DNA of 64,000 bases from Candidatus Rokuibacteriota bacterium. Lineage in GTDB: Bacteria; JAUVQV01; DATDCY01. This document shows positions 1 through 64,000 of this stretch, piece by piece. The notes under the pieces are model-generated. The model saw only the letters and a list, made by a program, of their open reading frames with translations. It was not told the DNA's origin and made no database searches. Location: positions 48,574 to 112,573 of the forward strand of contig JANOHV010000007.1 of assembly GCA_031406795.1 (NCBI GenBank). Direction: 5' to 3'. A program made the position numbers and the translations under genes. How positions within the stretch are numbered: the stretch's first letter is position 1; each line of letters begins with the position of its first letter.

Positions 1-27
1 CATAGGGGCTCCTAACAGTTGAAGTGT

Positions 28-119
28 GTTTCAGCAAATGCTGAAACCACTATAAATACTGAAATTCGCGGGGTCAATAGAGTTTCAGTGATTTGGCATG
101 TTTCAGCGTGTGCTGAAAC
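28..119. repeat. Two copies of the palindromic motif GTTTCAGCA-N2/4-TGCTGAAAC (28-47 and 100-119) plus a half-site GTTTCAGTG (83-91). The same palindrome recurs at 9098-9116.
   Basis: Direct reading: gtttcagcaaatgctgaaac (28-47); gtttcagcgtgtgctgaaac (100-119). Both have perfect 8-9 bp inverted arms. Confidence 0.6.
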
Positions 120-182
120 ACTCATGAAGTCTTTTCTGTCTGAATACTCATGGCAGCCCCACGATTGCGGACCCCTCGATTC

Positions 183-1064
183 TTACGGCAAGGGGAACGT
201 AAGCGGAGTGCAACCGATTCCTCGCCAGAATCCAGCAATGGCGATGATGGTCGCTTCCACTTCCTCAAAGGTGCAACCGTCCTTCGGGATAACGCGGCTC
301 GCCTCGAAAGTGGCTCTTGTGACCGCCCAGTCTTCCATGAAGCTGTCCAATCCGGAGCAATCGACATAACGGGATTCGCAAGCGAGCTGAAACTCTTGGC
401 CCGCGATGGTCCAGAACTCGGTCTTGGAAATCGGTTTGGCCCTGATGATTCTGGTGAGATCGTACAGGTCCTTCACGCGGACGGCTTCCCCCGGCTTCTT
501 CATCTTTGCCCGATAGGCCGGCAGGGTGCTGAGATAGGCGCGGGCCTTTTCGCCGGCGATGCGTTCCAGGGTGTAGGCCCTGATCGGGACACCATCTATG
601 TCCAGGTCAGCGATCGACCGTTCAGACAACTCCTCGGGGGCCGCCACATCGATTTTAACATTCGGCAATCCCCTGCCACCGGCATGTTTGTGGTCGATCA
701 GGGAGACCGCAATGGCAAAGGCGTTCCATTCTCGGGGATGCTGCTTCTCCGGGCTCGACGCGATGCTCAATCTCTTCAGCTCGTACCGCACGGGGTCTTG
801 CGATTCGAAGTGCCGTGAAATAGCTCTCCCTATATGCTCCTCGAGGAAGGCCTTCTGTCCCTCCCTGTCGGGGTGCAGCTTCGCAAAATCCACGTCGAGA
901 TTGGCGTCGATGTCGAGGGACATCCTCGGCGTCCCCAGTCGCCGATTGAGGACCAAGGCCCCCTTGAAGACGAGGCTGTCCCTCAGGTCTCGACTCTTCG
1001 CCAACGCCAGCAGGATGTGGTTGATCGCCTCGAATCGCCATTCTTCCTGCTGAGATGGATTCAT
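183..1064 (-). CDS. abiEii: AbiEii/AbiGii-family nucleotidyltransferase toxin (DUF1814), type IV TA / abortive infection
   Basis: ORF 183..1175, trimmed to the internal ATG at 1064 (MNPSQQ...). Contains the FKGALVL motif (KGGTAL-like), an SLDID acidic motif and ERIAGEKARA typical of AbiEii. Its ATG lies 1 nt after the upstream gene's stop (TGAgATG). Confidence 0.75.
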   Translation of the reverse strand: MNPSQQEEWRFEAINHILLALAKSRDLRDSLVFKGALVLNRRLGTPRMSLDIDANLDVDFAKLHPDREGQKAFLEEHIGRAISRHFESQDPVRYELKRLSIASSPEKQHPREWNAFAIAVSLIDHKHAGGRGLPNVKIDVAAPEELSERSIADLDIDGVPIRAYTLERIAGEKARAYLSTLPAYRAKMKKPGEAVRVKDLYDLTRIIRAKPISKTEFWTIAGQEFQLACESRYVDCSGLDSFMEDWAVTRATFEASRVIPKDGCTFEEVEATIIAIAGFWRGIGCTPLTFPLP

Positions 1065-1065
1065 C

Positions 1066-2043
1066 TCAAGGCACCAGGACTTTCCACTCGGCGATCTCTC
1101 TGGAGTATGGAACCCCGCGCAGAAGGGGAATCCAGGGAGTCTCGGGCTGCTCCAGAACGGTTTTTTTCGTCGCATCGAGATACGAGCCGAGTGCGCCCGT
1201 CGCCGGGATCCCGAGAAGCTCGAAGAGGGCGCCCACCCGCCGCGTCAAAGGCGGAATCTGGATTGCCTTCAGGTAAGCGAGGTAGAGTTCCTCGTCGGTT
1301 GTTCCCGTTTGCCGCTCCCAGGACTCCAGAACCACCTCCGGCCCTCCGCAATGAAAGGGGTATTGCAGCGTATCCAGGAGGGTTTGCTCTATCGTCGCAA
1401 TGTGGATGTTCGTTGCCGGCCCGAGAACCCTCGTCTTGACGCCGGGGATGGATTTCCGGGAACGCTTCGTCGAATAAAAAGGCACACCGCCATAGGAGAA
1501 CACACGCGTCCCAAGTTTCGACCTCGCGGTGCTTCTAGGGGATGTGCTCAACTTCTCCGCGGACTTGGCGACTGACGAAGTTTTGTGTGTGACGAGGGAA
1601 GCGATGTGATGCGACGCGGGGATTTGCGTGGTCAGGTTGTAGTAGGCGAGCGCGCTGAAGTAACAGATCACCCCTTGTGGATCGTATGCCTGAAGCAGCT
1701 CCAGGGGATCGACTTGCAACTCTCGTGACTCCTGGATCCCGAGCAGGATGAAATCCCGCGAGGGACCCGGTCTCGAAACCTCCTCTATCGGGACATGGGA
1801 GGCCAGCCCCATCGAGACCAGGTGCTCGATGATCTTCTTTCCGGTGGGGAAGGTGGAAGGCAGATGCAACTCGCTCGCCGCCTCGCCGATGAGCTGGACG
1901 AGATTCTGCCTGGTGACGCATCGGACTGATGGGAGATCGGGCGTTGGCTGTGCCAGCCTGCCGGTGAGGGCCTTGAGGAATGGCTCCCAATGGGAATCAG
2001 CGAGGATGTCTGGTGTAGCTCTTGGTAAGAGGATTGTGCTCAT
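1066..2043 (-). CDS. abiEi: AbiEi-family antitoxin / transcriptional regulator
   Basis: ORF 1066..2115, trimmed to the ATG at 2043 (MSTILLPR...). ~325 aa, lies immediately upstream of abiEii with the stop and ATG adjacent, the usual AbiE operon arrangement. Confidence 0.65.
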   Translation of the reverse strand: MSTILLPRATPDILADSHWEPFLKALTGRLAQPTPDLPSVRCVTRQNLVQLIGEAASELHLPSTFPTGKKIIEHLVSMGLASHVPIEEVSRPGPSRDFILLGIQESRELQVDPLELLQAYDPQGVICYFSALAYYNLTTQIPASHHIASLVTHKTSSVAKSAEKLSTSPRSTARSKLGTRVFSYGGVPFYSTKRSRKSIPGVKTRVLGPATNIHIATIEQTLLDTLQYPFHCGGPEVVLESWERQTGTTDEELYLAYLKAIQIPPLTRRVGALFELLGIPATGALGSYLDATKKTVLEQPETPWIPLLRGVPYSREIAEWKVLVP

Positions 2044-2059
2044 GGTGTGTCTTTTGATG

Positions 2060-2104
2060 CCCTCCACTTGATACGCTTGCGAAGCAAGCGTATCAAGTGG
2101 AGGG
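2060..2104. repeat. Perfect palindrome: 21-bp arms around a GAA loop (CCCTCCACTTGATACGCTTGC-GAA-GCAAGCGTATCAAGTGGAGGG); its centre is the GCGAAGC mini-hairpin motif
   Basis: Seen directly, 17 bp upstream of the abiEi start. Confidence 0.9.
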
Positions 2105-2189
2105 CATCGCGTCAAGCCAAAAACATTGATGCCATAATATAGACAAATGTCTCATGGAGAAAGATGACGGCAGCTGGATACTCTAGCTA

Positions 2190-2242
2190 GATGAGACCCC
2201 GTTGATAGGCTGGCGAAGCCAGCCTATCAACGGGGTCTCATC
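2190..2242. repeat. Second perfect palindrome: 25-bp arms around a GAA loop (GATGAGACCCCGTTGATAGGCTGGC-GAA-GCCAGCCTATCAACGGGGTCTCATC). Shares the TTGATAsGCTkGC-GAA core with the first.
   Basis: Seen directly. The arms are related to but distinct from those of the 2060-2104 palindrome. Confidence 0.9.
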
Positions 2243-2444
2243 ATGTCAAGCCTAACCCGGCGCGTCCTGCATTTTCAACGGCAGCCTGGTTGGCGTCAGC
2301 CGGCTATGCCGGTGGCGCAGCATCCCTTGGCTTTTTCCTGAGCGGCAGGAACGCGAGGATGATTTCTCTCCGCGCGCGGACCTTACGTCCAACCCTGTCA
2401 AGAAGCCCGAGGCTGACGAGAGCGTTCACATCCCGTCGGCAAGA

Positions 2445-2579
2445 TCACCCAAAGATTAGCGAGATGAGCTGATCCTTGGTGATTTTTCTCTGGTCGGCAA
2501 TGTCGCCGAGCATCGCCGAGAGTGTTCCCACGCGGATCGGGTCATGATTCGGCACCGTGACATGGTGTTCAGGCGCTGA
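2445..2579 (-). pseudogene. HicA-like toxin remnant (C-terminal half only, no start codon, catalytic N-terminal half absent)
   Basis: Minus-strand frame reads ...HHVTVPNHDPIRVGTLSAMLGDIADQRK..., matching the HicA C-terminal pattern TVP-H...GTL..IL. It overlaps the 3' end of the HicB-like gene; there is no upstream ORF for the His-containing N-terminal half. Confidence 0.35.
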
Positions 2580-2775
2580 TCACTTCCTCGCGTACGAAGT
2601 GCAGACGGATAATCCGCGGCTCCTGCCCGGGTTCGAAGTGGCAGTGCACGGCATCACGAACATGGGTATGGAGTTGCTCGACGGAGTCCGCCTCGGTGAA
2701 TATGGATACTCCGAGAGCTCGCGCCTCATAGCCGCCCTCGGAGGATTCCGACACCATGAAAATCAGTTCGTTCAT
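2569..2775 (-). CDS. HicB-like / UPF0150-family antitoxin-like small protein (68 aa)
   Basis: Sequence LIFMVSESSEGGYEARALGVSIFTEADSVEQLHTHVRDAVHCHF resembles the HicB N-terminal domain (..EDGGYVVSVPDLPGCHTQGDTLEEALENAKEAI..). Its start overlaps the hsdS stop. Confidence 0.45.
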   Translation of the reverse strand: MNELIFMVSESSEGGYEARALGVSIFTEADSVEQLHTHVRDAVHCHFEPGQEPRIIRLHFVREEVISA

Positions 2776-4379
2776 CGTCTCCTCCCAATCAATTCGTCAA
2801 TCTTTGCCACAATCCGGTGCTGTTCGGCGATGGGAGGAATTGGGATCCGTACCAACTTTAGATTGGAGGCGCTGATACCCCAATTCCCAACCGTCGTCGC
2901 ACAATAAGTTTCTATGTCTTCACGTACTACTGCTGATTTAGCAAACCATCGAACAAGTTCCGGAAGGACGATCCTTGTAGACAAACGGAGGCGGATAAGC
3001 TTATCCGGAAAGATCTGACGTAAACCCAGGTAGCCGGTGTACAGGGAAAGGCGACCTACAAAGTCTCGATTACCATTGAAACGGCATGCCAGGAGATCAC
3101 CGGGTTTTAGGCTGAATTGCTCCTGGAGTTTGCGAGTTATCCCGCCAATGAGTTTATATTCTTCTTCAGCAACAATTCCGTCTCTTCTGATTGTCCCAGC
3201 GCTAATACGAAGGATCGGAACTCCATTTGTTGCCTCGTCTGGCTTCTTGGAATATCCGTTTCGGGAGTCGTCAAGGAGTATGTCCTCAATCCTGACCCAT
3301 TCCCAACCAGACGGAAGCTGAAGAGGTTGAATCTTCCCACCTTCTTGGGTCACCGATTCCTGACGTATCGCTCGGTCTGCTGATTTTAGTTGATCGTTCG
3401 CTGAACGTGTCCGCCCCAAAAGGGTAGCGACAGGCTCGTTCCTTGAATCCTGGGGGACGAGTTTGCCGCGAACGGCTAGGTTTAGGATGGTTTTGCGGAG
3501 TTGGTGGATGTGTTCGGGACGGGTGGTGAGGCGCGGGAGGTAGTTGAAGTAGAAGCGGGCGCTCTCCTCGAAGGTGGTGGGGGCGCCGGGTGTCTGGGTG
3601 GCGTCGCCGTTGTTCAGGCCGTGGAGAGTTGCCGCCACCAGGCGGTCGCGGCGCTTCTCGCGTTTGGTTTGCGCCGCCTCCAGTTCGTCGCACAGCGCCA
3701 TCAGCTCGTCCACCTTCGCCACGATTCGGCGTTGCTCGGCGAGGGGCGGAAGTGGAATTGCCGCGGCTCTTAGAAGTTTGAAATGGCGACCATACCCACG
3801 GCTGTCCAGTGGCAACCATCTGAGCGCGAGATAGTAAAATTCTGTCAGCACGCCAAGGGGATGAAGGAGTTTCACGCCATCTGCCCCGACTACGAAGTCA
3901 AAGTCGATTAGTTTTGTTTCTCGTGTATGGTCACCAAACAGGATGATCGGCGCATCAACATGGATGACTTTATGCTGATCGTTGCAATAACCCCTGATGA
4001 AAACCTTGCCTTGGTCGACTACAGGGAAAGCACCCGATTCCAAAACATCCTTTGTCTGAACCTTTTTCCCCATGTCCGAGATCAGATATGCTGGAAAAGT
4101 GGCAGGAACCCATTCCCATGTCGGCGGAATCTCGAACGGCATCTCTGATCTTTCAATCGACTCGAACGGCTCTTGGCTTCTGATCTCCCCGGCCTTCACC
4201 AGCTTCGTTTTCTCAGCCTGAATTTGTTTCAGCAACTCCCCCGCCGGCTCATCCTTCGGATCCTGCTCCACGAGCTTTCCGCGCACGGCCAGATCCAGGA
4301 TGAATCTTCGGAGGCGCGGGACGGCCTCGGGGGTGTCGATGAGACGATCGAAATGTTCGAGGAGGCGGGCGGGACTCAT
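2772..4379 (-). CDS. hsdS: Type I restriction-modification specificity subunit HsdS (two target-recognition domains)
   Basis: Long ORF 2772..4793; the real start is ATG 4379 (MSPARLLEHFDRL...), which overlaps the hsdM stop as ATGA. Shows the conserved HsdS repeat LAEQRRIVAKVDELMALCDELE / IAEQHRIVAKIDELIGRRR after each TRD. Confidence 0.85.
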   Translation of the reverse strand: MSPARLLEHFDRLIDTPEAVPRLRRFILDLAVRGKLVEQDPKDEPAGELLKQIQAEKTKLVKAGEIRSQEPFESIERSEMPFEIPPTWEWVPATFPAYLISDMGKKVQTKDVLESGAFPVVDQGKVFIRGYCNDQHKVIHVDAPIILFGDHTRETKLIDFDFVVGADGVKLLHPLGVLTEFYYLALRWLPLDSRGYGRHFKLLRAAAIPLPPLAEQRRIVAKVDELMALCDELEAAQTKREKRRDRLVAATLHGLNNGDATQTPGAPTTFEESARFYFNYLPRLTTRPEHIHQLRKTILNLAVRGKLVPQDSRNEPVATLLGRTRSANDQLKSADRAIRQESVTQEGGKIQPLQLPSGWEWVRIEDILLDDSRNGYSKKPDEATNGVPILRISAGTIRRDGIVAEEEYKLIGGITRKLQEQFSLKPGDLLACRFNGNRDFVGRLSLYTGYLGLRQIFPDKLIRLRLSTRIVLPELVRWFAKSAVVREDIETYCATTVGNWGISASNLKLVRIPIPPIAEQHRIVAKIDELIGRRR

Positions 4380-5815
4380 CGCAGCAGCGCCTGCTCCAGA
4401 ATGGCCTTGAGTTTGTCGCGGAGCTTTGCCGTCGCGGCCTCGCTCTCGTTGAGTTTGGCGAGCAGCTCGGCGGGATCGCCGTGGTCTTCCTCGACGGTGT
4501 GGGGATTCTTGATGTCGAGGTTGTAGCCGCGGGCCTTGATGTCGTCGATCGTGACCTTCCAGGCGATCTCGTTCTTCTCGCGCTTGTCCCACCAGTCGAT
4601 GCAGGGCTTGAAGTGCTCGAAGCGGATCGGCCTGGTCATGGAGTAGGCCTTCTGGCCGTCGGGGACGCGGTGCTCGTAGAACCAGACGGTTTGGGTCGGC
4701 GTCCCCTTCTCGAAGAAGAGCAGGTTGGTGCCGATGGAGGCGTAGGGCTTGAAGACGCTGTTGGGCAGCCGGACGATGGTGTGGAGGTTGCACTCCTCCA
4801 GCAGGTGCTCCTTGAGGCGCGTCTTGACCCCCTCGCCGAAGAGCGTGCCGTCGGGCAAGACCACGGCGGCGCGGCCCTGGGACTTGAGCAGGCGCACGAT
4901 GAGGGCGAGGAAGAGGTCGGCGGTCTCGCGCGTCTGGAACTGCTACGGGAAGTTGCTCTCGATGCCGTCTTCCTCGCGGCCACCGAAGGGGGGATTGGTC
5001 AGGACGATGTCCACCCGGTCGGACTGGGTGTAGCTGGTGTAGGGGCGCGCCAGGGTGTTGTCGTGACGGACGAAGGAGGGGTCCTCGATGCCGTGGAGCA
5101 GCATGTTCGTCACGCAGAGCATGTGCGGGAGCTGTTTCTTCTCGGTGGCGCGCAGGGCTCCCTGCATCTTACGTTCGGCGGCCGGGGTCTTCACGTAGCG
5201 CTCGCGCATGTGGCGGATGGCGCAGGTGAGGAAGCCGCCGGTGCCGCATGCGGGATCGTAGAGGATCTCGCCGGGCTTCGGGTCGATGCGGTCGGCCATG
5301 AAGGCGGTGACGGCGCGCGGGGTGTAGTACTCGCCCGCGTTGCCGGCGCTCTGGAGGTCGGTGAGGACCTGTTCGTAGATGTCGCCGAAGTGCTGACGCT
5401 CGCTGAGGTTGTTGAAGTCGATGCCGTTGATCTTGTTGATCACCTGGCGCATCAGCTGACCGGACTTCATGCAGTTGTAGGCGTCCTCGAAGACGTCGCG
5501 CACGACGCGGCGCCGGCCGTCCCGGGCGACGCCGGAGAGTTCCTTAAGGGTCGGGAAGAGCTTGTCGTTGATGAAGGCGAGCAGCGCATCGCCGGTCAGC
5601 CCCTCGGGGTCGGCGGCCCAGGCGCGCCACTGGAGCTTGGCCGGGATCGGCGAGCGGTAGCCCTTCTGGAGCTGCTCCAGCTCCTGGTCCTGGTCGTCGA
5701 TGATCTTGAGGAAGAACATCCAGCAGAGCTGGGAGATGCGCTGGGCGTCGCCGTCGACGCCGACGTCCTGGCGAATGATGTCCTGGATGGATTTGACGGT
5801 GGTGCGGACGGACAA
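4376..5815 (-). pseudogene. hsdM: Type I R-M N6-adenine methyltransferase HsdM, interrupted by one in-frame amber codon (TAG at 4943-4945)
   Basis: ORFs 4943..5815 (HsdM N-terminal domain, ..TNPPFGGREEDGIESNFP*) and 4376..4897 (..GRAAVVLPDGTLFGEG..) are in the same frame. Reading through the TAG gives FP*QFQTRETADLFLALIVRLLKSQGRAAVVLPDG, a colinear HsdM. TTG start with AAGGAAGAG SD. Confidence 0.7.
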
Positions 5816-5871
5816 GCTGCTTCCCTCGCTCTTCCTTCTTCGGATATTGCCAGGAGTCGACTTTCCCAGGC

Positions 5872-6165
5872 TCAGGCGCGGTCGATCCAGTACGACGGTT
5901 TGCGATGCAAATGCGCTACGGCAACCACAATCAGCGTTTCGCCATCCAGGCCGTTGATCATTCCGTAAGGGAAACGATTTAGCAGACAGCGCCGCAGTCC
6001 AGGATCGATCTCCGGGCAGCCGAGAGGAAAGGTAACCGATCTGCGGATCGCGCGATCGAACTCGTCGAGGAAGTCGTACCCGAGGTTGACTGCCTGCGTA
6101 TTGTACCAGACGAAAGCGTCGTCAAGTTCATGCTGGGCGGCCGCGAGAAGCCGGACTTCATGGAT
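5872..6165 (-). CDS. RelE/ParE-family toxin; lacks a canonical start codon (frame opens with ATC ACC ATC CAT GAA...)
   Basis: Minus-strand frame not in the ORF track: IHEVRLLAAAQHELDDAFVWYNTQAVNLGYDFLDEFDRAIRRSVTFPLGCPEIDPGLRRCLLNRFPYGMINGLDGETLIVVAVAHLHRKPSYWIDRA, a typical ParE/RelE. No ATG/GTG/TTG between the upstream stop and the conserved N-terminus. The listed ORF 5979..6161 is the wrong, S/T-rich frame. Confidence 0.5.
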   Translation of the reverse strand: MHEVRLLAAAQHELDDAFVWYNTQAVNLGYDFLDEFDRAIRRSVTFPLGCPEIDPGLRRCLLNRFPYGMINGLDGETLIVVAVAHLHRKPSYWIDRA

Positions 6166-6379
6166 GGTGATACTTGCCCATCACGGTCTGATAGTCTTCA
6201 GAGGCCGTCCGGCCGCCCAAGTATACGGCCCAGCGCTTGCGGGCTTCATCCGCCCAGATCCGATCAATCTCTGGGTCTGGCTTGTCCAAGTCCGTGAGGA
6301 TCGATTCCACGAGGTGCAACTTCTCCATGTCGGACAACGCACGGATCTCCTCTGCCAATTTCTCAGTTGAAGTCGTCAT
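6158..6379 (-). CDS. Putative addiction-module antitoxin (TIGR02574-like small acidic protein), partner of the ParE/RelE toxin
   Basis: 73 aa, MTTSTEKLAEEIRALSDMEKLHLVESILTDLDKPDPEIDRIWADEARKRW..., overlapping the toxin frame by 8 nt. SD aaggagag upstream. Confidence 0.6.
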   Translation of the reverse strand: MTTSTEKLAEEIRALSDMEKLHLVESILTDLDKPDPEIDRIWADEARKRWAVYLGGRTASEDYQTVMGKYHHP

Positions 6380-6532
6380 TGCGTCTCTCCTTGTTCGCTG
6401 TGTACCTCAATATAATCGAGGCTCCTGCAAATGTCTTGCTTGTGGTTCGACAGGCCCACCACGAACGGGATTATCGCTGAAGAATCAATATTCCGCCGTT
6501 CGCCCTGAGCAAGCGAAGGGTAATAACTATAC

Positions 6533-8997
6533 CTATGCAACGGCGTAGAGGGCGGATTGGAGTTCGTGGACGGCCCGCTCGAAGCCCTCTCGGCCGCCGA
6601 AGCGCCGCAGGAGCTGGACCGGGGTGCCCATGGTATCGAAAGGGGCGATCTTGAGGATCTGCGGGTCGTCGAGATCGGCAATCCCCTGGTCCTGGTACTT
6701 CTGCAGCAGCGCTTCGAGCACGGCGCGGGCCTGTTCGCCGTAGCGGGTGAAAACGTCGCGCTTGCGGACGCTGTCGACGCGCTCGCGCCGGGTGAGCGGC
6801 GGCTGGTCGAAGGCGACGTGGCAGATCAGGTCGAAGGCATCGAGGTCTTTCCCCACCTCGTCCGCGAGCGGCTCCAGCAAGAGACCCTCGTTTTCCAACT
6901 CCTCGATGACCGCTTCCTTGCGCTCGGCGGTGTTCCAGCGCCCGAGGAAGTCATCGAGGCTGGCGAAGTGCTTGCGCAGCGTGCGCTTGGAGTAGTCGCG
7001 GAGGCTCTCGGTGACGAGCTTCCCGTTTTCGTCGAGGTATTCGATGCGCTCGGTAAGGATGCGGACCTCGTGGCCGCGGATGAAGTACTTGGACGGGTGC
7101 TCGTTGGCGTTGCCGGGAGGAAGGCTGATATCAGGAGGCCAGGGCTGGCCGTCGACGATTACTTCGTCGTTGCCCGGTTCGGGCGGAATAGGGTCTTCAT
7201 CATCGACAGGCGGCGGCACATCGTCCGGTGGACTGACCGGATCCCCATCCCCCGGCTCGTAGATCTGCACCGGCTCGCCGTCGAAGTCCGGATCGGCAAA
7301 GTGGTTCGTGGCCTTGCGGAAATCGATCAGCGTGAAATAGAACTTCTTCGTGTCCTCATGCACGCGGGTGCCGCGCCCGACGATCTGCTTGAACTCGGTC
7401 ATGGAGCCGACTTCACGATCGAGCACGATCAGCCGGCAGGTCTGGGCGTCGACGCCGGTGGAGAGCAGCCGCGAGGTGGTGACGATCACCGGAAATCTCG
7501 CTTCAGGGTCGATGAAATTGCCGAGCGCGCCTGGCCCTCGGGGTCGTCGCCCGTGATGCGCATGACGTAGCGCGGGTTCTGGAGCGTCAGGTCCTGGTTT
7601 TCGTTGATCAGCGCCTGACGCATCCGGGCGGCGTGTTCGGTGTCCACGCAGAAGATGATGGTCTTCTGATAGCGATCGCCGCTCTCCCTCAGGAACTCGG
7701 TCACCCGGCGGGCGACGCGCTTCGTGCGCTCGTCGATCACGAGATTGCGGTCGAAATCCTTCTGGTTATAAATCCGGTCTTCAATCTCGTAGCCGTACGT
7801 GTCGGTCTCGCCGCGGGTGGGGCGATAGCCCTCCACATCGACGTCGAAGTGGACCTTCACCGCCTTGTAGGGCGCGAGGAAGCCGTCGCGGATCCCTTCT
7901 CTGAGCGAGTAGGTGTATACCGGTTCGCCGAAGTAGTGGATGTTGGAGACGTATTCGGTCTCTTTCGGCGTGGCGGTGAGACCGATCTGCGTGGCGGAGG
8001 AGAAATGGTCGAGGATCTCGCGCCAAGCGGAATCCGCTGCCGCACTGCCGCGGTGGCATTCGTCGATGACAATGAGGTCGAAGAAATCGGGAGAAAGTTC
8101 GCGGAAGAGCTTCTGGCGCTCCTCCGGGCCGGTGATTGCCTGGTAGAGGGCGAGGTAGATCTCGTAGGAGGTGTCGATGCGCCGCTGCTTGCGATCAACG
8201 GCGGTGGGGAGCCGGACCTCGCTGCCGTCCTCGCGTTCGATGGTCTTCGAGGATGTGCTGAGCTTGGCCATCGCGGCGCCGAAGGGACGGAAGTCGTTGA
8301 CCATCGTCTGGTCGATCAGAACGTTGCGGTCGGCGAGGTAGAGAATGCGCTTTCTGCGGCCGGCCTTCCAGAGGCGCCAGATGATCTGAAAGGCCGTGTA
8401 CGTCTTTCCGGTTCCGGTGGCCATGACGAGGAGGAGGCGATTCTGTCCCGCTGCGATGGCCTCGATGGCCTTGTTGATCGCGATGCGCTGGTAGTATCGC
8501 GGCTCCGTGCCTCCCGGATCCTCGTAGTAATTCTGGAGGACGACCTCCTCCTGGGCTGGTGCGAGGCTCTTCCAAGTTCGATATCTGGACCAAAGCCTTT
8601 CGGGGGAGGGAAAGGCGTCGAGGGAAAGGTTCGTCTCGGTCTGCTCGCCGAGGCCGGTCCGGTCGTGGAAGACAAAGCCGCTGCCGTTGGATGTAAAGAC
8701 GAACGGGATATCGAGGGTAGTCGCGTATTCCAGAGCCTGCTGCATCCCGGCGCCGACGGCGTTGTTGCCGTCCTTGGCCTCGATCAGTGCGAGGGGGATG
8801 TTCGGCTTGTGGTAGAGGATGTAATCGGCCCGTTTGGCCTTGCCCCGGGTGACCAGCTTGCCGCGGACGATGATCCGCCCTTTGGTGAACCCGACCTCCT
8901 CGCGAATCTGGGAATGGACATCCCATCCCGCTTTGACAAGAGCGGGAGTGATGAACTTGGTGCAGATGTCCCGCTCGCTGAGGTCCTTTACGGCCAT
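6533..8997 (-). pseudogene. hsdR: Type I restriction endonuclease subunit HsdR, frameshifted near 7486-7490
   Basis: N-part ORF 7486..8997 has helicase motifs ([19 protein letters not shown]) and ends ..[10 protein letters not shown]-part ORF 6533..7489 (GTG start) continues IVTTSRLLSTGVDAQTC..QIVGRGTR in a different frame (8997-7489 is not a multiple of 3). No slippery site or homopolymer at the junction. Confidence 0.7.
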
Positions 8998-9097
8998 AGA
9001 GCCATATCCACCTCTGTTTTCAATGAGTTCGAGCGATTTTGCGGTCGGGATAACGGACTGTCAAGCAGGAACGCCAACAATTTCATTATTTCTGGCT

Positions 9098-9116
9098 GTT
9101 TCAGCATTTGCTGAAA
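9098..9116. promoter_or_regulatory. Palindrome GTTTCAGCA-TT-TGCTGAAA, ~90 bp upstream of the hsdR start; reverse complement of the 28-47 site
   Basis: Seen directly in the hsdR 5' intergenic region (8998-9163). Confidence 0.5.
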
Positions 9117-9163
9117 TGAAGGTGATGTCTTTTCGAGCCGGATAGCAATGAGGAGCAGGGGGC

Positions 9164-9811
9164 TTACTCGAGAAGCCCGCGCTCCCGGGCCTTGAGCACG
9201 GCCTCGGTTCTCGAGCGCGCCTGGAGCTTGCGGTAGATCTTCCCGACGTGGGTGTGGACCGTGTGGGGGCTCAGCGCGAGCTCAGCCGCCAGTTCCTTCT
9301 CGGGCAGGCCGGTGGCGAGCCGGCGCAGCACGTCGCGCTCGCGCGCGGTGAGTGTCGGGCCCGCGGCCGGTCCCTTCCCCTGGCGCAGCTCTTCGACGAC
9401 GCTGCGCGCCACCCGGGCGGAGAGGGGTGAGCCGCCTGCAGCGGCCGTGCGCACCGCGGCGAGAATATCGACCGCGGAGGAGCCCTTGAGCAGGTAGCCG
9501 CTCGCGCCAGCCCGCAGCGCCGCGAGGAGGTGCTCCCGGTCTTCATGCATCGTCAGCACGACGATCTCGACGAGCGGGAAGTACTCCTTGATGGACCTGA
9601 TGACCTCGAGTCCCGGGAGGTCCGGCAATCCGAGGTCGACAAGGGCAACATTCGGCAAGGTGCGCCGCAGCCCGTCGACGGCCTCGCGGCCGGTGGCGTA
9701 GGCCCCGACGACCTCGATCCCCTCCGTCCCGTGGAACAGCGCGGCCAGGTAGTTCAGGGTCGCGCGGTGGTCCTCGACGATCGCGAGCTTCAGGTTGGTC
9801 TGCACTTTCAT
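9164..9811 (-). CDS. NarL/LuxR-family two-component response regulator (REC + LuxR HTH)
   Basis: ORF 9164..9916, trimmed to MKVQTNLKLAIVEDH (ATG 9811). REC motifs (VDLGLPD, phospho-acceptor Asp) and a C-terminal LuxR HTH (LTARERDVLRRLATGLPEKELAAELALSPHTVHTHVGKIYRKL). Confidence 0.85.
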   Translation of the reverse strand: MKVQTNLKLAIVEDHRATLNYLAALFHGTEGIEVVGAYATGREAVDGLRRTLPNVALVDLGLPDLPGLEVIRSIKEYFPLVEIVVLTMHEDREHLLAALRAGASGYLLKGSSAVDILAAVRTAAAGGSPLSARVARSVVEELRQGKGPAAGPTLTARERDVLRRLATGLPEKELAAELALSPHTVHTHVGKIYRKLQARSRTEAVLKARERGLLE

Positions 9812-10146
9812 CGGGCCGCTTCCTCGGGCAAGGGGTGAACGGCTGTTGTCCCGGGGATTAGACGGCAGCGGGCCGCAGCTGTCAACGGCGCTTGATGGAC
9901 GGCCGACCGGGCTCACCCGCCATCGCCTGGTCAGGTGAGGGGCGCTTCACCTGCTGCGTCAGCATGAAAACGACCGTTGCGGCGCGGTCCCGCGGATGCA
10001 CTGCCGTATTTTCATGGGCCTGGCGGTACGCCGCCCGCGGAACGGGCTCGCGTTCTCCATTGCCGTGCTGCAACCGGAGCCGCCGCCCCGGCGTAACGGA
10101 TGCCGTCAGGGTGTCGTGGTCAACCACCAACGGAGGAGTGCCAGGT

Positions 10147-12906
10147 ATGAAGGCTCGTCGAGGTACGCTTCGCACACTCGTCGCTCTCGCGCTGTTCTGT
10201 TCGCTGCTCGTCGGCGGAGGCGGGCTCGCCCGCGCCGACCTGCAGAGTCCGTGGGTCACCGTGCTCTCCGGAAGGGTCCAGGCCGTGGTCACGACCGCGA
10301 GCGCCGCCCCGGGAGCCCCCCGGGTCGTGTTCGCCGGCACCCCCACTGCTACGCTCAGGAGCGAGGACGGCGGGCTGACCTGGACGCAGGTGCTCGCAAC
10401 GTACACGAGTGCCTTGGCCGCCGACCCGGTCAGCGGCGGCGTCGTCTATGCCGCGACGGCGTCGGGCCTGCAGAAAACCGCCGACTACGGCCTGACCTGG
10501 ACGAACCTCAACCCATCGATCAGGACCAGCATCGCCGTGAGCCCCTTCGACGGCCAGGTGCTCTTCGGCGGCAGCTATCGGAGCACCGACGGCGGCGCGA
10601 CGTGGACGGTGATGTCTGGATTGACGTCAGGGTCCTCGACCCCCCATCTCAGTGCATCGCGGGACCCGGCCAACCCCGGGGACCTGCTCTACTTCACCGG
10701 CAGCGTCCACCGCAGCCTGGACAACGGCCTGAGTTGGACGCCGGTGAACGTCGGGTTCAACGAGGACTCGGCCGCGCTGGACCCGACGGACCCCCGCTAC
10801 TATTACGTCGGCGCCTGCGGCGGCACCATCTTCCGCGCGTTCCCCGGCGGGAGTTCGAGCTCTTCGAATATCGGCGGGCACGTCCACGGGATCGTCGTCG
10901 ACCCGGGGTCCCACAACCGGGTGTACGCGGCGCGCGACTCCGGCGGCGTCATGGTCAGCCAGGACTTCGGCGCGACCTGGGCCTCGTCAGGAACCGGCGC
11001 ACCCTCCGGCGTTGTCGAGAACAGGATGTTCTTCGACGCCGACTCCGGGATCATCTACCTGCCGACCTACGGAGGCCTCTCCGTCAAGAACAGCCGCTGC
11101 TCCGACCTCGACCACGACGGCGCCTCCGCCGAGGGCGGGCTCTGCGGCGCGGTCGACTGCAACGATGCCGACGCGGCGCGCAGCCCGTTCAAGAAGGAGA
11201 ACTGTTTCGACGGGATCGACAACAACTGCACGGAGGCGATAGATTTCGCGGACACCTGGTGCGCCACGATGTGCGTGGACGGCGACGGCGACGGGCACTT
11301 CCCGCTGCTCTGCGGCGGCGACGACACCAAGGACGCCGACGCGACGATCTACCCCGGCGCCCCCGAGCTCTGCGACGACAAGGACAACGACGTCGACTTC
11401 GTGGTGGACGAGGGGTGCACGCGCTACACGTACTATCGCGACTCCGACCTCGACGGCTTCGGCAACCCCGATTACACGACCCTTTCCTCCTTCACCACGC
11501 CGCCTGTCGGCTTTCTCGCAGACAATCGGGACTGCAACGACTGGGATCTGAACACGCACCCGGGGGCCGTGGACTTCTGCGGCGATGCGGCCGACAACGA
11601 CTGCGACGGAACGCCGGACAACGGCTGTCCGACGTTCACGTACTTTGCCGACATGGACGGCGACAGTTTCGGCGATCAGAGTCGGGTGGTCGTGACGACC
11701 GTTACCGATCCCCTCGCCGTCGGGGCGAGCCTGAACAATCTCGACTGCAACGACGCGGCGTACTGGGTCAACCCCGACGCCCTCGAGGAGTGCGACTGGG
11801 TCGACAACAACTGCGACGGGGTCGTCGACGAAGTCTGCGGCCACGCGGCCATGCTCTGGGGCGACAACGCCAAGGGACAGGTCGGCGACGGCACCACGAC
11901 GGACCGCAAGTCCCCGGCGTCGCTGGCCGGGCTCTCCCCGCTCGCGGTTGCCGCCGGCAATCAGCACACGCTGGTCGTCAACAACGACGGCACGGTCTGG
12001 GCCTGGGGAGTCAACGGGAGCGGTCAGCTCGGCGACGGGACGACGACGACGAGGAAAAGCCCGATCAAGGTTTCAGGGATCTCCGGCGTCGCCGCGGTCT
12101 CGGCCGGGCTGAACCACAGCCTGGCGCTCAAGGCCGACGGCACGGTCTGGGCCTGGGGCGCCAACGGCAACGGTCAGCTCGGCGACGGCACGACGACCAC
12201 GAGAAAGACGCCCGTCCAGGTCTTCGGCCTCGCTGGCGTCATCGCCGTGTCGGCGGGCAACTACCACAACCTGGCGCTCAAGAGCGACCAGACGGTCTGG
12301 GCCTGGGGCAGCAACGGCGACGGCCGGCTTGGCGACGGCACGGCGACCACGCGGAAGACGCCGATCCAGGTAATCGACACTCTTGCGGGCTTCGAATACG
12401 CAATCGCGGTCGCTGCCGGCGGGGACTTCAGCCTGGCAATCGATCAGTACGGGTCCGTCTGGTCCTGGGGTAGCAACTGCGCCGGGCAGCTCGGTGACGG
12501 CTCCACGGTCACCAGGAAGAGTCCAGTCATGGTACCCGGCCTCTCCAACGTCGCATGGGGCATTGCCGCGGGCGCGAGCCACGGCCTGGCCATGACTGGC
12601 GAAGGCGTGATGGCGTGGGGGTCGAACGCGAAGGGGCAACTCGGCGACGGCACGACGACGACGCGCAAGACGCCCGTGTTGCTGCCGGAGAGCTACAACA
12701 TCTGGGCGATCGCCGCAGGCGGCAGCCACTCCCTGGCGCTGGGTTGGGTCGGCGATGTCATTGAACTGCAGGCCTGGGGGAGCAACGGTGACGGGCAACT
12801 CGGCGACGGCACCACGACGAACCGGAAGACGCCGGTCGTGGTGCCGGGTCAGAGCGACGCGCTCTTCTTCGCGGCCGGCGGGGCGCACAGCGTTACGTTG
12901 AGATAG
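10147..12906 (+). CDS. Large secreted multidomain protein: signal peptide, BNR/Asp-box (SxDxGxTW) beta-propeller, MopE-like Cys-rich putative metal-binding repeats (C.D.D....E.CDG.DNDCDG), then a 7x RCC1-repeat beta-propeller
   Basis: ORF 9892..12906, start set at ATG 10147 (MKARRGTLRTLVALALFCSLLVGGGGLARA signal peptide). BNR motifs SEDGGLTWTQ, TADYGLTWTN, STDGGATWTV, SLDNGLSWTP, SQDFGATWAS. Repeated CNDxDxxxxPxxxExCxDxxDNDCDG units. RCC1 repeats G(S/A)NxxGQLGDGTTTxRKxP x7. Confidence 0.8.
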   Translation: MKARRGTLRTLVALALFCSLLVGGGGLARADLQSPWVTVLSGRVQAVVTTASAAPGAPRVVFAGTPTATLRSEDGGLTWTQVLATYTSALAADPVSGGVVYAATASGLQKTADYGLTWTNLNPSIRTSIAVSPFDGQVLFGGSYRSTDGGATWTVMSGLTSGSSTPHLSASRDPANPGDLLYFTGSVHRSLDNGLSWTPVNVGFNEDSAALDPTDPRYYYVGACGGTIFRAFPGGSSSSSNIGGHVHGIVVDPGSHNRVYAARDSGGVMVSQDFGATWASSGTGAPSGVVENRMFFDADSGIIYLPTYGGLSVKNSRCSDLDHDGASAEGGLCGAVDCNDADAARSPFKKENCFDGIDNNCTEAIDFADTWCATMCVDGDGDGHFPLLCGGDDTKDADATIYPGAPELCDDKDNDVDFVVDEGCTRYTYYRDSDLDGFGNPDYTTLSSFTTPPVGFLADNRDCNDWDLNTHPGAVDFCGDAADNDCDGTPDNGCPTFTYFADMDGDSFGDQSRVVVTTVTDPLAVGASLNNLDCNDAAYWVNPDALEECDWVDNNCDGVVDEVCGHAAMLWGDNAKGQVGDGTTTDRKSPASLAGLSPLAVAAGNQHTLVVNNDGTVWAWGVNGSGQLGDGTTTTRKSPIKVSGISGVAAVSAGLNHSLALKADGTVWAWGANGNGQLGDGTTTTRKTPVQVFGLAGVIAVSAGNYHNLALKSDQTVWAWGSNGDGRLGDGTATTRKTPIQVIDTLAGFEYAIAVAAGGDFSLAIDQYGSVWSWGSNCAGQLGDGSTVTRKSPVMVPGLSNVAWGIAAGASHGLAMTGEGVMAWGSNAKGQLGDGTTTTRKTPVLLPESYNIWAIAAGGSHSLALGWVGDVIELQAWGSNGDGQLGDGTTTNRKTPVVVPGQSDALFFAAGGAHSVTLR

Positions 12907-13031
12907 CGCACCAGAGGATCGGGATTCCCGGCAGGGGCGCCGACCTTCAGTCGCGAGGTCGGCGCCCCTTTCCGGGGAATCCTGTGGGCAATTCTTGACA
13001 ATGACGGGCCGCGTCCGGAGAATCGCCCGGC

Positions 13032-14501
13032 ATGGCAGGCGGGGAGCTCTTTTCGCAGATCTTCTCCCTCTGTCCCGACGCCATCAACGTCAACCGGCTG
13101 CGGGACGGGGTGTTCCTGGCGGTCAACGAGGGCTTCACCCGGCTGACAGGGTACAGCGAGGAGGACGTCCGGGGGAGATCGGCCCTGGACCTGCAGCTCT
13201 GGGTCAATCCCGAAGACCGCAGCCTGCTGCTCGCCCGGCTGCGGTCGGGCGACGAGGTCGCGGATTTCACGACGGAATTCCGGCTCAAGAGCGGTCTGAC
13301 GAAACCCGGCTCCCTCTCCGCGCGGCTGATCGTCGTCGACGGCGAAGAGTGCCTGCTCAGCTACACCCGCGACATCTCCGAGCGGCAGATGGCCGAGGAT
13401 GCGCTGCGGCAGTACCACGAGGCCGCGTTCATGATCGAGAACGCGCCGATGGGGATCTACATCGCCCAGAACGGCCTGCTCGTCTACGGCAACCAGTGGC
13501 TGCGCGAGTTCTGCGGCATCGCAATGTCCGATCTGCCGCGCGACCCCTTGAGCGTGGTCGTCCCCGAAGACCGTGAGCTCGTCCGCGAGCAGATGGTCAA
13601 GAGGATGCGCGGCGAAGAGTCGCTGCCCCAGTACACCGTACGCCTCCCGAGGAAGGACGGCTCCATCGCGCACGTGGAGCTCATCGCCAAGGTGGTGACC
13701 TATCGTGGCCTGCCGGCGATACAGGGTTCCATCGTGGACATCTCGGCGAAGGTCGCCGCCGAGCAGCGGCTCCGCGAATATGCGGCCGAACTCGAAGAGT
13801 CCAACCAGCTCAAACTGCTCTTCAACGACATCCTGAGCCACGACCTTATGGACCCGCTCTGGGTGGCCACCGGCCAGACGGACCTGCTTGCCGATCGGGT
13901 CTCGCCGGAGCACCGGGATGTGCTGCGGTCGATCCAGGCGGCGCTCGCGGAGGCGAGGGAGATCCTCTCCGACGCCCACGCGTTCCTGCGGCTCAGGGAC
14001 GACGAGGGACTCTCCTTCGCGTCGCTGGACCTCTGCGCGCTGCTCCGCGAGGTCGCGGCGGCTTTCGCGCCGGAGATGGCGCAGCAACGGATCGGCGTCG
14101 ATATGCGCGTCCCGCGGGAACTGCAGGTGGAAGCCAGCCCCGTTTTGCGGCAGGCGTTCTCGAACCTGCTCTCCAACGCCCTCAAGTATGGGCCCGCGGG
14201 TTCGGCGGTGATCGTCGAGGCGCAGGAGGGGCCGCCCGTGCGGGTCGTCTTCCGGAACCGGGGCGAGCGCATTCCCCCGGAATTCCGCGAGCGGGTCTTT
14301 CAGCGCTTCGTCCAGGGGGGCAAGCAAGGCATCAAGGGGGTCGGCCTGGGCCTCGCCATCGTGAGGAGAATCGCGGACCTCCACGGGGGGAGAGCCTGGG
14401 TCGAGGACGACCCGGAGGGCGGGTGCGCCTTCTTCTTCGAGTTCCCGCGCCAGCAGCCGGAAACGGTCGGCGAAAAGGGTCAAGAGTCTCCAGCTGGTTG
14501 A
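13032..14501 (+). CDS. PAS-domain sensor histidine kinase (cytoplasmic; 2 PAS + HisKA + HATPase_c)
   Basis: 489 aa. PAS region at the N-terminus, H-box ILSHDLMDPL, and N/G boxes LSNALKYGP...GVGLGLAIVRRIADLHGG. Confidence 0.85.
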   Translation: MAGGELFSQIFSLCPDAINVNRLRDGVFLAVNEGFTRLTGYSEEDVRGRSALDLQLWVNPEDRSLLLARLRSGDEVADFTTEFRLKSGLTKPGSLSARLIVVDGEECLLSYTRDISERQMAEDALRQYHEAAFMIENAPMGIYIAQNGLLVYGNQWLREFCGIAMSDLPRDPLSVVVPEDRELVREQMVKRMRGEESLPQYTVRLPRKDGSIAHVELIAKVVTYRGLPAIQGSIVDISAKVAAEQRLREYAAELEESNQLKLLFNDILSHDLMDPLWVATGQTDLLADRVSPEHRDVLRSIQAALAEAREILSDAHAFLRLRDDEGLSFASLDLCALLREVAAAFAPEMAQQRIGVDMRVPRELQVEASPVLRQAFSNLLSNALKYGPAGSAVIVEAQEGPPVRVVFRNRGERIPPEFRERVFQRFVQGGKQGIKGVGLGLAIVRRIADLHGGRAWVEDDPEGGCAFFFEFPRQQPETVGEKGQESPAG

Positions 14502-14545
14502 ACACGCCCGCCGACTCGGGGATAAGCCGGCGGCGGCCTGCAGAC

Positions 14546-14914
14546 TTACGGGGGAAGTTCCGATTCGTCCAGTCCGAAGTAGTGGCCGAGTTCGTGGATC
14601 ACGGTCGTGCGCACCTCCGCGACCGCCTCCGCGCGCGTCTCGCAGGCCCAGAGGATCGGCAAGCGGTAGATCGCGATGCGGTCGGGGAGCACGGGGGCGT
14701 CGGGGCCGCGCTCGGGCAGCGGCACCCCCTGGTAGAGGCCGAAGAGGTCGTCCTGTTCCGGGTCGAGCCCGAGCGACTCGAGTTCCTCCGCGGTCGGCTC
14801 CTCCTCGACGACGACGGCGACGTTTTCCATCGCGCGTGCGAATTCCTCGGGCAGTTCGGTGAGCGCCTCCTGCACGAGCTCCCGGAATGCGCGGCGGTTG
14901 ATGCGAATCGGCAT
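14546..14914 (-). CDS. Zincin-like metallopeptidase family protein (DUF1025/PF06262)
   Basis: 122 aa, MPIRINRRAFRELVQEALTELPEEF... with a C-terminal HELGHYFG motif. Convergent with the histidine kinase, divergent from ptsP. Confidence 0.7.
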   Translation of the reverse strand: MPIRINRRAFRELVQEALTELPEEFARAMENVAVVVEEEPTAEELESLGLDPEQDDLFGLYQGVPLPERGPDAPVLPDRIAIYRLPILWACETRAEAVAEVRTTVIHELGHYFGLDESELPP

Positions 14915-14934
14915 GATGTCGGTATAATGCCCGC

Positions 14935-17289
14935 ATGCCGCCCAGGAAGAAAGAGCCGCTCGGTGTCGCGACCCTCGAGGACATCGGCCGGCTGATCCTG
15001 CACTCGCACGACCTCGACGAGACGCTGCGCAACGTCGCGGACCTGGTCGCCCGGCGCGCCGGCACCGATGTCTGTTCGATCTACCTGATCGGCGAAGACG
15101 GCGAGACGCTCGTGCTGCGCGCCAGCCACGGGCTGGCGAAGAAGGCGATCGGGAAGGTCAGCATGAAGTCCACCGAGGGGCTGACCGGCCTGGTCGTGCG
15201 CGAGCGGCGCATCGTCGCGGTGCGCGAGCCGCAGCGGCACCCACTCTACCGCTACTTCAAGGAGACGGGCGAGGAGCGCTTTCACAGTTTTTTCGGCGTC
15301 CCGCTGCTCGACCGCGGCGTCCCGGTTGGCGTGCTTGTGCTGCAGACGCGCGAGCCGCGGGATTTCACCGCCGTCGAGACGAGCGCGCTCTCCTCAATCG
15401 CGTACCAGGTGGCCGCGATCGTCGTGAACGCCCGCCTGCTGGACACCGTGCGGCGCACCGAGGACGCCGCGCGCCACTACGCGGGGGAGCTCGAGCGGCT
15501 GCGCCGCGGCGGCGGGGTGGCGCCGGATGCGGGCCGTGGCCCGGGGCGCGAGTTGCTGCTGCGCGGCACCGGGACGAGCCCCGGCTTCGTCATCGGGACG
15601 GCGAACCTGATGGACGAGCAGCTCTCCTCGTCCGAGGCGGCCGTCGTCACGCCGGCCGACCCCACGGGCGAATCGGCCCGTCTGGACAAGGCGCTTGAGG
15701 AGACGCGCATCCAGACAATCCTGCTCGAGCAGCAGGTCGCCGGCCGTCTCGCCGAATCCGACGCCGGTATTTTCCACACGCACCTGATGGTGCTCGAGGA
15801 CCGCGGTTTCCTCGAAAAACTGCAGCGTGAAGTCGCCCGCGGCCACGGCGCGGCGACCGCGGTCAAGGTCGCGGTCGCCGAGTATCTCGAAGCCTTCAGC
15901 CGGATGGAGGACCCCTATCTGCGCGAGCGGGCGGCCGACATCCGCGACATCGGCCGGCGCGTCATCGCGCACCTGGCCGGGCGCGGCACCCCCGACCCGG
16001 CGCTCGCGGCCGAGGGCATTCTCGTCGCCGCCGAGATGCTGCCCTCGGACATGGCGGCCCTCGACCCCGCGCGCGTCCGCGGCATCATCACCGAGCGCGG
16101 CGAGCCGACCTCCCACGCCGCGATCATGGCGCGCTCGCTGGGCATCCCCGCGCTGATGGGGGTCAAGGGCGCGCTGCGTGCCATCAACCAGGGGGACCGG
16201 CTGATTCTCGACGCCAACTCGGGGTGCGTCTACATCAACCCCGGCGAGGTTGTCGCCGCCGAATACCGGCGCCTCGGGGAGGAGCACCGCCGCGAGAGCG
16301 ACCGCCTCGACGGGATGCGCGACCTGCCGGCGGTCAGCCGGGACGGCGTTCGTGTGACGCTTCGTGCGAACATCGGTCTGGTCAGCGACCTGGAAGTCGC
16401 CCTGCGCAACGGCGCCGACGGCGTCGGTCTCTACCGGACGGAATTCCCCTACATGGTGCGCGAGGGCTTTCCCAGCCGCACCGACCAGTATCAGCTCTAC
16501 CGGCGCGTCGTCGAGGGCTTCCGCGGTGCGCCGGTCACGATCCGCACGCTGGATGTCGGGGGCGACAAGCACCTGCCCTACGCGATGGCGGCGCACGAGG
16601 AGAACCCCTTCATGGGGCTGCGCTCGGTGCGGTTCACGCTCGAGAACCCCGAGATCTTCCGCACGCAGATCGAGGCGATCCTGATGGCCGGCGCGCACGG
16701 GCCGGTGCGGATCCTTTTTCCGCTGATCACCAGCCTCGACGAGGTGCGCCGCTGCAAGGCGGTCGTGGCGACCGCGCGCGAGAGTCTGACGCGCGAGGGG
16801 GTGACGTTCGGGCACGAGGTTCCGCTCGGCATCATGATCGAGGTGCCCGCGGCGGTCTGGCAGGCGCCGGCGCTCGCCCTCGAAGTGGACTTTTTTTCGG
16901 TGGGGACGAACGACCTCGTCCAGTACCTGCTGGCAGCCGACCGGACGAACCCTCTGGTCAGCCGCTACTACGACCACCTGCATCCGGCCGTGCTCGCGGC
17001 GCTGCGCCACGTGGCCGAGGCGGCGCAACGCGAAAACTGCGGTCTTTCGATCTGCGGCGAAATGGCCACCGACCCGCGGGCGTTCCTGCTGCTCTTCGGG
17101 CTCGGCTACCGCGAATTCTCGCTGCCGGCGCCCTTCATTCCCCGGATGAAACAGCTGCTCGCGGGGATTTCTTCAGCCGCGGCCGCCGAGACCGCCGCCG
17201 AGTGCCTGCGCCAGGGCGACGCGTCGCGTATCAAGGCGCTGCTCGACGAGGCGCTGCTGAAGGTCCGGCCGGACCAACGAGGATCGTGA
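14935..17289 (+). CDS. ptsP: Phosphoenolpyruvate-protein phosphotransferase PtsP (EI-Ntr: N-terminal GAF domain + PEP-utilizing enzyme I)
   Basis: 784 aa. GAF region (LGVATLEDIGRLILHSHDLDETL...). EI motifs GGRTSHAAIMARSLGIPALMG (active His), ENPFMGLRSVRF and IMIEVPAA. Confidence 0.9.
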   Translation: MPPRKKEPLGVATLEDIGRLILHSHDLDETLRNVADLVARRAGTDVCSIYLIGEDGETLVLRASHGLAKKAIGKVSMKSTEGLTGLVVRERRIVAVREPQRHPLYRYFKETGEERFHSFFGVPLLDRGVPVGVLVLQTREPRDFTAVETSALSSIAYQVAAIVVNARLLDTVRRTEDAARHYAGELERLRRGGGVAPDAGRGPGRELLLRGTGTSPGFVIGTANLMDEQLSSSEAAVVTPADPTGESARLDKALEETRIQTILLEQQVAGRLAESDAGIFHTHLMVLEDRGFLEKLQREVARGHGAATAVKVAVAEYLEAFSRMEDPYLRERAADIRDIGRRVIAHLAGRGTPDPALAAEGILVAAEMLPSDMAALDPARVRGIITERGEPTSHAAIMARSLGIPALMGVKGALRAINQGDRLILDANSGCVYINPGEVVAAEYRRLGEEHRRESDRLDGMRDLPAVSRDGVRVTLRANIGLVSDLEVALRNGADGVGLYRTEFPYMVREGFPSRTDQYQLYRRVVEGFRGAPVTIRTLDVGGDKHLPYAMAAHEENPFMGLRSVRFTLENPEIFRTQIEAILMAGAHGPVRILFPLITSLDEVRRCKAVVATARESLTREGVTFGHEVPLGIMIEVPAAVWQAPALALEVDFFSVGTNDLVQYLLAADRTNPLVSRYYDHLHPAVLAALRHVAEAAQRENCGLSICGEMATDPRAFLLLFGLGYREFSLPAPFIPRMKQLLAGISSAAAAETAAECLRQGDASRIKALLDEALLKVRPDQRGS

Positions 17290-17410
17290 TCCGACTCGCG
17301 CGGGCCGGCGCACCTCTGACACGCACGGGAGGGGGTGAACCCCTCCCCTACACACGGGATGCTTCTTCCATTGCGGGGCGGAATATCACCCCCCACGGAA
17401 TTCGATCTCT

Positions 17411-17488
17411 GTCGTAGGGGCGGGATTCATTCCCGCCTGAGTAAGGAAATGACCGTCTGTGGTAGTGGCGGGATTCATTCCCGCCTGA
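17411..17488. repeat. Two tandem copies of a REP-like hairpin element, GTCGTAGGGGCGGGATTCATTCCCGCCTGA (17411-17440) and GTGGCGGGATTCATTCCCGCCTGA (17465-17488)
   Basis: Seen directly in the convergent ptsP / cytochrome intergenic region. Related copies occur at 39815-39844 and 41224-41253. Confidence 0.7.
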
Positions 17489-17499
17489 ATCAGATGAAA

Positions 17500-17531
17500 G
17501 CCGGCGGGGAAGGACATCCTCCCCCGCCGGC
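17500..17531. terminator. GC-rich hairpin GCCGGCGGGGA-N10-TCCCCCGCCGGC between convergent ptsP and the cytochrome gene; probable terminator
   Basis: Perfect 11-bp stem seen directly. A U-rich tract follows on the minus strand (CUUUCAUCU). Confidence 0.5.
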
Positions 17532-17539
17532 GATTCCCT

Positions 17540-19225
17540 CTACTTCGCCGGAGCCGCCGCCGGTGCGGCCGCGGGCGTGGCGGCCGGCGCCGTTGCCGCG
17601 GGCGGGTTCAGGGCGTCGTTGATGATCTTGATGCCCTTCTGCGACTCATCGATCGACTTCGCGATCGACTCGCGCGCCAGCTCCGGGTTGTGGTAGCCGT
17701 CCGAGTTCTCGGCGGTCCAGTACTCCCAGAGGATGTGCGCCCGCAGGTGCTGGTCCTGCGCCTGCTTGATCACGTCGGCGGCAAGGCCGGCCTTCTTGCC
17801 CTCGACGATCTTGTCGATCAGGGCCGAAAGCCAGAACTCTGCCTTGCGCAGCTTGCCGCGGGTGTAGGCCTTCACCGAGTCGATCGCGTACTTTGCGGTC
17901 TCCTCGGTGTATTCCTTGTGGCATTTCAGGCAGGTCTCCTTGAGCTGGTAGCGCGGCGAGACGGCGAAGTGCGAGGTGTACTCCTTGCCGCTCTTCGGGT
18001 CCTTGCGCTTCGGCGTGTGGCAGTCGTCGCAGGAGACGCCGCCTTTGGCGTGCTTGGAGTTGTAGAAGCTCTCGGCCTCCGGGTGCTGGGCCTTCCAGAG
18101 CAGGCCGCCCGTGAGCGTGTGCTTGAAGTCGCCGAACGCGATCTGGTTCACGTAGTGGTCGTAGAGTCCGAGAACGTCCTTGTAGGGGAAGTGGTTGGTG
18201 CGCGCGTCGTCGAACTTCACCGGCTGCCCGGTCTTCAGGTCGGTGCCGGGGTTGCAGTTGTACTCGACGTGGCACTGCCCGCACAGCAGCCGCGAGTCGT
18301 ACTTCTCGAGCAGGGCGATCTTGCGCGTGAACCCGCGCACCCCCATGTCGATCACCTCGATCTTCGTGCGCTTCTCGTCCTTGTGCCAGAGCGTGTCGGC
18401 CTCCGGGCGGGTCAGCGCCTGGATCAGCCCGTCGCGCACGATCCGGGGCTTCGCGGCGTGGGGGTCGTGGCACATGAAGCAGTTCAGGGCGTGCTCGATC
18501 GTGCGGGCCACGTCGACCACGTTCGAGGCGCGCGAGAACTTGGCGCCCTTGGCGGCCGGGTCGCCGAGGTAGGCCCAGTCGAGGATCTGGTCCTGGGACT
18601 TGCACTGCATGCAGGTCGCGTTCGCGGCGGCGGCGGTCTGGGGCATCCAGGCCTTCTGCTCGTTGGTCTCCGGGTGCGTGTCGACCAGGTACTCCCAGGT
18701 CGTCTTGCCGGTCTTCTCGGTGACGTAGTGCCAGCCGTTCTTCGGCTGGAAGCGTCCGCCGAAGGCGCGGTCGACGGCGAACTGGTCGACGACCATCCAG
18801 GCGTGGCTGCGCGTCAGGTTGTGCTCTTTTGTGAAGCCGTGCCCCATCATCAACTTGTCCCAGAAGGGGTTCGGCGAGCGACCCGTCAGCTGGCTCTTCT
18901 CGTCGCGCGCGGGGCGGTGGTAGGACATCTCGAGGAAGCTCTCGTACTGCGCCTTGTGGCAGGAGCCGCAGACTTCCGGGCCCATCCTGGTGACCGGGCG
19001 GGTCTTCTCGTCGGCGAGGTGCTTGTCGATCCCGTCGTGGCACTTCTCGCAGCCGACCTTGGTGTGCTTGCCGCCGGCGTGGAGTTTTTCGATGGTGTCG
19101 TGACAACCGTAGCAGTCCGCGATCTTGAAGCCCGGGCCGGCCTTGGCCGCCCCGGCGTCGGTGGCGCTGAGCGCAATCAGCGCCGCGGCAGCGACGAACC
19201 AGGCAACAGCAGGTTTCCGCGTCAT
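17540..19225 (-). CDS. Secreted octaheme c-type cytochrome of the ONR/NrfA-like nitrite-reductase family (3 CXXCH + CXXCK + 4 CXXCH) with a Pro/Ala-rich C-terminal tail
   Basis: ORF 17540..19252, trimmed to MTRKPAVAWFVAAAALIALSA (ATG 19225, GGGGGGAG SD). Haem motifs CYGCH, CEKCH, CGSCH, CMQCK, CFMCH, CGQCH, CDDCH, CLKCH in the same order as octaheme nitrite reductase (TvNiR-type: three extra N-terminal haems, then the Lys-ligated catalytic haem, then four). Tail NPPAATAPAATPAAAPAAAPAK. Confidence 0.85.
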   Translation of the reverse strand: MTRKPAVAWFVAAAALIALSATDAGAAKAGPGFKIADCYGCHDTIEKLHAGGKHTKVGCEKCHDGIDKHLADEKTRPVTRMGPEVCGSCHKAQYESFLEMSYHRPARDEKSQLTGRSPNPFWDKLMMGHGFTKEHNLTRSHAWMVVDQFAVDRAFGGRFQPKNGWHYVTEKTGKTTWEYLVDTHPETNEQKAWMPQTAAAANATCMQCKSQDQILDWAYLGDPAAKGAKFSRASNVVDVARTIEHALNCFMCHDPHAAKPRIVRDGLIQALTRPEADTLWHKDEKRTKIEVIDMGVRGFTRKIALLEKYDSRLLCGQCHVEYNCNPGTDLKTGQPVKFDDARTNHFPYKDVLGLYDHYVNQIAFGDFKHTLTGGLLWKAQHPEAESFYNSKHAKGGVSCDDCHTPKRKDPKSGKEYTSHFAVSPRYQLKETCLKCHKEYTEETAKYAIDSVKAYTRGKLRKAEFWLSALIDKIVEGKKAGLAADVIKQAQDQHLRAHILWEYWTAENSDGYHNPELARESIAKSIDESQKGIKIINDALNPPAATAPAATPAAAPAAAPAK

Positions 19226-19473
19226 GGTAGCTCCCCCCCGTTGGATGTCCAACCGCCCGACGGACGGTTGCCCGACCAGCGAAACCTCACGAAACCCAGA
19301 GTGGCGGATCCCTCATCAGGCACCTCACGCGAGCAGTGGTGCAATGAGCCGGTGTTCACAAGCAATGTATTCCCGAACGGGGGCAGCGGTCAAGCAACGC
19401 TTGCAGCGAGCAGCACGGTCCGGTATGAGCCACGAGACCCGAAAGACAAGACCTGGGAACAAACCTGCCTCAA

Positions 19474-19500
19474 CTGATCCGCGCGTTACGCGCGGATCAG
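19474..19500. promoter_or_regulatory. Perfect palindrome CTGATCCGCGCG-TTA-CGCGCGGATCAG in the divergent promoter region between the octaheme cytochrome and the FKBP gene
   Basis: Seen directly. A TACTATAAT -10-like box follows at 19511-19519, upstream of the FKBP gene (SD GAGGAGGAG). Confidence 0.5.
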
Positions 19501-19553
19501 GGTCATTTGTACTATAATCGGCGCGGCACGATCAACTTCGAGGAGGAGTACCG

Positions 19554-19982
19554 ATGGCACAGGTGAAGAAGGGGGACCGGGTGAAATTCAATTACTCGCT
19601 CACCCTCAAGGACGGGAAGGTTTTCGAATCGAACATGGGGCAGGCGCCGCTGGAGATCGCCGTCGGCAAGGGCAAGGCGATCAAGGGGCTGGAGAACGGA
19701 CTCATCGGCATGAGCCCCGGCCAGACCAAGACCGTGGTCGTCAAACCGGCGGACGGCTACGGAGCCAAGGACCCGGCGTTCGTGTGGACCGTGCCGCTCG
19801 GCGAACTGCCGGCCGGGACGGCGGTCGCCCTCGAGAGCGAAGTCGGCTTCGCTCGCGCGGACGGGTCGCGCGTCGAGGGCCGGATCGCGAAGATCGACGG
19901 CGACCAGGTGACGGTCGACGGCAATCACCCGCTGGCGGGGCGCAATCTCACCTTCGAAATCAAGCTGGCCTCCATCGGCTGA
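19554..19982 (+). CDS. FKBP-type peptidyl-prolyl cis-trans isomerase (SlyD/FkpB-like)
   Basis: 142 aa, MAQVKKGDRVKFNYSLTLKDGKVFESN...LEIAVGKGKAIKGLENGLIGMSPGQTKTVVVKPADGYG; classic FKBP fold with an IF-domain insert. Confidence 0.85.
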   Translation: MAQVKKGDRVKFNYSLTLKDGKVFESNMGQAPLEIAVGKGKAIKGLENGLIGMSPGQTKTVVVKPADGYGAKDPAFVWTVPLGELPAGTAVALESEVGFARADGSRVEGRIAKIDGDQVTVDGNHPLAGRNLTFEIKLASIG

Positions 19983-19985
19983 CCC

Positions 19986-20465
19986 GTGAAGATCGGGATA
20001 CTGTCGGATTCGCACGACGACATGGCCGCCATCGCGAAGGCGGTCGCGCTCTTCAACGCCGAGGGGGTGGTGCAGGTGCTGCACGCGGGGGACATCGTCT
20101 CACCCTTCACCTTCGAGATCTTCCGCGATCTGCAGGCGCCGCTCGGGGGTGTCTTCGGCAACAACGACGGCGATCGGCTGCTCCTGCGCGAGCGTTCGGC
20201 CGGAGCCCTGCATGTGCAGCCGCATTTCGTGAGCCTCGACGGCATGCGGGGGGTGATCGTGCACGAACCGCCCCTGGTGAAGTCGCTGGCGCGAAGCGGC
20301 GACTTCGACCTGGTGGTCTACGGGCATACGCACGTGCCAGACGTGCACCGGGAGGGGTCGTCGCTCGTGCTCAATCCCGGCAAGGCGGCGTGCCTGAACA
20401 AGGGGCGCGCGACCGTGGCGGTGCTGGAAACCGAGACCCGCGAGGCCCGGATCATCGAGTTATAG
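19986..20465 (+). CDS. YfcE/MJ0936-family metallophosphoesterase
   Basis: 159 aa (GTG start). MKIGILSDSHDDMAAI...VLHAGDIVSP...GNNDGD...VYGHTHVP. Confidence 0.8.
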   Translation: MKIGILSDSHDDMAAIAKAVALFNAEGVVQVLHAGDIVSPFTFEIFRDLQAPLGGVFGNNDGDRLLLRERSAGALHVQPHFVSLDGMRGVIVHEPPLVKSLARSGDFDLVVYGHTHVPDVHREGSSLVLNPGKAACLNKGRATVAVLETETREARIIEL

Positions 20466-20849
20466 CAGGTGCTTGCGGACGATCTCCACGAGCGAGCGCG
20501 GTTGAAAGGGCTTGTCGAGGTAAGCGATGCACCCGGCTTCCAGCGCCTTCTCTTCATAGATCTGGCGCGGAAAGGCCGAGAAGGCGATGACAGGCAGCGT
20601 CCGGTAGCGCTCCTGGGTCTTGATGCGCCGGCAAAAGGTCAGACCATCTTCGCCCGGAAGCGCGAGGTCGAGCAGGATCAGGTCCACTTGCTCGCTGGCG
20701 AGGATTTTATCAGCCTCCGCGGTGGTGCCCGCGCCGAAGAACGCCAGGCCCGGCTCACCGCGAAAGAGCATTTCGACCGCCATCAGGTGGTCGGGCTCGT
20801 CCTCGACGGCGAGGATGCCCCTGACCCGGGTGGGTTCTGAGGTAGTCAT
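20460..20849 (-). CDS. Single-domain response regulator (CheY-like REC)
   Basis: ORF 20460..21050, trimmed to MTTSEPTRVRGILAVEDEPDH (ATG 20849). Motifs DLILLDLALPGEDG and IAFSAF...K. The long N-terminal extension of the ORF is unsupported. Confidence 0.75.
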   Translation of the reverse strand: MTTSEPTRVRGILAVEDEPDHLMAVEMLFRGEPGLAFFGAGTTAEADKILASEQVDLILLDLALPGEDGLTFCRRIKTQERYRTLPVIAFSAFPRQIYEEKALEAGCIAYLDKPFQPRSLVEIVRKHLL

Positions 20850-21016
20850 TGGCGGATTGTCGCCCTGACCCTCGCTTCTGTCAACAGCCTCCGCGAGCAG
20901 CGCTACCGGGAGGCCCCCGCAATCCGCGCTCCCGCCGCGGCAACCGTCCGGGAATCGGGTAGAATGCGCGGCAACTGTCCACGGGGCCACTGCGATCAAC
21001 CACCGAGGGGTAGGCC

Positions 21017-22168
21017 ATGAAGAAGACCGCCGCGTTACTCGCCGCAGCAATCCTGTACGGAGCCGCCGGCGCCCGCGCCGAGAGCGTGCGCATCGGCGTC
21101 ATCGCCGAGATCACCGGCGACATGCCCGCCGTCGGCGCCTCCTGCCGCAACGCCGCCGAGATGGCGGTGAAGGAGGTCAACGCCGCGGGCGGGATCAATG
21201 TCGGCGGGAAGAAGCTCAAGGTCGAGCTGTTCGTCGAGGACAACGGCGGCAAGGCCGACCAGTCGGCCGCGGCGGCGCAGAAGCTGATCACCCAGGAGGA
21301 GGTCGTCGCGATCATCGGCCCGAACGCCAGCCGCTACGCGATCCCGGCCTCCGAGATCGCCGAGGGCAACCAGACGATCTTCATCACCCCGTGGTCGACG
21401 AACCCCAAGACTACGCTCGACGCCGTGACCGGCAAACCGAAACGCTATGCCTTCCGCTCCTGCTTCATCGACCCCTTCCAGGGCAAGGTCCTGGCGCGCT
21501 TCGCGGCCGAGACGATGAAGGCGAAGAAGGCCGCGGTGCTCTACGATGTCGCTTCGGACTACAACAAGGGGATCGCCGAGGTCTTCAAGGCGGATTACGA
21601 GAAACTCGGCGGCAAGGTCGTGGCCTTCGAGACCTACACGACCAACGACCGGGATTTCTCGGCGCAGCTCACGAAGATCAAGGCCGCCGCGCCGGACGTC
21701 GTCTTCCTGCCGAACTACTACAGCGAGGTGCCGCTGCAGGTGCAGCAGGCCCACCGGCTCGGCATCACGGCGCCTTTTCTCGGCAGCGACTCCTGGGGCA
21801 GCGCGGAACTGCTGAAGCTCGGCGGCGCGGATCTCGAGGGCTATTACTTCTCGACGCACTACTCCGCCGAAAACGCCGCGCCCGCCGCGGTGAAATTCAT
21901 CGCCGGCTATACGAAAGCGTACGGCGCCACCCCGGACGACGTAGCGGCGCTCACCTGGGACGCGTTCGGCCTGCTGTTTACGGCGATCGGCAACGCCGGC
22001 AAGACCGACCGCGAAGCGGTGCGCAACGCCCTGGCGAAGCTGCCGGGCTACGCGGGGGTCACCGGGGACATGAAGTTCCAGGACGGCTCCGGCGACCCGA
22101 TCAAGAGCGCCGTGATCCTGCAGATCAAGGGCGGCAAGTTCGTCTACGTGACGAACGCCCAGCCGTAG
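21017..22168 (+). CDS. livK: Branched-chain amino acid ABC transporter substrate-binding protein (LivK/LivJ family), signal peptide
   Basis: 383 aa, MKKTAALLAAAILYGAAGARA signal peptide, periplasmic-binding-protein type I fold motifs. First gene of a livKHMGF-like operon. Confidence 0.9.
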   Translation: MKKTAALLAAAILYGAAGARAESVRIGVIAEITGDMPAVGASCRNAAEMAVKEVNAAGGINVGGKKLKVELFVEDNGGKADQSAAAAQKLITQEEVVAIIGPNASRYAIPASEIAEGNQTIFITPWSTNPKTTLDAVTGKPKRYAFRSCFIDPFQGKVLARFAAETMKAKKAAVLYDVASDYNKGIAEVFKADYEKLGGKVVAFETYTTNDRDFSAQLTKIKAAAPDVVFLPNYYSEVPLQVQQAHRLGITAPFLGSDSWGSAELLKLGGADLEGYYFSTHYSAENAAPAAVKFIAGYTKAYGATPDDVAALTWDAFGLLFTAIGNAGKTDREAVRNALAKLPGYAGVTGDMKFQDGSGDPIKSAVILQIKGGKFVYVTNAQP

Positions 22169-22231
22169 GTTGGCAGTTCTTCGAGCGCCTCCTGAGCTGA
22201 GCGGGCGCGTTCAGGAAACCGGGGACCGGTG

Positions 22232-23119
22232 ATGGAATCCCGCCTCGTCTACGCGCTGCAGCAGAGCCTCAACGCCCTGCAGCTCGGGAGCATTTACGCG
22301 CTGATTGCGCTGGGCTACACCATGGTCTACGGCGTGCTGACCATGATCAACTTCGCCCATGGCGACGTCTTCATGGTCGGGGCGTTCCTCTGCTTCGCGG
22401 CCGCGTCGCTTGCCGGCCTGCCGTTCGTGCCGACGCTGCTGGCCGCCATGCTCGGCGCCGCGGTGCTCGGCGTCGCGATCGAGCGGCTCGCCTACCGCCC
22501 GCTGCGCAACGCGCCGCGCGTCTCGGCGATCATCACCGCGCTCGGCGTCGGCATCTTCCTCGAAAACTTCCTGCTGGCCCTCAACCCCTATCCGCGCAGC
22601 ATCCCGAAGCTCTTCGGCGAAGGGGCCTGGAGCGCCGGCGGGCTCTCGTTCTCCTCGCTGCAGATCCTGATCGTGGTCGTCTCGCTCGCGCTGATGCTGC
22701 TGCTCGACCGGCTCGTGCACCACACGATGCTCGGCACGGCGATGCGGGCCGTCTCCTTCGACCGCGCCTTCGTGCCGCTGATGGGGGTACCGGTGGACCT
22801 GGTGATCTCGGCGACCTTTGCGATCGGCGCCGGTCTCGCCGGCGCGGCCGGCACTCTCTACGCCATGGCCTACCCGGTGATCGACCCGTACATGGGGATC
22901 ATGGTCGGCTGGAAGGCCTTCATCGCGGCGGTCATCGGCGGGATCGGCAACATCCGCGGCGCGATGATCGGGGCGTTCATCCTCGGCACCACCGAGATCA
23001 TGGTCGCGGCGTTCCTCCCCTCGACCTATCGCGACTTTGTGGCCTTCACCTTCCTGCTCGTGCTGCTGGTCGCGCGGCCCTACGGCATCCTCGGCCAGCC
23101 CCGCATCCAAAAGGTATGA
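22232..23119 (+). CDS. livH: Branched-chain amino acid ABC transporter permease LivH
   Basis: MESRLVYALQQSLNALQLGSIYALIALGYTMVYGVLTMINFAHGD...; canonical LivH N-terminus. Stop overlaps the livM ATG. Confidence 0.9.
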   Translation: MESRLVYALQQSLNALQLGSIYALIALGYTMVYGVLTMINFAHGDVFMVGAFLCFAAASLAGLPFVPTLLAAMLGAAVLGVAIERLAYRPLRNAPRVSAIITALGVGIFLENFLLALNPYPRSIPKLFGEGAWSAGGLSFSSLQILIVVVSLALMLLLDRLVHHTMLGTAMRAVSFDRAFVPLMGVPVDLVISATFAIGAGLAGAAGTLYAMAYPVIDPYMGIMVGWKAFIAAVIGGIGNIRGAMIGAFILGTTEIMVAAFLPSTYRDFVAFTFLLVLLVARPYGILGQPRIQKV

Positions 23120-24234
23120 TGAGAGAGAGAATAGCGCTTCCCGTGATCGTGGTTGCCGGGCTCGCGCTCTCGTTCGCGATCCCCGCCTATGGCCTTGTCA
23201 ACAAGTACCAGCAGATGATCCTGATGTACGTGGGCATCAACATCATCCTCGCGGTCAGTCTGAACCTGGTGAACGGCTACATGGGGGAGTTTTCGCTCGG
23301 CAGCGCGGGTTTCATGGCGGTCGGGGCCTACACCGCATCCGTTGCCACGGTGCGGCTGCTGCCGGCGGCGTGCGTCCACCTGGGGCTGGACCCGGCCGCC
23401 GCGCTCTTCTGGGGGTTCCCCCTTGCCGTGCTCGCCGGCGGGATGATGGCGGCGCTCTTCGGCCTGCTGGTGGCGTTCCCCTCATTCAAGACCCGCGGCG
23501 ACTACCTGGCCCTGGTGACACTCGCCTTCCTGATGATCGTGAAGTCGGCAATCGAAAACCTCGACGTGATCGGCGGCCCCCGGGGATTTCTCGGCATGAA
23601 GCGCCTGACGACGCTCCCCTGGGTCTACGCCTGGACGGTGCTCACGCTGCTGGTGATCCGCAACTTCGTCTACTCGCGCTTCGGCCGCGGCGTGCTCGCC
23701 GTGCGCGAGGACGAAATCGCCGCGGAGCTCACCGGCGTCGACACGCGCCGGGCGAAGTTCCTGGCCTTCACGCTCTCGGCGTTCTTCTCCGGCGTGGCGG
23801 GGGGGCTCTTCGCGCACCTGCTGCAGTTCATCTCGCCGCGGGTCTTCGACATCATCAAGTCCACCGACGTGCTGATCATGGTTTATCTCGGCGGGATCGC
23901 CTCGATCGGCGGCTCGGTGCTCGGCGCGACGCTCTACACGGTGCTGCTCGAGGCGCTGCGACCCTCGGCGGTGGCCTGGGCGTTCGGCTGGCTGCCGGCG
24001 GCGCTGTTCGAGCCGCTGAACACCCACGTCATTTCGCACCTCAATGTCTGGCGGATGGTGATCATGCCGCTGCTGCTCGTGCTGGTCATGCTCTACCGGC
24101 CGCGGGGGATCATGGGGCTGCGGGAGCTGCGCTGGCTCGTGCCGCGGCGGGATCGCGACGCTCTGGGAAAAGGGCTCCACCCGCCGTGCGCCTCCCCGCG
24201 GCTGCCGGGCGAGCCGGGAGGCGGCGTGAGATGA
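23116..24234 (+). CDS. livM: Branched-chain amino acid ABC transporter permease LivM
   Basis: 372 aa, ...MYVGINIILAVSLNLVNGYMGEFSLGSAGFMAVGAYTAS...; stop overlaps the livG ATG. Confidence 0.9.
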   Translation: MMRERIALPVIVVAGLALSFAIPAYGLVNKYQQMILMYVGINIILAVSLNLVNGYMGEFSLGSAGFMAVGAYTASVATVRLLPAACVHLGLDPAAALFWGFPLAVLAGGMMAALFGLLVAFPSFKTRGDYLALVTLAFLMIVKSAIENLDVIGGPRGFLGMKRLTTLPWVYAWTVLTLLVIRNFVYSRFGRGVLAVREDEIAAELTGVDTRRAKFLAFTLSAFFSGVAGGLFAHLLQFISPRVFDIIKSTDVLIMVYLGGIASIGGSVLGATLYTVLLEALRPSAVAWAFGWLPAALFEPLNTHVISHLNVWRMVIMPLLLVLVMLYRPRGIMGLRELRWLVPRRDRDALGKGLHPPCASPRLPGEPGGGVR

Positions 24235-25031
24235 CGGCACCGCTGCTCGAGATCGGCGGCCTCTCGCACTATTTCGGTGGTCTCTGCGCCGTGCAGGAGT
24301 TCTCGCTGGACATCGCGCCGGGGGAACTCGTGGGGCTGATCGGACCGAATGGCGCCGGCAAGACGACGGTCTTCAACTTGATCACCGGCGTCTACCGGGC
24401 TTCCGCCGGCAGTATCCGCCTCGGCGGCCAGGAGCTGGTCGGCCGCGCCCCGCACGCCATCGCGCGGCTCGGCGTGGCGCGGACCTTCCAGAACATCCGG
24501 CTCTTTCGGGATCTGCCGGTGCTCGACAACGTGCGCACGGCGCTCGACGGCCACGCGCGCTACGGCGCCTTCGAGGCGCTCGCCAGAATCGGGCGGTTCG
24601 GTGCCGAGGAGCGGCGGACCATCAACGAGGCGCGCGAGCTGCTCGCGCTGCTCAAACTCGAACACCTCGCCGGCGAAGCGGCGTGCAACCTCCCTTACGG
24701 CCTGCAGCGGCGCCTCGAAATCGCCCGCGCGCTCGCGCTGCGCCCCCGGCTGCTGCTGCTCGACGAGCCTGCTGCTGGGATGAATCCCAACGAGATCGGG
24801 CAGCTGATGGAGTTCATCGCCTGGGTGCGCGACCACTTCAGGCTGACGATCCTGCTGATCGAGCACCAGATGCGCCTGGTCATGGGGATTTGCGAGCGCC
24901 TGGCGGTGCTGGACTTCGGCGCGACCATCGCGGCTGGCTCCCCCGCCGAAGTGCGCGCCCATCCGAAAGTGCTCGAGGCGTACCTCGGCGTCGAGGAGCC
25001 GGCGTTCGGGCAGGGGGAGACACGGTCGTGA
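24231..25031 (+). CDS. livG: Branched-chain amino acid ABC transporter ATP-binding protein LivG
   Basis: Internal start of ORF 23037..25031 at ATG 24231 ([21 protein letters not shown]...GPNGAGKTT...[12 protein letters not shown]). Confidence 0.9.
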
Positions 25032-25774
25032 GCCTCGGCGAATCACTGCTTGAAGTGCGCGACCTCGGCGTCGCCTACGGCGGGATCAGCGCCGTGCGCG
25101 GGGTCTCGTTCGATGTCCGCCGCGGCGAGATTATGACGCTCATCGGCGGCAACGGCGCCGGCAAGAGTTCGATCCTGCGCGCGATCTCGGGGCTGGTGCC
25201 GCGCGCGGGCAGGGTACTCTACGAGGGGCGGGACCTGGCCCGGGTCCCGGCGCACGCCATCGTCGGGCTCGGCATCGCCCACGTTCCGGAGGGGCGGGGG
25301 ATCTTCGGCAATCTCACCGTGGCGGAGAACCTGCGCCTCGCCACCTGGCAGCGCCGCTTCGGGCCGGGCCGGAAGCGGGGGAGGGTGGGCGCTGAAATCG
25401 CGGCGGACCTCGAACGGGTCTTCGCGATCTTCCCGCGCCTCAAGGAGCGGCTGCGTCAGCCGGGCGGCACCCTCTCGGGCGGCGAGCAGCAGATGCTGGC
25501 GGTCGGCCGTGCGCTGATGTGCCGCCCAAGCCTGCTGCTGCTCGACGAGCCCTCGATGGGCCTCGCGCCGCTGCTGGTGCGGGAGATCTTCCGGGTCCTC
25601 GCTGAGATCAACGCGGCGGGGACCACGATCCTGCTGGTGGAACAGAATGCCAACATGGCCCTGCGCACCGCGCACCGCGCGCACGTACTGGAGATCGGCG
25701 CGATCGTCAGAAGCGGGAGCGGCGCGGAGCTGCTCGGGGACCCGGCGGTTCGAGCCGCCTATCTGGGAGGGTGA
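25028..25774 (+). CDS. livF: Branched-chain amino acid ABC transporter ATP-binding protein LivF
   Basis: GTG 25028 overlaps the livG stop. (V)[47 protein letters not shown]...LSGGEQQMLAVGRAL...LLLDEPSMGLAP. Confidence 0.85.
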   Translation: MSLGESLLEVRDLGVAYGGISAVRGVSFDVRRGEIMTLIGGNGAGKSSILRAISGLVPRAGRVLYEGRDLARVPAHAIVGLGIAHVPEGRGIFGNLTVAENLRLATWQRRFGPGRKRGRVGAEIAADLERVFAIFPRLKERLRQPGGTLSGGEQQMLAVGRALMCRPSLLLLDEPSMGLAPLLVREIFRVLAEINAAGTTILLVEQNANMALRTAHRAHVLEIGAIVRSGSGAELLGDPAVRAAYLGG

Positions 25775-26541
25775 CGACGATGGCACGGAAGAACGACCGC
25801 GAGTCCCCGTCGCTGACGGCGCGGATCAAACGACGGGCTGCCGGCTGGGGAGCGGACCTCTGCGGCGTGGCCGACCTCGCGCCCTTCCGGGAGTACGAGA
25901 CGATTCCCGCGGGCCTGCTCGAGCCGTACACGCGCGCTGTCTCTTTCGCGCTGCGGGTTCCGGCCGGAGTCTTCGAGACGGTCACCGACCGACCGACGCC
26001 TCTTTACGCAGCCGTCTACCTGACGGCGAACCGCCTCCTCGACGACATCGCGTTCCGGACGGCGGCCTTCCTCCAGGACGAAGGTTTCAGGAGCCTCCCG
26101 ATCCCCGCGTCGCAGGTGCTGGACCGCGAAGACTGGCGGGGCGCGATCTCGCACAAGGCGGTCGCCCGCATGGCCGGGATCGGCTGGCAGGGGAAGAACC
26201 TGCTGCTGGTCACGCAGAAGCACGGCTCGCGGGTGCGCCTCGTCACGGTGCTCACGAACGCGCCGCTCGCCGTCGACGGCCCGCTGAAGAACCGCTGTGG
26301 AAGCTGCACGGCCTGCCGCGACGCCTGCCCCTCCGGCGCGATCCGCGGGGTCGGCACGAAGGACCGCTATGCGCGCCGGGGGGATGCGCTGGTTTTCGAG
26401 CGCTGCCGCGACCGGCTGACGCAGGAGAACGCGAAGCTCGTGGACGTCGGCGTGCCGATCTGCGGCGTCTGCATCAGGGTCTGCCCGTTCGGGAAGCCAA
26501 AACCCGTGGCCGGCGGACGGAAACTTGAACTTCCCGGGTGA
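25771..26541 (+). CDS. QueG-like (epoxyqueuosine reductase family) 4Fe-4S protein, short form lacking the C-terminal HEAT-like region
   Basis: 256 aa. ..GIGWQGKNLLLVTQKHGSRVRLVTVLTNAPL...CGSCTACRDACPSGAI...CGVCIRVCPFG resembles the QueG cobalamin/Fe-S core. Only 256 aa versus ~380 for canonical QueG. Confidence 0.5.
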   Translation: MTTMARKNDRESPSLTARIKRRAAGWGADLCGVADLAPFREYETIPAGLLEPYTRAVSFALRVPAGVFETVTDRPTPLYAAVYLTANRLLDDIAFRTAAFLQDEGFRSLPIPASQVLDREDWRGAISHKAVARMAGIGWQGKNLLLVTQKHGSRVRLVTVLTNAPLAVDGPLKNRCGSCTACRDACPSGAIRGVGTKDRYARRGDALVFERCRDRLTQENAKLVDVGVPICGVCIRVCPFGKPKPVAGGRKLELPG

Positions 26542-26599
26542 TCCGGGCAGAATCAAACCCCTTGAAAACGAGCACTGAACCCGCACCGAAGGTGGAGAC

Positions 26600-28282
<1,683 letters not shown>

Positions 28283-28293
28283 GAGCCGGCCGG

Positions 28294-28686
28294 CTAGGCC
28301 GGGATGACGGTAATTTCGATGCGGCGGGTGCGGGGGCCGTCGAATTCGCAGAACCAGATCGCCTGCCAGGTGCCGAGGCGCAGGTCGCCGCCGCGAACCG
28401 CGATCGTCTTCTCGCAGCCGACGAGCGTCGACTTGAGGTGCGCGTCGCTGTTGCCTTCGCCGTGGCGGAAGGGCCAGCGGGCGTCGACGATGCGCCCGAG
28501 TCCCATCAGCAGATCGGCGGGGACGTCCGGGTCGGAGTTTTCGTTCACGGTGATCCCGGCGGTGGTGTGCGGGCACCAGACGTGGCACAACCCGTCCACC
28601 ACGCCGGAGGCCCGGACGGCGCGCCGCACCCCGGCGGTGATGTCCACAAACTGACAGCGCTCCGCTGTCCTGACGGCAATGTCCAC
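28294..28686 (-). CDS. yjbQ: YjbQ/UPF0047-family protein (secondary thiamine-phosphate synthase fold)
   Basis: ORF 28294..28959, trimmed to GTG 28686 (VDIAVRTAERCQFVDIT...CHVWCPHTTAGITVNENSDPDV...NSDAHLKSTLVGCEKTI). The upstream ~90 aa of the ORF is low-complexity. Confidence 0.7.
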   Translation of the reverse strand: MDIAVRTAERCQFVDITAGVRRAVRASGVVDGLCHVWCPHTTAGITVNENSDPDVPADLLMGLGRIVDARWPFRHGEGNSDAHLKSTLVGCEKTIAVRGGDLRLGTWQAIWFCEFDGPRTRRIEITVIPA

Positions 28687-28894
28687 GACGCTCCCTCCCC
28701 CGGCGCCCCAGTGAAGGCGGGCTTCCCGGGTCCCGCCGCGCGGGGATCCGCTGTTGCCGCACCACTGGGTTGATTTGGGGTATGATACCCGAAGACAGCT
28801 TCCTGAGGGTTGAGACCGATGAAACGCAGCCGTGCCCCTGGTTCCGCGGCCGTGGTGTCGGCCGCCCCGCGCGGTCCGGTGGGGGAATGGGACG

Positions 28895-30622
28895 ATGATC
28901 GACGCGCGCCGCGCTGATGCCCCGGACAAGGCGGAGGTCGCATCCGCCGGTCTGTTCATGCAGGCACTCGCAAAGGCGGACCGCGGCTTCTCGATCTACC
29001 TGCCGAACAACCCGCTGCACGACAAGTTCTTCGCGGAATTCTGCCGGCGCGCCGGGGAGCATCTCGAGGAATTCGGCACCCTGCGCCTCGAGATCACGCA
29101 CGAGAGCGTGCTGTTCGACGGGGAGACAGTCTACACCAGCCCCGACCTGCGCGAGAATTTCGCCTTCCGCATGTACGCCGACGGCATCCGCAGCCTGATC
29201 GTCGAGCGGGGCGTCGAGCCGCCCGAACTGCGCACCCTGGTCGAGATCCTCGGGCGTCCCGCGAGAGAGGATGACGAGGACGACATCGTGACCCGCCTCT
29301 GGTCCTCCGACCTGCCGCATCTGAGATACGTTCTCGCCGAAGTCCCCTTGGAGAGCAGCGCGGCCGCCCTCGACGCGGGGGTGAGCGGTTCGCGCGCCAC
29401 CCAGGCGGGAGCGCTGCGCCGCTACGCCGCCGAGCTTGCCGCCGCGCCGCCGGCGTCGCTGCTCCCGCCGCCCTCGCAGCAGATCTTCAGCCTGTCCGAG
29501 GCGGAGATTGCGACCCTCCAGGGGCTGCTCACCCAGGATGAGCAGCGCACGCCCCTAGAGGACATGGTCAGCATACTCGAGGCGGTCATCGCCGCCGAGC
29601 GGGAGGACGCGGTCCTCCAGGAATTCCTCGAGATCGTCGCGCGCCTCTGCGGCGACTTCCTGATTGCCGGCCGCGTCGACCAGGCGGTCGAACTGCTGTC
29701 ACTGCTCTCGCGCACCGCGGCCCACCCCGGATTGCCGGCGGGTAACGCGGCGAAGATCGCGGGGGTCCGCGGGCGGGTGATTACGCCCGAGGTGCTCGCG
29801 GGACTCTCCCGGCTGCTGGCGACGGGCGATGGCATCGACCGCGAGGCGCTGCGGGGCCTCGTCACCGGGCTGGGGCGTTCGGCCATCGAGCCGTTCTGCC
29901 ACATTCTCGGCGATGCCCCCGGGAAGGAAACCCGCAAGGTGCTCATCGAGGCGCTGGTTGCGGCGGGGCGGGGCTCCCCCGAACTGTTCCTGCCCTTCCT
30001 CCTCGATCCCCGCTGGTATCTCGTCCGCAACGCCATCTACATCCTGCGCCGGATCGCCGGTCCCGAGTCCGCGCGCGCGGCGCTGCGCTGCGCGGGACAC
30101 AGCGACCAGCGCGTCAGAAAAGAGGTCATGCTTTTCTTCGACGAAACCGGCGACCCCGCGGGCGAGTCGGTGATGCTCGGGTTCCTCGGCGACGACGTGC
30201 AGTCGCTGCGCGTGGCGGCGACCCGCAGCCTGGCGCGGCGCGGTTCAAGCGCCGCAGCCGAGCGCCTGCTGGCCCTCACGGCTTCACCGGGGTTCGCCGA
30301 GCGCGAACTGCTCGAGCGCGAGTCGGTCTGGGAGGCCCTCGGGGCGCTCGCTCCCGACCGCGTGCTGCCGACGTTTGCGGACATGCTGCTGAAGCGCCGC
30401 TGGTTCGCGCGTGCACAGGATCTCGATGAGACCGCCTGCGCCTGCGCTGGTCTGAAACGCATCGGCACTCCCGCGGCGGTCGATCTACTCAAGAAGGCCG
30501 CGGCCGGCAAGCGGGGCGAGCAGCGGGAGCTCGTCGAGAAGGCGCTGCGCGCCATCGCCCAGACCCGCAGGCCCGGCGTCCGGGCCGGGAACGATGCCCC
30601 CGGGGGGCCGGACCGTGGCTGA
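28895..30622 (+). CDS. HEAT/PBS-lyase-repeat protein of unknown function, translationally coupled to the downstream HD-GYP gene
   Basis: ORF 28832..30622; start preferred at ATG 28895 (GGGGGAATGGGACG SD). C-terminal HEAT-like repeats (..DPRWYLVRNAIYILRRIAG..HSDQRVRKEVMLFF..LGDDVQSLRVAATRSLARRG..). Confidence 0.55.
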   Translation: MIDARRADAPDKAEVASAGLFMQALAKADRGFSIYLPNNPLHDKFFAEFCRRAGEHLEEFGTLRLEITHESVLFDGETVYTSPDLRENFAFRMYADGIRSLIVERGVEPPELRTLVEILGRPAREDDEDDIVTRLWSSDLPHLRYVLAEVPLESSAAALDAGVSGSRATQAGALRRYAAELAAAPPASLLPPPSQQIFSLSEAEIATLQGLLTQDEQRTPLEDMVSILEAVIAAEREDAVLQEFLEIVARLCGDFLIAGRVDQAVELLSLLSRTAAHPGLPAGNAAKIAGVRGRVITPEVLAGLSRLLATGDGIDREALRGLVTGLGRSAIEPFCHILGDAPGKETRKVLIEALVAAGRGSPELFLPFLLDPRWYLVRNAIYILRRIAGPESARAALRCAGHSDQRVRKEVMLFFDETGDPAGESVMLGFLGDDVQSLRVAATRSLARRGSSAAAERLLALTASPGFAERELLERESVWEALGALAPDRVLPTFADMLLKRRWFARAQDLDETACACAGLKRIGTPAAVDLLKKAAAGKRGEQRELVEKALRAIAQTRRPGVRAGNDAPGGPDRG

Positions 30623-32033
30623 CCGCATCGATGAGCGGCTGATCCTCCTCGGCAAGCGTTTTCTGCGCTCCTTCTTCGTGCTCTACAAGACCTCGAGCAA
30701 TTACGTCGTCGGGCATCCCGCGCTCGCGCAGCCGCTGGCGGAATTCGCCGAGATCATCCGGGAGTTCGAGCACAGGCGCGAAGAGGCGCTTCTGGCCTTT
30801 CATGACGACAATCTGTACGTCGGCGAGCTGCGGCTCAAGCCGGACGCGGCCGGTTTCGACGCCTTCCTGACGACGCTGCGGGCGTTCAAGCTCGGCCGGA
30901 TCGGCAGCGTGAGCTTCACCGGCCAGGCGGGTCCCCGGGAGATCGGGGCCTGGTTCGTGCTGCTGCACGAGGTCGAGGCCTCGGTGCAGGAGGACCCCTG
31001 CGGGGCGCTGCTCGCCCGGATGGCTGCGGCGGGTCTCGGCGGCATCGCGGTCGAACGCCCCGGGGAGCAGCTCCCGGAGCGGGCCGGGATGAGCGAGGAT
31101 GCGAAGGAGCGCGCCAAGGGGATCTACGCGCAGACGCTGGAGGTCATCTCCGATGTCATGGATCACGTGAAGCTGGGCAAGGCGCTCAAGCTCAAGCGCG
31201 CCAAGCGGGTCGTGCAGTCGATGATCGACCAGCTTCTCGAGGCCGAGACCAACCTGCTCGGGCTCACCAACCTGCGCTGCTACGATGAGTACACGTACAA
31301 CCACTCGGTCAACGTCGGCATTCTTTCGATCGCCATCGGCCAGCGCGTCGGCATCGGCAAGAACCGTCTGGTCGATCTGGGCATGGCGGCGGTCTTCCAC
31401 GACATCGGCAAATCCTGCATTCCGCTCGCCGTGCTCAACAAGCCCGCGCCGTTCGACGAGCGGGAGTGGGCCGTGATACGGCGCCACCCGGTCCTCGGCG
31501 TCAAGGAACTGCTCAAGCTCAAGGGGGCGGATGCGCTGACGGCGCGTATCATGCAGGGGGCGTTCGAGCATCATTTGCATTTGGACGGTTCCGGATATCC
31601 CCAGGTGGCATATCCCCGCGGCGTCAGCCTCAGCGGGCGGATCGTCGCGATCGCCGACTGCTACGACGCGCTGACTTCCTCAAGGGTCTACCGCCGCACC
31701 GCCGACACGCCGGACGCCACGCTGCGCTACATCCTGCAGAAGAGCGGGACGCTCTACGACCCGATTCTCGCCAAGCTCTTCGTGAACGTCCTCGGGGTCT
31801 ACCCGGTGGGGACGCTCTGCCAGCTCTCGAGCGGGGAACTCGGGGTGGTCATGGAGTGCAACCCGGATCCGGAGCAATGGGAAAGCCCCCGCGTGAAGGT
31901 CATCGCCAGCGCCGATGGCACCGCGGTGGACGGGACCATGGTCGACCTGGCGGACCCCGCTTCGGGCCGGCGGATCGCCCAAACGCTCGACGCCCGCCGC
32001 CACGACATCGACGTCGCCCGCTACTTTCTATAA
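30594..32033 (+). CDS. HD-GYP domain c-di-GMP phosphodiesterase-like protein
   Basis: 479 aa. HD motif NHSVNVGILSIAIG...AAVFHDIGK and HHLHLDGSGYP (HD-GYP signature). Overlaps the HEAT-repeat gene by 29 nt; the start could alternatively be GTG 30615. Confidence 0.8.
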   Translation: MPPGGRTVADRIDERLILLGKRFLRSFFVLYKTSSNYVVGHPALAQPLAEFAEIIREFEHRREEALLAFHDDNLYVGELRLKPDAAGFDAFLTTLRAFKLGRIGSVSFTGQAGPREIGAWFVLLHEVEASVQEDPCGALLARMAAAGLGGIAVERPGEQLPERAGMSEDAKERAKGIYAQTLEVISDVMDHVKLGKALKLKRAKRVVQSMIDQLLEAETNLLGLTNLRCYDEYTYNHSVNVGILSIAIGQRVGIGKNRLVDLGMAAVFHDIGKSCIPLAVLNKPAPFDEREWAVIRRHPVLGVKELLKLKGADALTARIMQGAFEHHLHLDGSGYPQVAYPRGVSLSGRIVAIADCYDALTSSRVYRRTADTPDATLRYILQKSGTLYDPILAKLFVNVLGVYPVGTLCQLSSGELGVVMECNPDPEQWESPRVKVIASADGTAVDGTMVDLADPASGRRIAQTLDARRHDIDVARYFL

Positions 32034-32081
32034 AGCCGGAGGGAGGCGGTTCAAGAGGGTCTGGATGCAAGCAGGCCCTTT

Positions 32082-32450
32082 TCAACCGCCGAGTAAACGG
32101 TTCAGGCGTTCGCGGATGGCGGCGAGGCGGTAGGGCTTCGTGATGAAGTCGTCGCAGCCGGCCTGCCGGGCCATCTCTTCCGAGTATTGCACGGTGCGCG
32201 CCGTGACCGCGGCGATCTTCGTGAACCGCAACCCCGGCGTCGCCTTGATGACGCGTGCCGCCTCGTAGCCGTTCATCTTGGGCAGATCGATGTCCATGAC
32301 GATCAGGTCGGGTTGCTCGCGAACGGCGACCTCAACGGCTTCCTGGCCGTCTTTGGCGTACAACAGTTGATGTCCCCGGCCCTCGAGGGCGATCGCGAGA
32401 ATTCGCCGGCTGGTTTCCTCGTCGTCGACGATCAGGATTTTCTTGGCCAT
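32082..32450 (-). CDS. Single-domain response regulator (CheY-like)
   Basis: ORF 32082..32954, trimmed to MAKKILIVDDEETSRRILAIALEGRGHQLLYAKDGQEAVE...LIVMDIDLPKMNGYEAARVIK (ATG 32450, AGGAGG SD). The upstream extension is low-complexity. Confidence 0.85.
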   Translation of the reverse strand: MAKKILIVDDEETSRRILAIALEGRGHQLLYAKDGQEAVEVAVREQPDLIVMDIDLPKMNGYEAARVIKATPGLRFTKIAAVTARTVQYSEEMARQAGCDDFITKPYRLAAIRERLNRLLGG

Positions 32451-32511
32451 GGTCCCTCCTTGCACGGACATGGTAGCACGACGCTGAAAATTCGTTGAAC
32501 GGGACGGCTGT

Positions 32512-35397
32512 TCAACAGGGTTCCGGCTGCTGTCGGCCGCCTGCCGGCACGGTGCCGTCGAGCACGTGTCGCAGAGACCGGGCGATTTCCTCCGGACCGA
32601 GGTTCTTGGACAGGAGCGTGTCCCCCGTCTCGAGCAGGCCGCGCTGAGCGAGTTGAGAATCCGGGTGTCCGGACAAGAAGACGATCCGCACGCCGGCAAC
32701 CCGCGCGCGCGCCACCCCGGCGACGTGGCGTGCGCTGATGTCGGGGAGCGTGACATCGCAGAGGAGCAGGTCGGGCTGGACGCGATCCCTCTCGAGCAGG
32801 CGCAGGGTCTCCTCCCCGCCGCGGGCTTCGAGGACCCGGTACCCGAGGTCGGCGAGCTTGCGTCCCAGGGCATGGAGTGCCAGCGGGTCGTCCTCGACGA
32901 GAAGGATCGTTTCCGTCCCGCGCGGCGCGGGAGAGGTCGCGAACGCATCCCCACCGGGGATCGCGGGCAGATAGACGAAAAACGTCGCTCCCGCCCCCTG
33001 CTCGCTCTGCACCCGCATGGCGCCCCCGTGCTGCGAGACGATCCCGTAGGCCGTGGCCAGCCCGAGTCCGGTGCCCTGTCCCGGTTCCTTCGTCGTGAAG
33101 AAGGGGTCGAAGATCCGCGCGCACACCTTCGGGCTCATCCCGGTGCCGCTGTCGCTGACCTTGAGCAGGGCGTACTTTCCCGGTGCGATCCCCGGATGCG
33201 CCGGGTCGCTGTCGACCAGGTCGACCAACCCGGTCTCGATCGAGAGATTGCCGCCGTCGGGCATGGCGTCGCGGGCGTTGACGGCAAGGTTCATCAGCAC
33301 CTGGCCGATCTGTACGGGGTCGGCGATCACCGGGCACGGGTTGTCGGCACCGCGGATTTCAATGGCGATCTTCTTCGGAAAAACGTGGACGAGCATCACC
33401 CGCGTCTCTTCGACGAGAAGGCGCAGGTCGACGGGGTGCATCCGCAGTTCCTGTTTGCGGCCGAACGCCAGGAGCTGCTGGACCAGGCCGGATCCGCGCT
33501 CGGCCGCGCCGATGACCGCTTCGAGTTCGGGGCGCGCCATGTGGTCCGCGGGGAGCTGCTCGGCGGCCGCGTCGGTGAGGCCGATCACCGCGAGCAGGAT
33601 GTTGTTGAAGTCGTGGGCGATCCCGGAGGCCAGCGTGCCGATGGACTGCATCTTCTGGGCCTGCAGCAGCAGCGAATTGAGCCGGAGACGCTCCTCCTCG
33701 GCGCTCGCCAGGGAGGTCACGTCCTCGACGAAGACCACAACCTTGCGCTGCCCGCTCTCTTCGATGGGGATGCCGGTGAACTGCCCGATCACGAGCTGGC
33801 CGGAGGGACAATGGAATTCGGCCGGGCCGAACCGGAAGGGCACGCCTTGGATCGCCCCCTGGACGTGGCGGGCCATGCCGATCTCGGTCCACCCCGGGAA
33901 GCCGCCGACCAGGGCGCCCACGAACTGCTCGAGCGGGTAGCCCGAGATGGCGATCATCGACGGGTTGGCGAACTCGACGCGGAGCTGTTCGTTCACGATG
34001 AAGACGCCGAACGGGGCGCGGCCGAGGATCCCCTGGAGACGCTCGGCGGCCAGGGTGAGTTCGACCATCGCCTGCTTGCGCTCGGAGATGTCGTGCACGA
34101 CGTGGATGATGCCGCCGCCGGCGCGCGGCAGGGCCGTAATCTCCAGGTGCCGACCGAGGAACGGCTCGTCGAGGTTGATGGTTGTCGGCACCCCGGTGGC
34201 GAGGGTCTCGCAGCCGGGGCAGCCGACTATCGCGGTTCCCCGTCCGTGGAACAGCTCGAAGCACCGGGTCCCCGCGAGAGAGGCAGCCGGGGAGCCGAGA
34301 AGCCCGGCGGCCGCGGCGTTTGCGCGCAGCACGACGAAGTTCGCATCGTGGATGGTGATGCCCTCGCGGATGCTGTTGAAGGTCTCCTCCCAGTCGTCGC
34401 GCGCGTCCAGGATAGCCTGCTCCATGGACTTGATGGCGGAAATGTCGCGGAGCGTGAGGACGGCGCCCCCCGCCCGCGCGCGACCCTGCGGGATGGGTTC
34501 GGCGGTTGCGAGAAACCAGCGATCGGCGGCGGCGTGCCGGGTCTCGGCCGCAGAGCGCGCCCCCGTGCGCTGCACGGCAACCAGCGGCGGCAGCGCCCCG
34601 GCGAGCCCGGCATCTTTCAGCAGGTCGCCGGCCGGCAGACCCACGAGGTCCCGGGGGTTCGTGCGCGAAAAGAGCGCGGTTGCGAGGTTGGCCTTCACGA
34701 CGCGCCCCTCGCTGTCGATCATCAGCATCAGGTCGTCCGTCGAGTCGAACGCCGCCCGCCACTCGTTCGAGGCGTTGATCAGCGCCGCGGTGCGCTCCTC
34801 GACTTGATCTTCGAGCTGACGGTCTTTGGCGATCAGGTCATAGGCCAGGCCGATCCCGCGTATCAACGCGGTACGGTGCATCTTGCGCATGAAGATCGTC
34901 ACCGCGAGGATGGCGAGGAAAAGGTAGTTCTGGGTGAAGAAGATCCGGGGCGCGATGGACGTCCCCCACAGCAGCAGCGGCACGAGGAAGATGCCGTAGA
35001 TGGTTCCGGCCATCAGCAGGTGGAAGCCGGCGCTGGCCGGGATGAAGCCGAGTGCGGTCACCGCCAGCAGGATCATGCCGTCGCCGTAGGCCGAGTCGTA
35101 GCTGCCGGAATCGAGGATGATGATTTCGATGGTGGCCGCGGCGCAGACGACGCCCGTCAGGATCCAGGCACGCAGGGCACGCGGGGATCGAACGGTGGCC
35201 ACCTGGCGCCAGACGAGAAGCAGGACGGCGGCGACCGCAATGCGATAGGCGAGAAAACGCAGCGCGAAAGTCGGGACGCTGACGAAATCCAGGGGGGAGA
35301 TCAGCAGGAAAATGATCGCGCCGATCGGCGCCGTGCGGACGGACCACTCGCGAAGGGTTCTTTCCAGTTCGCAGCTGACGTGTTCGTCGCGTGTCAT
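32512..35397 (-). CDS. Membrane-bound hybrid sensor histidine kinase (N-terminal multi-TM sensor, PAS/PAC domains, HisKA, HATPase_c, C-terminal receiver domains)
   Basis: 961 aa. N-terminal hydrophobic segments, several PAS regions, H-box IAHDFNNIL, the ATPase G-box DSGTGM...GTGLGLATAYGIV, and two REC-like regions at the C-terminus. Confidence 0.85.
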   Translation of the reverse strand: MTRDEHVSCELERTLREWSVRTAPIGAIIFLLISPLDFVSVPTFALRFLAYRIAVAAVLLLVWRQVATVRSPRALRAWILTGVVCAAATIEIIILDSGSYDSAYGDGMILLAVTALGFIPASAGFHLLMAGTIYGIFLVPLLLWGTSIAPRIFFTQNYLFLAILAVTIFMRKMHRTALIRGIGLAYDLIAKDRQLEDQVEERTAALINASNEWRAAFDSTDDLMLMIDSEGRVVKANLATALFSRTNPRDLVGLPAGDLLKDAGLAGALPPLVAVQRTGARSAAETRHAAADRWFLATAEPIPQGRARAGGAVLTLRDISAIKSMEQAILDARDDWEETFNSIREGITIHDANFVVLRANAAAAGLLGSPAASLAGTRCFELFHGRGTAIVGCPGCETLATGVPTTINLDEPFLGRHLEITALPRAGGGIIHVVHDISERKQAMVELTLAAERLQGILGRAPFGVFIVNEQLRVEFANPSMIAISGYPLEQFVGALVGGFPGWTEIGMARHVQGAIQGVPFRFGPAEFHCPSGQLVIGQFTGIPIEESGQRKVVVFVEDVTSLASAEEERLRLNSLLLQAQKMQSIGTLASGIAHDFNNILLAVIGLTDAAAEQLPADHMARPELEAVIGAAERGSGLVQQLLAFGRKQELRMHPVDLRLLVEETRVMLVHVFPKKIAIEIRGADNPCPVIADPVQIGQVLMNLAVNARDAMPDGGNLSIETGLVDLVDSDPAHPGIAPGKYALLKVSDSGTGMSPKVCARIFDPFFTTKEPGQGTGLGLATAYGIVSQHGGAMRVQSEQGAGATFFVYLPAIPGGDAFATSPAPRGTETILLVEDDPLALHALGRKLADLGYRVLEARGGEETLRLLERDRVQPDLLLCDVTLPDISARHVAGVARARVAGVRIVFLSGHPDSQLAQRGLLETGDTLLSKNLGPEEIARSLRHVLDGTVPAGGRQQPEPC

Positions 35398-35452
35398 GGC
35401 GCTCCCCCCCTGCGGAACCCCGGGTTTTCAGGATTCTGCTGTTGGGTTCTGA

Positions 35453-36631
35453 CTACTTGTACAACAGGGAATTCGCGGTTCGCTGCTCAAAGGCGGCCAA
35501 CTCGCGCGACCACGCCCGTTCGAGCGCGGCGACCGGCTGCCCCGCATCCAGCCCTTCGCGGATGCGGGCGTCTCCCGTCAACAGGTCGATCGGCAGGCGA
35601 ACCGTCTCGTATTCGTAGGGGGGCGGTCGCCAGAGTTCGGCGTCGGGCCAGAGCCGGCGAATCTCCGTCAGCAGCGCGAGCGTCGTGCGATAGGGACGGT
35701 AGGCGCGCGGGTCGACGACGTGGATCTGCAGGCCGCCGCAGACCTGCCCCGCCCACTTCTGGAATGTCGGCTGGAACCAGGCTTCCCGGAAGACCGCCCC
35801 AGGGAGGCGGCGGCGGCGCAGCGCGGCGCACAGCGGCGCGGGATCGATCCAGGGCGCGCCGCAGCTCTCGAAGGGCCGCGTAGTGCCCCGTCCCTCCGAG
35901 AGCAGTGTCCCTTCGAGGAGCACCTGGCCGGGGTAGACCAGCGCCGTGTCGGGCGTCGGCATGTTCGGGCTCGGCGGCACCCAGGGCAGCCCGGTGTCGG
36001 TGAAGAGCAGCCGCCGGCGCCAGCCGCGCAGCCGGATGACGTGCAGGTCGACGTCGATGCCCCCTTCGGCGGTGAAGAGCCGCGCCAGCTCGCCCATCGT
36101 GAGGCCATGGCGCATCGGGAGCGGGTGGGCGCCGACGAAGGAGAGCTGCGCGGGGACGAGGAGGTTGCCTTCGGTCGTGCCGCCGACCGGGTTTGGCCGG
36201 TCGAGAACCACGATCTTCTTCCCGAGGCGGGCCGCCTCCTCGAGGCAGTAGCGCAGCGTCGTGATGAAGGTGTAGACGCGGCAGCCGACATCCTGCAGGT
36301 CGACCAGCAGCATGTCGATCCCCGCGAACATCTCCGCGGTCGGTCGGCGAACGTCGGCGTAGAGCGAGTACACCGGGATGCCGAGCGCGGGGTCGCGCCC
36401 GTGCCGGGATTCGACCATGTTGTCCTGCTGCTCGCCGAAGATGCCGTGCTGCGGTGAAAAAAGCGCCGTGAGGCGCCGGCCGAATTTTTTCGCGACGAGG
36501 TCGCGGGCGTGCCGCAGGTTCGCGTCGACGGAGGCCTGATTGCAGAGCAGACCGAGCCGGGCTTGCGCGAGGAATCCCGGCGGCTTGGCGAGCAGGGCCT
36601 CGAGTCCGGTGGTGACGCGTCGATTGGCCAT
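35453..36631 (-). CDS. DUF1343-family protein (NamZ-like exo-beta-N-acetylmuramidase family)
   Basis: 392 aa with family-typical blocks (..LFSPQHG..VYSLY..LLVDLQDVGCRVYTFITTL..VVLDRPNP..GLPWVPPSPNMPT..). Confidence 0.7.
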   Translation of the reverse strand: MANRRVTTGLEALLAKPPGFLAQARLGLLCNQASVDANLRHARDLVAKKFGRRLTALFSPQHGIFGEQQDNMVESRHGRDPALGIPVYSLYADVRRPTAEMFAGIDMLLVDLQDVGCRVYTFITTLRYCLEEAARLGKKIVVLDRPNPVGGTTEGNLLVPAQLSFVGAHPLPMRHGLTMGELARLFTAEGGIDVDLHVIRLRGWRRRLLFTDTGLPWVPPSPNMPTPDTALVYPGQVLLEGTLLSEGRGTTRPFESCGAPWIDPAPLCAALRRRRLPGAVFREAWFQPTFQKWAGQVCGGLQIHVVDPRAYRPYRTTLALLTEIRRLWPDAELWRPPPYEYETVRLPIDLLTGDARIREGLDAGQPVAALERAWSRELAAFEQRTANSLLYK

Positions 36632-36865
36632 GGCCGGCGTCCCTTCCCCCCCCGATCCGATGTTTGCAGCTGTCCCCGACCCTGGATGGCGACTATAGCA
36701 TGCCGGCAGGCGCTTGATTTTCTTGACACAAGTTCAAGGAACTGGTAGGTAATTCAGTCGCCGTGACGGGGACGGGCGCTTGCCGGAACAAAGGTGGACG
36801 CAATTGCCGTGTTTGTCCGTCGCGCTCGAACAGTGGTGGGTGAGAACCCGGGCAAAGGAGCGCAC

Positions 36866-37330
36866 ATGCAAGAGTTGAGTTTCGCGGAGATTATCAGCTA
36901 CGCCACGATCGCCGAGGACAACGCCATCGCCTTCTACAAGAGCGCGGCGGCGATGGCTTCGCAGCCGAGCGTGAAGAAGTTCCTCGAGGAGCTGGCGGCG
37001 ATGGAAGCCGGCCACAAGCGGCACCTCGAGAAGCTGATCCAGAAGTTCGAGAAGAGCAAGTGCATCCCGAGGCTCCAGAAGGAAATCCACACCCTCGGGT
37101 ACGCCGAGTTCATCAAGCCGATCACGCTCGACGCCGACTCCTCCTACAAGGACGCGATCGAGGCCGCGATGGTCAAGGAGCGCGAAGCGGTCGCCACCTA
37201 CGAGAAACTGTCGATCTACGTCGACGACCCGGACGCCAAGCAGGTCTTCAAGCTGCTGCTCGAGGAGGAGAAGAAACACCTCAAGCGCTTCGAGACCGAG
37301 TACGACGATTTGACGAATCAGAACTGGTAG
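36866..37330 (+). CDS. Rubrerythrin/erythrin-like ferritin-fold diiron protein (no rubredoxin domain)
   Basis: ORF 36794..37330, trimmed to MQELSFAEIISYA (ATG 36866, AAAGGAG SD). Two E...EXXH pairs (EDNAIAFY...ELAAMEAGH; EREAVATY...EEEKKH). Confidence 0.7.
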   Translation: MQELSFAEIISYATIAEDNAIAFYKSAAAMASQPSVKKFLEELAAMEAGHKRHLEKLIQKFEKSKCIPRLQKEIHTLGYAEFIKPITLDADSSYKDAIEAAMVKEREAVATYEKLSIYVDDPDAKQVFKLLLEEEKKHLKRFETEYDDLTNQNW

Positions 37331-37345
37331 GGGGACGAGAGAGCC

Positions 37346-38203
37346 ATGTTTGAGATTCTGGAGAAGAAAGTCTGGCTGGCCGAGGAGCCGCGGATCGTCG
37401 AGTTCCTCGTGAAGGCCCCCGAGATCGCCCGCGCGCATCACGCCGGGCAGTTCGTGATCGTCATCCCGGTCGAGGGCGGCGAGCGCATCCCGCTGACGAT
37501 CGCCGACAGCGACGCCAAGGCCGGCACGATCAGCCTGGTCTTCCAGGAGGTCGGCGCCTCGACGATCCTGCTCGGCCGCCTCGAGAAGGGGCAGCCGATC
37601 CCGCACGTCGCCGGCCCGCTCGGCAAGCCGACGCACATCGAGAGGTTCGACGGCGCGGTGGTCTGCGTCGGCGGCGGCATCGGCGTCGCGCCGATCCACC
37701 CGATCGCCAAGGCCATGAAGGCCGCCGGCAACCACGTGATCTCGATCCTGGGAGCGCGCTCGAAGAACCTGATGATCTACGAGGACCGGATGTGGGCCGC
37801 GAGCAACGACGTGCGGATCACCACCGACGACGGTTCCTACGGCCGCAAGGGTTTCGTCACCGACGAGCTCAAGGGGATCATCGAGGGCGGCACGAAGGTC
37901 GGCTGCGCAGTCGTGATCGGGCCGCCGATCATGATGAAGTTCACCTGCAAGGTCACCGAGCCGCACAAGATCCCGACGTTCGCCAGCCTGAACACGATCA
38001 TGGTCGACGGCACCGGGATGTGCGGCGCCTGCCGCGTGACCGTGGGCGGCAAGACCAGGTTCGTCTGCGTGGACGGCCCGGAGTTCGACGGGCACCAGGT
38101 GGACTTCGACGAGATGATGGCGCGCCAGCGGCAGTACCTCCCCGAGGAGAAGCAGGCGAAGGACCGCTGCCAGAGCGGCCACGGCACCTGCCACACGGTC
38201 TAG
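37346..38203 (+). CDS. nfnA: NfnA/SudB-type FAD and [2Fe-2S] ferredoxin-NADP+ reductase-like subunit (PyrK/GltD-small-partner family)
   Basis: 285 aa. MFEILEKKVWLAEEPRIVEFLVKAPEIARAHHAGQFVIV...GGGIGVAPIHPIAKA...CGACRV (Cys cluster at the C-terminus). Confidence 0.8.
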   Translation: MFEILEKKVWLAEEPRIVEFLVKAPEIARAHHAGQFVIVIPVEGGERIPLTIADSDAKAGTISLVFQEVGASTILLGRLEKGQPIPHVAGPLGKPTHIERFDGAVVCVGGGIGVAPIHPIAKAMKAAGNHVISILGARSKNLMIYEDRMWAASNDVRITTDDGSYGRKGFVTDELKGIIEGGTKVGCAVVIGPPIMMKFTCKVTEPHKIPTFASLNTIMVDGTGMCGACRVTVGGKTRFVCVDGPEFDGHQVDFDEMMARQRQYLPEEKQAKDRCQSGHGTCHTV

Positions 38204-38255
38204 CCCGGGCGACCGGCGAGCGTGCAACCCAAGAGCGATCGAGGACGACGAGACG

Positions 38256-39752
38256 ATGACTGAAGAGCAGAAGGACCAGCCGAAGCCCGCCCCCGCCGCG
38301 AAGCCCAAGGTGCCGCGGCAGGCGATGCCCGAGCAGAACGCCAAGAAGCGCGCCAAGAACTTCGAGCAGGTGACCACCGGCTACACCGAGGAGCAGGCGC
38401 AGCTCGAGGCCTCGCGCTGCCTCTCGTGCAAGAAACCCAGCTGCGTCGCCGGTTGCCCGGTGAGCGTGCCGATCAACGTCTTCATCACCGCGATCAAGGA
38501 GAAGGACTACGCCAAGGCGGTCGCGGCGATCAAGTCGACGAACCTGCTCCCCGCGGTCTGCGGCCGCGTCTGCCCGCAGGAGATTCAGTGCGAGAGCAAG
38601 TGCGTGATCGCCAAGAAGCAGGAGTCGGTCGCGATCGGGCGCCTCGAGCGTTTCGTCGCCGACTGGGAGGCGAGCCAGGGCGATTCCCCGGTGCCCCCCA
38701 AGCCGAAGCAGACCGGCAAGAAGATCGCCGTCTGCGGCTCCGGCCCCGGCGGTCTGATCTGCGCCGGGTACCTGATCCAGGCCGGCCACGACGTGACGAT
38801 CTTCGAGGCGCTGCACAAGGCCGGCGGTGTGCTGGTCTACGGCATCCCGGAGTTCCGGCTGCCCAAGGCGATCGTGCAGCGCGAGGTGGACTACCTCGTC
38901 AAGCTCGGCTGCGAGCTCAAGACCGACTTCATCGTCGGCAAGACGCGTACGATCGGCCAGCTGATGCAGGAAGACGGCTATGACGCGGTCTACATCGGCG
39001 TCGGCGCGGGGCTGCCGTGGTTCATGGACATCCCGGGCGAGAACCTCAACGGCGTCTACAGCGCGAACGAGTACCTGACGCGCAACAACCTGATGAAGGC
39101 CTTCGAGTTCCCGAATTCGGACACGCCGATCAAGCGGCACAAGAATGTCGCGGTGGTCGGCGGCGGCAACGTGGCGATGGACTCGGTGCGCACGGCGCTG
39201 CGTCTCGGCGCGGACAACGCGTACATCGTCTACCGCCGCGGCATGGAAGAGCTGCCCGCGCGCAAGGAAGAGGTCGAGCACGCCGGGCACGAGGGCGTGC
39301 AGTTCAAGATCCTCACGGCGCCGGTCAAGGTGATCGGCAACAAGGAAGGTTGGGTCTGCGGGCTCGAGTGCCTGGAGATGGAGCTGGGCGAGCCGGACGC
39401 CTCGGGCCGCCGCCGCCCGATCCCGAAGGAGGGCTCGAACTTCGTGCTCGAGGTCGACGCGGTGATCCCCTCGATCGGCACGGGCGCGAACCCCTTGCTG
39501 GCGCAGACGACCCCGGACATGCAGTTCACCAAGCGCGGCTACATCGCCGTCGAGTCCGAGGCCACCGGCCGCACGACCAAGAAGGGCGTCTTTGCGGGGG
39601 GCGACATCGTCACCGGCGCGGCGACCGTCATCCTCGCGGCCGGCGCGGGCCGCGCCGCGGGCATGGCGATCGACAAGTTCCTCAAGGACGGCGAGTGGTG
39701 GGATCCGAACGCGCCGAAGCCCGAGGCGGTGCCGGCGCCGGCGGCGAAATAA
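38256..39752 (+). CDS. nfnB: NfnB/SudA/GltD-type NAD(P)H-dependent oxidoreductase subunit (glutamate synthase small-subunit family, 2x[4Fe-4S] + FAD + NAD(P))
   Basis: 498 aa. CLSCKKPSCVAGCPV..CGRVCPQEIQCESKC..IAVCGSGPGGL..VVGGGNVAMD. Confidence 0.85.
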   Translation: MTEEQKDQPKPAPAAKPKVPRQAMPEQNAKKRAKNFEQVTTGYTEEQAQLEASRCLSCKKPSCVAGCPVSVPINVFITAIKEKDYAKAVAAIKSTNLLPAVCGRVCPQEIQCESKCVIAKKQESVAIGRLERFVADWEASQGDSPVPPKPKQTGKKIAVCGSGPGGLICAGYLIQAGHDVTIFEALHKAGGVLVYGIPEFRLPKAIVQREVDYLVKLGCELKTDFIVGKTRTIGQLMQEDGYDAVYIGVGAGLPWFMDIPGENLNGVYSANEYLTRNNLMKAFEFPNSDTPIKRHKNVAVVGGGNVAMDSVRTALRLGADNAYIVYRRGMEELPARKEEVEHAGHEGVQFKILTAPVKVIGNKEGWVCGLECLEMELGEPDASGRRRPIPKEGSNFVLEVDAVIPSIGTGANPLLAQTTPDMQFTKRGYIAVESEATGRTTKKGVFAGGDIVTGAATVILAAGAGRAAGMAIDKFLKDGEWWDPNAPKPEAVPAPAAK

Positions 39753-39814
39753 CGACGGGACCCGCCGGGCACATTCCGGCTGGTCGCGACGATCGGCGAC
39801 GGGATTCATTCACC

Positions 39815-39844
39815 GTCGTAGGGGCGGGGTTGATCCCCGCCCGC
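39815..39844. repeat. REP-like hairpin element GTCGTAGGGGCGGGGTTGATCCCCGCCCGC (same family as 17411-17488 and 41224-41253)
   Basis: Seen directly, downstream of the nfnB stop. Confidence 0.7.
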
Positions 39845-39861
39845 TCCTGAACGATCACGAA

Positions 39862-39896
39862 GCCCTCCCCCGGCGAACCTGGGGGAGGGCTTTTCT
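39862..39896 (+). terminator. Rho-independent terminator of nfnB (GCCCTCCCCC-ggcgaacct-GGGGGAGGGC-TTTTCT)
   Basis: Perfect 10-bp GC stem followed by a T-tract. Confidence 0.8.
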
Positions 39897-39992
39897 GTCC
39901 CCGACACCGGAATCCCGTGCCGGAGGTTGATCCCCGGTGGAACAGTGGGGCGGGAAAACCTCATGCGCTACCTGATCCGTGCACCGTTCTCG

Positions 39993-40222
39993 ATGAACAA
40001 GATCTGCTACGACCCAAAAACCCAATCCGTGATCCGGTGGCGCGATGCGGATCGTCGCGTTCATCGAAGAGCCTCGGGTCGTGAGCGCCATCCTCGAGCA
40101 TCTGTCGCTCTGGGACGAGCCGCGGGGTGGATTGATCTTCACCGGGAGGCGACGCGGCGGTGGTCTGCGTCGCGATGCGCAGTGGTACATACAACGGCAT
40201 GGCGGCGCGTGAGTGCTGGAAC
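39993..40222 (+). pseudogene. Degraded transposase C-terminal fragment, possibly IS91-like (two frames: ..CYDPKTQ.. then MRIVAFIEEPRVVSAILEHLSLWDEP..)
   Basis: Frame-shifted short reading frames. The tail motif IAFIE-P-V(V/I)..IL.HLGLWD recalls the C-terminus of some transposases; the family assignment is from memory and uncertain. ORF 39927..40376 mixes these frames. Confidence 0.3.
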
Positions 40223-40278
40223 TTCATCGCCAGCTTTGTCCAGCCGCCTCCCTGGGAGAAGTCGTGAACAGCCCAGGA

Positions 40279-40653
40279 TCACTTCTTTCGGTAGTACCTC
40301 ACGTCCGTCAGCCCATCGAAGTGCGCGTCGGTCGTCCAGAGCGTGGCCCGGTATCGGTGCGCGGTGGCGAGGATGACGCTATCGGCGAGCGGAAGCGCGT
40401 GCTGCAGGCCCAGGTCAGCAGCAAAGATCGCCAGCGATTCGTCGAGGGGTGCGAGCCGTCCCTTGCTCATCTGGGCGGCAACTTCAGCCGCCAACTCCTG
40501 ACCGCGCCGACGCTTGATGATCTTGTAGACTTCGAGAAGACAGACGGTCGGCACAAGCAGGGCGCTTGTGTCACAGATCGGTTTGGCGAAAGCTGCCCCG
40601 TGTTGCCCGTCCATCAGGAACTCGATCCAGCCGGAGGAGTCGACGAGGTTCAC
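40279..40653 (-). CDS. vapC: PIN-domain VapC toxin (type II TA)
   Basis: 124 aa. MNLVDSSGWIEFLMDG...LLVPTVCLLEVYKII...DSVILATAHRYRATLWTTDAHF (PIN acidic residues). Stop overlaps the vapB start. Confidence 0.8.
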   Translation of the reverse strand: MNLVDSSGWIEFLMDGQHGAAFAKPICDTSALLVPTVCLLEVYKIIKRRRGQELAAEVAAQMSKGRLAPLDESLAIFAADLGLQHALPLADSVILATAHRYRATLWTTDAHFDGLTDVRYYRKK

Positions 40654-40865
40654 CCGCGATCCTCTTCGTCGGCGTCGCGGTCGAAGTCGAGCGGCACGCC
40701 TTTGAGAATTCCGCGCATCTCCCGGATCGGCCGGTTCGGGACCAGCCGCACCTGGTCGCCGATCGTGACGAGCTGCAGCTTCTGCCCGGGTTTTATCCTG
40801 AGCTGTTCACGGACTTCCCGCGGAATGACGATCTGGTACTTGGACGAGACGGTCACGGCTGCCAT
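40650..40865 (-). CDS. vapB: AbrB/MazE/SpoVT-family antitoxin VapB
   Basis: ORF 40650..41102, trimmed to MAAVTVSSKYQIVIPREVREQLRIKPGQKLQLVTIGDQVRLVP... (ATG 40865; alternative ATG 40877). Swapped-hairpin AbrB fold signature. Confidence 0.7.
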   Translation of the reverse strand: MAAVTVSSKYQIVIPREVREQLRIKPGQKLQLVTIGDQVRLVPNRPIREMRGILKGVPLDFDRDADEEDRG

Positions 40866-40980
40866 AGGCACCTCCATCGATCGATGATTTGTAAGACGAT
40901 GGTACCGGTGCCGGCGGCGAAAGGCAAGGATGCCAGTGCTATCTGGTTTTGCGACTGGGCCGGGCGCGACTGGCTCGGCA

Positions 40981-41310
40981 TCGAAGCGATCAAATCGGCG
41001 CCGACAACGCGAACATCGTCTACCGCCGCGGCGTGGAAGAGCTGCCCACGCGCAAGGAACAAGAAGGGCGTCTTCGCGGGCGGCGATCGACAAGTACCTC
41101 AAGGACGGCGAGTGGTGGGATCCAAACGCGCCGAAGCCCGCCGAGGCGGCCCCGGCGGCGAAGTAACAACGAAACCCGTCGGCCAGATTCCGACGGACCG
41201 TGCAGCGACGGAATCCAATCGCCGTCGTAGGGGCGGGGTTGATCCCCGCCCGCAGGTAACGGACACCAGAGCCCTCCTCCGGCGACGAGCCGGGGGAAGG
41301 TTTTTTTGCC
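40981..41310. repeat. Decayed, internally deleted second copy of the nfnB 3' end plus REP element and terminator (~85-90% identical to 39209-39270, 39578-39605 and 39668-39900)
   Basis: Direct comparison: gcgccgacaacgcgaacatcgtctaccgccgcggcgtggaagagctgccc... / ...tcgacaagtacctcaaggacggcgagtggtgggatccaaacgcgccgaagccc...gcggcgaagtaa...gtcgtaggggcggggttgatccccgcccgc...gccgggggaaggttttttt. Confidence 0.8.
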
Positions 41311-41365
41311 CGTCGGGGAGGCGCCGCTCAGCGGCGTTTGACATGCGTCACGTTACGCATTACAT

Positions 41366-41483
41366 TTGCGTCGTGATCAAGACCTTCGCGGACCGCCACA
41401 CCCTCAATGGCGCATTTGCTTTCGCTTTGCCGCCGGCGATGCGTTCGACGTCGAGATTGCGGATTACCACGAGGAGGGTGTGA
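41366..41483 (+). pseudogene. higB: HigB (RelE-like) toxin remnant: N-terminal ~10 residues joined out of frame to the C-terminal ~25 residues, middle deleted
   Basis: Frame 1 reads VIKTFADRHTLNG (HigB N-terminus, compare MIKSFKHKGLE). An overlapping second frame reads PHPQWRICFRFAAGDAFDVEIADYH (the conserved HigB C-terminus ..W.RICFR...GDAYDVEIVDYH). The whole locus is only ~115 nt; a full HigB is ~92 aa. Confidence 0.5.
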
Positions 41484-41484
41484 C

Positions 41485-41808
41485 ATGGCGATCGGGTTCA
41501 ACGGCAAGCGGGACATCGCGCCGACCCATCCGGGGGAGATGCTCCGGGAGGACTTCATTCCGGACTACGGGCTCACCGTCGCCGGCTTGGCGAGCGCCCT
41601 CGGGGTTTCGCGCCAGAGCGTGAACGAGGTGCTTCGCGAGCGGCGCGCGGTGTCCCCGGAGATGGCACTTCGTCTCTCGCGGCTCTTCCACAACTCCCCG
41701 GAGTTCTGGCTGAACGCGCAGCGCGCGGTGGATCTCTGGAATGCCGCGCGTCACATCGAGAAGGAGATCCAGCGCATCAAGCCGCTGAATGCGATCGTCG
41801 AGGGGTGA
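41485..41808 (+). CDS. higA: HigA-family antitoxin (XRE-type HTH)
   Basis: ORF 41407..41808, trimmed to MAIGFNGKRDIAPTHPGEMLREDFIPDYGLTVAGLASALGVSRQSVNEVLRERRAVSPEMALRLSRLF (ATG 41485, GAGGAGGG SD); a classic HigA. Confidence 0.75.
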   Translation: MAIGFNGKRDIAPTHPGEMLREDFIPDYGLTVAGLASALGVSRQSVNEVLRERRAVSPEMALRLSRLFHNSPEFWLNAQRAVDLWNAARHIEKEIQRIKPLNAIVEG

Positions 41809-41812
41809 CGAT

Positions 41813-42664
41813 ATGGAGCGCGTGCAGATCCAGTCGATTCTGGCCCGACTCGAGGAGCAGGAAGATGTCCGGATCGTTTACGCCTGCGAGTCCGGCAGCC
41901 GGGCTTGGGGATTTCCGTCGGCGGACAGCGACTACGACATCCGGTTCATCTACGTCCGGCCGCGGGACTGGTATCTTTCCGTCGATCTCGAGCACCGGCG
42001 CGATGTCATCGAGCGCCCCGTGCAGGGTGTGGTCGACCTCAGCGGCTGGGACTTCCGGAAAGCCCTTGGGCTCTTCAGGAAGTCCAACCCCCCGCTGCTG
42101 GAATGGTTGAACTCGCCGATCGTCTATCTCGAAGCGACAGGCGCGGCCGCCAGGCTGCGCGCGCTGCTCGGGGAATTCTACTCCCCGGCGGCTTGCGCCC
42201 ACCACTACCTGCACATGGCGCGGGGGAACTTCCGCGAGTACCTCAGCGGGTCGGAGGTCTGGGTCAAGAAATACTTCTATGTCCTGCGCCCGCTGCTGGC
42301 GGTGAAGTGGATCGAAGCCGGGCACGGCGTGGCGCCGATGGCGTTCTCGGTTCTCGTCGACCGTATCATCACGGATCCCGATCTCAAAAATGCGATCGCG
42401 CGTCTTGTCGAAGCCAAACGCCGCGGTGACGAGCTGGACCGGGGGCCGATGATCCCCGCGATCACCGCCTTCATCGAACAGGAGATGTCGCGGCTCGAGA
42501 CCTCGCCGCTGAGTCTTCCCGGCGCAGCCCCGCCGATCGATCCGCTGAACGAACTGTTCCGATCAGTGCTGGAGGAGGCCTGGGCCGACTCGCGTCATGG
42601 GCGGAGGGTGGCACCCGCTCCCGCGGTCGCCCTCGTCGCGGAACTTGGCATCGAGCCCGATTAA
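41813..42664 (+). CDS. Predicted nucleotidyltransferase-domain protein (Pol-beta superfamily NTase with a C-terminal helical domain; PF10127-like)
   Basis: ORF 41789..42664, start at ATG 41813 (MERVQIQSILARLEEQEDVRIVYACESGSRAWGFPSADSDYDIRFIYV; GS...D.D NTase motif). A decayed duplicate of parts of this gene lies at 46430-46620. Confidence 0.6.
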   Translation: MERVQIQSILARLEEQEDVRIVYACESGSRAWGFPSADSDYDIRFIYVRPRDWYLSVDLEHRRDVIERPVQGVVDLSGWDFRKALGLFRKSNPPLLEWLNSPIVYLEATGAAARLRALLGEFYSPAACAHHYLHMARGNFREYLSGSEVWVKKYFYVLRPLLAVKWIEAGHGVAPMAFSVLVDRIITDPDLKNAIARLVEAKRRGDELDRGPMIPAITAFIEQEMSRLETSPLSLPGAAPPIDPLNELFRSVLEEAWADSRHGRRVAPAPAVALVAELGIEPD

Positions 42665-43013
42665 CCGAGAGATTTCTTCGTGCTCGGCGTCAAGAAGAAC
42701 GCTGGGCGGTGCCGATCGTCGCGCGCGGGCCGCGTCCATCCTTCGAAATGGGACAGGTCCTCCCCGGTATGAAGCTGGAAGATCTCGGTGTCACCGAGAT
42801 GGCGCGCCGTATCGCCGCCTTGGTGCTCCTGGAGCCGGAATTGGACGCGAACTGCCAGCGCGTAACCGCCGCGACCTATCCCTGGCCGCGGGAAGCTTCT
42901 GACCTACTACTTTGAAAAATCATCGCGTGGGGCGACGATATAGACAAAACACAAGCCTCTAGAGTCTTGCGGGCGAGACGCCCGCGCTAGGGAATTGTGA
43001 TAGCATTCACGTC

Positions 43014-43304
43014 ATGAGCAGGGAAGAGATCATCGGCGCCCTGCACGCGGCGCTGCCAACGATTCAGCGGAAATATCATGTCCAGAGGCTTGCGCTGTTC
43101 GGCTCAGCCGCGCGCGGCGAGCAGATTCCGACGAGCGACGTCGACCTTCTTGTTGAATTCGACGAGCCGATCGGCTTGTTCGATTTCGTCCGTCTCGAGC
43201 GTTCTCTCGGAGAAATCCTGCATGCCAACGTCGACCTGGTCTCGGCGAAGGCGCTGAAACCGGCCATTCGCGAGGAAGTATTGAGTCAGGCGGTGTACGT
43301 CTAG
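43014..43304 (+). CDS. mntA: MntA-type minimal nucleotidyltransferase antitoxin (HepT/MntA type VII TA)
   Basis: 96 aa. ..LALFGSAARGEQIPTSDVDLLVEF... (GS...D.D motif). Confidence 0.75.
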   Translation: MSREEIIGALHAALPTIQRKYHVQRLALFGSAARGEQIPTSDVDLLVEFDEPIGLFDFVRLERSLGEILHANVDLVSAKALKPAIREEVLSQAVYV

Positions 43305-43311
43305 CCGGGGT

Positions 43312-43389
43312 GTGAAGCTCTATCTCGCGGATATCCTGGAAGCCATCGAGAAGATCGGGCGGTACGGGTCGAATCGGACCTCCGGTTGA
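43312..43389 (+). pseudogene. hepT: HepT (HEPN/DUF86) toxin remnant: only the first ~26 codons remain, then a stop
   Basis: (V)KLYLADILEAIEKIGRYGSNRTSG* matches the DUF86 N-terminus (..RLYLEHILEAIEKIERY..); the rest of the ~115-aa protein including the Rx4-6H motif is absent. Confidence 0.4.
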
Positions 43390-43479
43390 AAAGTGGTGGC
43401 ACGATGCTATATTTGCGTTGACGTATAGCGTTCGCTAACAGGGGCTTCGGGCAGTTCTCATCGCTGGAGGAAGCGCATT

Positions 43480-43842
43480 ATGGCAAACCCGTTCGTCCAC
43501 GTGGAATTGAACACGCGCGATCTCGCCACGTCCAAGGAATTCTACGCCGGCCTTTTCGACTGGAAGCTCGAGGAAATGACGGGCGGCGGGGACTATTCGA
43601 TCATCAATGTCGGGGAAGGAACGGGGGGAGGCATGATGAAGAACCCCGTCCCCGGAATGCCCGACTTCTGGCTTCCTTATATCCTCGTGGACGACGTGAA
43701 AACCTCGACGAAGAAGGCGCAATCCCTCGGGGCCACCGTCCACAAGGACGTCACCGAGGTGCCGGGCATGGGGTGGTTCAGTGTGCTCGCGGATCCCACC
43801 GGTGCGGCTTTCGGGCTCTGGCAGGCCACTATGGGGAAATGA
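43480..43842 (+). CDS. VOC (glyoxalase/bleomycin-resistance fold) family protein
   Basis: 120 aa. MANPFVHVELNTRDLATSKEFYAGLFDWKLEEM...GMMKNPVPGMPDFWLPYILVDDV. Confidence 0.7.
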   Translation: MANPFVHVELNTRDLATSKEFYAGLFDWKLEEMTGGGDYSIINVGEGTGGGMMKNPVPGMPDFWLPYILVDDVKTSTKKAQSLGATVHKDVTEVPGMGWFSVLADPTGAAFGLWQATMGK

Positions 43843-43909
43843 ACCTCGGAGGCAGGGACAGCCGATTTGCTTCCTGATCCTATAACCACGGCTGAGAAGG
43901 AGGATTCCC

Positions 43910-44263
43910 ATGAGCTACGTTGACGGCTTTCTTATCCCCGTTCCGAAGAAGAACCTGAAAATCTACGCCCGGATGGCGAAGCAGGGTGCGAAAGCGTGGA
44001 TGAAGCACGGCGCCCTCGACTACAAGGAGTGCGTCGGGGATGACCTGCAGCCGAAATTTGGGATGCCCTTCCCGAAGCTGTTGAAGCTCAAGCCCGGCGA
44101 GACCGCGGTCTTCGCGTACATCGTCTTCAAGTCGCGGGCGCACCGCGATCGCGTCAATGCGAAGGTGATAAAGGAGATGGAGCAGGCGGCCCCGCCGACG
44201 GAGATGCCTTTCGACATGAAGCGGATGGTCTACGGAGGCTTCAAGACCCTGGTCGAGAGCTAG
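43910..44263 (+). CDS. DUF1428-family protein
   Basis: 117 aa. MSYVDGFLIPVPKKNLKIYARMAKQGAKAWMKHGALDYKECVGDDL... characteristic of DUF1428. Confidence 0.6.
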   Translation: MSYVDGFLIPVPKKNLKIYARMAKQGAKAWMKHGALDYKECVGDDLQPKFGMPFPKLLKLKPGETAVFAYIVFKSRAHRDRVNAKVIKEMEQAAPPTEMPFDMKRMVYGGFKTLVES

Positions 44264-44303
44264 CGTAGCAAGCGGCACAAGAACGTCGGGTGCGGCGAAA
44301 CCC

Positions 44304-45503
44304 CTACATCAGGGTCAGGACGGCGTCGCTGGTTCGGCCCTCGGGGTCGCAGCTTTTGAAGAGGATTTGGATTTCTCCGTCCGCGCTGATCTTGATGGGG
44401 ATTCCGCCATAGCGGTAGGCGGATTGCGCCGCGCTGCTGCGCGCGCCGAGGTGACTCCCCAGATTCGGATGTGGCTTGATCATCGCACCGACCGTGAGAA
44501 GTTCCTGGTCGTCGAAAATAACGGCGCCGTCCAGCCCGGCGAGTTCCAGGAAAAGATTCTTCTTTTCTACCAGGCGGTCCGTGCGGCCGAGGTGAATATC
44601 GCGAATGACCGGAGCGAGCATCGCGCGGGCCGCGTCGGGCGAAGGCGACTCGCCGCCGACAATGGATTGCGGATTCAGCACCTGCTCGATCACCTTGTGT
44701 CGCGGGTCGTAGACCAGCAGGGCGCCGTGCCGCCTATAGCTCAGGTCGAACATCAGTTCGAACAGGTTACTCCCGAGCGTGACGTTGCCCAGGATGGTGC
44801 AGACGCTGTTCTCGAGAGCCGGCGCGTCGTAAATATGCCAGCGTCCCTTCCGGTTCGCGGCCAGGAGGCCGCGCGAGTCCATGATGAAGAAGTCGCCTCT
44901 CTTCGTCAGGTGCAGGGAGAATTCTCCGTCCTGCAAAATCGACGCGAACGGCTCGAGAAACTCCGGGACGAACCGATACCCGGAAGACTCGGACACGTCT
45001 TTCAACAAAATTTCCCGATAGTCCAAATATTGCAAGTCGCGGTCCACGCGGAAATACACCTGCATGCTCGAAGACAGCGGGTCGATAATCTTCTGAATAC
45101 CCGGGTCCGCCAGCGAAAGCGCGCCCTGCCCGCTGCCGATGACGAGATTCATCGTGACGCGGTTATTTTCGTAGGTCCTGAACCGGATGTGCTCGATATA
45201 GGCGATGAACCGATTCCATTTGATGGCGGGATTGGCTATCTCCAGCCAGCGGACGGCGATGTCTTCCTCGACCTGCTGGAGCGATCTTGGCGTCGGGCTG
45301 GCAGGCATCTTCGCGATCCAGTCCTTGAGATGGTTCTGGATATATTCGTGGAGCAGGACCAGCTTCGGCGTCAGCGAGCTGTGGCTTTGGAACCTGAAGA
45401 CGTCTTTATCCACGGTGAGGGTGTAAACGTTTTTGGCGAACTCGCTGGCATACCAGTGCGGAACCGTCGATACCGCGGTCTCCATCACGATGTTTTCGTG
45501 CAT
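44304..45503 (-). CDS. Protein of unknown function, 399 aa: unknown ~250-aa N-terminal domain plus a divergent DAC (DisA_N, diadenylate cyclase)-like C-terminal domain. Low-GC gene with an AT-rich promoter region, likely horizontally acquired.
   Basis: C-terminal blocks align to DAC motifs: LSYRRHGALLVYD (~LS..R.GALIVIE), LDGAVIFDDQELLTVGAMIKP (~HDGAVII.GNRIAAAGCILPL), LGARSSAAQSAYRYGGIPIKISADGEIQI (~[31 protein letters not shown]), but RHR is replaced by RSS. The translation is K/N/I/F/Y-rich and the 5' flank 45504-45729 is AT-rich, unlike the ~68% GC surroundings. Confidence 0.45.
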   Translation of the reverse strand: MHENIVMETAVSTVPHWYASEFAKNVYTLTVDKDVFRFQSHSSLTPKLVLLHEYIQNHLKDWIAKMPASPTPRSLQQVEEDIAVRWLEIANPAIKWNRFIAYIEHIRFRTYENNRVTMNLVIGSGQGALSLADPGIQKIIDPLSSSMQVYFRVDRDLQYLDYREILLKDVSESSGYRFVPEFLEPFASILQDGEFSLHLTKRGDFFIMDSRGLLAANRKGRWHIYDAPALENSVCTILGNVTLGSNLFELMFDLSYRRHGALLVYDPRHKVIEQVLNPQSIVGGESPSPDAARAMLAPVIRDIHLGRTDRLVEKKNLFLELAGLDGAVIFDDQELLTVGAMIKPHPNLGSHLGARSSAAQSAYRYGGIPIKISADGEIQILFKSCDPEGRTSDAVLTLM

Positions 45504-45729
45504 GCGTCACTCCGGTTTGAAATTAGTTCCATTATACCTGAACGATCCCCTGGACGTGAGAATACTCGGGAACCTCAAAAAGAAAATAGTTGGCCTGCGC
45601 TTCGAAAAGCCGGCCGTCGCGCCGAGGTGGGCCATTTCTTTGCGCTGAACTTCGTTTTCAGCGAAACTGGCTCTATCTCCTTCAGGATCGACTTGACATC
45701 AAGGCATCATCATATTTATGCTTTGATGC

Positions 45730-45975
45730 ATGAGAACCACGCTGACTTTAGACGACGATGTCGCCGCAATCCTGAAACGGCTTGCGCGCACCCGCAACGC
45801 TCGCTTCAAGGAAGTGGTGAATGAGGCTCTCCGCCGCGGACTGACGAGCACGACCGCCGTGCCGGTTCGGGAGCCATTCCGGACGACCTCGGTCGCCCTT
45901 GGCCGGTGCCGGACGGGAACCGTCGATAATGTCGCCGACGCTCTCGCTGCGGCAGAGGGCGAGTCTTTTCGGTGA
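45730..45975 (+). CDS. vapB: Ribbon-helix-helix (CopG/VapB-like) antitoxin
   Basis: 81 aa. MRTTLTLDDDVAAILKRLARTRNARFKEVVNEALRRGL (RHH). Stop overlaps the GTG of the downstream PIN gene (GTGA). Confidence 0.7.
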   Translation: MRTTLTLDDDVAAILKRLARTRNARFKEVVNEALRRGLTSTTAVPVREPFRTTSVALGRCRTGTVDNVADALAAAEGESFR

Positions 45976-46400
45976 TCCTCGTCGATGCAAATCTGCTCGT
46001 CTATGCCCACGTAACGAGCTTCCCGCAACACAAGACCGCCAGGGAATGGCTTGACGGCAAGTTAAACGGAGCCGCCCCGGTCGGTTTGCCCTGGGAGAGC
46101 CTCCTCGCCTTTCTGCGGCTGGTCACCAACCCGCGGGTTTTCGAACAGCCGGAGCCGGCAGCAGCCGCTTGGGCGCAGGTGCAAGGCTGGCTCGGTAACC
46201 CGAACGTCTGGATTCCTCTGCCGACCGAAAACCACCGGGCGGTGCTCGGGAACTTGCTTTCGGCATCCAGCGTCCATGCGAACCTCGTCCCTGACGCGCA
46301 TCTCGCCGCGCTTGCCATCGAGCATGGGCTGGTCCTGTACTCGACTGACGGCGACTTCGCGCGGTTTCCCGGACTGCGCTGGAAAAACCCGCTGGCCTAA
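45972..46400 (+). CDS. vapC: PIN-domain VapC toxin
   Basis: 142 aa. MILVDANLLVYAH...LLAFLRLVTNPRVF...PDAHLAALAIEHGLVLYSTDGDFARF (PIN acidic residues D5, E-like, D at the C-terminus). Confidence 0.8.
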   Translation: MILVDANLLVYAHVTSFPQHKTAREWLDGKLNGAAPVGLPWESLLAFLRLVTNPRVFEQPEPAAAAWAQVQGWLGNPNVWIPLPTENHRAVLGNLLSASSVHANLVPDAHLAALAIEHGLVLYSTDGDFARFPGLRWKNPLA

Positions 46401-46429
46401 AGGCGAAGTTCGGCGAGCCGGCCGCGGGA

Positions 46430-46620
46430 TTGGTAGCTCTCCGTTGATCTTGAGCACCGGCGCGGTGTCACCGAACGCCCCGTGCAGGAAGAGATCGATC
46501 TCAGCGGCTGGGATTTCAGGAAAGCGCTCGGGCTCTTCAGGAAGTCTAATCCGCCGCTGCTGGCGGTGAAGTGGATCGAGGCCGGGCACGGCGTGGCGCC
46601 GAACGAGAAAGCAGCTGGGC
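46430..46620. repeat. Decayed, internally deleted duplicate of the NTase gene 41813-42664 (matches ~41985-42115 and ~42298-42350)
   Basis: Direct comparison: ...gatctcagcggctgggatttcaggaaagcgctcgggctcttcaggaagtctaatccgccgctgctggcggtgaagtggatcgaggccgggcacggcgtggcgccg... versus the NTase gene. ORF 46482..46673 translates to DLSGWDFRKALGLFRKSNPPLL / AVKWIEAGHGVAP. Confidence 0.8.
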
Positions 46621-46718
46621 AAGATCGATCAGCTGTTCTTCTGAGGGACGCGGAGGCCCCGGGACGCGCGTGAAAACTGTTACAATCCGGGCGGACTGAC
46701 ATAAACCAGGGAGGGGAT

Positions 46719-47324
46719 GTGGCCATGGACACGTTTGCCGCCATCGAGCAGCGCCGCTCAGTCAAGCACTACGACCCGAACCACCGGATGACCGACGAGG
46801 AGGTCCGCAAGCTCATCGGGCTGGCGATCCTCTCGCCCACCTCGATCAACATGCAGAACTGGCGCTTCGTCGTCGCGCGCGACCCCGAGCTGCGCCGGCA
46901 GTTGCGCGCCGTCTCGTGGAACCAGGCCCAGGTGACGGACGCCTCGATCTGGGTGATCATCTGCGCCGACCTGCAGGCCTTCAAGAAGAAGCCGGAGCGC
47001 TACTGGCGCACGGCGCCGGCGGAGATCGCGAAGATGATGGTGCAGATGCTCGGGATGTACGAGGGGAAGGAGCAGCTGCAGCGCGACGAGGCGCTGCGCT
47101 CCTGCGGCATTGCGGCCCAGACGATCATGCTCGCCGCCAAGGCGATGGGGTACGACAGCTGCCCGATGGCCGGGTTCGACCCCGCGGCGGTCGGCACGCT
47201 GATCAACCTGCCGGTCGACCACGTGATCGGCATGGCGGTCGCGGTGGGCAAGCCGCTGCAGCCGGCGCGGCCGCGCGGCGGCCAGCTGCCGCTCGAGGAA
47301 GTGATGGTCTTCGACCGTTTCTAG
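46719..47324 (+). CDS. Nitroreductase-family protein (FMN-dependent NAD(P)H oxidoreductase)
   Basis: 201 aa. ..AIEQRRSVKHYDPNHRMTDEEVRKLIGLAILSPTSINMQNWRFVV...; classic nitroreductase N-terminus. Confidence 0.8.
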   Translation: MAMDTFAAIEQRRSVKHYDPNHRMTDEEVRKLIGLAILSPTSINMQNWRFVVARDPELRRQLRAVSWNQAQVTDASIWVIICADLQAFKKKPERYWRTAPAEIAKMMVQMLGMYEGKEQLQRDEALRSCGIAAQTIMLAAKAMGYDSCPMAGFDPAAVGTLINLPVDHVIGMAVAVGKPLQPARPRGGQLPLEEVMVFDRF

Positions 47325-47436
47325 CGCCGTGGCGATCGGCGAGGTGGGCCGGCTGGTCGGGGGGCGTCAAGCCCGCCGAGGCCGCTCCCGTCGCCAAGTG
47401 CCATTGCGCCGACCCATCCGGGGGAGGGTAGCGTCT

Positions 47437-49773
47437 TTACGCGTCCGCGGGCCCGGCGGGGGGCGCCTTCCTCGCGGCCGTCTTCTTGACGGCGGCCTTC
47501 TTCGGTGCGGCCTTTGCCGGCTTCTCCTTCGGCGCCGCAGCCTTTTTTGGTGCGGTCTTCCGCGGTGCCTTCTTCACGGCCGGCTCCTCCCGGGGAGCGG
47601 GGGCTTCCCGGGAGGCTTCCCCTGACGCCTGAGGGACGGGGGCTGCCGCGGGTGCCGGTGCCGCCGCCTCAGCGGCGCGCTCCACCGCCGGCGGGGGGAC
47701 GGCAGGCACTGCGAATGCCTCCCAGGCCTCGTCGTGGCGGACATTCGGAGCCCCGGCGCCGGACTCCGTCAGGACCGGCGGCGCTGTCTTCAGCTCGACG
47801 GCGGCCTGGTCTGACGGCCTCTCGCCCTTCGATCGTCTTCGCCGCCGCCTTTTTCGCCGGGATGACGCGGCGGCGTCAGCGTCTTCCTGCGCGGGCCCCG
47901 CGTCGGTTTGAGCGACCAGCGCTTCGCGGGACATCACCCGGGCTGCGGGCGGGAAATCATTCTCGGGAGCGACGTTCCCGCGGAACTCATTTTCGATCTT
48001 TTCGACCACCGATCCGATCGACGCTGCAGGGGGTGCTCCCCACTCCCGGGGGGACGGCTCCTGAGCGCTGCCGTCGTGCTTGCGGCCCCGCCGCCGGCGC
48101 TTGCGGCGGGAACGCTTCTCGCCGCCGGCCCCATTCCCGTGTTCCTGTGCCGGTCTGGGCGGTGCCGTTTCCCTGGGCGGCGCCGCATCCCTTCGTGGCG
48201 TCTCGGCCCGCTCCTCGTCCGCGGGAGCGATCGGCACGGCTGGGGAACGGTCGTCGTCTTCGTCGCCCGTGCGGCGCTCCGGCGCTCCGGGGACTTCCCA
48301 GGCGGGCACGTCGAACCACTCGTAGCGCTCCGTCGAGAGCTCCACGCCCGGGTCGCCGACGATCTCCACCACGATGCGGTAGGTCCTCTCGAGGTCGGCA
48401 AGCTCGCGGCGCCGGTTGTTCTGGACGAAATCAGCGACCTTCGAGTGCAGCACCACCTTCGCCCTGGCCAGTCGCCCGGTGGCTGCCCGGCCCTCGATGC
48501 GGCGCACCAGATTCAGGCTGAGCAGCTCGGGGCTGATGATCCGGCCGACACCCTCGCAGGTCGGGCAGATCCGGCGAGTCCGAAGCTGGAGGGCGCTCCT
48601 GATGCGCTGGCGGTTGATCTCGACCAGGCCGTTTTCGCCGATGCGCCCGATCTCGTGGCGGGCGTGGTCCGGCTTCATCGCCTCCCGCAAGGCCTTCTCC
48701 ACGTCGTGCCGGTGTGCGCGCGAGCGCATGTCGATGAAGTCCACGACCACCAGCCCGCCGATGTCGCGCAGCCGCAGCTGCCTCCCGACCTCGGCCGCGG
48801 CCTCGAGATTGGTATGGCTGGCCGTGTCGCCCTGATTCTTCCCGGCTTTCGACTTTCCGGAGTTGACATCGATCGCGGTCAGCGCCTCGGCGTGGTCGAT
48901 GACGATGGCGCCGCCGCTCGGCAGGCCGACGGTGCGGCTGTAGATCGAGGCGATCTGGGGTTCGACGTTGAATCGCGAGAAGAGGGGCATGGATTCGGCG
49001 TAGAGCTTGAGCGCGACCTTCGCGCGCGGCATCACCGCCTGGACGTACTTCTCCGCCTTGGCGAGGAGCTGTTCGTCGTCGATCAGGACCTCGGCGATCT
49101 GCGTGTCGAGGTTGTCGCGCAGCGAGTGGATCAGCAGGTCCTGGTCGTCGTACAGCAACTTCGCGCCCCGTCCCTGCGCCGTGTCGTCGACCACGGCCTT
49201 CCAGAGGCGCTTGAGCACCTGCAGGTCGGCCTTGAGGTCGGCCTTGGTCTGCTCGGCGGCGTTGGTGCGGACGATGACGCCCTCGCCCTCGTCCAGGTCG
49301 AGGTCCTTGGCCTTTTCGCGCAGCTTGCGGCGCAGCGCCTCGTCCTCGACCTTGCGGGAGACGCCGCGCTGCGCGTCGTACGGGAAGTAGACGAGAAAGC
49401 GGCCGGCGAGGCTGATGTTGGTCGTCAGCGTCGCGCCCTTGCCGCCCTCGGCGTCCCGCGTGACCTGCACGACCAGGGGCTGCCCCTTCTGGAGGATCTG
49501 GTCGATCGGTGCCGAGTCGCCCGCGTCGCGGTGAAACGCCTGGGGAATCACGTCGTGGCGGGTCAGAAAGCCGTGCTTCGCGTCGCCGTACTCGATGAAG
49601 CCGGCATTGAGGCTCCGCTCGATGTTGGCGACGACGCCGCGGTAGATGTTGCCGCGCTTGAGTGTGGCCTCGGTTCCCTCGACGTCGTAGAGCTGGAGGA
49701 CTCCCCCCTCCACGACGGCCACGCGAAGCTGCTCGGCGTGGCGTCCGTTGATCAGCATGATGCGGTTGCTCAT
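47437..49773 (-). CDS. rne: Ribonuclease E/G-family endoribonuclease with a long Arg/Ala/Pro/Lys-rich disordered C-terminal region (RNase E-like degradosome scaffold)
   Basis: 778 aa. S1 domain at the N-terminus (MLINGRHAEQLRVAVVEGGVLQLYDVE..GNIYRGVVANIERSLNAGFIEYG), catalytic core (..GGAIVIDHAEALTAIDVNSGKS..GGLVVVDFIDMRSRAHRHDVEKAL..), Zn-link CPTCEGVGRI, then a ~300-aa low-complexity tail. Confidence 0.85.
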   Translation of the reverse strand: MSNRIMLINGRHAEQLRVAVVEGGVLQLYDVEGTEATLKRGNIYRGVVANIERSLNAGFIEYGDAKHGFLTRHDVIPQAFHRDAGDSAPIDQILQKGQPLVVQVTRDAEGGKGATLTTNISLAGRFLVYFPYDAQRGVSRKVEDEALRRKLREKAKDLDLDEGEGVIVRTNAAEQTKADLKADLQVLKRLWKAVVDDTAQGRGAKLLYDDQDLLIHSLRDNLDTQIAEVLIDDEQLLAKAEKYVQAVMPRAKVALKLYAESMPLFSRFNVEPQIASIYSRTVGLPSGGAIVIDHAEALTAIDVNSGKSKAGKNQGDTASHTNLEAAAEVGRQLRLRDIGGLVVVDFIDMRSRAHRHDVEKALREAMKPDHARHEIGRIGENGLVEINRQRIRSALQLRTRRICPTCEGVGRIISPELLSLNLVRRIEGRAATGRLARAKVVLHSKVADFVQNNRRRELADLERTYRIVVEIVGDPGVELSTERYEWFDVPAWEVPGAPERRTGDEDDDRSPAVPIAPADEERAETPRRDAAPPRETAPPRPAQEHGNGAGGEKRSRRKRRRRGRKHDGSAQEPSPREWGAPPAASIGSVVEKIENEFRGNVAPENDFPPAARVMSREALVAQTDAGPAQEDADAAASSRRKRRRRRRSKGERPSDQAAVELKTAPPVLTESGAGAPNVRHDEAWEAFAVPAVPPPAVERAAEAAAPAPAAAPVPQASGEASREAPAPREEPAVKKAPRKTAPKKAAAPKEKPAKAAPKKAAVKKTAARKAPPAGPADA

Positions 49774-50146
49774 AGGTGCTCCCTTGTCCTGTGGGTGGGT
49801 GGCCGGGTTACGGGAGAGGCGCGGGACTTCCAGGGCCGGTTCCGGAACCGCCTGCCGGCCGACGATCGAAGAAAGCCGCCCGGCGACGCAATGGCGGGCG
49901 GCTATGCCGGGGTGGCAATGGCCACGAGCAACGGTCCTCTCACCAGACGCATGGAGCGTATTGTGACGATCCTGTCTCAGGTGTCAACCTCGATCGCGCC
50001 AGATCCCTCTGGAGACGACCTTTCTCGGTGTCGGAGAGATCGCCGATCTCCGGGTGAGCGCGACCGGACCGGTTCCCCAGCGGGCGGCTGTGCCTGTACC
50101 ATCGGCACAGCCGCCCCCATTCTCTGGAGGGAGTGAAAGCGCTCCT

Positions 50147-53100
50147 TTAGTTCAGCGTGAAGGTCGTCGTCCTGATGATGCCGTCCCAGGCAACGCCGTT
50201 CGTCACGTTGGTGACTCTTACCGTGTAGGTCCCCTTGACCGCGCCGCGCGACCGCCACTTGGCGATCGCGTACCCGCTCGTGGCGGTTGTCGAGGTCAAG
50301 GCCGTCACCAGCGCCCCGCTCGGCGCGAAGATCTGCTGCGTCACCGTCGCTCCGCTGACGCTGGCCGGCGGCGGCGGAACCGCGGTCACGTGCGCCCGGA
50401 CGTTGACGTCGGCCCCGGCGGCGAACGTGGTCTGCGGGGTGAAAGTGCCGCTTTTCGACACTGTTCCCGTCTGGAGCTGATCGACGCTCACCTGCTGGCC
50501 GATCTGAATCGTCGTCGTCACGGACGCCGAGCCGGGCAGATGGCCCGGTGCAGAGGCGGCGACGGTCGTGACATTGACCCCGCCGCCCTGGTTTCGGAGC
50601 GCCGTCACGGTAAGCGTGGCGGTGCCAGTCTCTCCCGCCGCTAGCGTGAGGGCAGTCGGCGCGATCGCCGACGGCGCGAAGTTCGTGGTATTGCTGTCAG
50701 CCGATGTCAGCGCGTAGGTCGCGGGCTGACAGCCGGAGCCGCTGTCGTTGTTCAGCACGCTGGCCGCGTACGTGACGCTGCCGCCATCCGTCGTGATCAG
50801 CCGCGAAGCGGGCGTGAGCGTCACGGTCGGGGCGGTGAAGTTGCAGTTGGCGCAGTCGGCGGCACAGTAGGTTGGGCCGCTCACCTGCTCCTGCCCTTCG
50901 CAGAGCCAGTCCCCGCAGCAGGCCGCCAGCCGCATCATGTCCCGGCAGAAGAAACCGGGTACCTCGCAGATCGGATCGAGGTTGGCGTCGAGTGTCTTGC
51001 AGCCGGCGGCCACGGTGCCGCAGCCGGGAGCGCAGTCGCCCGAACAATTCGTCGCGTTCTCGCCATCGCCGAGCTCGCAGAGCCGGTTGCCACAGAACGA
51101 GCCGAGGACGGCGGGGCAATCTCCCGGACAACTCACGCAGTCCTCGCCCCGTTCACAGATCCCGTTGCCGTTGCAGGCCAAGTTGACCACCTGGAACTGG
51201 CGCATCATCTCGTGGTCTTCATGCTCGATGATGTGGCAGTGGAAGGGATATCTGCCGTAGAAGTCCGGCGTCCCGGCGTGATCCGTGAAGCGGAGAACGA
51301 CTCTCGTGACCTGCCCGGGCATCGCCTTGACCGTGTCCTTCCAGGCGGCGGCCTCCAGCGGATCGGGGGGGATGATCGGCCCGGTCGGACTGCCATTGAC
51401 ATCGACCGCCTGGCGATTGACCACCTGGAACTCCACCAGGTGGATATGCATTGGGTGCATCACGGTGCTGGTGTTCCTGAACTCCCAGACCTCGGTGGAG
51501 CCGATGGGCGGGAATTCGGTGAGGTCGTCCCAGTGCTGGCCGAGGACGGCGCCGTTCCAGCCGCCGTTCAAGGTCTGGATCAGCCACTCTCCGCCGACGC
51601 ACGGCTCAGGAACGCGCTTGAGGTCGAAGTAGCGGTGAGAAGCGCCGGTCTGATTGAGCGGCTCGAAGTAGGGGAGCGTCGGCCGCAGCTGCGTGGCGAT
51701 CGCGCCGGTGAACCCGCTCCTCCTCCCGACGATGAACTTCAGTACGTTCTGGGTGCCGAAGGAGGGCGCCATGCCGGTCGGGAAGTCGGTGACGGCGCTG
51801 TTCTTCATAATGACTTCGGTGTTTCGTGCCAGACCTCCGAAATTCACGACGATGTCGAATCGCTCCGCCGGACCGAGCGTCAACTGCGTGATGGGCTGGC
51901 CGTTGGCCAGGGTCCGCGGCGTGTCGTAGAATCCGCCCTCGGTGGCGAGCACGGTGATCGGGAGCTGGGGCCGCGCGGCATTGGTGACGTTTACAAAGGA
52001 GATGGTGTAGGTGCGCGTGCTCGACCCGTTGAGAATCCTCAGGCGATACTTGCCCTGGTCGACGTTCAGATAGGGCCAGACCTTGCCATTCACGAGGATG
52101 TTGCTGCCGTGGAACATCTGGTTGCTGATGTCGAGCGCCGGCTCGTAGCGCAACGAGCCGTCGGGATAGAAGTCCCGGTCCTGGATCGCCAAGCCAAGCT
52201 CGTAGGGGCCGCTCGGCAGCTGGTTGGCGGCGATCAGACCGTTCTCGTACGCATCGCGCAGCAGGTAGAAGGCGGCCATGCCCATCGTCACGTTGAGCCG
52301 GGTGATGCCGAGGGCGTGATCGTGGAACCAGAGGGTCGTGGGTTCCTGGTTGTTCGGGTACTCATACGTGTCGGATGCGCCGGGGAAGAAGTCGTACTCC
52401 GGGTTTCCGTCGAATCTCGGGGGGACGTGTCCGCCGTGCAGATGCACGACGGTCCGCGGCGAGTCGCGCCACTCCATCGGCCCGTGCGGGCACGGGTCGA
52501 CCGGCATGTAATGGCTCGTCCGCAGCTGGCCGGTGTTCAAGTCGCGCAGGTCGTTGCTGTAATTCACGATGATCGGCTGATTCTGCTGCGCCACGATGGT
52601 CGGCCCGGGGTAGCTGCCGTTGTACCCCCAGACGGTCGTGTCCGGCAGGTCGCGGTGGAGGTTCTGGGTGAACTCGGTCATCGTGACGTTGTAGATCGGC
52701 TTGCCTTGGGGATCGGTCCCCACGGGCTGCAGGACCGGCGGAATCGGCAGAGGATCCCGCCACGGGACGAGCCCACAGCTGCTGCAGGCCTCGTTCGGTC
52801 CCTGGAACGTCCCGCCCAGCGCGGAACACTCCGTCACCGTCACGTTCTGGCACGTGAAGTTGATGTCCTCGGCCGGGATGCAGCAGGCCCCGGGCACGTC
52901 TGAAGCGCAGGTGGACGGTGCGCAGACATCCACGCCAGTCTGGAACGTGCCGCCGCGGGCCGTGCAGCCGGCGTCAGTGTCGAATGCGCACGAGTTGTCG
53001 GCCAGGCAACAGGCGTCGTAGGCCGGCGAAGGCGTCTGACCGTCGGGCGCCGTGAAGCTCACATCCAGGAGTGGAGGATCGGCCCCCTCCCGGGAGCTGA

Positions 53101-53743
53101 AGCGATAAGCCGTCTGGTTGGCGGCTTCATTGCCCAGCAGCAGCCAGCCGAAATTCGACGAGGGCGACCCGATCCAGCCCTGGACATCCGCAGTCAACCG
53201 CGTTCCGGTGAAGGTGTACGGCCCATTGGCGGTCCCGACGAGCGCCGAAGCGCTCGGGAGGGCCGCCGCATCCGTGGCGGCCCCGGGGACCGTCCAGGGC
53301 ACATGAGGGGCCCCGGTGATCCGATTGATCCACGTCGCGTCAGGAGGTACGGCTAGAGCGCCCTGTCCGGCGTTCGCGTCGCAATTGGAGGCCCCTTCTC
53401 CCCAATCCGCAAGCAGGTAATAGAGGTTAAACGTCTCGGCGTTCGCGGCCCGGGACCTGTCGGTGGTCAGGATCACGCTCGCCTGGGTCACCGTGGAGCC
53501 CGCCGGAATCGCCGCCGGGACGCCGAAGGAGATCAGGGCGCGGCGCACGGCATTTGAGGCATCCGTCCTGCCGGCGATGATCCCCGACCCGGCGCCGCAG
53601 CTGTTGTTTTCGAACTGTGCTCCCTGATAGATCGTATTGTCCTTGTTCGGGATGCCCACCCACTGTTCGGCAGATACGGTGCCGATGCCCACCGCGAGCA
53701 GCGCGGTCGTGGCTATCGCGCCCAGAAAGGCTATCTTCTTCAC
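50147..53743 (-). CDS. Large secreted multicopper oxidase (CotA/bilirubin-oxidase-like core with four Cu-binding His motifs) carrying an extra ~270-aa N-terminal beta-rich domain and C-terminal Cys-rich / Ig-like regions
   Basis: 1198 aa, signal peptide MKKIAFLGAIATTALLAVGIGTVSA. MCO motifs HLHGGH, WFHDH, HPMHIHL, HCHIIEHEDHEMM. N-terminal domain blocks (VRRALISF, ADWGEGAS, DATW, NFGWLLLGNEA, RFSSREGADPPLLDVSF) are paralogous to the adjacent gene 53833-54543. Confidence 0.8.
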   Translation of the reverse strand: MKKIAFLGAIATTALLAVGIGTVSAEQWVGIPNKDNTIYQGAQFENNSCGAGSGIIAGRTDASNAVRRALISFGVPAAIPAGSTVTQASVILTTDRSRAANAETFNLYYLLADWGEGASNCDANAGQGALAVPPDATWINRITGAPHVPWTVPGAATDAAALPSASALVGTANGPYTFTGTRLTADVQGWIGSPSSNFGWLLLGNEAANQTAYRFSSREGADPPLLDVSFTAPDGQTPSPAYDACCLADNSCAFDTDAGCTARGGTFQTGVDVCAPSTCASDVPGACCIPAEDINFTCQNVTVTECSALGGTFQGPNEACSSCGLVPWRDPLPIPPVLQPVGTDPQGKPIYNVTMTEFTQNLHRDLPDTTVWGYNGSYPGPTIVAQQNQPIIVNYSNDLRDLNTGQLRTSHYMPVDPCPHGPMEWRDSPRTVVHLHGGHVPPRFDGNPEYDFFPGASDTYEYPNNQEPTTLWFHDHALGITRLNVTMGMAAFYLLRDAYENGLIAANQLPSGPYELGLAIQDRDFYPDGSLRYEPALDISNQMFHGSNILVNGKVWPYLNVDQGKYRLRILNGSSTRTYTISFVNVTNAARPQLPITVLATEGGFYDTPRTLANGQPITQLTLGPAERFDIVVNFGGLARNTEVIMKNSAVTDFPTGMAPSFGTQNVLKFIVGRRSGFTGAIATQLRPTLPYFEPLNQTGASHRYFDLKRVPEPCVGGEWLIQTLNGGWNGAVLGQHWDDLTEFPPIGSTEVWEFRNTSTVMHPMHIHLVEFQVVNRQAVDVNGSPTGPIIPPDPLEAAAWKDTVKAMPGQVTRVVLRFTDHAGTPDFYGRYPFHCHIIEHEDHEMMRQFQVVNLACNGNGICERGEDCVSCPGDCPAVLGSFCGNRLCELGDGENATNCSGDCAPGCGTVAAGCKTLDANLDPICEVPGFFCRDMMRLAACCGDWLCEGQEQVSGPTYCAADCANCNFTAPTVTLTPASRLITTDGGSVTYAASVLNNDSGSGCQPATYALTSADSNTTNFAPSAIAPTALTLAAGETGTATLTVTALRNQGGGVNVTTVAASAPGHLPGSASVTTTIQIGQQVSVDQLQTGTVSKSGTFTPQTTFAAGADVNVRAHVTAVPPPPASVSGATVTQQIFAPSGALVTALTSTTATSGYAIAKWRSRGAVKGTYTVRVTNVTNGVAWDGIIRTTTFTLN

Positions 53744-53832
53744 GGACTCCCCCCTTGCCTCAATCCGCCTCGTGAAAGAACGCCCGTCCTTTGCCCTTGC
53801 CCCTCCTTTCTTGGTCCCTCCGCAGGATTCAC

Positions 53833-54543
53833 CTACTGTGGTCCGAATGCCTCCTCGGCCGTCTGCTCGCCGGGCAACCGGTAGGTCACCTCGAGGAGCG
53901 GCCGCAGCCTGGAGTTGGCATTCTCGCGGCTTGCGAAACGCTTGGCGTTCTGAAGCGTCGCTTCATCGCCGACAAGAATCCACCCGAAGTTGTGCTCCGG
54001 GTTGTTCAGCCACAGGCGAACATCCTGGACCAGATGGTTTGTGCTCGACCACTCGTAATAGCCGTTGCCCTCCACCTCCAGGCGGGCTGATTCCCGGCCG
54101 ATGAAATGCCCCCCGTCCTGCACCCAGAACGCGGAGTCGAAGAATGTGTGAATCCAGGTGGCATCCCCCGGCTCAGCGGGAGCTCCGCCGCCCCCGGAAG
54201 CGGCCGACGCTCCCTCGCCCCAGTCGTCCTGCACCCTGAACAGGGCGACCTCGCACTTGGCGGGATTGCCCTGCGACTGGTAGAGCGCCAACGACACGCT
54301 CTCGATGACGGCATCAAAGGGAAGGAGGGAAGCGACATCGAAGCGGATCAATCCACGCCGGATCGCTCTTCCTTCCTGATTGGTCCTCCCGACGAAAAAA
54401 TAGGGTCCCGCGCCGTTCGCCAGCACGCCGCCGGGATCCTCGATCAGTGTCGTGTCCCTGACCGCCTCAAAGTACTCGGTCGCGGCTGGGACGGACGATG
54501 GCAGGAGCAAGAGGAGCAACAGCACGGATCCCTTCTTGAACAT
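53833..54543 (-). CDS. Secreted ~236-aa protein paralogous to the N-terminal extra domain of the adjacent multicopper oxidase (possibly a DNRLRE-type jelly-roll domain)
   Basis: ORF 53833..54648, trimmed to MFKKGSVLLLLLLLPSSVPA (ATG 54543, AGGAGG SD). Shared blocks: IRRGLIRFDV, QDDWGEGAS, GDATWIH, HNFGWILVGDEATLQNAKRFASRENANSRLRPLLEVTY. Confidence 0.6.
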   Translation of the reverse strand: MFKKGSVLLLLLLLPSSVPAATEYFEAVRDTTLIEDPGGVLANGAGPYFFVGRTNQEGRAIRRGLIRFDVASLLPFDAVIESVSLALYQSQGNPAKCEVALFRVQDDWGEGASAASGGGGAPAEPGDATWIHTFFDSAFWVQDGGHFIGRESARLEVEGNGYYEWSSTNHLVQDVRLWLNNPEHNFGWILVGDEATLQNAKRFASRENANSRLRPLLEVTYRLPGEQTAEEAFGPQ

Positions 54544-54841
54544 GTGAACCTCCTGAGTTGTGGGGCTTCGGCAGCCTGTCAACGGGAAGCGACACGAAAT
54601 CGGTTCGTGGGCGGCTGCATCCGGTCGGTCCGAGAATAAACAATACATTCAATGCCTTGAGGCGTTGCGCTGGAGCTGCACCCCTGACTCATTCGTCAGC
54701 TTTCCTCAAGAAACCCGAGGCCAGAACAACGCGAACTCCCCAACCTTGGTCAGAGTTTGAATGTTTAAAGCTATTTACTGCATAATGCCCAGTCAATACC
54801 TGGAAGTAAGTAGTTCCTGCTTGATAAGTTGGCGGTGCGCC

Positions 54842-55207
54842 GTGAGCGCCGGCCTGACGCGGCTCGAGTTTCTCAAGTGCTCCGGCGCCGGTCTCACGCC
54901 GGCGGTCGTCTTCTCGCCCTTCAGCCTTCGCTCCGCCGGAGCCGAGGCCGTGTCTGAAACCAGCTTCCGGCCCAACGCCTGGCTGACCGTGCACCCCGGC
55001 GGGAGCGTGACCGTCGTCGTCGCCAAGTCCGAGATGGAACCGGGGGTCGCCACTTCGCTGCCGATGATCGTGGCCGACGAGCTCGAGGCGGATTGGCAGC
55101 GGTATGCTCCCCTGTCCTCTGGATCGGTGAGGGCTCTTGTTTTCGCGGCGATCGCCGCGTGTGCGGCCGGGCAGCCCGGCTCGGGTGCATCCGGAACGGC
55201 AGTATGA
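54842..55207 (+). pseudogene. N-terminal fragment (~90 aa incl. Tat-like signal) of a molybdopterin-dependent oxidoreductase beta subunit (IorB / xanthine-dehydrogenase family); the rest of the ~700-aa protein is absent
   Basis: (V)SAGLTRLEFLKCSGAGLTPAV...FRPNAWLTVHPGGSVTVVVAKSEMEPGVATSLPMIVADELEADW matches the IorB N-terminus (twin-Arg-like RxEFLK, then FxPNAWIRIxPDGTVTI..KSEMGQGV..LAMLVAEELDVDW); the frame then degenerates. Confidence 0.4.
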
Positions 55208-55219
55208 TAAACATGGTCT

Positions 55220-56005
55220 ATGACCGCGCCTGTGTTCCTCGTCCGCGAGGTACCCCGCTTCGGGCGCCCGCTCTTTCGTCTCGGGCTCTCGGGGTCCTTT
55301 GGGCTCGACGAGACGGCGTGCCGCGAGGCGCTCGAGCGGATGCAATACGTCTTCTGGACGCCTCGCATGAAGGGACTGACCCCCGCGCTTCGCGACGCGC
55401 TCGCGCGGGACCGGGACCGCTACGTGGTCGCCAGCGGGCCGCTGCTCGGGTTCTTTCCCGGCGCGCTGCGCAAGGCCGTGGAGAACGCGCGGCGGACCCT
55501 TCGCACCGATGTGATCGATGTCTTCCAGCTCTTCTGGCTCGGGAAGATGTCCGCATTCACGCGGGGCGTGCAGGCCGAGATGACCGCGCTGCGGGAGGAG
55601 GGGAAGGTGCGCTGGCTTTGCGTCTCGATCCACGATCGCCCGCGCGCGGGGCGGCTCGCCGCCGACTCGATCCTCGACGCGCTGATGATCCGCTACAACG
55701 CCGCGCATCCCGGCGCGGAGCAGGAAATCTTCCCGCACCTCGATGCGCGGCGTCCGGCGCTCGTCTGCTACACGGCCACCGCGTGGCGCAAGCTGCTGAA
55801 GGCGCCGAAAGGCTGGGACGGCCGGGTCCCGACCGCCGGCGACTGCTACCGTTTCGTGCTCTCCTCGCCGCACGTCGATGTTGCGCTCACGGGTCCGCGC
55901 ACGGTCGGACAGCTGCGGGAGAACCTCGACGCGGTGGAACGCGGCCCGCTTTCGGCCGAAGAGGATGGTTGGATTCGCGCGATCGGTCGAGCGGTGCATG
56001 GCTGA
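55220..56005 (+). CDS. Aldo/keto-reductase-like oxidoreductase (divergent, short)
   Basis: 261 aa. N-terminus ..VPRFGRPLFRLGLSGSFGLDETACREALERMQ resembles the AKR start (..LG.TGL.VS.LGLG..). Weak overall. Confidence 0.45.
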   Translation: MTAPVFLVREVPRFGRPLFRLGLSGSFGLDETACREALERMQYVFWTPRMKGLTPALRDALARDRDRYVVASGPLLGFFPGALRKAVENARRTLRTDVIDVFQLFWLGKMSAFTRGVQAEMTALREEGKVRWLCVSIHDRPRAGRLAADSILDALMIRYNAAHPGAEQEIFPHLDARRPALVCYTATAWRKLLKAPKGWDGRVPTAGDCYRFVLSSPHVDVALTGPRTVGQLRENLDAVERGPLSAEEDGWIRAIGRAVHG

Positions 56006-56370
56006 TCCCGCGCAGGGCACCGCCACAAAATACCGGTTTGTTGTATCAGATGCTTCGTAATTGAATAACGAGACAACCGTTTCCGGCCGGAGCTTCTCTT
56101 CACGGCAGGAAAATGGTGAATTTATTCAATTCCAGCCGCGGCGCCGGTGATCAGCAGAGTGGCAAGACCGCCCGATCGTCTCGAAATTGAACTGGCCCGG
56201 CCGCGGAATCATCAGGGAACTCCCCACCGGTCGCGTTGGCTATTCTCTATTATTTCAGATAGTTGCGGGTTACGCTCCGCTCCAAATCAGTCAATGGCAC
56301 GTCTGATGCAGAGGATCTTACAAAGATGGGCAAACCGGGCGATGGAATGCAAACCGAAAGGAGAACGAAC

Positions 56371-56550
56371 ATGAACAGCGGCGCGAAGGACAAAGTGGAA
56401 GGCACGTTTCACCAGGCGAAAGGCAAAGTCAAGGAAATGGCCGGGAGCATCACCGATAACCCGAAACTGAAGGCCGAGGGCACCGCCGAAAGAGTGGCCG
56501 GAAAAGTGCAGGAAAAGGTCGGCGAGGTCAAGAAGGTTCTGGGGAAGTAG
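56371..56550 (+). CDS. CsbD-family general stress protein (59 aa)
   Basis: Internal ATG of ORF 56263..56550 (AAAGGAGAACGAAC SD): MNSGAKDKVEGTFHQAKGKVKEMAGSITDNPKLKAEGTAERVAGKVQEKVGEVKKVLGK; canonical CsbD repeats. Confidence 0.75.
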   Translation: MNSGAKDKVEGTFHQAKGKVKEMAGSITDNPKLKAEGTAERVAGKVQEKVGEVKKVLGK

Positions 56551-56584
56551 CGGGAGCTGCGCCCTGGCAGCCGACGAAGATGAG

Positions 56585-56622
56585 CCCTCCCCCCGCGTCC
56601 AACGGGGGGAGGGCTTTTCGTG
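56585..56622. terminator. Rho-independent terminator (GCCCTCCCCCCG-cgtccaa-CGGGGGGAGGGC-TTTTCGTG) after csbD; probably bidirectional with the convergent lipoprotein gene
   Basis: Perfect 12-bp GC stem followed by a T-tract. Confidence 0.8.
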
Positions 56623-56645
56623 TCGCCGGCGCGTTCCAAATCCGA

Positions 56646-56936
56646 CTACTTGAACTTCTGGCCCTTTGCAACCACCTTGCCGTCGTGGAACTGGATAAGG
56701 CCCCTCTTGTAGAACCAGGTTTCGCTCGACCCAGCCGGCGTTGGCAACACCGTACCGACCCCGCTCGACTCCATGCGGAACTTCTGATGCGGCTTGCCGG
56801 CAACCGTCAAGACCTGGTCCACCGTCATGCCGAGCGAAACCTTCTCGTAGTTTTGCAGCACCGCTGCGCAGCCGAACCCGAGCGCCCCGACGACGACCGC
56901 CGTGGCGAACATCCCCGCCTTCTGCCTGCACGACAT
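56646..56936 (-). CDS. Small lipoprotein, BamE/SmpA-OmlA-like
   Basis: 96 aa. Lipobox ..VVVGALGFGC, then ..KVSLGMTVDQVLTVAGKPHQ..WFYKRGLIQFHDGKVV typical of the SmpA/OmlA fold. Confidence 0.5.
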   Translation of the reverse strand: MSCRQKAGMFATAVVVGALGFGCAAVLQNYEKVSLGMTVDQVLTVAGKPHQKFRMESSGVGTVLPTPAGSSETWFYKRGLIQFHDGKVVAKGQKFK

Positions 56937-57094
56937 GTTCCACCTCCGAACCCGATTGCGGGATGCGCCGCCGCCACCCCTGTGACGGACTCCGTCCCTT
57001 GTTCGTTTCGACGCGCAAGGCCCGGAAAGGTTTCCGCCACGGAACTCCGCGATCCGCTTGACGTTGCGCGACCGTCCCTGCTATGCTCGATTTC

Positions 57095-57230
57095 GTCAAG
57101 GGGGAGTAGCTGAACCGGCCACCATCGTCAGCACGGCCCGTAGGGGCCCGGTGGCGCCGGATTCGGGGAACTGAACAGGCGAGACCTTTGTCGCGGCGCA
57201 CGAGTGCTGCGGCAAAGGTCTTTTTTTTGG
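57095..57230 (+). promoter_or_regulatory. Probable yybP-ykoY (Mn2+) riboswitch with an intrinsic terminator as expression platform, 5' of the UPF0016 exporter gene
   Basis: Conserved elements read directly: AAGGGGGAGUAGC (57097-57110), CGUCAGCA, GGCGAGACC, then GACCUUUGUCGCGG...CCGCAAAGGUC + U8 (57183-57228). UPF0016/MneA-type genes are a known target class of this riboswitch. Confidence 0.5.
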
Positions 57231-57290
57231 CTCGGGAGGGGCGATGCAGCGCAAGAAGGACGCCGGCGCCGGCTGGGCGGGCGGGCGCGG

Positions 57291-57965
57291 ATGACCGCGT
57301 TTCTCGCCTCCCTGGCATTCGTCGTCCTCGCGGAGATGGGCGACAAGACCCAACTGCTCGCGATGGCCTTCGCCACCAAGTTCCGCTGGCAAACGGTCAT
57401 GTGGGGCGTCCTCGTCGCGACGATGGCCAACCACCTGATGGCGGCTGCCGCCGGCAGTTGGCTGGCCACGGTTGTGCCGCTGGCGACCATCAAGATCGTC
57501 GCGGCCGCGTCCTTCATCCTCTTCGGACTGTGGACGATCCGCGGCGACCAGCTCGAGGGCGAAGACGAGCGTTACCACTTCAGCCCGTTCTGGACCGTCG
57601 CGGTGGCCTTCTTCATCGCCGAGATGGGGGACAAGACGCAGCTGGCGACGATCTCGCTCGCGGTCAAGTATAATGCGATCTGGTCGGTCTGGCTGGGTAC
57701 CACGGCGGGGATGATGGTCGCCGACGCCATCGGCATCGGCGTCGGGATCGTGATGGGCAAGCGCATCCCCGAGCGGGCGGTCAAGTGGGGGGCGGCGCTG
57801 ATCTTCATCGCCTTCGGCGTCTACGGCCTCTGGGAAAACCTGCCGCGCGAACTCTGGCGGGCGCCGGTGGTTTTCGCCGGCGCGGCGGCGCTCGCGGCCG
57901 CGATCTGGGGCATGGCGCGCTGGGGTTCGGGTCGCGCGGTCGTCGCGGGAACCGGCGGCGGATGA
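57291..57965 (+). CDS. UPF0016 (GDT1/TMEM165/MneA-family) putative Mn2+/Ca2+ exporter, two E-x-G-D-K-T repeats
   Basis: ORF 57204..57965, trimmed to ATG 57291 (MTAFLASLAFVVLAEMGDKTQLLAMAF...FFIAEMGDKTQLATISLA). Confidence 0.8.
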   Translation: MTAFLASLAFVVLAEMGDKTQLLAMAFATKFRWQTVMWGVLVATMANHLMAAAAGSWLATVVPLATIKIVAAASFILFGLWTIRGDQLEGEDERYHFSPFWTVAVAFFIAEMGDKTQLATISLAVKYNAIWSVWLGTTAGMMVADAIGIGVGIVMGKRIPERAVKWGAALIFIAFGVYGLWENLPRELWRAPVVFAGAAALAAAIWGMARWGSGRAVVAGTGGG

Positions 57966-58047
57966 CGGGGTCAAAGGCACGGGACGCGTGCGGTGGAGCC
58001 CCGCCGCCCGTTGAGGAAAACAGGCACAACCTGAGAGGGAGACCGGC

Positions 58048-58338
58048 ATGAAGTGTCCGACCTGCAGCATCGACCTGGTGATGTCCGAGCGACAGGGCAT
58101 CGAAATCGACTACTGCCCGACCTGCCGGGGCGTCTGGCTGGATCGGGGCGAACTCGACAAGATCATCGAGCGATCGCAGCAGGACCGCACGGAGGCGCCG
58201 CAGGTTCCGATCCCGCAACAGCCGGTGCGGCGTGAGGAGTATCGCGGGAGCGATCACCACCATGGCAGCCACCATGACGATCACGGCTACTCCGGGAAGC
58301 ACAAGCGCAAATCATTCCTTGCGGAGTTATTCGACTGA
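58048..58338 (+). CDS. Zinc-ribbon protein (TFIIB-type zf) with a His-rich C-terminal tail
   Basis: 96 aa. MKCPTCSIDLVMSERQGIEIDYCPTCRGVWLDRGELDKII...GSDHHHGSHHDDHGYSGKH. Confidence 0.55.
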   Translation: MKCPTCSIDLVMSERQGIEIDYCPTCRGVWLDRGELDKIIERSQQDRTEAPQVPIPQQPVRREEYRGSDHHHGSHHDDHGYSGKHKRKSFLAELFD

Positions 58339-58364
58339 CGCTCTCTCGAAACGAGGTACATCGC

Positions 58365-61067
58365 ATGGCTGATCCTGGAACCGTGGCGGACAAGGCGGCG
58401 GGTGCGCAGCCCGCAGCGGCCTGGCACACACTGGGCGTCGACGCGGCGCTCGCGGCGCTCGAAACCCGCCCCGGCGGCCTGAGCGCCGCCGAGGCCGAAG
58501 CGCGCCTCGTGGCCCACGGTCCGAACGAGCTGGTCGCAAAGCGCAAGCGCACGCCATTCGCGATGTTCCTCGACCAGTTCAAGGATTTCATGATCGTCGT
58601 GCTGATCGCCGCCGCCGTGCTCGCCGGCGTGCTCGGCGAGGTGGCCGACACGATCGCCATTGTCGTGATCGTGGTGCTCAATGCCGCGCTGGGATTCACG
58701 CAGGAGTTTCGGGCCGAAAAGGCGATGGAGGCCCTCAAGAAGATGGCCGCAACGCTGGCGACGGTCGTCCGGGACGGCGCCCCCGCCTCAGTTCCCGCGG
58801 CGCACCTCGTTCCCGGCGACGTCGTGCACCTCGAGGCGGGAAACGTCGTGCCGGCCGACCTGCGGCTGACCGAGGCCGCGCGGCTCAAAGTCGAGGAGGC
58901 CGCGCTGACGGGCGAGTCGGTCCCGTCGGAAAAACAGACGGACGCTCTGCCCGACCCGGGCCTGCCGATCGGCGATCGCAAGAACCTGGCTTACAAGGGG
59001 ACGGTCGTCACCTACGGTCGCGCGACGGGCCTCGTGGTCGCCACGGGGATGCGGACCGAACTGGGCCGGATCGCCTCGATGCTCCAGGACGAGGAGGAGG
59101 GGAAGACCCCGCTGCAGAAGCGCCTCGTCGCCTTCGGCAAGAAGCTCGCGTTCGCGATCCTGGCCATCTGCGCGGTCGTGTTTCTGATTGGTATCCTGCG
59201 CGGCGAACCGCCGCTGCTGATGCTGCTCACGGCTGTGTCTCTGGCCGTCGCCGCGATCCCGGAAGCGCTGCCGGCGGTGATCACCATCTCGCTCGCCTTC
59301 GGTGCGAAGAAGATGGTCCGACAGAACGCACTCGTGCGCAAGCTGCCCGCCGTCGAGACGCTTGGTTCCGTGACCTACATCTGCTCCGACAAGACCGGCA
59401 CGCTGACGTTGAACCGGATGACGGCGGAGGAAGTCTACGTCGACGGCCGGCTCTTCGCCAAAGCGGAGATGCGCGGCGAACCAGCGCCGAAGGATGCCGG
59501 CACGCCAGTCGTCCTGCCGCTGCCGAAGCTGCTCCTCGCGGTGGCCCTCTCCAATGACGCGAAGCAGGACGCCGCCGGCGCGATCATCGGCGACCCGACC
59601 GAGGCTGCCCTCTTCACGCTGGCTGCCGAGGGCGGTTTCGCGAAGGCGGCGCTGGAAGGGAGCTACCCGCGGCTGGCGGAGCTGCCCTTCGATTCGGAAC
59701 GCAAGCTGATGACGACGTTTCACGCCTGGGAGGGGGGGAAGGTCGTCTCCTTTACGAAGGGGGCCGTCGAGGTGGTGCTCGAGCGCGCCTCCCGCGTGCT
59801 CACGGCGCAGGGGGAGGTCGATCTGGCGCCCGCGGAGATCCTCGGCGTGGCCGACCGGATCGCCGCCGACGGCCTGCGCGCCCTCGGTTTCGGCATGCGG
59901 GTCTGGGACCGGCTCCCTGAAAACCCGGAGGCCGCGGAGGTCGAGTCGGGCCTGACGCTCCTCGGGCTCGTGGGCCTGATGGACCCGCCGCGGCCGGAGG
60001 CGAAGGACGCGGTCGCGCTGTGCCGCAAAGCCGGGATCGTGCCCGTGATGATCACCGGCGACCACCCGCTGACGGCGCGGGCGATCGCCCGGCGCATCGG
60101 GATTCTGGACGACGGCCACGCGGACAACCAGATCATCACCGGGCGCGAGCTCGACCAGCTCTCGCTCGAGGAATTCGAGGAGCGGGTCGAGCGGATCCGG
60201 GTCTACGCGCGGGTCGCCCCGGAGCAGAAGCTCAAGATCGTCAAGGCGCTGCAGGACCGCGGTCAGTTCGTCGCGATGACCGGCGACGGCGTCAACGACG
60301 CGCCGGCGCTCAAGCGCGCGGACATCGGCGTCGCGATGGGGATCACCGGCACGGACGTCTCGAAAGAGGCGTCGCACATGATCCTGCTCGACGACAACTT
60401 CGCGACCATCGTCAAGGCGGTCAAGGAGGGGCGGCGGATCTTCGACAACATCCGCAAGTTCATCAAGTACGCGATGACCGGCAACTCCGCGGAGATCTGG
60501 ACCATCTTCCTCGCGCCGTTCTTCGGGATGCCGATCCCGCTGCTGCCGATCCACATCCTCTGGATCAACCTCGTGACCGACGGGCTCCCCGGACTGGCCC
60601 TGGCCGCGGAGCCCGGCGAGAAGGGGATCATGGAGCGGCCGCCGCGCCACCCGAAGGAGAGCATCTTCGCCGACGGCATGGGCACGCACATCGTCTGGGT
60701 CGGCCTGCTGATGGGAGCCGCGTCCCTCGGCACCCAGGCCTGGTCCATGCGAACCGGCTTCGCGCACTGGCAGACGATGGTCTTTACCGTGCTCTGCCTC
60801 AACCAGATGGGGCACGTGCTCGCGATCCGCTCCGAGCGCGAGTCGCTCTTCAGCCAGGGGCTGTTCTCGAACAAGCCGCTGGTGGGCGCGTTCGCGCTGA
60901 CCTTCGCGCTGCAGATGGCCACGATCTATGTGCCGCTTCTCAACCCGATCTTCAAGACCGAGCCGCTGACGGCCGCGGAGCTCGGTTTCACGCTCGTCAT
61001 GTCGACGGTGGTCTTCATCGCCGTCGAGATCGAGAAGTTCTTCAAGCGCCGGAAAAGAACCTCCTGA
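58365..61067 (+). CDS. Cation-transporting P-type ATPase, P2-type (Ca2+/Mn2+-ATPase-like)
   Basis: 900 aa. ICSDKTGTLTLN (phosphorylation site), TGDHPLTA, MTGDGVNDAPALKRADIGVAMGITGTDVSKEAS, 10 TM helices, N-terminal cation-ATPase_N domain. Confidence 0.9.
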   Translation: MADPGTVADKAAGAQPAAAWHTLGVDAALAALETRPGGLSAAEAEARLVAHGPNELVAKRKRTPFAMFLDQFKDFMIVVLIAAAVLAGVLGEVADTIAIVVIVVLNAALGFTQEFRAEKAMEALKKMAATLATVVRDGAPASVPAAHLVPGDVVHLEAGNVVPADLRLTEAARLKVEEAALTGESVPSEKQTDALPDPGLPIGDRKNLAYKGTVVTYGRATGLVVATGMRTELGRIASMLQDEEEGKTPLQKRLVAFGKKLAFAILAICAVVFLIGILRGEPPLLMLLTAVSLAVAAIPEALPAVITISLAFGAKKMVRQNALVRKLPAVETLGSVTYICSDKTGTLTLNRMTAEEVYVDGRLFAKAEMRGEPAPKDAGTPVVLPLPKLLLAVALSNDAKQDAAGAIIGDPTEAALFTLAAEGGFAKAALEGSYPRLAELPFDSERKLMTTFHAWEGGKVVSFTKGAVEVVLERASRVLTAQGEVDLAPAEILGVADRIAADGLRALGFGMRVWDRLPENPEAAEVESGLTLLGLVGLMDPPRPEAKDAVALCRKAGIVPVMITGDHPLTARAIARRIGILDDGHADNQIITGRELDQLSLEEFEERVERIRVYARVAPEQKLKIVKALQDRGQFVAMTGDGVNDAPALKRADIGVAMGITGTDVSKEASHMILLDDNFATIVKAVKEGRRIFDNIRKFIKYAMTGNSAEIWTIFLAPFFGMPIPLLPIHILWINLVTDGLPGLALAAEPGEKGIMERPPRHPKESIFADGMGTHIVWVGLLMGAASLGTQAWSMRTGFAHWQTMVFTVLCLNQMGHVLAIRSERESLFSQGLFSNKPLVGAFALTFALQMATIYVPLLNPIFKTEPLTAAELGFTLVMSTVVFIAVEIEKFFKRRKRTS

Positions 61068-61105
61068 TACGCACGAAGAGCTCGAAGCACGGGAGAGGCA
61101 TTACG

Positions 61106-61543
61106 ATGACCCAGTCCGGTCGCACATCCAATACGAACTGGGCCATACTTTTTCTCTGCTGGCTTTTGGCCAGCGGATCAACCCTGGGAAGTGTGTTTTT
61201 CAGTAATGTAATGGAGTTTGCTCCCTGTGTTCTGTGTTGGTATCAGAGAATATGCCTGTTTCCTCTGGTAGTTATCTTAGCCGCCGGGCTGTTCCCTTTT
61301 GACAAGAGCGTTGTGAAGTACGCCCTGCCTTTGGCGACAGCCGGCTGGCTGACGGCCCTTTATCACACCTTGCTCTATTCCGGAATCATCCCGGAGCGTA
61401 TGCGACCTTGCACACAAGGGGTTTCTTGTACGGAAGAATACATCAATCTGTTCGGATTTCTGACGATACCAATGCTTTCCCTCCTTTCATTTTCAATACT
61501 CGTCGCTCTGTTGACGACCTTAAAAATGAGGGTAACCAAGTGA
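61106..61543 (+). CDS. dsbB: DsbB/BdbC-family disulfide bond formation protein B (low-GC segment)
   Basis: 145 aa, four TM helices, Cys pairs C..C (CVLCWYQRI) and C....C (CTQGVSC). GC ~50% versus ~68% around it. Not in the ORF track because it is hidden under the artefact ORF 60020..61543. Confidence 0.7.
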   Translation: MTQSGRTSNTNWAILFLCWLLASGSTLGSVFFSNVMEFAPCVLCWYQRICLFPLVVILAAGLFPFDKSVVKYALPLATAGWLTALYHTLLYSGIIPERMRPCTQGVSCTEEYINLFGFLTIPMLSLLSFSILVALLTTLKMRVTK

Positions 61544-62193
61544 AATATGTCCTGTTTGGAGTTTCAGGTTTAGTGTTGATCGTCGTATTTGTCTTCGCCG
61601 CGTCCTCCTACAAGGGACGACAGGCTGAAAAGTACGGCTTTATGGCCCAGCAGAGCGCTGCAACTTTTGTCAGAGACCACTCGCAGACGCTCGGCAGCGA
61701 TAGTGCCAAAGTCTATCTTGTCGAGTTTATGGACCCCGCCTGTGAAACCTGTGCAGCCTTTTCTCCTTTCGTTAAGCAATTGCTGGGCGCCTATCCCGGC
61801 AAAATAAAACTTGTTCTTCGCTATGCCCCGTTTCACCAAGGTGCCGACTATTTTGTCAAGATTCTCGAGGCAGCCAGAAGACAGGGTAGATATTGGGAGA
61901 CGTTGGATGTCATGTACAAGTCGCAGCCATACTGGGCCAGCCACCACAATCCACAACCTGAAAAGATCTGGCAATTCCTTCCAGCGGCTGGACTCGATGT
62001 GGAGCGAATCAAGAAGGATATGAGCGACCCTGCAATCGTCAAACTCATTGAACAGGATCTTGCCGATGCCAAGACGCTCGCTGTTCGAAAGACGCCAGGA
62101 TTCTTTGTTAATGGGAAGCCGCTCCAAGTCTTTGGATCCGAGCAATTACTGCAATTGGTTCGGACTGAAATCAGCGCCAGCTACCCGGAATAA
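61540..62193 (+). CDS. DsbA/BdbD-family thiol:disulfide oxidoreductase (thioredoxin fold, CETC active site), membrane-anchored
   Basis: GTG 61540 overlaps the dsbB stop. (V)KYVLFGVSGLVLIVVFVFAASS...LVEFMDPACETCAAFSP. Confidence 0.7.
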   Translation: MKYVLFGVSGLVLIVVFVFAASSYKGRQAEKYGFMAQQSAATFVRDHSQTLGSDSAKVYLVEFMDPACETCAAFSPFVKQLLGAYPGKIKLVLRYAPFHQGADYFVKILEAARRQGRYWETLDVMYKSQPYWASHHNPQPEKIWQFLPAAGLDVERIKKDMSDPAIVKLIEQDLADAKTLAVRKTPGFFVNGKPLQVFGSEQLLQLVRTEISASYPE

Positions 62194-62238
62194 CCAACCA
62201 TGCCCTCAAGACCCGGATTGTGGAGGTTACAGGCGATT

Positions 62239-62748
62239 ATGAACAGATTGACGCTCATGGTTCTGGCGTGTTGTGCGCCCCTGTTCGCTGCTTCCTGCGA
62301 ACAAGCTCCAAAGGTGGCGGAAGTGGGGAAGTTGGCCCCGGACTTTACCCTCGTCGACACAAAAGGCACTACCTGGACTCTCTCCCAACTCAGAGGTCAG
62401 GTGGTATTCGTCAATTTTTGGGCAACCTGGTGTCCTCCCTGCCGCGAGGAGATGCCTGCGATGCAACGGCTGTACGCGATGATGCCGAACGATACCTTTA
62501 AAATGCTGGCGGTGCTTGAAAATGACGACCCGGCACGGGCGGATTCTTTTGCCGCAAAAGCCGGCATCACGCTGCCAATTCTCGTTGATCGAGACAAGAA
62601 GGTCTGGCCGAAATATGGACTTACCGGAGTGCCTGAGACGTTCATCGTCGACAAGCAGGGTGTGATCCGGGAAAAATTCATTGGCCCTGCTCAGTGGGAC
62701 TCGCCCAGATATCTGCAGATATTGGAGAAATACCTGAATCAGAAATGA
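62239..62748 (+). CDS. TlpA/ResA-family thiol-disulfide oxidoreductase lipoprotein (WCPPC active site)
   Basis: ORF 62200..62748, trimmed to MNRLTLMVLACCAPLFAASC (lipobox; ATG 62239, GGAGG SD) ...FVNFWATWCPPCREEMP. Confidence 0.8.
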   Translation: MNRLTLMVLACCAPLFAASCEQAPKVAEVGKLAPDFTLVDTKGTTWTLSQLRGQVVFVNFWATWCPPCREEMPAMQRLYAMMPNDTFKMLAVLENDDPARADSFAAKAGITLPILVDRDKKVWPKYGLTGVPETFIVDKQGVIREKFIGPAQWDSPRYLQILEKYLNQK

Positions 62749-62790
62749 TGAGCATCGGGTGATTTCAATAACAAACGGGAGGGCAAGACT

Positions 62791-63255
62791 GTGCGGACAA
62801 GAATTCTTGTGATTTCAGCCGTTGCTGTTGTTTGCGGGTTCACGCGGTTTGCCGGCGCCGAGGAGACGACGTGGCGCTCCGGCATCGCGCAGATTATCCA
62901 GGCGCGGTGTGCGGGCTGTCACGGCGCCGCCGCCAAGGAGTACAACGACTGGAATCTGGGGGACAAGAAGGATGCCCCGCGCATGGACACCTACCCGGCG
63001 TTCATGACGTACGTCGTCTGGCCGGCGACCGGGGCGATCATGCGCCGGCTCGATGACGGCAAGAGCGCGGCGGACGGCAAAGCCGGCAACATGTACGCCC
63101 ACCTCGGCGAGGGCGCCGAAGAGCGCGCCGCGAACCTCGCGAAAATCAAGAGCTGGCTCGGCGACGGCGCGTGGAACCTGAATCGCTGGGGCGCCCGCGG
63201 GGATGTCCCGGGCGTCACCAAGGAGCAACTCGACAAGATCAAGGCGAAATACTGA
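62791..63255 (+). CDS. Secreted monohaem c-type cytochrome (CAGCH)
   Basis: 154 aa, GTG start, signal peptide MRTRILVISAVAVVCGFTRFAGA, single CAGCH haem motif. Confidence 0.6.
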   Translation: MRTRILVISAVAVVCGFTRFAGAEETTWRSGIAQIIQARCAGCHGAAAKEYNDWNLGDKKDAPRMDTYPAFMTYVVWPATGAIMRRLDDGKSAADGKAGNMYAHLGEGAEERAANLAKIKSWLGDGAWNLNRWGARGDVPGVTKEQLDKIKAKY

Positions 63256-63321
63256 CGGAGCAGCGGCGGCGGCCCCGGGCAGTGCGCGCGCGGATCGCGA
63301 CAGCGCGCAGCCGATTCCGGC

Positions 63322-64000
63322 TCAGGGCGGCAATTCGGTCGCCGGCGTCTGCCGGTCGAGCAGACGGAGAAAGACATCGACCACAGCAGGGTCGTACTGT
63401 TTGCCGGCCTGTGCGGTCAGATACTCGCGGATGCGGACCGCCGGCCAGGCCGCGCGATAGGGACGGTTGCTCGCGAGCGCGTCCCACGCGTCCACGACGC
63501 TGAAGATGCGCGCTGAAAGGGGGATCTGCGCACCCGCCAGGCCGCGCGGATAACCGGAGCCATCCCACTTCTCGTGGTGGCAGTAAGGGATGTCGATCGC
63601 GCGCCCCAGGTAGCTGATGTTCTGGAGCACATGCCGGGCGAATTCGGGATGCCGGCGCATGATCTCCGTTTCCTCGCCGGTGAGCGGGCCGGGCTTGAGC
63701 AGAATTGCGTCCGGGACCCCCATCTTGCCGATGTCGTGCAGGAGCGCGCCACGCCGCGCGTCGTCGAGTTCCGTGCCGGAGAGGCCAAGTTCCTTCGCCA
63801 CGAGCAGCGTCATCCCCGTCGTGCGGCGGCAATGCCCCTCGGTTTCCGCGTCGCGGAGTTCGAGCGCCCTCGCCCAGCCCTCGAGCGTTTCGTCCCAGGC
63901 ATCGGTGACCTGCCGCGCGAGGCGCTCGTTCTCGATGGCCTGGCCCACGAGGCGGCGCGACGCCTGGGCAACGACGCCGAACAGGGCAAGGTAGAGGAGA
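63322..64000 (-). CDS. HD-GYP domain protein, 5'-truncated by the window edge (reading frame stays open to position 64000)
   Basis: ..GALLHDIGKMGVPDAIL...HHEKWDGSGYPRGL (HD-GYP). No stop upstream of the annotated GTG before the window end (..LLYLALFGVVAQASRRLVGQAIENE..). Confidence 0.75.
   Translation of the reverse strand, partial: LLYLALFGVVAQASRRLVGQAIENERLARQVTDAWDETLEGWARALELRDAETEGHCRRTTGMTLLVAKELGLSGTELDDARRGALLHDIGKMGVPDAILLKPGPLTGEETEIMRRHPEFARHVLQNISYLGRAIDIPYCHHEKWDGSGYPRGLAGAQIPLSARIFSVVDAWDALASNRPYRAAWPAVRIREYLTAQAGKQYDPAVVDVFLRLLDRQTPATELPP

Follow-up and report, generated by a model that had tools for sequence, protein, structure and literature searches.

Two recombination scars in series in the variable interval between nfnB and rne of an uncultured soil bacterium

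Introduction

How does accessory DNA lying between two conserved genes come to hold decayed partial copies of genes whose fuller copies stand upstream? The question is raised by a ~7.5 kb accessory stretch (39901-47436) that separates the convergent conserved genes nfnB and rne in an uncultured soil bacterium, within the 64-kb stretch of DNA that we analysed as a whole (the window). A preliminary description had read two such copies as the boundaries of a single island, possibly an integrative element or the product of an IS-mediated rearrangement. Here, we report that the copies belong to two independent scars in series, nfnB 3' – (IS91/ISCR transposase relic + vapBC1) – nfnB' and rlaP – (mntA to vapBC2) – rlaP'.

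Results

We compared the window with related genomes, among which the Methylomirabilota ("Rokubacteria") genome L166 was the best comparator. The nfnA-like gene is in synteny with L001, L002 and L166 at 89-96%, and the nfnB-like gene is the final conserved gene ahead of the variable interval, the synteny with L001 and L002 ending at its stop codon. Similarity to L166 covers only 35472-39896, including the REP element and terminator downstream of nfnB, and 47437-49866, picking up again exactly at rne; between them, just rlaP (78.6%) and an nfnB' relic are shared. With L166 as reference, the nfnB terminator (39900) and the rne stop codon (47437) delimit the variable interval, whose right end is not at 46620, where it had been proposed. 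No empty site was found among the three nearest genomes, L001, L002 and L166, each of which has different genes after nfnB, and in none of the three is nfnB joined directly to the nitroreductase gene or to rne. In L166, the interval is filled with other cargo, together with rlaP and an nfnB' relic of its own (11354-11601) whose deletion, of 585 bp, is a different one.

At the right end, the nitroreductase module combines native-like codon usage with a variable context. Four unrelated contexts were found, and in L161-L164 similarity to the window is limited to the coordinates of this module. A similar toxin-antitoxin (TA) cluster lies upstream of the nitroreductase gene in L162.

As in genomic islands generally, composition deviates, with GC3 of 0.71-0.89 in the island genes versus 0.95-0.97 in nfnA, nfnB and the nitroreductase gene and GC falling to 0.52-0.60 at 42.8-45.8 kb, and cargo genes are missing from L001, L002 and L166. 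The first description of the nfnB 3' flank as accessory DNA with a transposase remnant and several TA modules is supported, and this DNA is of distinct composition. Pfam scans of all ORFs of 39.9-47.4 kb and of the flanking genes revealed no integrase or recombinase gene, and no tRNA lies in 39.9-47.4 kb, where the sole mobility remnant is the IS91-type transposase fragment. No att-like direct repeats surround the entire 39.9-47.4 kb, and neither of the repeat pairs described below spans it. The nfnB-rne interval is a hypervariable accessory islet, which may well have been rebuilt repeatedly with DNA from related bacteria.

Table 1. Features of the nfnB-rne interval and its flanks (window positions)
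Feature	Coordinates	Strand	Description
nfnA-like gene	37346-38203	+	Conserved left flank; Pfam DHODB_Fe-S_bind + NAD_binding_1; GC3 0.97
nfnB-like gene (GltD-type)	38256-39752	+	Pfam Fer4_20 + Pyr_redox_2
Segment A, parent of nfnB' relic	39205-39900	+	Final 548 bp of nfnB and a 3' UTR containing four hairpins
IS91/ISCR-family (Y2 HUH) transposase relic	39927-40212	+	Two C-terminal fragments in different frames
vapC1 (PIN toxin)	40279-40653	-	Pfam PIN E 7e-13
vapB1 (AbrB/MazE-type antitoxin)	40650-40868	-	Pfam MazE_antitoxin E 6e-12
nfnB' relic (segment A')	40995-41311	+	Three nfnB 3'-end pieces in three different frames; REP 41230-41251; terminator 41275-41307
higB' relic (RelE/HigB toxin)	41339-41484	+	N-terminal ~10 aa + C-terminal ~22 aa in different frames, middle deleted
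higA (HTH antitoxin), now orphan	41485-41808	+	Pfam HTH_3
rlaP (RlaP/Pol-beta-type nucleotidyltransferase)	41813-42664	+	Pfam RlaP E 6e-91; parent segment B 41956-42338
mntA (nucleotidyltransferase antitoxin), now orphan	43014-43304	+	Pfam NTP_transf_2; PADLOC PDC-S09
hepT' relic (putative)	43311-43391	+	First ~25 codons only; directly 3' of mntA; from translation
VOC/glyoxalase-fold gene	43480-43842	+	Pfam Glyoxalase
DUF1428 gene	43910-44263	+	Pfam DUF1428 E 7e-32
Gene for 399-aa protein with C-terminal DAC (diadenylate-cyclase) fold	44304-45503	-	Pfam DAC below threshold
vapB2 (RHH antitoxin)	45730-45975	+	Weak Pfam VapB_antitoxin + RHH_1 matches; overlaps vapC2
vapC2 (PIN toxin)	45972-46400	+	Pfam PIN E 2e-9
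rlaP' relic (segment B')	46418-46605	+	Middle of an rlaP gene, both gene ends absent; one stop codon
Nitroreductase single-gene module	46673-47366 (CDS 46725-47324)	+	Pfam Nitroreductase; GC3 0.97
rne (RNase E/G)	47437-49773	-	Conserved right flank; Pfam RNase_E_G

The gene content listed previously was borne out for the transposase relic, the two VapBC pairs, HigA, RlaP, MntA and the VOC, DUF1428 and DAC-fold genes. The transposase relic, without its N-terminal ~255 aa and ~100 internal aa, starts 27 nt past the terminator of the first nfnB copy, its 3' end facing the cargo and the second partial copy. Its first fragment was recognised by eye alone (motif LxRYxIRxPFS). In tblastn, the relic matched a Y2_Tnp/Zn_Tnp_IS91 transposase of a Trichlorobacter plasmid, itself assigned by Pfam, with E 3e-3 against all plasmids, 1e-9 pairwise and 3.5e-6 locally, and it matched NCBIfam ISCR_clade_Ia with E 0.0014.

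Both VapBC pairs fit the type II layout, in which a small antitoxin gene overlaps a downstream PIN-domain gene, and a promoter scan placed promoter-like sites at vapB2 (45693-45722) and at higB' (41338-41366). Of the toxin remnants in the earlier list, the HigB relic held up, its C-terminal piece matching RelE/ParE toxins that adjoin HigA (tblastn E 7e-6), and the HepT relic was weak: the short frame after mntA may be hepT', judging from its translation and a weak tblastn match (E 0.6) to a toxin overlapping its antitoxin gene. No intact toxin partner is present for higA or mntA, higB being left as two frame-shifted fragments and hepT ending after its first codons. The higA 3' end is 95% identical to L169, where higA likewise precedes rlaP. 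PADLOC recognised no defence system besides the MntA-like matches. The AF2 model of the DAC-fold protein (pLDDT 92) gave Foldseek matches to CdaA, DacA and DisA (E 6e-6), and its gene is a single-gene module (44302-45564) with a 95.6% nucleotide match in another context in L170.

Self-BLAST of the window and a repeat search identified two direct-repeat pairs, 39205-39900/40995-41311 and 41956-42338/46418-46605. The segments at ~40981-41310 and ~46430-46620, first described as internally deleted copies of the last ~550 bp of nfnB with its REP element and terminator and of the NTase gene, respectively, were therefore real, about 15 nt off at most, and significant on proper alignment (E 1e-16 to 1e-54). 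Both relics lie downstream of the fuller copy, are 5'-truncated and in direct orientation, and begin abruptly where a cargo block ends; past their edges, there is no homology above shuffle level. These partial copies are true recombination scars, as had been supposed. They do not, however, mark the limits of a single island: the nfnB' relic is situated 1.1 kb within it, and the rlaP/rlaP' pair encloses just the right-hand 3.75 kb.

The hairpins of segment A include a REP core (39821-39842) and a terminator at about 39863-39896. The nfnB' relic, whose start lies ~125 nt upstream of vapB1, which is transcribed divergently, retains three pieces, 40995-41059 versus 39205-39269 (93.8%, E 2e-21), 41057-41086 versus 39575-39604 (90%) and 41075-41311 versus 39656-39900 (80%, E 6e-54). 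Within the last are the terminator hairpin and an exact copy of the 22-nt REP core GGGGCGGGGTTGATCCCCGCCC (chance expectation, 0 matches). In total, 317 bp remain to represent the 696 bp of the parent, two deletions having removed 305 and 60 bp. The changes unique to nfnB' are mostly non-synonymous, and it has preserved ancestral states no longer present in the current nfnB 3' end, namely the tail PAEAAPAAK, a TAC codon and the terminator arm CCTCC. When the nfnB 3' regions of L166 and the window were put to a quartet test, nine sites spoke for within-genome pairing, 7 of them in a tract where both L166 copies are identical, and four for an ancient shared duplication. It is possible that nfnB' goes back to a single old duplication with gene conversion.

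The rlaP gene itself has lost its normal stop codon near 42599 and gained a ~22-codon extension, as seen by comparing its end with those of L168 and L169. Its relic consists of 46418-46563, matching 41956-42101 (86.3%, E 1e-43), and 46554-46602, matching 42290-42338 (98%, E 2e-16), so that 185 bp represent a 383-bp parent, 198 bp having been deleted in frame between two copies of CCCGCTGCTGG; the residual ORF still matches Pfam RlaP. It starts 18 nt past the vapC2 stop. We asked whether rlaP' is a decayed duplicate of the neighbouring gene, as the preliminary description held. Of the 20 differences, 14 were at third codon positions (P = 9e-4), and the two copies have a dS of 0.43 and a dN/dS of 0.10; for core genes, the window is separated from L166 or L002 by a dS of only 0.14-0.22. 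No informative site paired B with B', and the topology with L168 and L169 was a star. Considering the third-position bias, a dS above that of the core genes and the absence of shared sites, the copies diverged as functional genes before the genomes split and were therefore brought together later. On its sequence, rlaP' is the relic of a different, long-functional allele of foreign or ancient origin, and not an in-situ duplicate of rlaP.

Relics analogous to those of the window occur in three independent assemblies, L166 (NCBI), L167 (Logan) and L168 (JGI); the nfnB' relic of L168 consists of ~100 nt and the terminator, without the REP. Microhomology was present at the internal deletion junctions, GGCGA and CCCGCTGCTGG in the window and CCCGAA(T/C)GC in L166.

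Discussion

The explanation that we favour, and to which we give about even credence, is that DNA of relatives was inserted repeatedly, anchored by homology, in the manner of the "displacement" of Rhs and T6SS genes. Incoming DNA would integrate by homologous recombination at sequence common to donor and recipient; in one event this anchor would be the nfnB 3' part together with REP and terminator, and in the other it would be rlaP. At its far end, the insert would join without homology, through illegitimate joining if the DNA was linear or, for a circle, through single-crossover rescue. Each event would leave an intact gene, new cargo and a 5'-truncated old copy, so that we infer the downstream copy to be the resident one. 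The cargo would be the IS91 relic and vapBC1 in the nfnB event, and mntA, hepT', the VOC, DUF1428 and DAC-fold genes and vapBC2 in the rlaP event. The old 3' fragment, displaced downstream and redundant, would then erode by deletions between short repeats, and the same erosion may account for the loss of the toxins higB and hepT, whose antitoxins are now orphans, and of most of the transposase.

Displacement is supported because both relics are downstream, 5'-truncated direct copies at the ends of cargo blocks, because the interval is variable and nfnB' relics recur with different extents and deletions, because rlaP and rlaP' are not sister sequences and nfnB' keeps ancestral states, and because of the junction microhomology, the lower island GC3 and the published analogues. 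Against it, sliding identity of nfnB versus three relatives gave no clear chimeric breakpoint near 39205, and metagenome and genome scans found no donor arrangement; with neither this nor an empty site, the insert-relic junctions are only putatively new joints. A long-standing pair of rlaP paralogues would give the same dN/dS result, which we also count against displacement.

An analogue with the same footprint, homology-facilitated illegitimate recombination, was put forward for T6SS effector-immunity arrays and Rhs C-terminal displacement (Kirchberger et al. 2017, PMC5361080); the same origin of Rhs/CDI/T6SS 3'-end ("C-terminal") displacement arrays is proposed with reference to Jackson et al. 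2009, as cited in PMC5361080. As in those arrays, a conserved upstream anchor is directly followed by new cargo, with the old 3' fragment displaced downstream without its 5' part; copies within a genome are not each other's closest relatives, as for rlaP and rlaP', and orphan protective genes, here antitoxins, are kept. However, the anchors here are a housekeeping redox gene and a nucleotidyltransferase gene where the arrays have polymorphic toxins, a variable toxin tip is absent, and the displaced pieces are short eroded relics instead of arrays of usable modules; compared with those arrays, we infer the mechanism at the nfnB-rne locus from sequence.

We also considered that the nfnB scar arose by gene capture of the IS91/ISCR type, which we find rather unlikely. 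A rolling-circle transposase beside the nfnB terminator would have made a circle of IS, vapBC1 and part of nfnB, and RecA would have rescued this module into nfnB, duplicating its 3' segment. In complex class 1 integrons, the 3'-CS was partially duplicated through ISCR circles rescued by homologous recombination (PMC3940617; Stokes 1993, Partridge & Hall and Toleman, as cited there), and the position and orientation of the transposase relic reproduce the topology 3'-CS – ISCR1 – cargo – partial 3'-CS. Yet, tblastn with an IS91 transposase as query found no IS relic near rlaP/rlaP', between nfnB and nfnB' of L166, or in L168 and L169. In contrast to those integrons, the locus is chromosomal, in Methylomirabilota, its cargo is vapBC and not a resistance gene, and its transposase is a heavily eroded ~90-codon relic, in which no oriIS or terIS was found and for which no intact relative was recovered.

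An in-situ tandem duplication or amplification of a unit with the nfnB 3' end and rlaP, followed by insertions and differential deletions and inherited by several lineages, is in our opinion unlikely. It would account for nfnB' relics near rlaP in three lineages, for the REP elements located at the repeats and for the four sites outside the L166 conversion tract that unite both nfnB' relics. On the contrary, rlaP and rlaP' differ by more than the core divergence of the genomes and have no derived sites in common, the cargo between the copies is wholly different in the window and L166, the L168 relic is without REP, and relics without function would need to have persisted from a time before the lineages separated.

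Some integrative elements, among them e14 and phage 21 at icd, restore the target gene by supplying its 3' end. A degraded site-specific element targeting the nfnB 3' end and carrying a replacement would likewise leave a duplicated 3' end flanking inserted DNA, with the functional copy upstream. This reading is disfavoured, and we hold it very improbable, given that integrase, recombinase, tRNA and short core att sites are all missing from the interval, the ~700-bp duplication brackets only 1.1 kb, and rlaP' is the middle of a gene and not a 3' end. Last, chance similarity or an assembly artefact is hardly credible: the source is evidently a metagenome-assembled contig, in which wrongly joined strain variants could mimic diverged repeats, but the E-values, the specific internal deletions and frame shifts of relics embedded in unique sequence, and the independent assemblies argue against it.

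TA-rich variable regions are found between conserved genes elsewhere. The nfnB-rne interval resembles them in its clustering of type II and type VII modules (VapBC twice, HigBA and MntA/HepT) at lower GC3, and differs in the deletion of two toxins out of four, the antitoxins of both being intact. In conclusion, the locus is an instance of a known process, and its repeats are an ordinary, though well preserved, genome scar.

Two direct-repeat pairs in series downstream of nfnB

Comparison of the window with itself reproduced both repeat pairs, well above chance, and confirmed that degenerate, deleted copies of the nfnB 3' end and of the RlaP gene (the NTase of the preliminary description) are real. 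Results showed that they form two direct-repeat pairs in series, not one bounded island. In the first pair, the nfnB 3' end with its REP element and terminator (segment A) is followed by a block X, which holds an IS relic and vapBC1, then by the relic nfnB' (segment A') and by higB'A. In the second, segment B inside rlaP is followed by a block Y and by the relic rlaP' (segment B'). In both pairs, the downstream copy is eroded, is missing the 5' portion of its gene, and starts abruptly where the cargo block ends in a vapBC module.

The relic nfnB' is a patchwork copy of segment A, as revealed by self-BLAST (E 2e-21 and 6e-54) and a repeat finder, made of three collinear pieces of 94%, 90%, and 80-85% identity between which 305 bp and 60 bp of the parent are absent. 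It kept the terminator hairpin and an unaltered copy of the 22-nt palindrome GGGGCGGGGTTGATCCCCGCCC, for which chance predicts no matches, and the 3' UTRs of nfnB and nfnB' gave the same four hairpins on folding. The relic rlaP' aligns to segment B in two pieces, one 86% identical (E 1e-43) and the other 98% identical (E 2e-16), and the 198-bp deletion in it, flanked by two copies of CCCGCTGCTGG, preserves the reading frame. Beyond the edges of nfnB' and rlaP', no homology above chance level was found.

We also noticed that a REP-like palindrome, GTAGGGGCGGGGTT(G/A)ATCCCCGCCC, recurs at scattered sites in the window and in the relative's locus L166 (GCA_041643095.1; 964-988, 4977-5001, 9368-9392, and 11519-11543). 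None of the other 172 fetched loci contained it, and Rfam gave no match.

Features of the nfnB–rne interval and of other parts of the window
Feature	Position	Strand	Description
Palindromes	2056-2108; 2190-2242		two, 53 nt, perfect type (94% self-complementary), 134 nt apart
Internal repeats	11856-12847		tandem-like, period about 150 nt, spanning ~850 nt at 66-67% identity; probably encodes a repetitive protein
REP-like palindrome	17412-17437; 39818-39842; 41227-41251		first is a variant
nfnB	38256-39752
Segment A	39205-39900		nfnB 3' end, REP, terminator
Variable interval	39901-47436		relative to L166
Block X	39901-40994		IS relic and vapBC1
Transposase relic	39927-40212		IS91/ISCR-family Y2; two fragments of C-terminal third
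vapBC1	40279-40868	-	after transposase relic
nfnB' (A')	40995-41311
higB', higA			after vapBC1, before rlaP; higB internally deleted, higA intact
rlaP	41813-42664
Segment B	41956-42338		inside rlaP
Block Y	about 42.6-46.4 kb
mntA, hepT stump			after rlaP; evidence for hepT weak
VOC gene			after mntA and hepT stump
DUF1428 gene			after VOC gene
DAC-fold gene	44302-45564		single-gene module
DAC-fold protein	44304-45503	-	399 aa
vapBC2	45730-46400	+	after DAC-fold gene
rlaP' (B')	46418-46605
Nitroreductase gene	46673-47366		single-gene module

Gene content of the islet

The gene content previously listed for the islet, the variable interval between the convergent conserved genes nfnB and rne, proved largely correct: a transposase remnant, two VapBC, HigB'-HigA, the NTase, MntA/HepT', VOC, DUF1428, and the DAC-like gene. 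Pfam and NCBIfam gave no class for the first transposase fragment, higB', or hepT'; tblastn against plasmids identified the second transposase fragment and higB'. No integrase or tRNA was found in the islet, and neither a tRNA nor an Rfam family in 39-48 kb. The GC3 of the cargo was 0.71-0.89, versus 0.95-0.97 for nfnA, nfnB, and the nitroreductase gene.

The DAC-fold and nitroreductase genes behave as single-gene modules, found at 84-96% identity in unrelated contexts. The nitroreductase was rejected as a right-hand anchor of the islet, as its relatives at 82-92% protein identity (84-93% nucleotide) sit in unrelated contexts. Its module extends ~50 nt upstream and ~40 nt downstream of the gene and was matched at 84-93% nucleotide identity in four loci: in L161 beside AddAB, in L162 beside a TA cluster and a P-type ATPase, and in L163 and L164 beside genes without assigned function. 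Its GC3 (0.97) is nevertheless at the level of core genes. In L162, which comes from a more distant relative (1-9824; nitroreductase 82% identical), the 10 kb upstream are dense with TA genes (MazE-PIN, RHH-PIN, another PIN, and MntA-like) and also hold an rve-type transposase, forming a TA-rich variable region comparable to that of the window in another genomic context.

The DAC-fold protein belongs to a rare family: a search of 5.8 billion proteins gave 86 matches at E<=1e-5, none of them named. Its AF2 model is confident (pLDDT 92), and in Foldseek the C-terminal ~160 aa matched CdaA, DacA, and DisA, which have the diadenylate-cyclase fold (E 6e-6), while the N-terminal ~250 aa gave no match. 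The DGA motif is invariant (D325-G326-A327), but R-S/T-S/T (GARSSAA) stands in place of the RHR motif. The gene occurs singly.

The whole nfnB–rne interval is variable among relatives

The gene order around the islet is namZ(-), rubrerythrin, nfnA, nfnB, islet, nitroreductase, rne(-). A scan of the genome collection with NfnB gave as close loci only L002 (94% aa) and L001 (90% aa), both from metagenome-assembled genomes, the former labelled Candidatus Rokubacteria, which places the window in a Methylomirabilota-type bacterium; in a metagenome scan, no match exceeded 73% identity among the matches listed. Both loci are collinear with the window over 10 kb upstream, break at the nfnB stop codon, and then hold unrelated housekeeping-type genes. 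Look-ups by exact protein sequence gave no entry for the nfnB and nitroreductase products of the window, nor for P0001, a 100%-identical match.

L166, found by an RlaP search, has the order namZ–rbr–nfnA–nfnB–REP/terminator–yjbQ–rlaP–ficC–nfnB'–P-type ATPase–GGDEF(-)–rne(-). At the nucleotide level it matches the window over 35472-39896 (89%) and again exactly from the rne stop (47437-49866, 85%), so that the entire convergent interval is variable, and the two islets share nothing but rlaP (78.6%) and an nfnB' relic. The relics mark individual recombination events and do not delimit an island as proposed; the observation is confirmed and its earlier interpretation partly supported. Two further loci carry related arrangements: Rce1-like–nfnB' (~100 nt plus terminator, without REP)–66-nt mntA fragment–rlaP in L168, and higA–rlaP in L169.

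Short gene-fragment relics seem common in these genomes, as L166 also holds at 20151-20212 a 62-nt copy (84%) of the yjbQ 3' end (9828-9889), 10 kb off and beyond rne. A tblastx comparison of the islet with the relatives, filtered at >=45 bits since the unfiltered output was mostly high-GC noise, gave no additional gene fragments such as yjbQ or ficC.

Identity along nfnB is a mosaic among relatives including L001: window and L002 share 97-99% at 38.39-38.6 kb and 87-90% at 38.84-38.99 kb, and the trend against L166 is opposite. This suggests homologous recombination among these lineages within core genes. A chimeric breakpoint in nfnB was considered, yet sliding identity showed no step at 39205.

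rlaP' derives from a different allele

The segment at 46.4 kb had been taken for a decayed duplicate of the neighboring NTase gene, and this reading did not hold. In the long piece, 14 of the 20 differences between rlaP and rlaP' fall at third codon positions (P = 9e-4), and codon changes are 13 synonymous and 6 non-synonymous (dS 0.43, dN/dS 0.10). Informative sites uniting the two numbered 0, leaving a star with L168 and L169 when L166 was the outgroup. Core-gene dS of the window against L166 or L002 is low (0.14-0.22), while rlaP dS against L166 is 1.0. Considering dS, dN/dS, the star pattern, and the low core dS, rlaP' is, judged from substitution patterns, what is left, after recent breakage, of another rlaP allele that had long been functional, and not an in-place copy of its neighbor.

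We also observed that the window's rlaP has lost its former stop: where L168 and L169 read CAT TAG (equivalent to ~42599), it reads CAT GGG and continues for ~22 extra codons (42596-42664); homology to L169 runs a few bases beyond the former stop.

Origin of the relics

The arrangement is best explained by recurrent insertion anchored in homology. One-sided integration of this kind would leave an intact gene, new cargo, and a 5'-truncated old copy in direct orientation, a footprint proposed for T6SS effector-immunity arrays and Rhs C-terminal displacement (PMC5361080). As donors were not found, the joints themselves are only inferred. After integration, redundant pieces decayed via deletions between short repeats, a process that also accounts for the internal loss in higB, the shortening of hepT, and the reduction of the transposase to fragments.

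A quartet test on the nfnB 3' copies of the window and L166 was compatible with ancient duplication plus gene conversion or with independent events. The nfnB' of L166 is built otherwise, starting ~150 bp further upstream in nfnB with a single 585-bp deletion at an imperfect 10-nt microhomology, and over ~85 nt it is identical to the nfnB of L166. In the window, nfnB' keeps ancestral states now gone from the present nfnB 3' end, and its unique changes are mostly non-synonymous in a small sample. We lean towards recurrent events, as the cargo between copies is wholly different in the window and L166 and the L168 relic lacks the REP.

In a circular variant, homologous recombination rescues ISCR-generated circles, leaving partial 3'-CS duplications (PMC3940617). 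The left scar here is alike, with an IS91/ISCR relic adjoining the first copy. A more specific proposal, which we consider improbable, is that the nfnB 3' end, REP, and terminator form a portable, integrase-free landing pad carried with cassettes. Cassettes flanked by two copies would loop out through RecA recombination, transfer from one Methylomirabilota cell to another, and insert again at nfnB, with no integrase involved; if true, this would account for differently built nfnB' relics in at least three lineages and for the 85-nt identity in L166.

Retro-copying of the nfnB mRNA 3' end was considered, since every nfnB' relic stops at the terminator, but it was dropped: intergenic insertion points suffice for this shared edge, rlaP' lacks the 3' end of its gene, and no reverse transcriptase is present. 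An integron-like array was set aside, as neither an integrase nor attC-like repeats were found, and so was a phage origin, since viral contigs gave only distant RlaP matches (30-50%) and one distant DAC-fold match (41%).

In conclusion, the locus is no new kind of element but a well-documented case of a known process, from a phylum that has been little studied. For annotators, it cautions that a "decayed duplicate" of a neighboring gene may be the relic of another allele, such relics being marks of single recombination events. For this uncultured, large-genome soil phylum, it offers a readable record of accessory-gene entry and decay, in which the last conserved gene serves as the anchor for insertions, earlier copies are displaced downstream, toxins are lost, and antitoxins are kept.

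Follow-up and report, generated by a model that had tools for sequence, protein, structure and literature searches.

The window analysed here, meaning the whole stretch of DNA, comprises 64,000 nt from Candidatus Rokuibacteriota bacterium (GCA_031406795.1, contig JANOHV010000007.1, positions 48,574–112,573 of the forward strand). Within it, an ORF of 1198 aa for a modular multicopper oxidase (MCO) adjoins one of 236 aa for a small secreted protein, both on the minus strand, as the original prediction had described. The smaller ORF is 271 aa long in a mechanical ORF list, and the start that yields 236 aa is backed by the independent P0001 gene calls and by 40 homologues. A protein identical to the window MCO is present in public data (P0121), and neither window protein received a name or accession from a cluster look-up. 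The features of the locus, read along the minus strand, are:

53833..54543, minus strand: gene for a stand-alone secreted DNRLRE/CBM96-like protein, 236 aa plus stop (ORF with ATG start, AGGAGG before it)
54484..54543, minus strand: Sec-type signal peptide of the small protein, aa 1–20, read from the sequence as MFKKGSVLLLLLLLPSSVPA with a predicted cleavage before A
53744..53832, minus strand: 89-nt intergenic spacer, with the purine-rich ribosome-binding site (RBS) GGGGGGAG ahead of the MCO GTG start
50147..53743, minus strand: gene for the MCO, 1198 aa (ORF with GTG start; Pfam Cu-oxidase_3 and Cu-oxidase_2)
53669..53743, minus strand: Sec-type signal peptide of the MCO, aa 1–25, read from the sequence as ending GTVSA before EQW
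53030..53668, minus strand: fused DNRLRE/CBM96-like module, aa ~26–238 (NF033679 match at aa 41–228)
52775..53017, minus strand: two tandem 6-Cys repeats, aa 243–323, joining the DNRLRE module to the oxidase (Cys positions)
51176..52771, minus strand: CotA-type three-cupredoxin core, aa 325–856 (PDB matches and copper-ligand motifs)
50840..51175, minus strand: Cys-rich module kept family-wide, aa 857–968, with three C-E-x-G-(D/E)...C-x2-DC units in its sequence
50150..50839, minus strand: two C-terminal beta-rich modules, aa 969–1198, weakly Ig-like (sub-threshold matches in homologues)

No terminator-like or promoter-like site was found in the 89-nt spacer by a scan that is of low information value for this organism, and no RNA genes or tRNAs were found within the window. 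With both genes on the same strand, a gap of 89 nt and no terminator-like site in that gap, an operon is plausible, and the two genes would presumably be co-transcribed, although their relative orientation differs in other genomes.

A DNRLRE module shared by the two proteins

The similarity that had been proposed between the MCO N-terminus and the small protein was borne out by pairwise BLASTP (72 of 198 residues identical, 36 %; E = 8e-29). All four of the sequence blocks on which that proposal was built were found: DWGEGAS and DATW in both proteins, NFGWILVGDEA paired with NFGWLLLGNEA, and RFASRE..PLLEV paired with RFSSRE..PLLDV. Against the DNRLRE_dom model NF033679, which has a curated cutoff of 34 bits, the small protein scored 59.7 bits (aa 47–220) and the MCO 46.8 bits, with the neighbouring MCOs at two further loci, L002 and L005, reaching 50.3 and 51.3 bits. 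The fused module also matched an HMM of the partner family (E = 3e-37, aa 14–234), AF2 modelled most of it with a pLDDT of ~80–95, and the DNRLRE module matches the beta-sandwich fold of the solved CBM96 members, namely TM6-N4 from the alginate lyase Dp0100 (7vbo) and a chondroitin lyase module that binds chondroitin sulfate (8wab). What had been offered as an uncertain guess at a DNRLRE-type domain is thus supported by both profile scores and fold.

The tie to characterised CBM96 members is nevertheless a remote one, because the Pfam CBM96 model (PF24517) matched neither window protein at E ≤ 1, the partner-family profile gave only chance-level matches to PDB sequences, and identity to the solved modules is 13–17 %. 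Among 45 homologous MCOs, 27 matched the Pfam model at E ≤ 0.01, and individual relatives exceeded its cutoff of 26 bits (P0127 with 28 bits; a family member at L048 with 29.1 bits). Computed pI values span 4.5–10 for 27 partner modules (mean 6.0) and 4.1–8.1 for 23 fused modules (mean 5.4); the modules are therefore not uniformly basic, in contrast to the positively charged groove of alginate-binding CBM96.

The small protein itself returned no match in a Pfam search. Its N-terminal hydrophobic segment is present in 40 of 40 aligned homologues; the signal peptide carries no twin-arginine motif and also no Cys, and hence the protein should not be a lipoprotein. A family-specific Gly-rich insertion sits between WGEG and GDATW, and in the alignment of 40 homologues four arginines are invariant (R62, R63, R103 and R206). 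The protein contains one nearly invariant His, a single Cys that is not conserved, and no Met other than the initiator. A role as copper chaperone is unlikely given the lack of a conserved Cys/Met motif, and an LPMO-like histidine brace was ruled out, as the mature N-terminus is Ala/Glu instead of His.

A CotA-type oxidase core with added modules

A three-domain MCO is recognized by the motifs HxHG, HxH, HxxHxH and HCHxxxHxxxxM, which together make up the T1 and trinuclear copper sites. All four are present in the window protein, as HLHGGH (434–439), WFHDH (472–476), HPMHIH (763–768) and HCHIIEHEDHEMM (835–847), they align with those of the solved oxidase 7z5p, and their copper-ligand residues are invariant among 45 MCO homologues. 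The identity of the T1 axial ligand, which the original prediction had singled out for checking, is Met, in HCHIIEHEDHEMM. In searches of the PDB the core matched 7z5p (4.7e-90, query 8–534 of 541) and Bacillus subtilis CotA (1gsk, 2.5e-85), and more weakly PhsA (3e-53), bilirubin oxidase (~1e-47) and CueO (~1e-32). Both Pfam Cu-oxidase_3 and Cu-oxidase_2 exceeded their cutoffs, whereas scores fell far short of the equivalog cutoffs for PhsA (NF045554, 252.5 vs 950 bits) and CueO (NF008205, 172.5 vs 525 bits). By these comparisons the core is clearly CotA-type, and PhsA or CueO should not be used as a name for the protein. The view that it is no plain CotA or CueO was also correct, because of its extra DNRLRE, Cys-rich and C-terminal modules.

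The extension ahead of the core, put earlier at ~270 aa, is in fact ~325 aa long and consists of the signal peptide, the DNRLRE module and the two 6-Cys repeats. As the signal peptide has no RR motif, export would be by the Sec rather than the Tat route; AF2 places an N-terminal helix at aa 2–18. Each 6-Cys repeat follows the pattern CC-x5-10-C-x7-C-x3-GG-x-F-Q-x5-7-C-x2-4-C, with Cys residues that are invariant or near-invariant across the 45 homologues and AF2 pLDDT values of 80–95. Columns of the Cys-rich module that follows the core are likewise nearly invariant among homologues, and neither Cys-rich region had a match in Pfam. In total, the MCO contains 37 Cys and 16 Met. The AF2 model of residues 1–860 had a pTM of 0.68, a value that is not decisive on how the DNRLRE module docks to the oxidase.

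For the C-terminal modules of the window MCO we found no Pfam or PDB sequence match: a Pfam search of the last 344 aa returned nothing, and the last 227 aa gave only spurious DARPin matches in the PDB. At the equivalent positions of close homologues, sub-threshold matches to MG2 (E = 1.5e-4) and to the Ig-like FixG_C (E = 5e-3) were detected. Of the Cys-rich and Ig-like modules previously ascribed to this protein, the former are thus real and the latter can be traced only through these sub-threshold matches. The tail varies within the family, with TSP3, dockerin or FN3-like tails in other relatives.

Conservation and ancestry of the gene pair

We defined a pair as a signal-peptide-bearing DNRLRE protein of the partner clade lying no more than ~0.5 kb from a CotA-type MCO with an N-terminal DNRLRE module; with its gap of 89 nt, the window locus is one such pair. 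Across several phyla, a DNRLRE-MCO adjoins 22 of 27 partner-clade loci, compared with one of 54 loci of other family members (Fisher p = 5e-14), and this adjacency is retained though the orientation changes, the genes being co-directional in either order or convergent. An independent metagenome sample had a free DNRLRE gene adjoining 29 of 70 DNRLRE-MCO loci, including pairs whose free protein scored >300 bits against the partner HMM (L095, L096, L118, L124, L132, L137 and L142). Identity matrices of the partner and of the MCO core are correlated (Mantel r = 0.58, p = 0.0008), indicating co-diversification. Taken at the level of sequence and gene order, this conserved, co-diversifying synteny shows a functional coupling of unspecified kind. 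The role suggested in the original prediction, a substrate-capture or chaperone subunit of a surface Mn/Fe/phenol oxidase, would be one candidate for it. The fused form occurs in several phyla, with >1,650 MCO homologues among the matches listed. The gene pair is accessory, being absent from the equivalent position in sister Methylomirabilia genomes. No conserved third gene was found around the pair in the loci compared. At least 50 syntenic pairs were found in all, and every carrier in the sample was a MAG.

The original prediction had explained the shared domain by duplication or fission within a probable operon. A further reading would make the adjacency meaningless, the small gene being a redundant or decaying fragment left by a recent local event; the two genes are indeed neighbours on the same strand with a common domain, and a relative at L087 has a frameshifted partner. 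Against this, the free gene is intact and widespread, with its own RBS and signal peptide, in a clade of >1,400 members. Furthermore, the partner and the fused module beside it share only 33–46 % identity in every one of 12 complete pairs, whereas partners compared across phyla share 40–67 %, and the free partners form a clade of their own (69/100 bootstraps), as does fused clade B (100/100). The enriched adjacency speaks against it as well, and a divergence of 33–67 % argues against a single recently spread element. On this sequence evidence, recent local duplication or fission is effectively refuted, and the free and the fused copy represent lineages that separated long ago; the operon remains plausible, whilst the event placed within it is unsupported.

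A different alternative has the free protein binding the MCO, for example as a DNRLRE–DNRLRE heterodimer or over the T1 pocket, and serving it as a stoichiometric subunit, as a maturation factor or as a gatekeeper; it would either help the enzyme to fold and to take up copper once exported by Sec, or keep it latent. MnxE/F with MnxG, the caddie MelC1 with tyrosinase, and a TGF-beta prodomain with its growth factor would be its analogues. We regard this as possible but rather unlikely. The small protein lacks a Cys- or Met-rich copper motif, and family models matched it only as DNRLRE, with no sign of MnxE/F or MelC1. Many DNRLRE-MCOs are without a partner: at least 14 well-flanked loci, as well as L086, have no free partner nearby, and the partner is thus not obligatory. 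A pLDDT contrast could stem from shallow alignments alone. A partner with several interfaces might be expected to be more conserved than the oxidase; mean identities of 0.51 for the partner and 0.59 for the oxidase core contradict this. Five metagenomic DNRLRE-MCO loci carry tandem DNRLRE modules in cis, two of them without a free gene. A reading of these proteins as a Rosetta-stone fusion of the partner was rejected, since in the tree the extra cis modules fall outside the partner clade; they would at most reflect a recurring theme of two modules per oxidase.

Proposed function and relation to known systems

The interpretation that we favour, with a probability of roughly 55 %, is that the pair constitutes a polymer- or matrix-targeted extracellular oxidase and a co-functioning binding protein. 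The MCO would be a Sec-exported, disulfide-rich enzyme of CotA type, with a T1 copper bearing an axial Met and a trinuclear cluster, that oxidises a phenolic/aromatic or metal substrate whilst reducing O2 to water. Its fused DNRLRE/CBM96 beta-sandwich would anchor it on an extracellular polymer or matrix, and the free protein, a secreted and ancient paralogue of the binding module that is co-inherited with the oxidase, would act with it. In the simplest case, the free protein may attach to the polymer or matrix that also holds the enzyme, so as to prepare, mark or organise this material, or may dock to the oxidase. The Sec-type signal peptides, the 37 Cys of the MCO and the dockerin and TSP3 tails of relatives point to an extracellular location, which the variable Ig-like, dockerin and TSP3 tails would fit. 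Where DNRLRE/CBM96 modules have been characterised, they serve depolymerases as appendages that bind the substrate (PMC9971899; PMC12278694). The same DNRLRE subfamily is also found fused to PQQ-type GSDH, an extracytoplasmic oxidoreductase, and to dockerin, cadherin-like, HYR and Calx-beta modules, as expected for a targeting module. The remote tie to characterised CBM96 members, the mixed pI values and the loci with no free partner weigh against this interpretation. To cast the free protein as just a second CBM also leaves a gap in the mechanism, because a free module adds no avidity unless it contacts the enzyme.

It is also conceivable, if improbable, that the DNRLRE modules bind a non-carbohydrate target, such as the surface of a mineral or metal oxide or the envelope of the cell itself, in which case the MCO would act as a Mn(II)/Fe(II) oxidase tethered at a surface and the free protein would nucleate or organise the oxide. 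CotA-type MCOs are capable of oxidising Mn(II) (PMC3618234), and the DNRLRE domain of a PHB depolymerase shows that a ligand other than carbohydrate can be bound. Relatives occur in lithotroph-rich lineages (e.g. Nitrospiraceae, Acidiferrobacterales and Thiogranum), one of them is labelled 'spore coat protein A, manganese oxidase' by JGI, and multihaem cytochromes adjoin the pair in a Polarisedimenticolia MAG. However, JGI assigned that name automatically, the cytochromes do not recur as neighbours at other loci, the window MCO has no Met-rich segment, and no sequence signature separates Mn/Fe oxidases from laccases here.

By analogy with prodomains and caddie proteins, the free DNRLRE protein could instead be an obligate, trans-acting subunit of an unrecognised two-component class of extracellular MCO, docking either through the enzyme's own DNRLRE module or above the T1 pocket in order to mature or gate the enzyme or to deliver substrate. 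We consider this doubtful. If true, a carbohydrate-binding-module fold would act as a protein–protein regulatory module, as in TGF-beta prodomains. Those prodomains and the C-terminal lid and caddie jelly-rolls of tyrosinase resemble the DNRLRE module in fold only, and here there is no cleavage site, no sign of latency and no type-3 copper protein. In the Mnx system, MnxG is a six-domain MCO and the small accessory Mnx proteins are encoded beside it. The Mnx complex of Bacillus sp. PL-12 is an MCO that functions with small accessory proteins, MnxE/MnxF (PMC5622069), but the window core is a three-domain CotA type, the small protein matches DNRLRE only, and the pair is known here from its genes; the analogy extends only to gene organisation. 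Should the free protein be a true subunit, it would provide a second example, after Mnx, of an MCO depending on small accessory proteins, and would offer engineered laccases a targeting tag of natural origin.

CotA itself belongs to the spore coat and is not secreted. The window MCO shares with CotA laccases, bilirubin oxidase and phenoxazinone synthase (CAZy AA1-like) the three cupredoxin domains, four copper motifs and axial Met, but adds to the CotA architecture ~325 N-terminal and ~340 C-terminal residues, a Sec signal peptide and disulfide-rich modules. Among CBM-fused laccases of fungi, the starch-binding CBM20 laccase of Zymoseptoria tritici (PMC6700816) similarly combines an MCO with a polymer-binding module, presumably targeting an insoluble substrate; it differs in kingdom and CBM family, the module is N-terminal in the window MCO, and a free paralogous CBM partner gene is unmentioned in the title and abstract of that paper. 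A full-text literature search, with most subscription journals outside its coverage, returned no description of a DNRLRE/CBM96-fused bacterial MCO or of its partner. Laccase-like oxidases of bacteria are plentiful in soil and sediment, few of them with a known natural substrate or site of action, and the present family is a large one into which a dedicated binding module has been built, often with a co-inherited free copy too. Identifying the module's ligand would reveal where the oxidase acts (exopolysaccharide matrix, plant or humic polymer, or mineral surface) and thus its substrate. Compared with the CBM96 members, which sit on a polysaccharide lyase or hydrolase, the module here sits on an oxidase, has the Gly-rich insertion, is not consistently basic, and also has a conserved free-standing form that is paired with the enzyme.

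The oxidase and its secreted neighbour

Two adjacent genes on the minus strand specify a small secreted protein (hereafter the partner) and a multicopper oxidase (MCO):

54543..53833, minus strand: small-protein ORF, 236 aa, with an ATG start and AGGAGG ahead of it
53743..50147, minus strand: MCO ORF, 1198 aa, with a GTG start, 89 nt after the small-protein ORF

Both sequences begin with a Sec-type signal peptide, and neither signal peptide contains a twin-arginine motif. In order to compare the two proteins we used BLASTP, which returned a single significant alignment (small protein residues 44–233 against MCO residues 50–242; 36 % identity over 198 columns, E = 8e-29). As every conserved block listed in the original prediction as common to the small protein and the MCO N-terminus lies inside this alignment, that observation was confirmed. 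The N-terminal extension of the MCO is also present, at a length of ∼325 aa rather than the ∼270 aa first proposed, and comprises a signal peptide (residues 1–25), the shared module (∼26–238) and two six-cysteine repeats (243–323). A DNRLRE-type identity for the shared domain, initially suggested with reservation, was borne out by the NCBIfam model NF033679, for which the small protein (59.7 bits) and the MCO (46.8 bits) both exceed the curated cutoff of 34 bits. The Pfam CBM96 model matched neither protein at E ≤ 1, and 27 of the 45 oxidase homologues do match it. Given 40 homologues, AlphaFold2 predicted a beta-sandwich core for the small protein with confidence; no solved structure was found by sequence with the partner-family profile.

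Residues 325–856 of the MCO form a CotA-type three-domain oxidase, with PDB matches to 7z5p (E = 4.7e-90) and CotA (1gsk, 2.5e-85), as well as weaker matches to phenoxazinone synthase (3e-53), bilirubin oxidase (∼1e-47) and CueO (∼1e-32). The copper motifs are complete (HLHGGH, WFHDH, HPMHIH and HCHIIEHEDHEMM), their ligands are invariant among the 45 homologues, and the T1 axial ligand proved to be Met. The protein falls far under the PhsA and CueO equivalog cutoffs and has no Met-rich segment. Two cysteine-containing regions flank the core:

52775-53017, minus strand: two tandem six-cysteine repeats (MCO residues 243–323), joining the DNRLRE module to the oxidase
50840-51175, minus strand: Cys-rich module (MCO residues 857–968), directly after the oxidase core

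The tandem repeats (∼37–40 aa each; ACC...C...C...GG-x-F-Q...C...C) have cysteines that are invariant or nearly so among the 45 homologues and no Pfam match, and look like an undescribed small disulfide-rich module. The Cys-rich module, also lacking a Pfam match, contains three C-E-x-G-(D/E)...C-x2-DC units and is nearly invariant across oxidases carrying their own DNRLRE module (DNRLRE-MCOs), although the tails beyond it vary. In the window MCO the tail consists of two beta-rich modules that match nothing in Pfam or the PDB; other relatives instead carry TSP3 repeats, dockerins or FN3-like modules. Thus, of the predicted Cys-rich and Ig-like C-terminal modules the former stands, whilst the latter is suggested by sub-threshold MG2 and FixG_C Ig-like matches in the closest homologues. 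Taken with Sec export and the tail modules of relatives, the 37 cysteines of the MCO point to an extracellular or surface location. An AlphaFold2 model of residues 1–860 (mean pLDDT 83.6, pTM 0.68) is confident for the fused DNRLRE module, including the WGEG...DATW loop, and for the Cys repeats.

Linkage and age of the two copies

The small-protein family is large, with >1,400 matches in a word-indexed search and 12,289 representative clusters (E ≤ 1e-3) in an exhaustive one. The exhaustive profile search scored highest with P0241 (859 bits), a 3073-aa protein of a cultured planctomycete with at least four modules of the DNRLRE subfamily (Stieleria magnilauensis TBK1r chromosome, L074 3879-13100).

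Sampling a single genome per species, we recovered 80 loci, spanning Acidobacteriota, 'Deltaproteobacteria', Gammaproteobacteria, Nitrospiraceae, Planctomycetota, Chloroflexota, Bacteroidota and others, whose ORFs were classed by a partner-family HMM and the oxidase core. A CotA-type MCO with its own N-terminal DNRLRE module adjoins the partner in 22 of 27 loci whose free protein groups with that of the window; of the five loci that depart from this, three run into a contig end <2 kb away on one side, and a fourth is left with just 2.7 kb of sequence downstream. For more distant family members the figure is 1 of 54 (Fisher p = 5e-14). Meaningless adjacency is effectively refuted. Gene orientation varies (partner to MCO, MCO to partner, or convergent) but adjacency is kept, pointing to linkage itself, and not a fixed operon, as what is selected. 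No third gene was conserved around the pair in the loci compared.

With the oxidase as the starting point, 70 DNRLRE-MCO loci of an independent metagenome sample included 29 with an adjacent separate DNRLRE gene, of short (∼225–300 aa) or long form (355–463 aa), the latter with an extra C-terminal region and often divergently transcribed. Tandem double modules occurred in five loci (two without a free gene) and an upstream plain MCO in five; 33 had none of these arrangements, just 14 of them being flanked by ≥1.5 kb on both sides. Long-form genes of ∼375–410 aa (L130 230-1459, L140 2215-3342, L165 2481-3611, L122 6918-8045) are divergent from or convergent with the DNRLRE-MCO and share a Cys-containing C-terminal region (PPC-x-P...GPGYW..QC...RKL..L.LN.CAG.LQTSC...). 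In L100, L101, L103, L105 and L155 a CotA-like MCO without DNRLRE (664–710 aa) directly precedes a DNRLRE-MCO of 864–882 aa. Two tandem N-terminal modules are seen in a Phycisphaerales MAG (L088 6881-10759) and in L111, L114, L134, L148 and L149, whilst in L050 (1716-3782) a tandem-DNRLRE MCO (1363 aa) occurs together with a plain MCO and a free gene. In a Thiogranum sp. MAG (GCA_032251035.1, L087 6474-6974) the partner gene lying upstream of the DNRLRE-MCO falls into two frames (117 aa and 43 aa); it is a pseudogene, or else the assembly contains a frameshift.

A neighbour-joining tree of 116 DNRLRE modules placed the free partners in one clade (bootstrap 69/100 as an exact split) and the fused modules elsewhere, in at least two clades (fused clade B, 100/100) whose membership mirrors the sub-clades of the free partners. 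At 12 loci with both genes complete, the partner shares just 33–46 % identity with its own neighbour's fused module, whereas partners of different phyla share 40–67 %; partner and oxidase-core identity matrices are correlated (Mantel r = 0.58, p = 0.0008). The free and fused copies are thus co-inherited paralogues of ancient origin, and the duplication or fission within this operon that had been proposed is contradicted by the separate clades and these identities. With mean identities of 0.51 for the partner and 0.59 for the oxidase core, the partner is not the more conserved and shows no sign of exceptional constraint. The main rival account of the free protein, as a real subunit, maturation factor or gatekeeper (Mnx-, caddie- or prodomain-like), draws on this co-diversification, on the recurring theme of two modules per oxidase and on prodomain-like fold neighbours; it is weakened by the absence of a copper-binding motif from the small protein and by the cis-tandem modules not being orthologues of the partner. 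Those of L088 and L050, the tandem loci included in the tree, group apart from the free-partner clade.

Proposed function and genomic setting

DNRLRE/CBM96 domains are described as substrate-binding appendages of alginate lyase, chondroitinase and a PHB depolymerase (PMC9971899, PMC12278694). The most likely, best-supported reading is that the pair forms a polymer- or matrix-targeted extracellular oxidase with a co-acting free paralogue: the fused module would anchor the CotA-type oxidase on an extracellular polymer, and the free copy inherited with it would work on or at the oxidase's own target. A Mn/Fe oxidase with mineral- or envelope-binding modules seems to us improbable. A general targeting role for the subfamily is supported by its fusion to many adhesion-type modules and, in a Ca. 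Albibeggiatoa MAG (L048 7989-10277), to a PQQ-type glucose/sorbosone dehydrogenase beta-propeller (Pfam GSDH, 1.4e-32; CBM96, 29 bits); a second type of extracytoplasmic oxidoreductase would then carry this module. By eye, the same propeller seems present in a Planctomycetales MAG (L079 985-5354). A simple CBM reading, however, has to contend with the remote relation to characterised DNRLRE/CBM96 proteins (13–17 % identity), with modules that are not consistently basic, with the many DNRLRE-MCO loci that have no partner, and with the inability of a free binding module alone to raise enzyme avidity.

Each part is already known in kind (a CotA-type MCO, a DNRLRE/CBM96 module), and database labels are piecemeal ('multicopper oxidase domain-containing protein', 'DNRLRE domain-containing protein'). 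CBM-fused laccases are known from fungi (PMC6700816), and MnxG has accessory subunits (PMC5622069); our full-text searches returned no description of a DNRLRE/CBM96-fused bacterial MCO or its conserved free partner. The pair is a widespread, uncharacterised two-gene module, and its binding specificity would show at which sites, and on which substrates, these environmental oxidases are active.

Nearby genes are as follows:

45972-46400, plus strand: VapC-family PIN toxin gene, scoring 136.6 bits with TIGR00028 (cutoff 73.6)
47437-49773, minus strand: RNase E/G homologue, 778 aa, just downstream of the pair
54761-55207, plus strand: 148-aa ORF just upstream of the pair, in a variable region extending up to 57965

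The RNase E/G gene is 94 % identical to one annotated from 'Candidatus Methylomirabilia bacterium'. Two sister genomes (RNase E 94–95 % identical) lack the pair at this position and their intervening genes differ; this marks the pair as accessory and the region as variable, in keeping with the patchy cross-phylum distribution of the pair. The variable segment lies between a GDT1-family gene and RNase E, and holds other genes in the sisters (L089, L090). The catalytic half of RNase E/G is 94–98 % identical to Methylomirabilia-type MAG proteins, and its C-terminal tail (∼300 aa) is low-complexity and Lys/Ala/Pro/Arg-rich. The 148-aa ORF has no NCBIfam match and may be a gene remnant, resembling by eye the Tat-signal N-terminus of an IorB-type molybdopterin oxidoreductase subunit. 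A short ORF partnering the VapC toxin likely lies upstream of the toxin gene. In a Ca. Polarisedimenticolia MAG (L002 5473-7238), two multihaem c-type cytochrome genes with MtrC/MtrF-like and cytochrome c7-like Pfam matches lie <1 kb from the pair, a neighbourhood not conserved at other loci.
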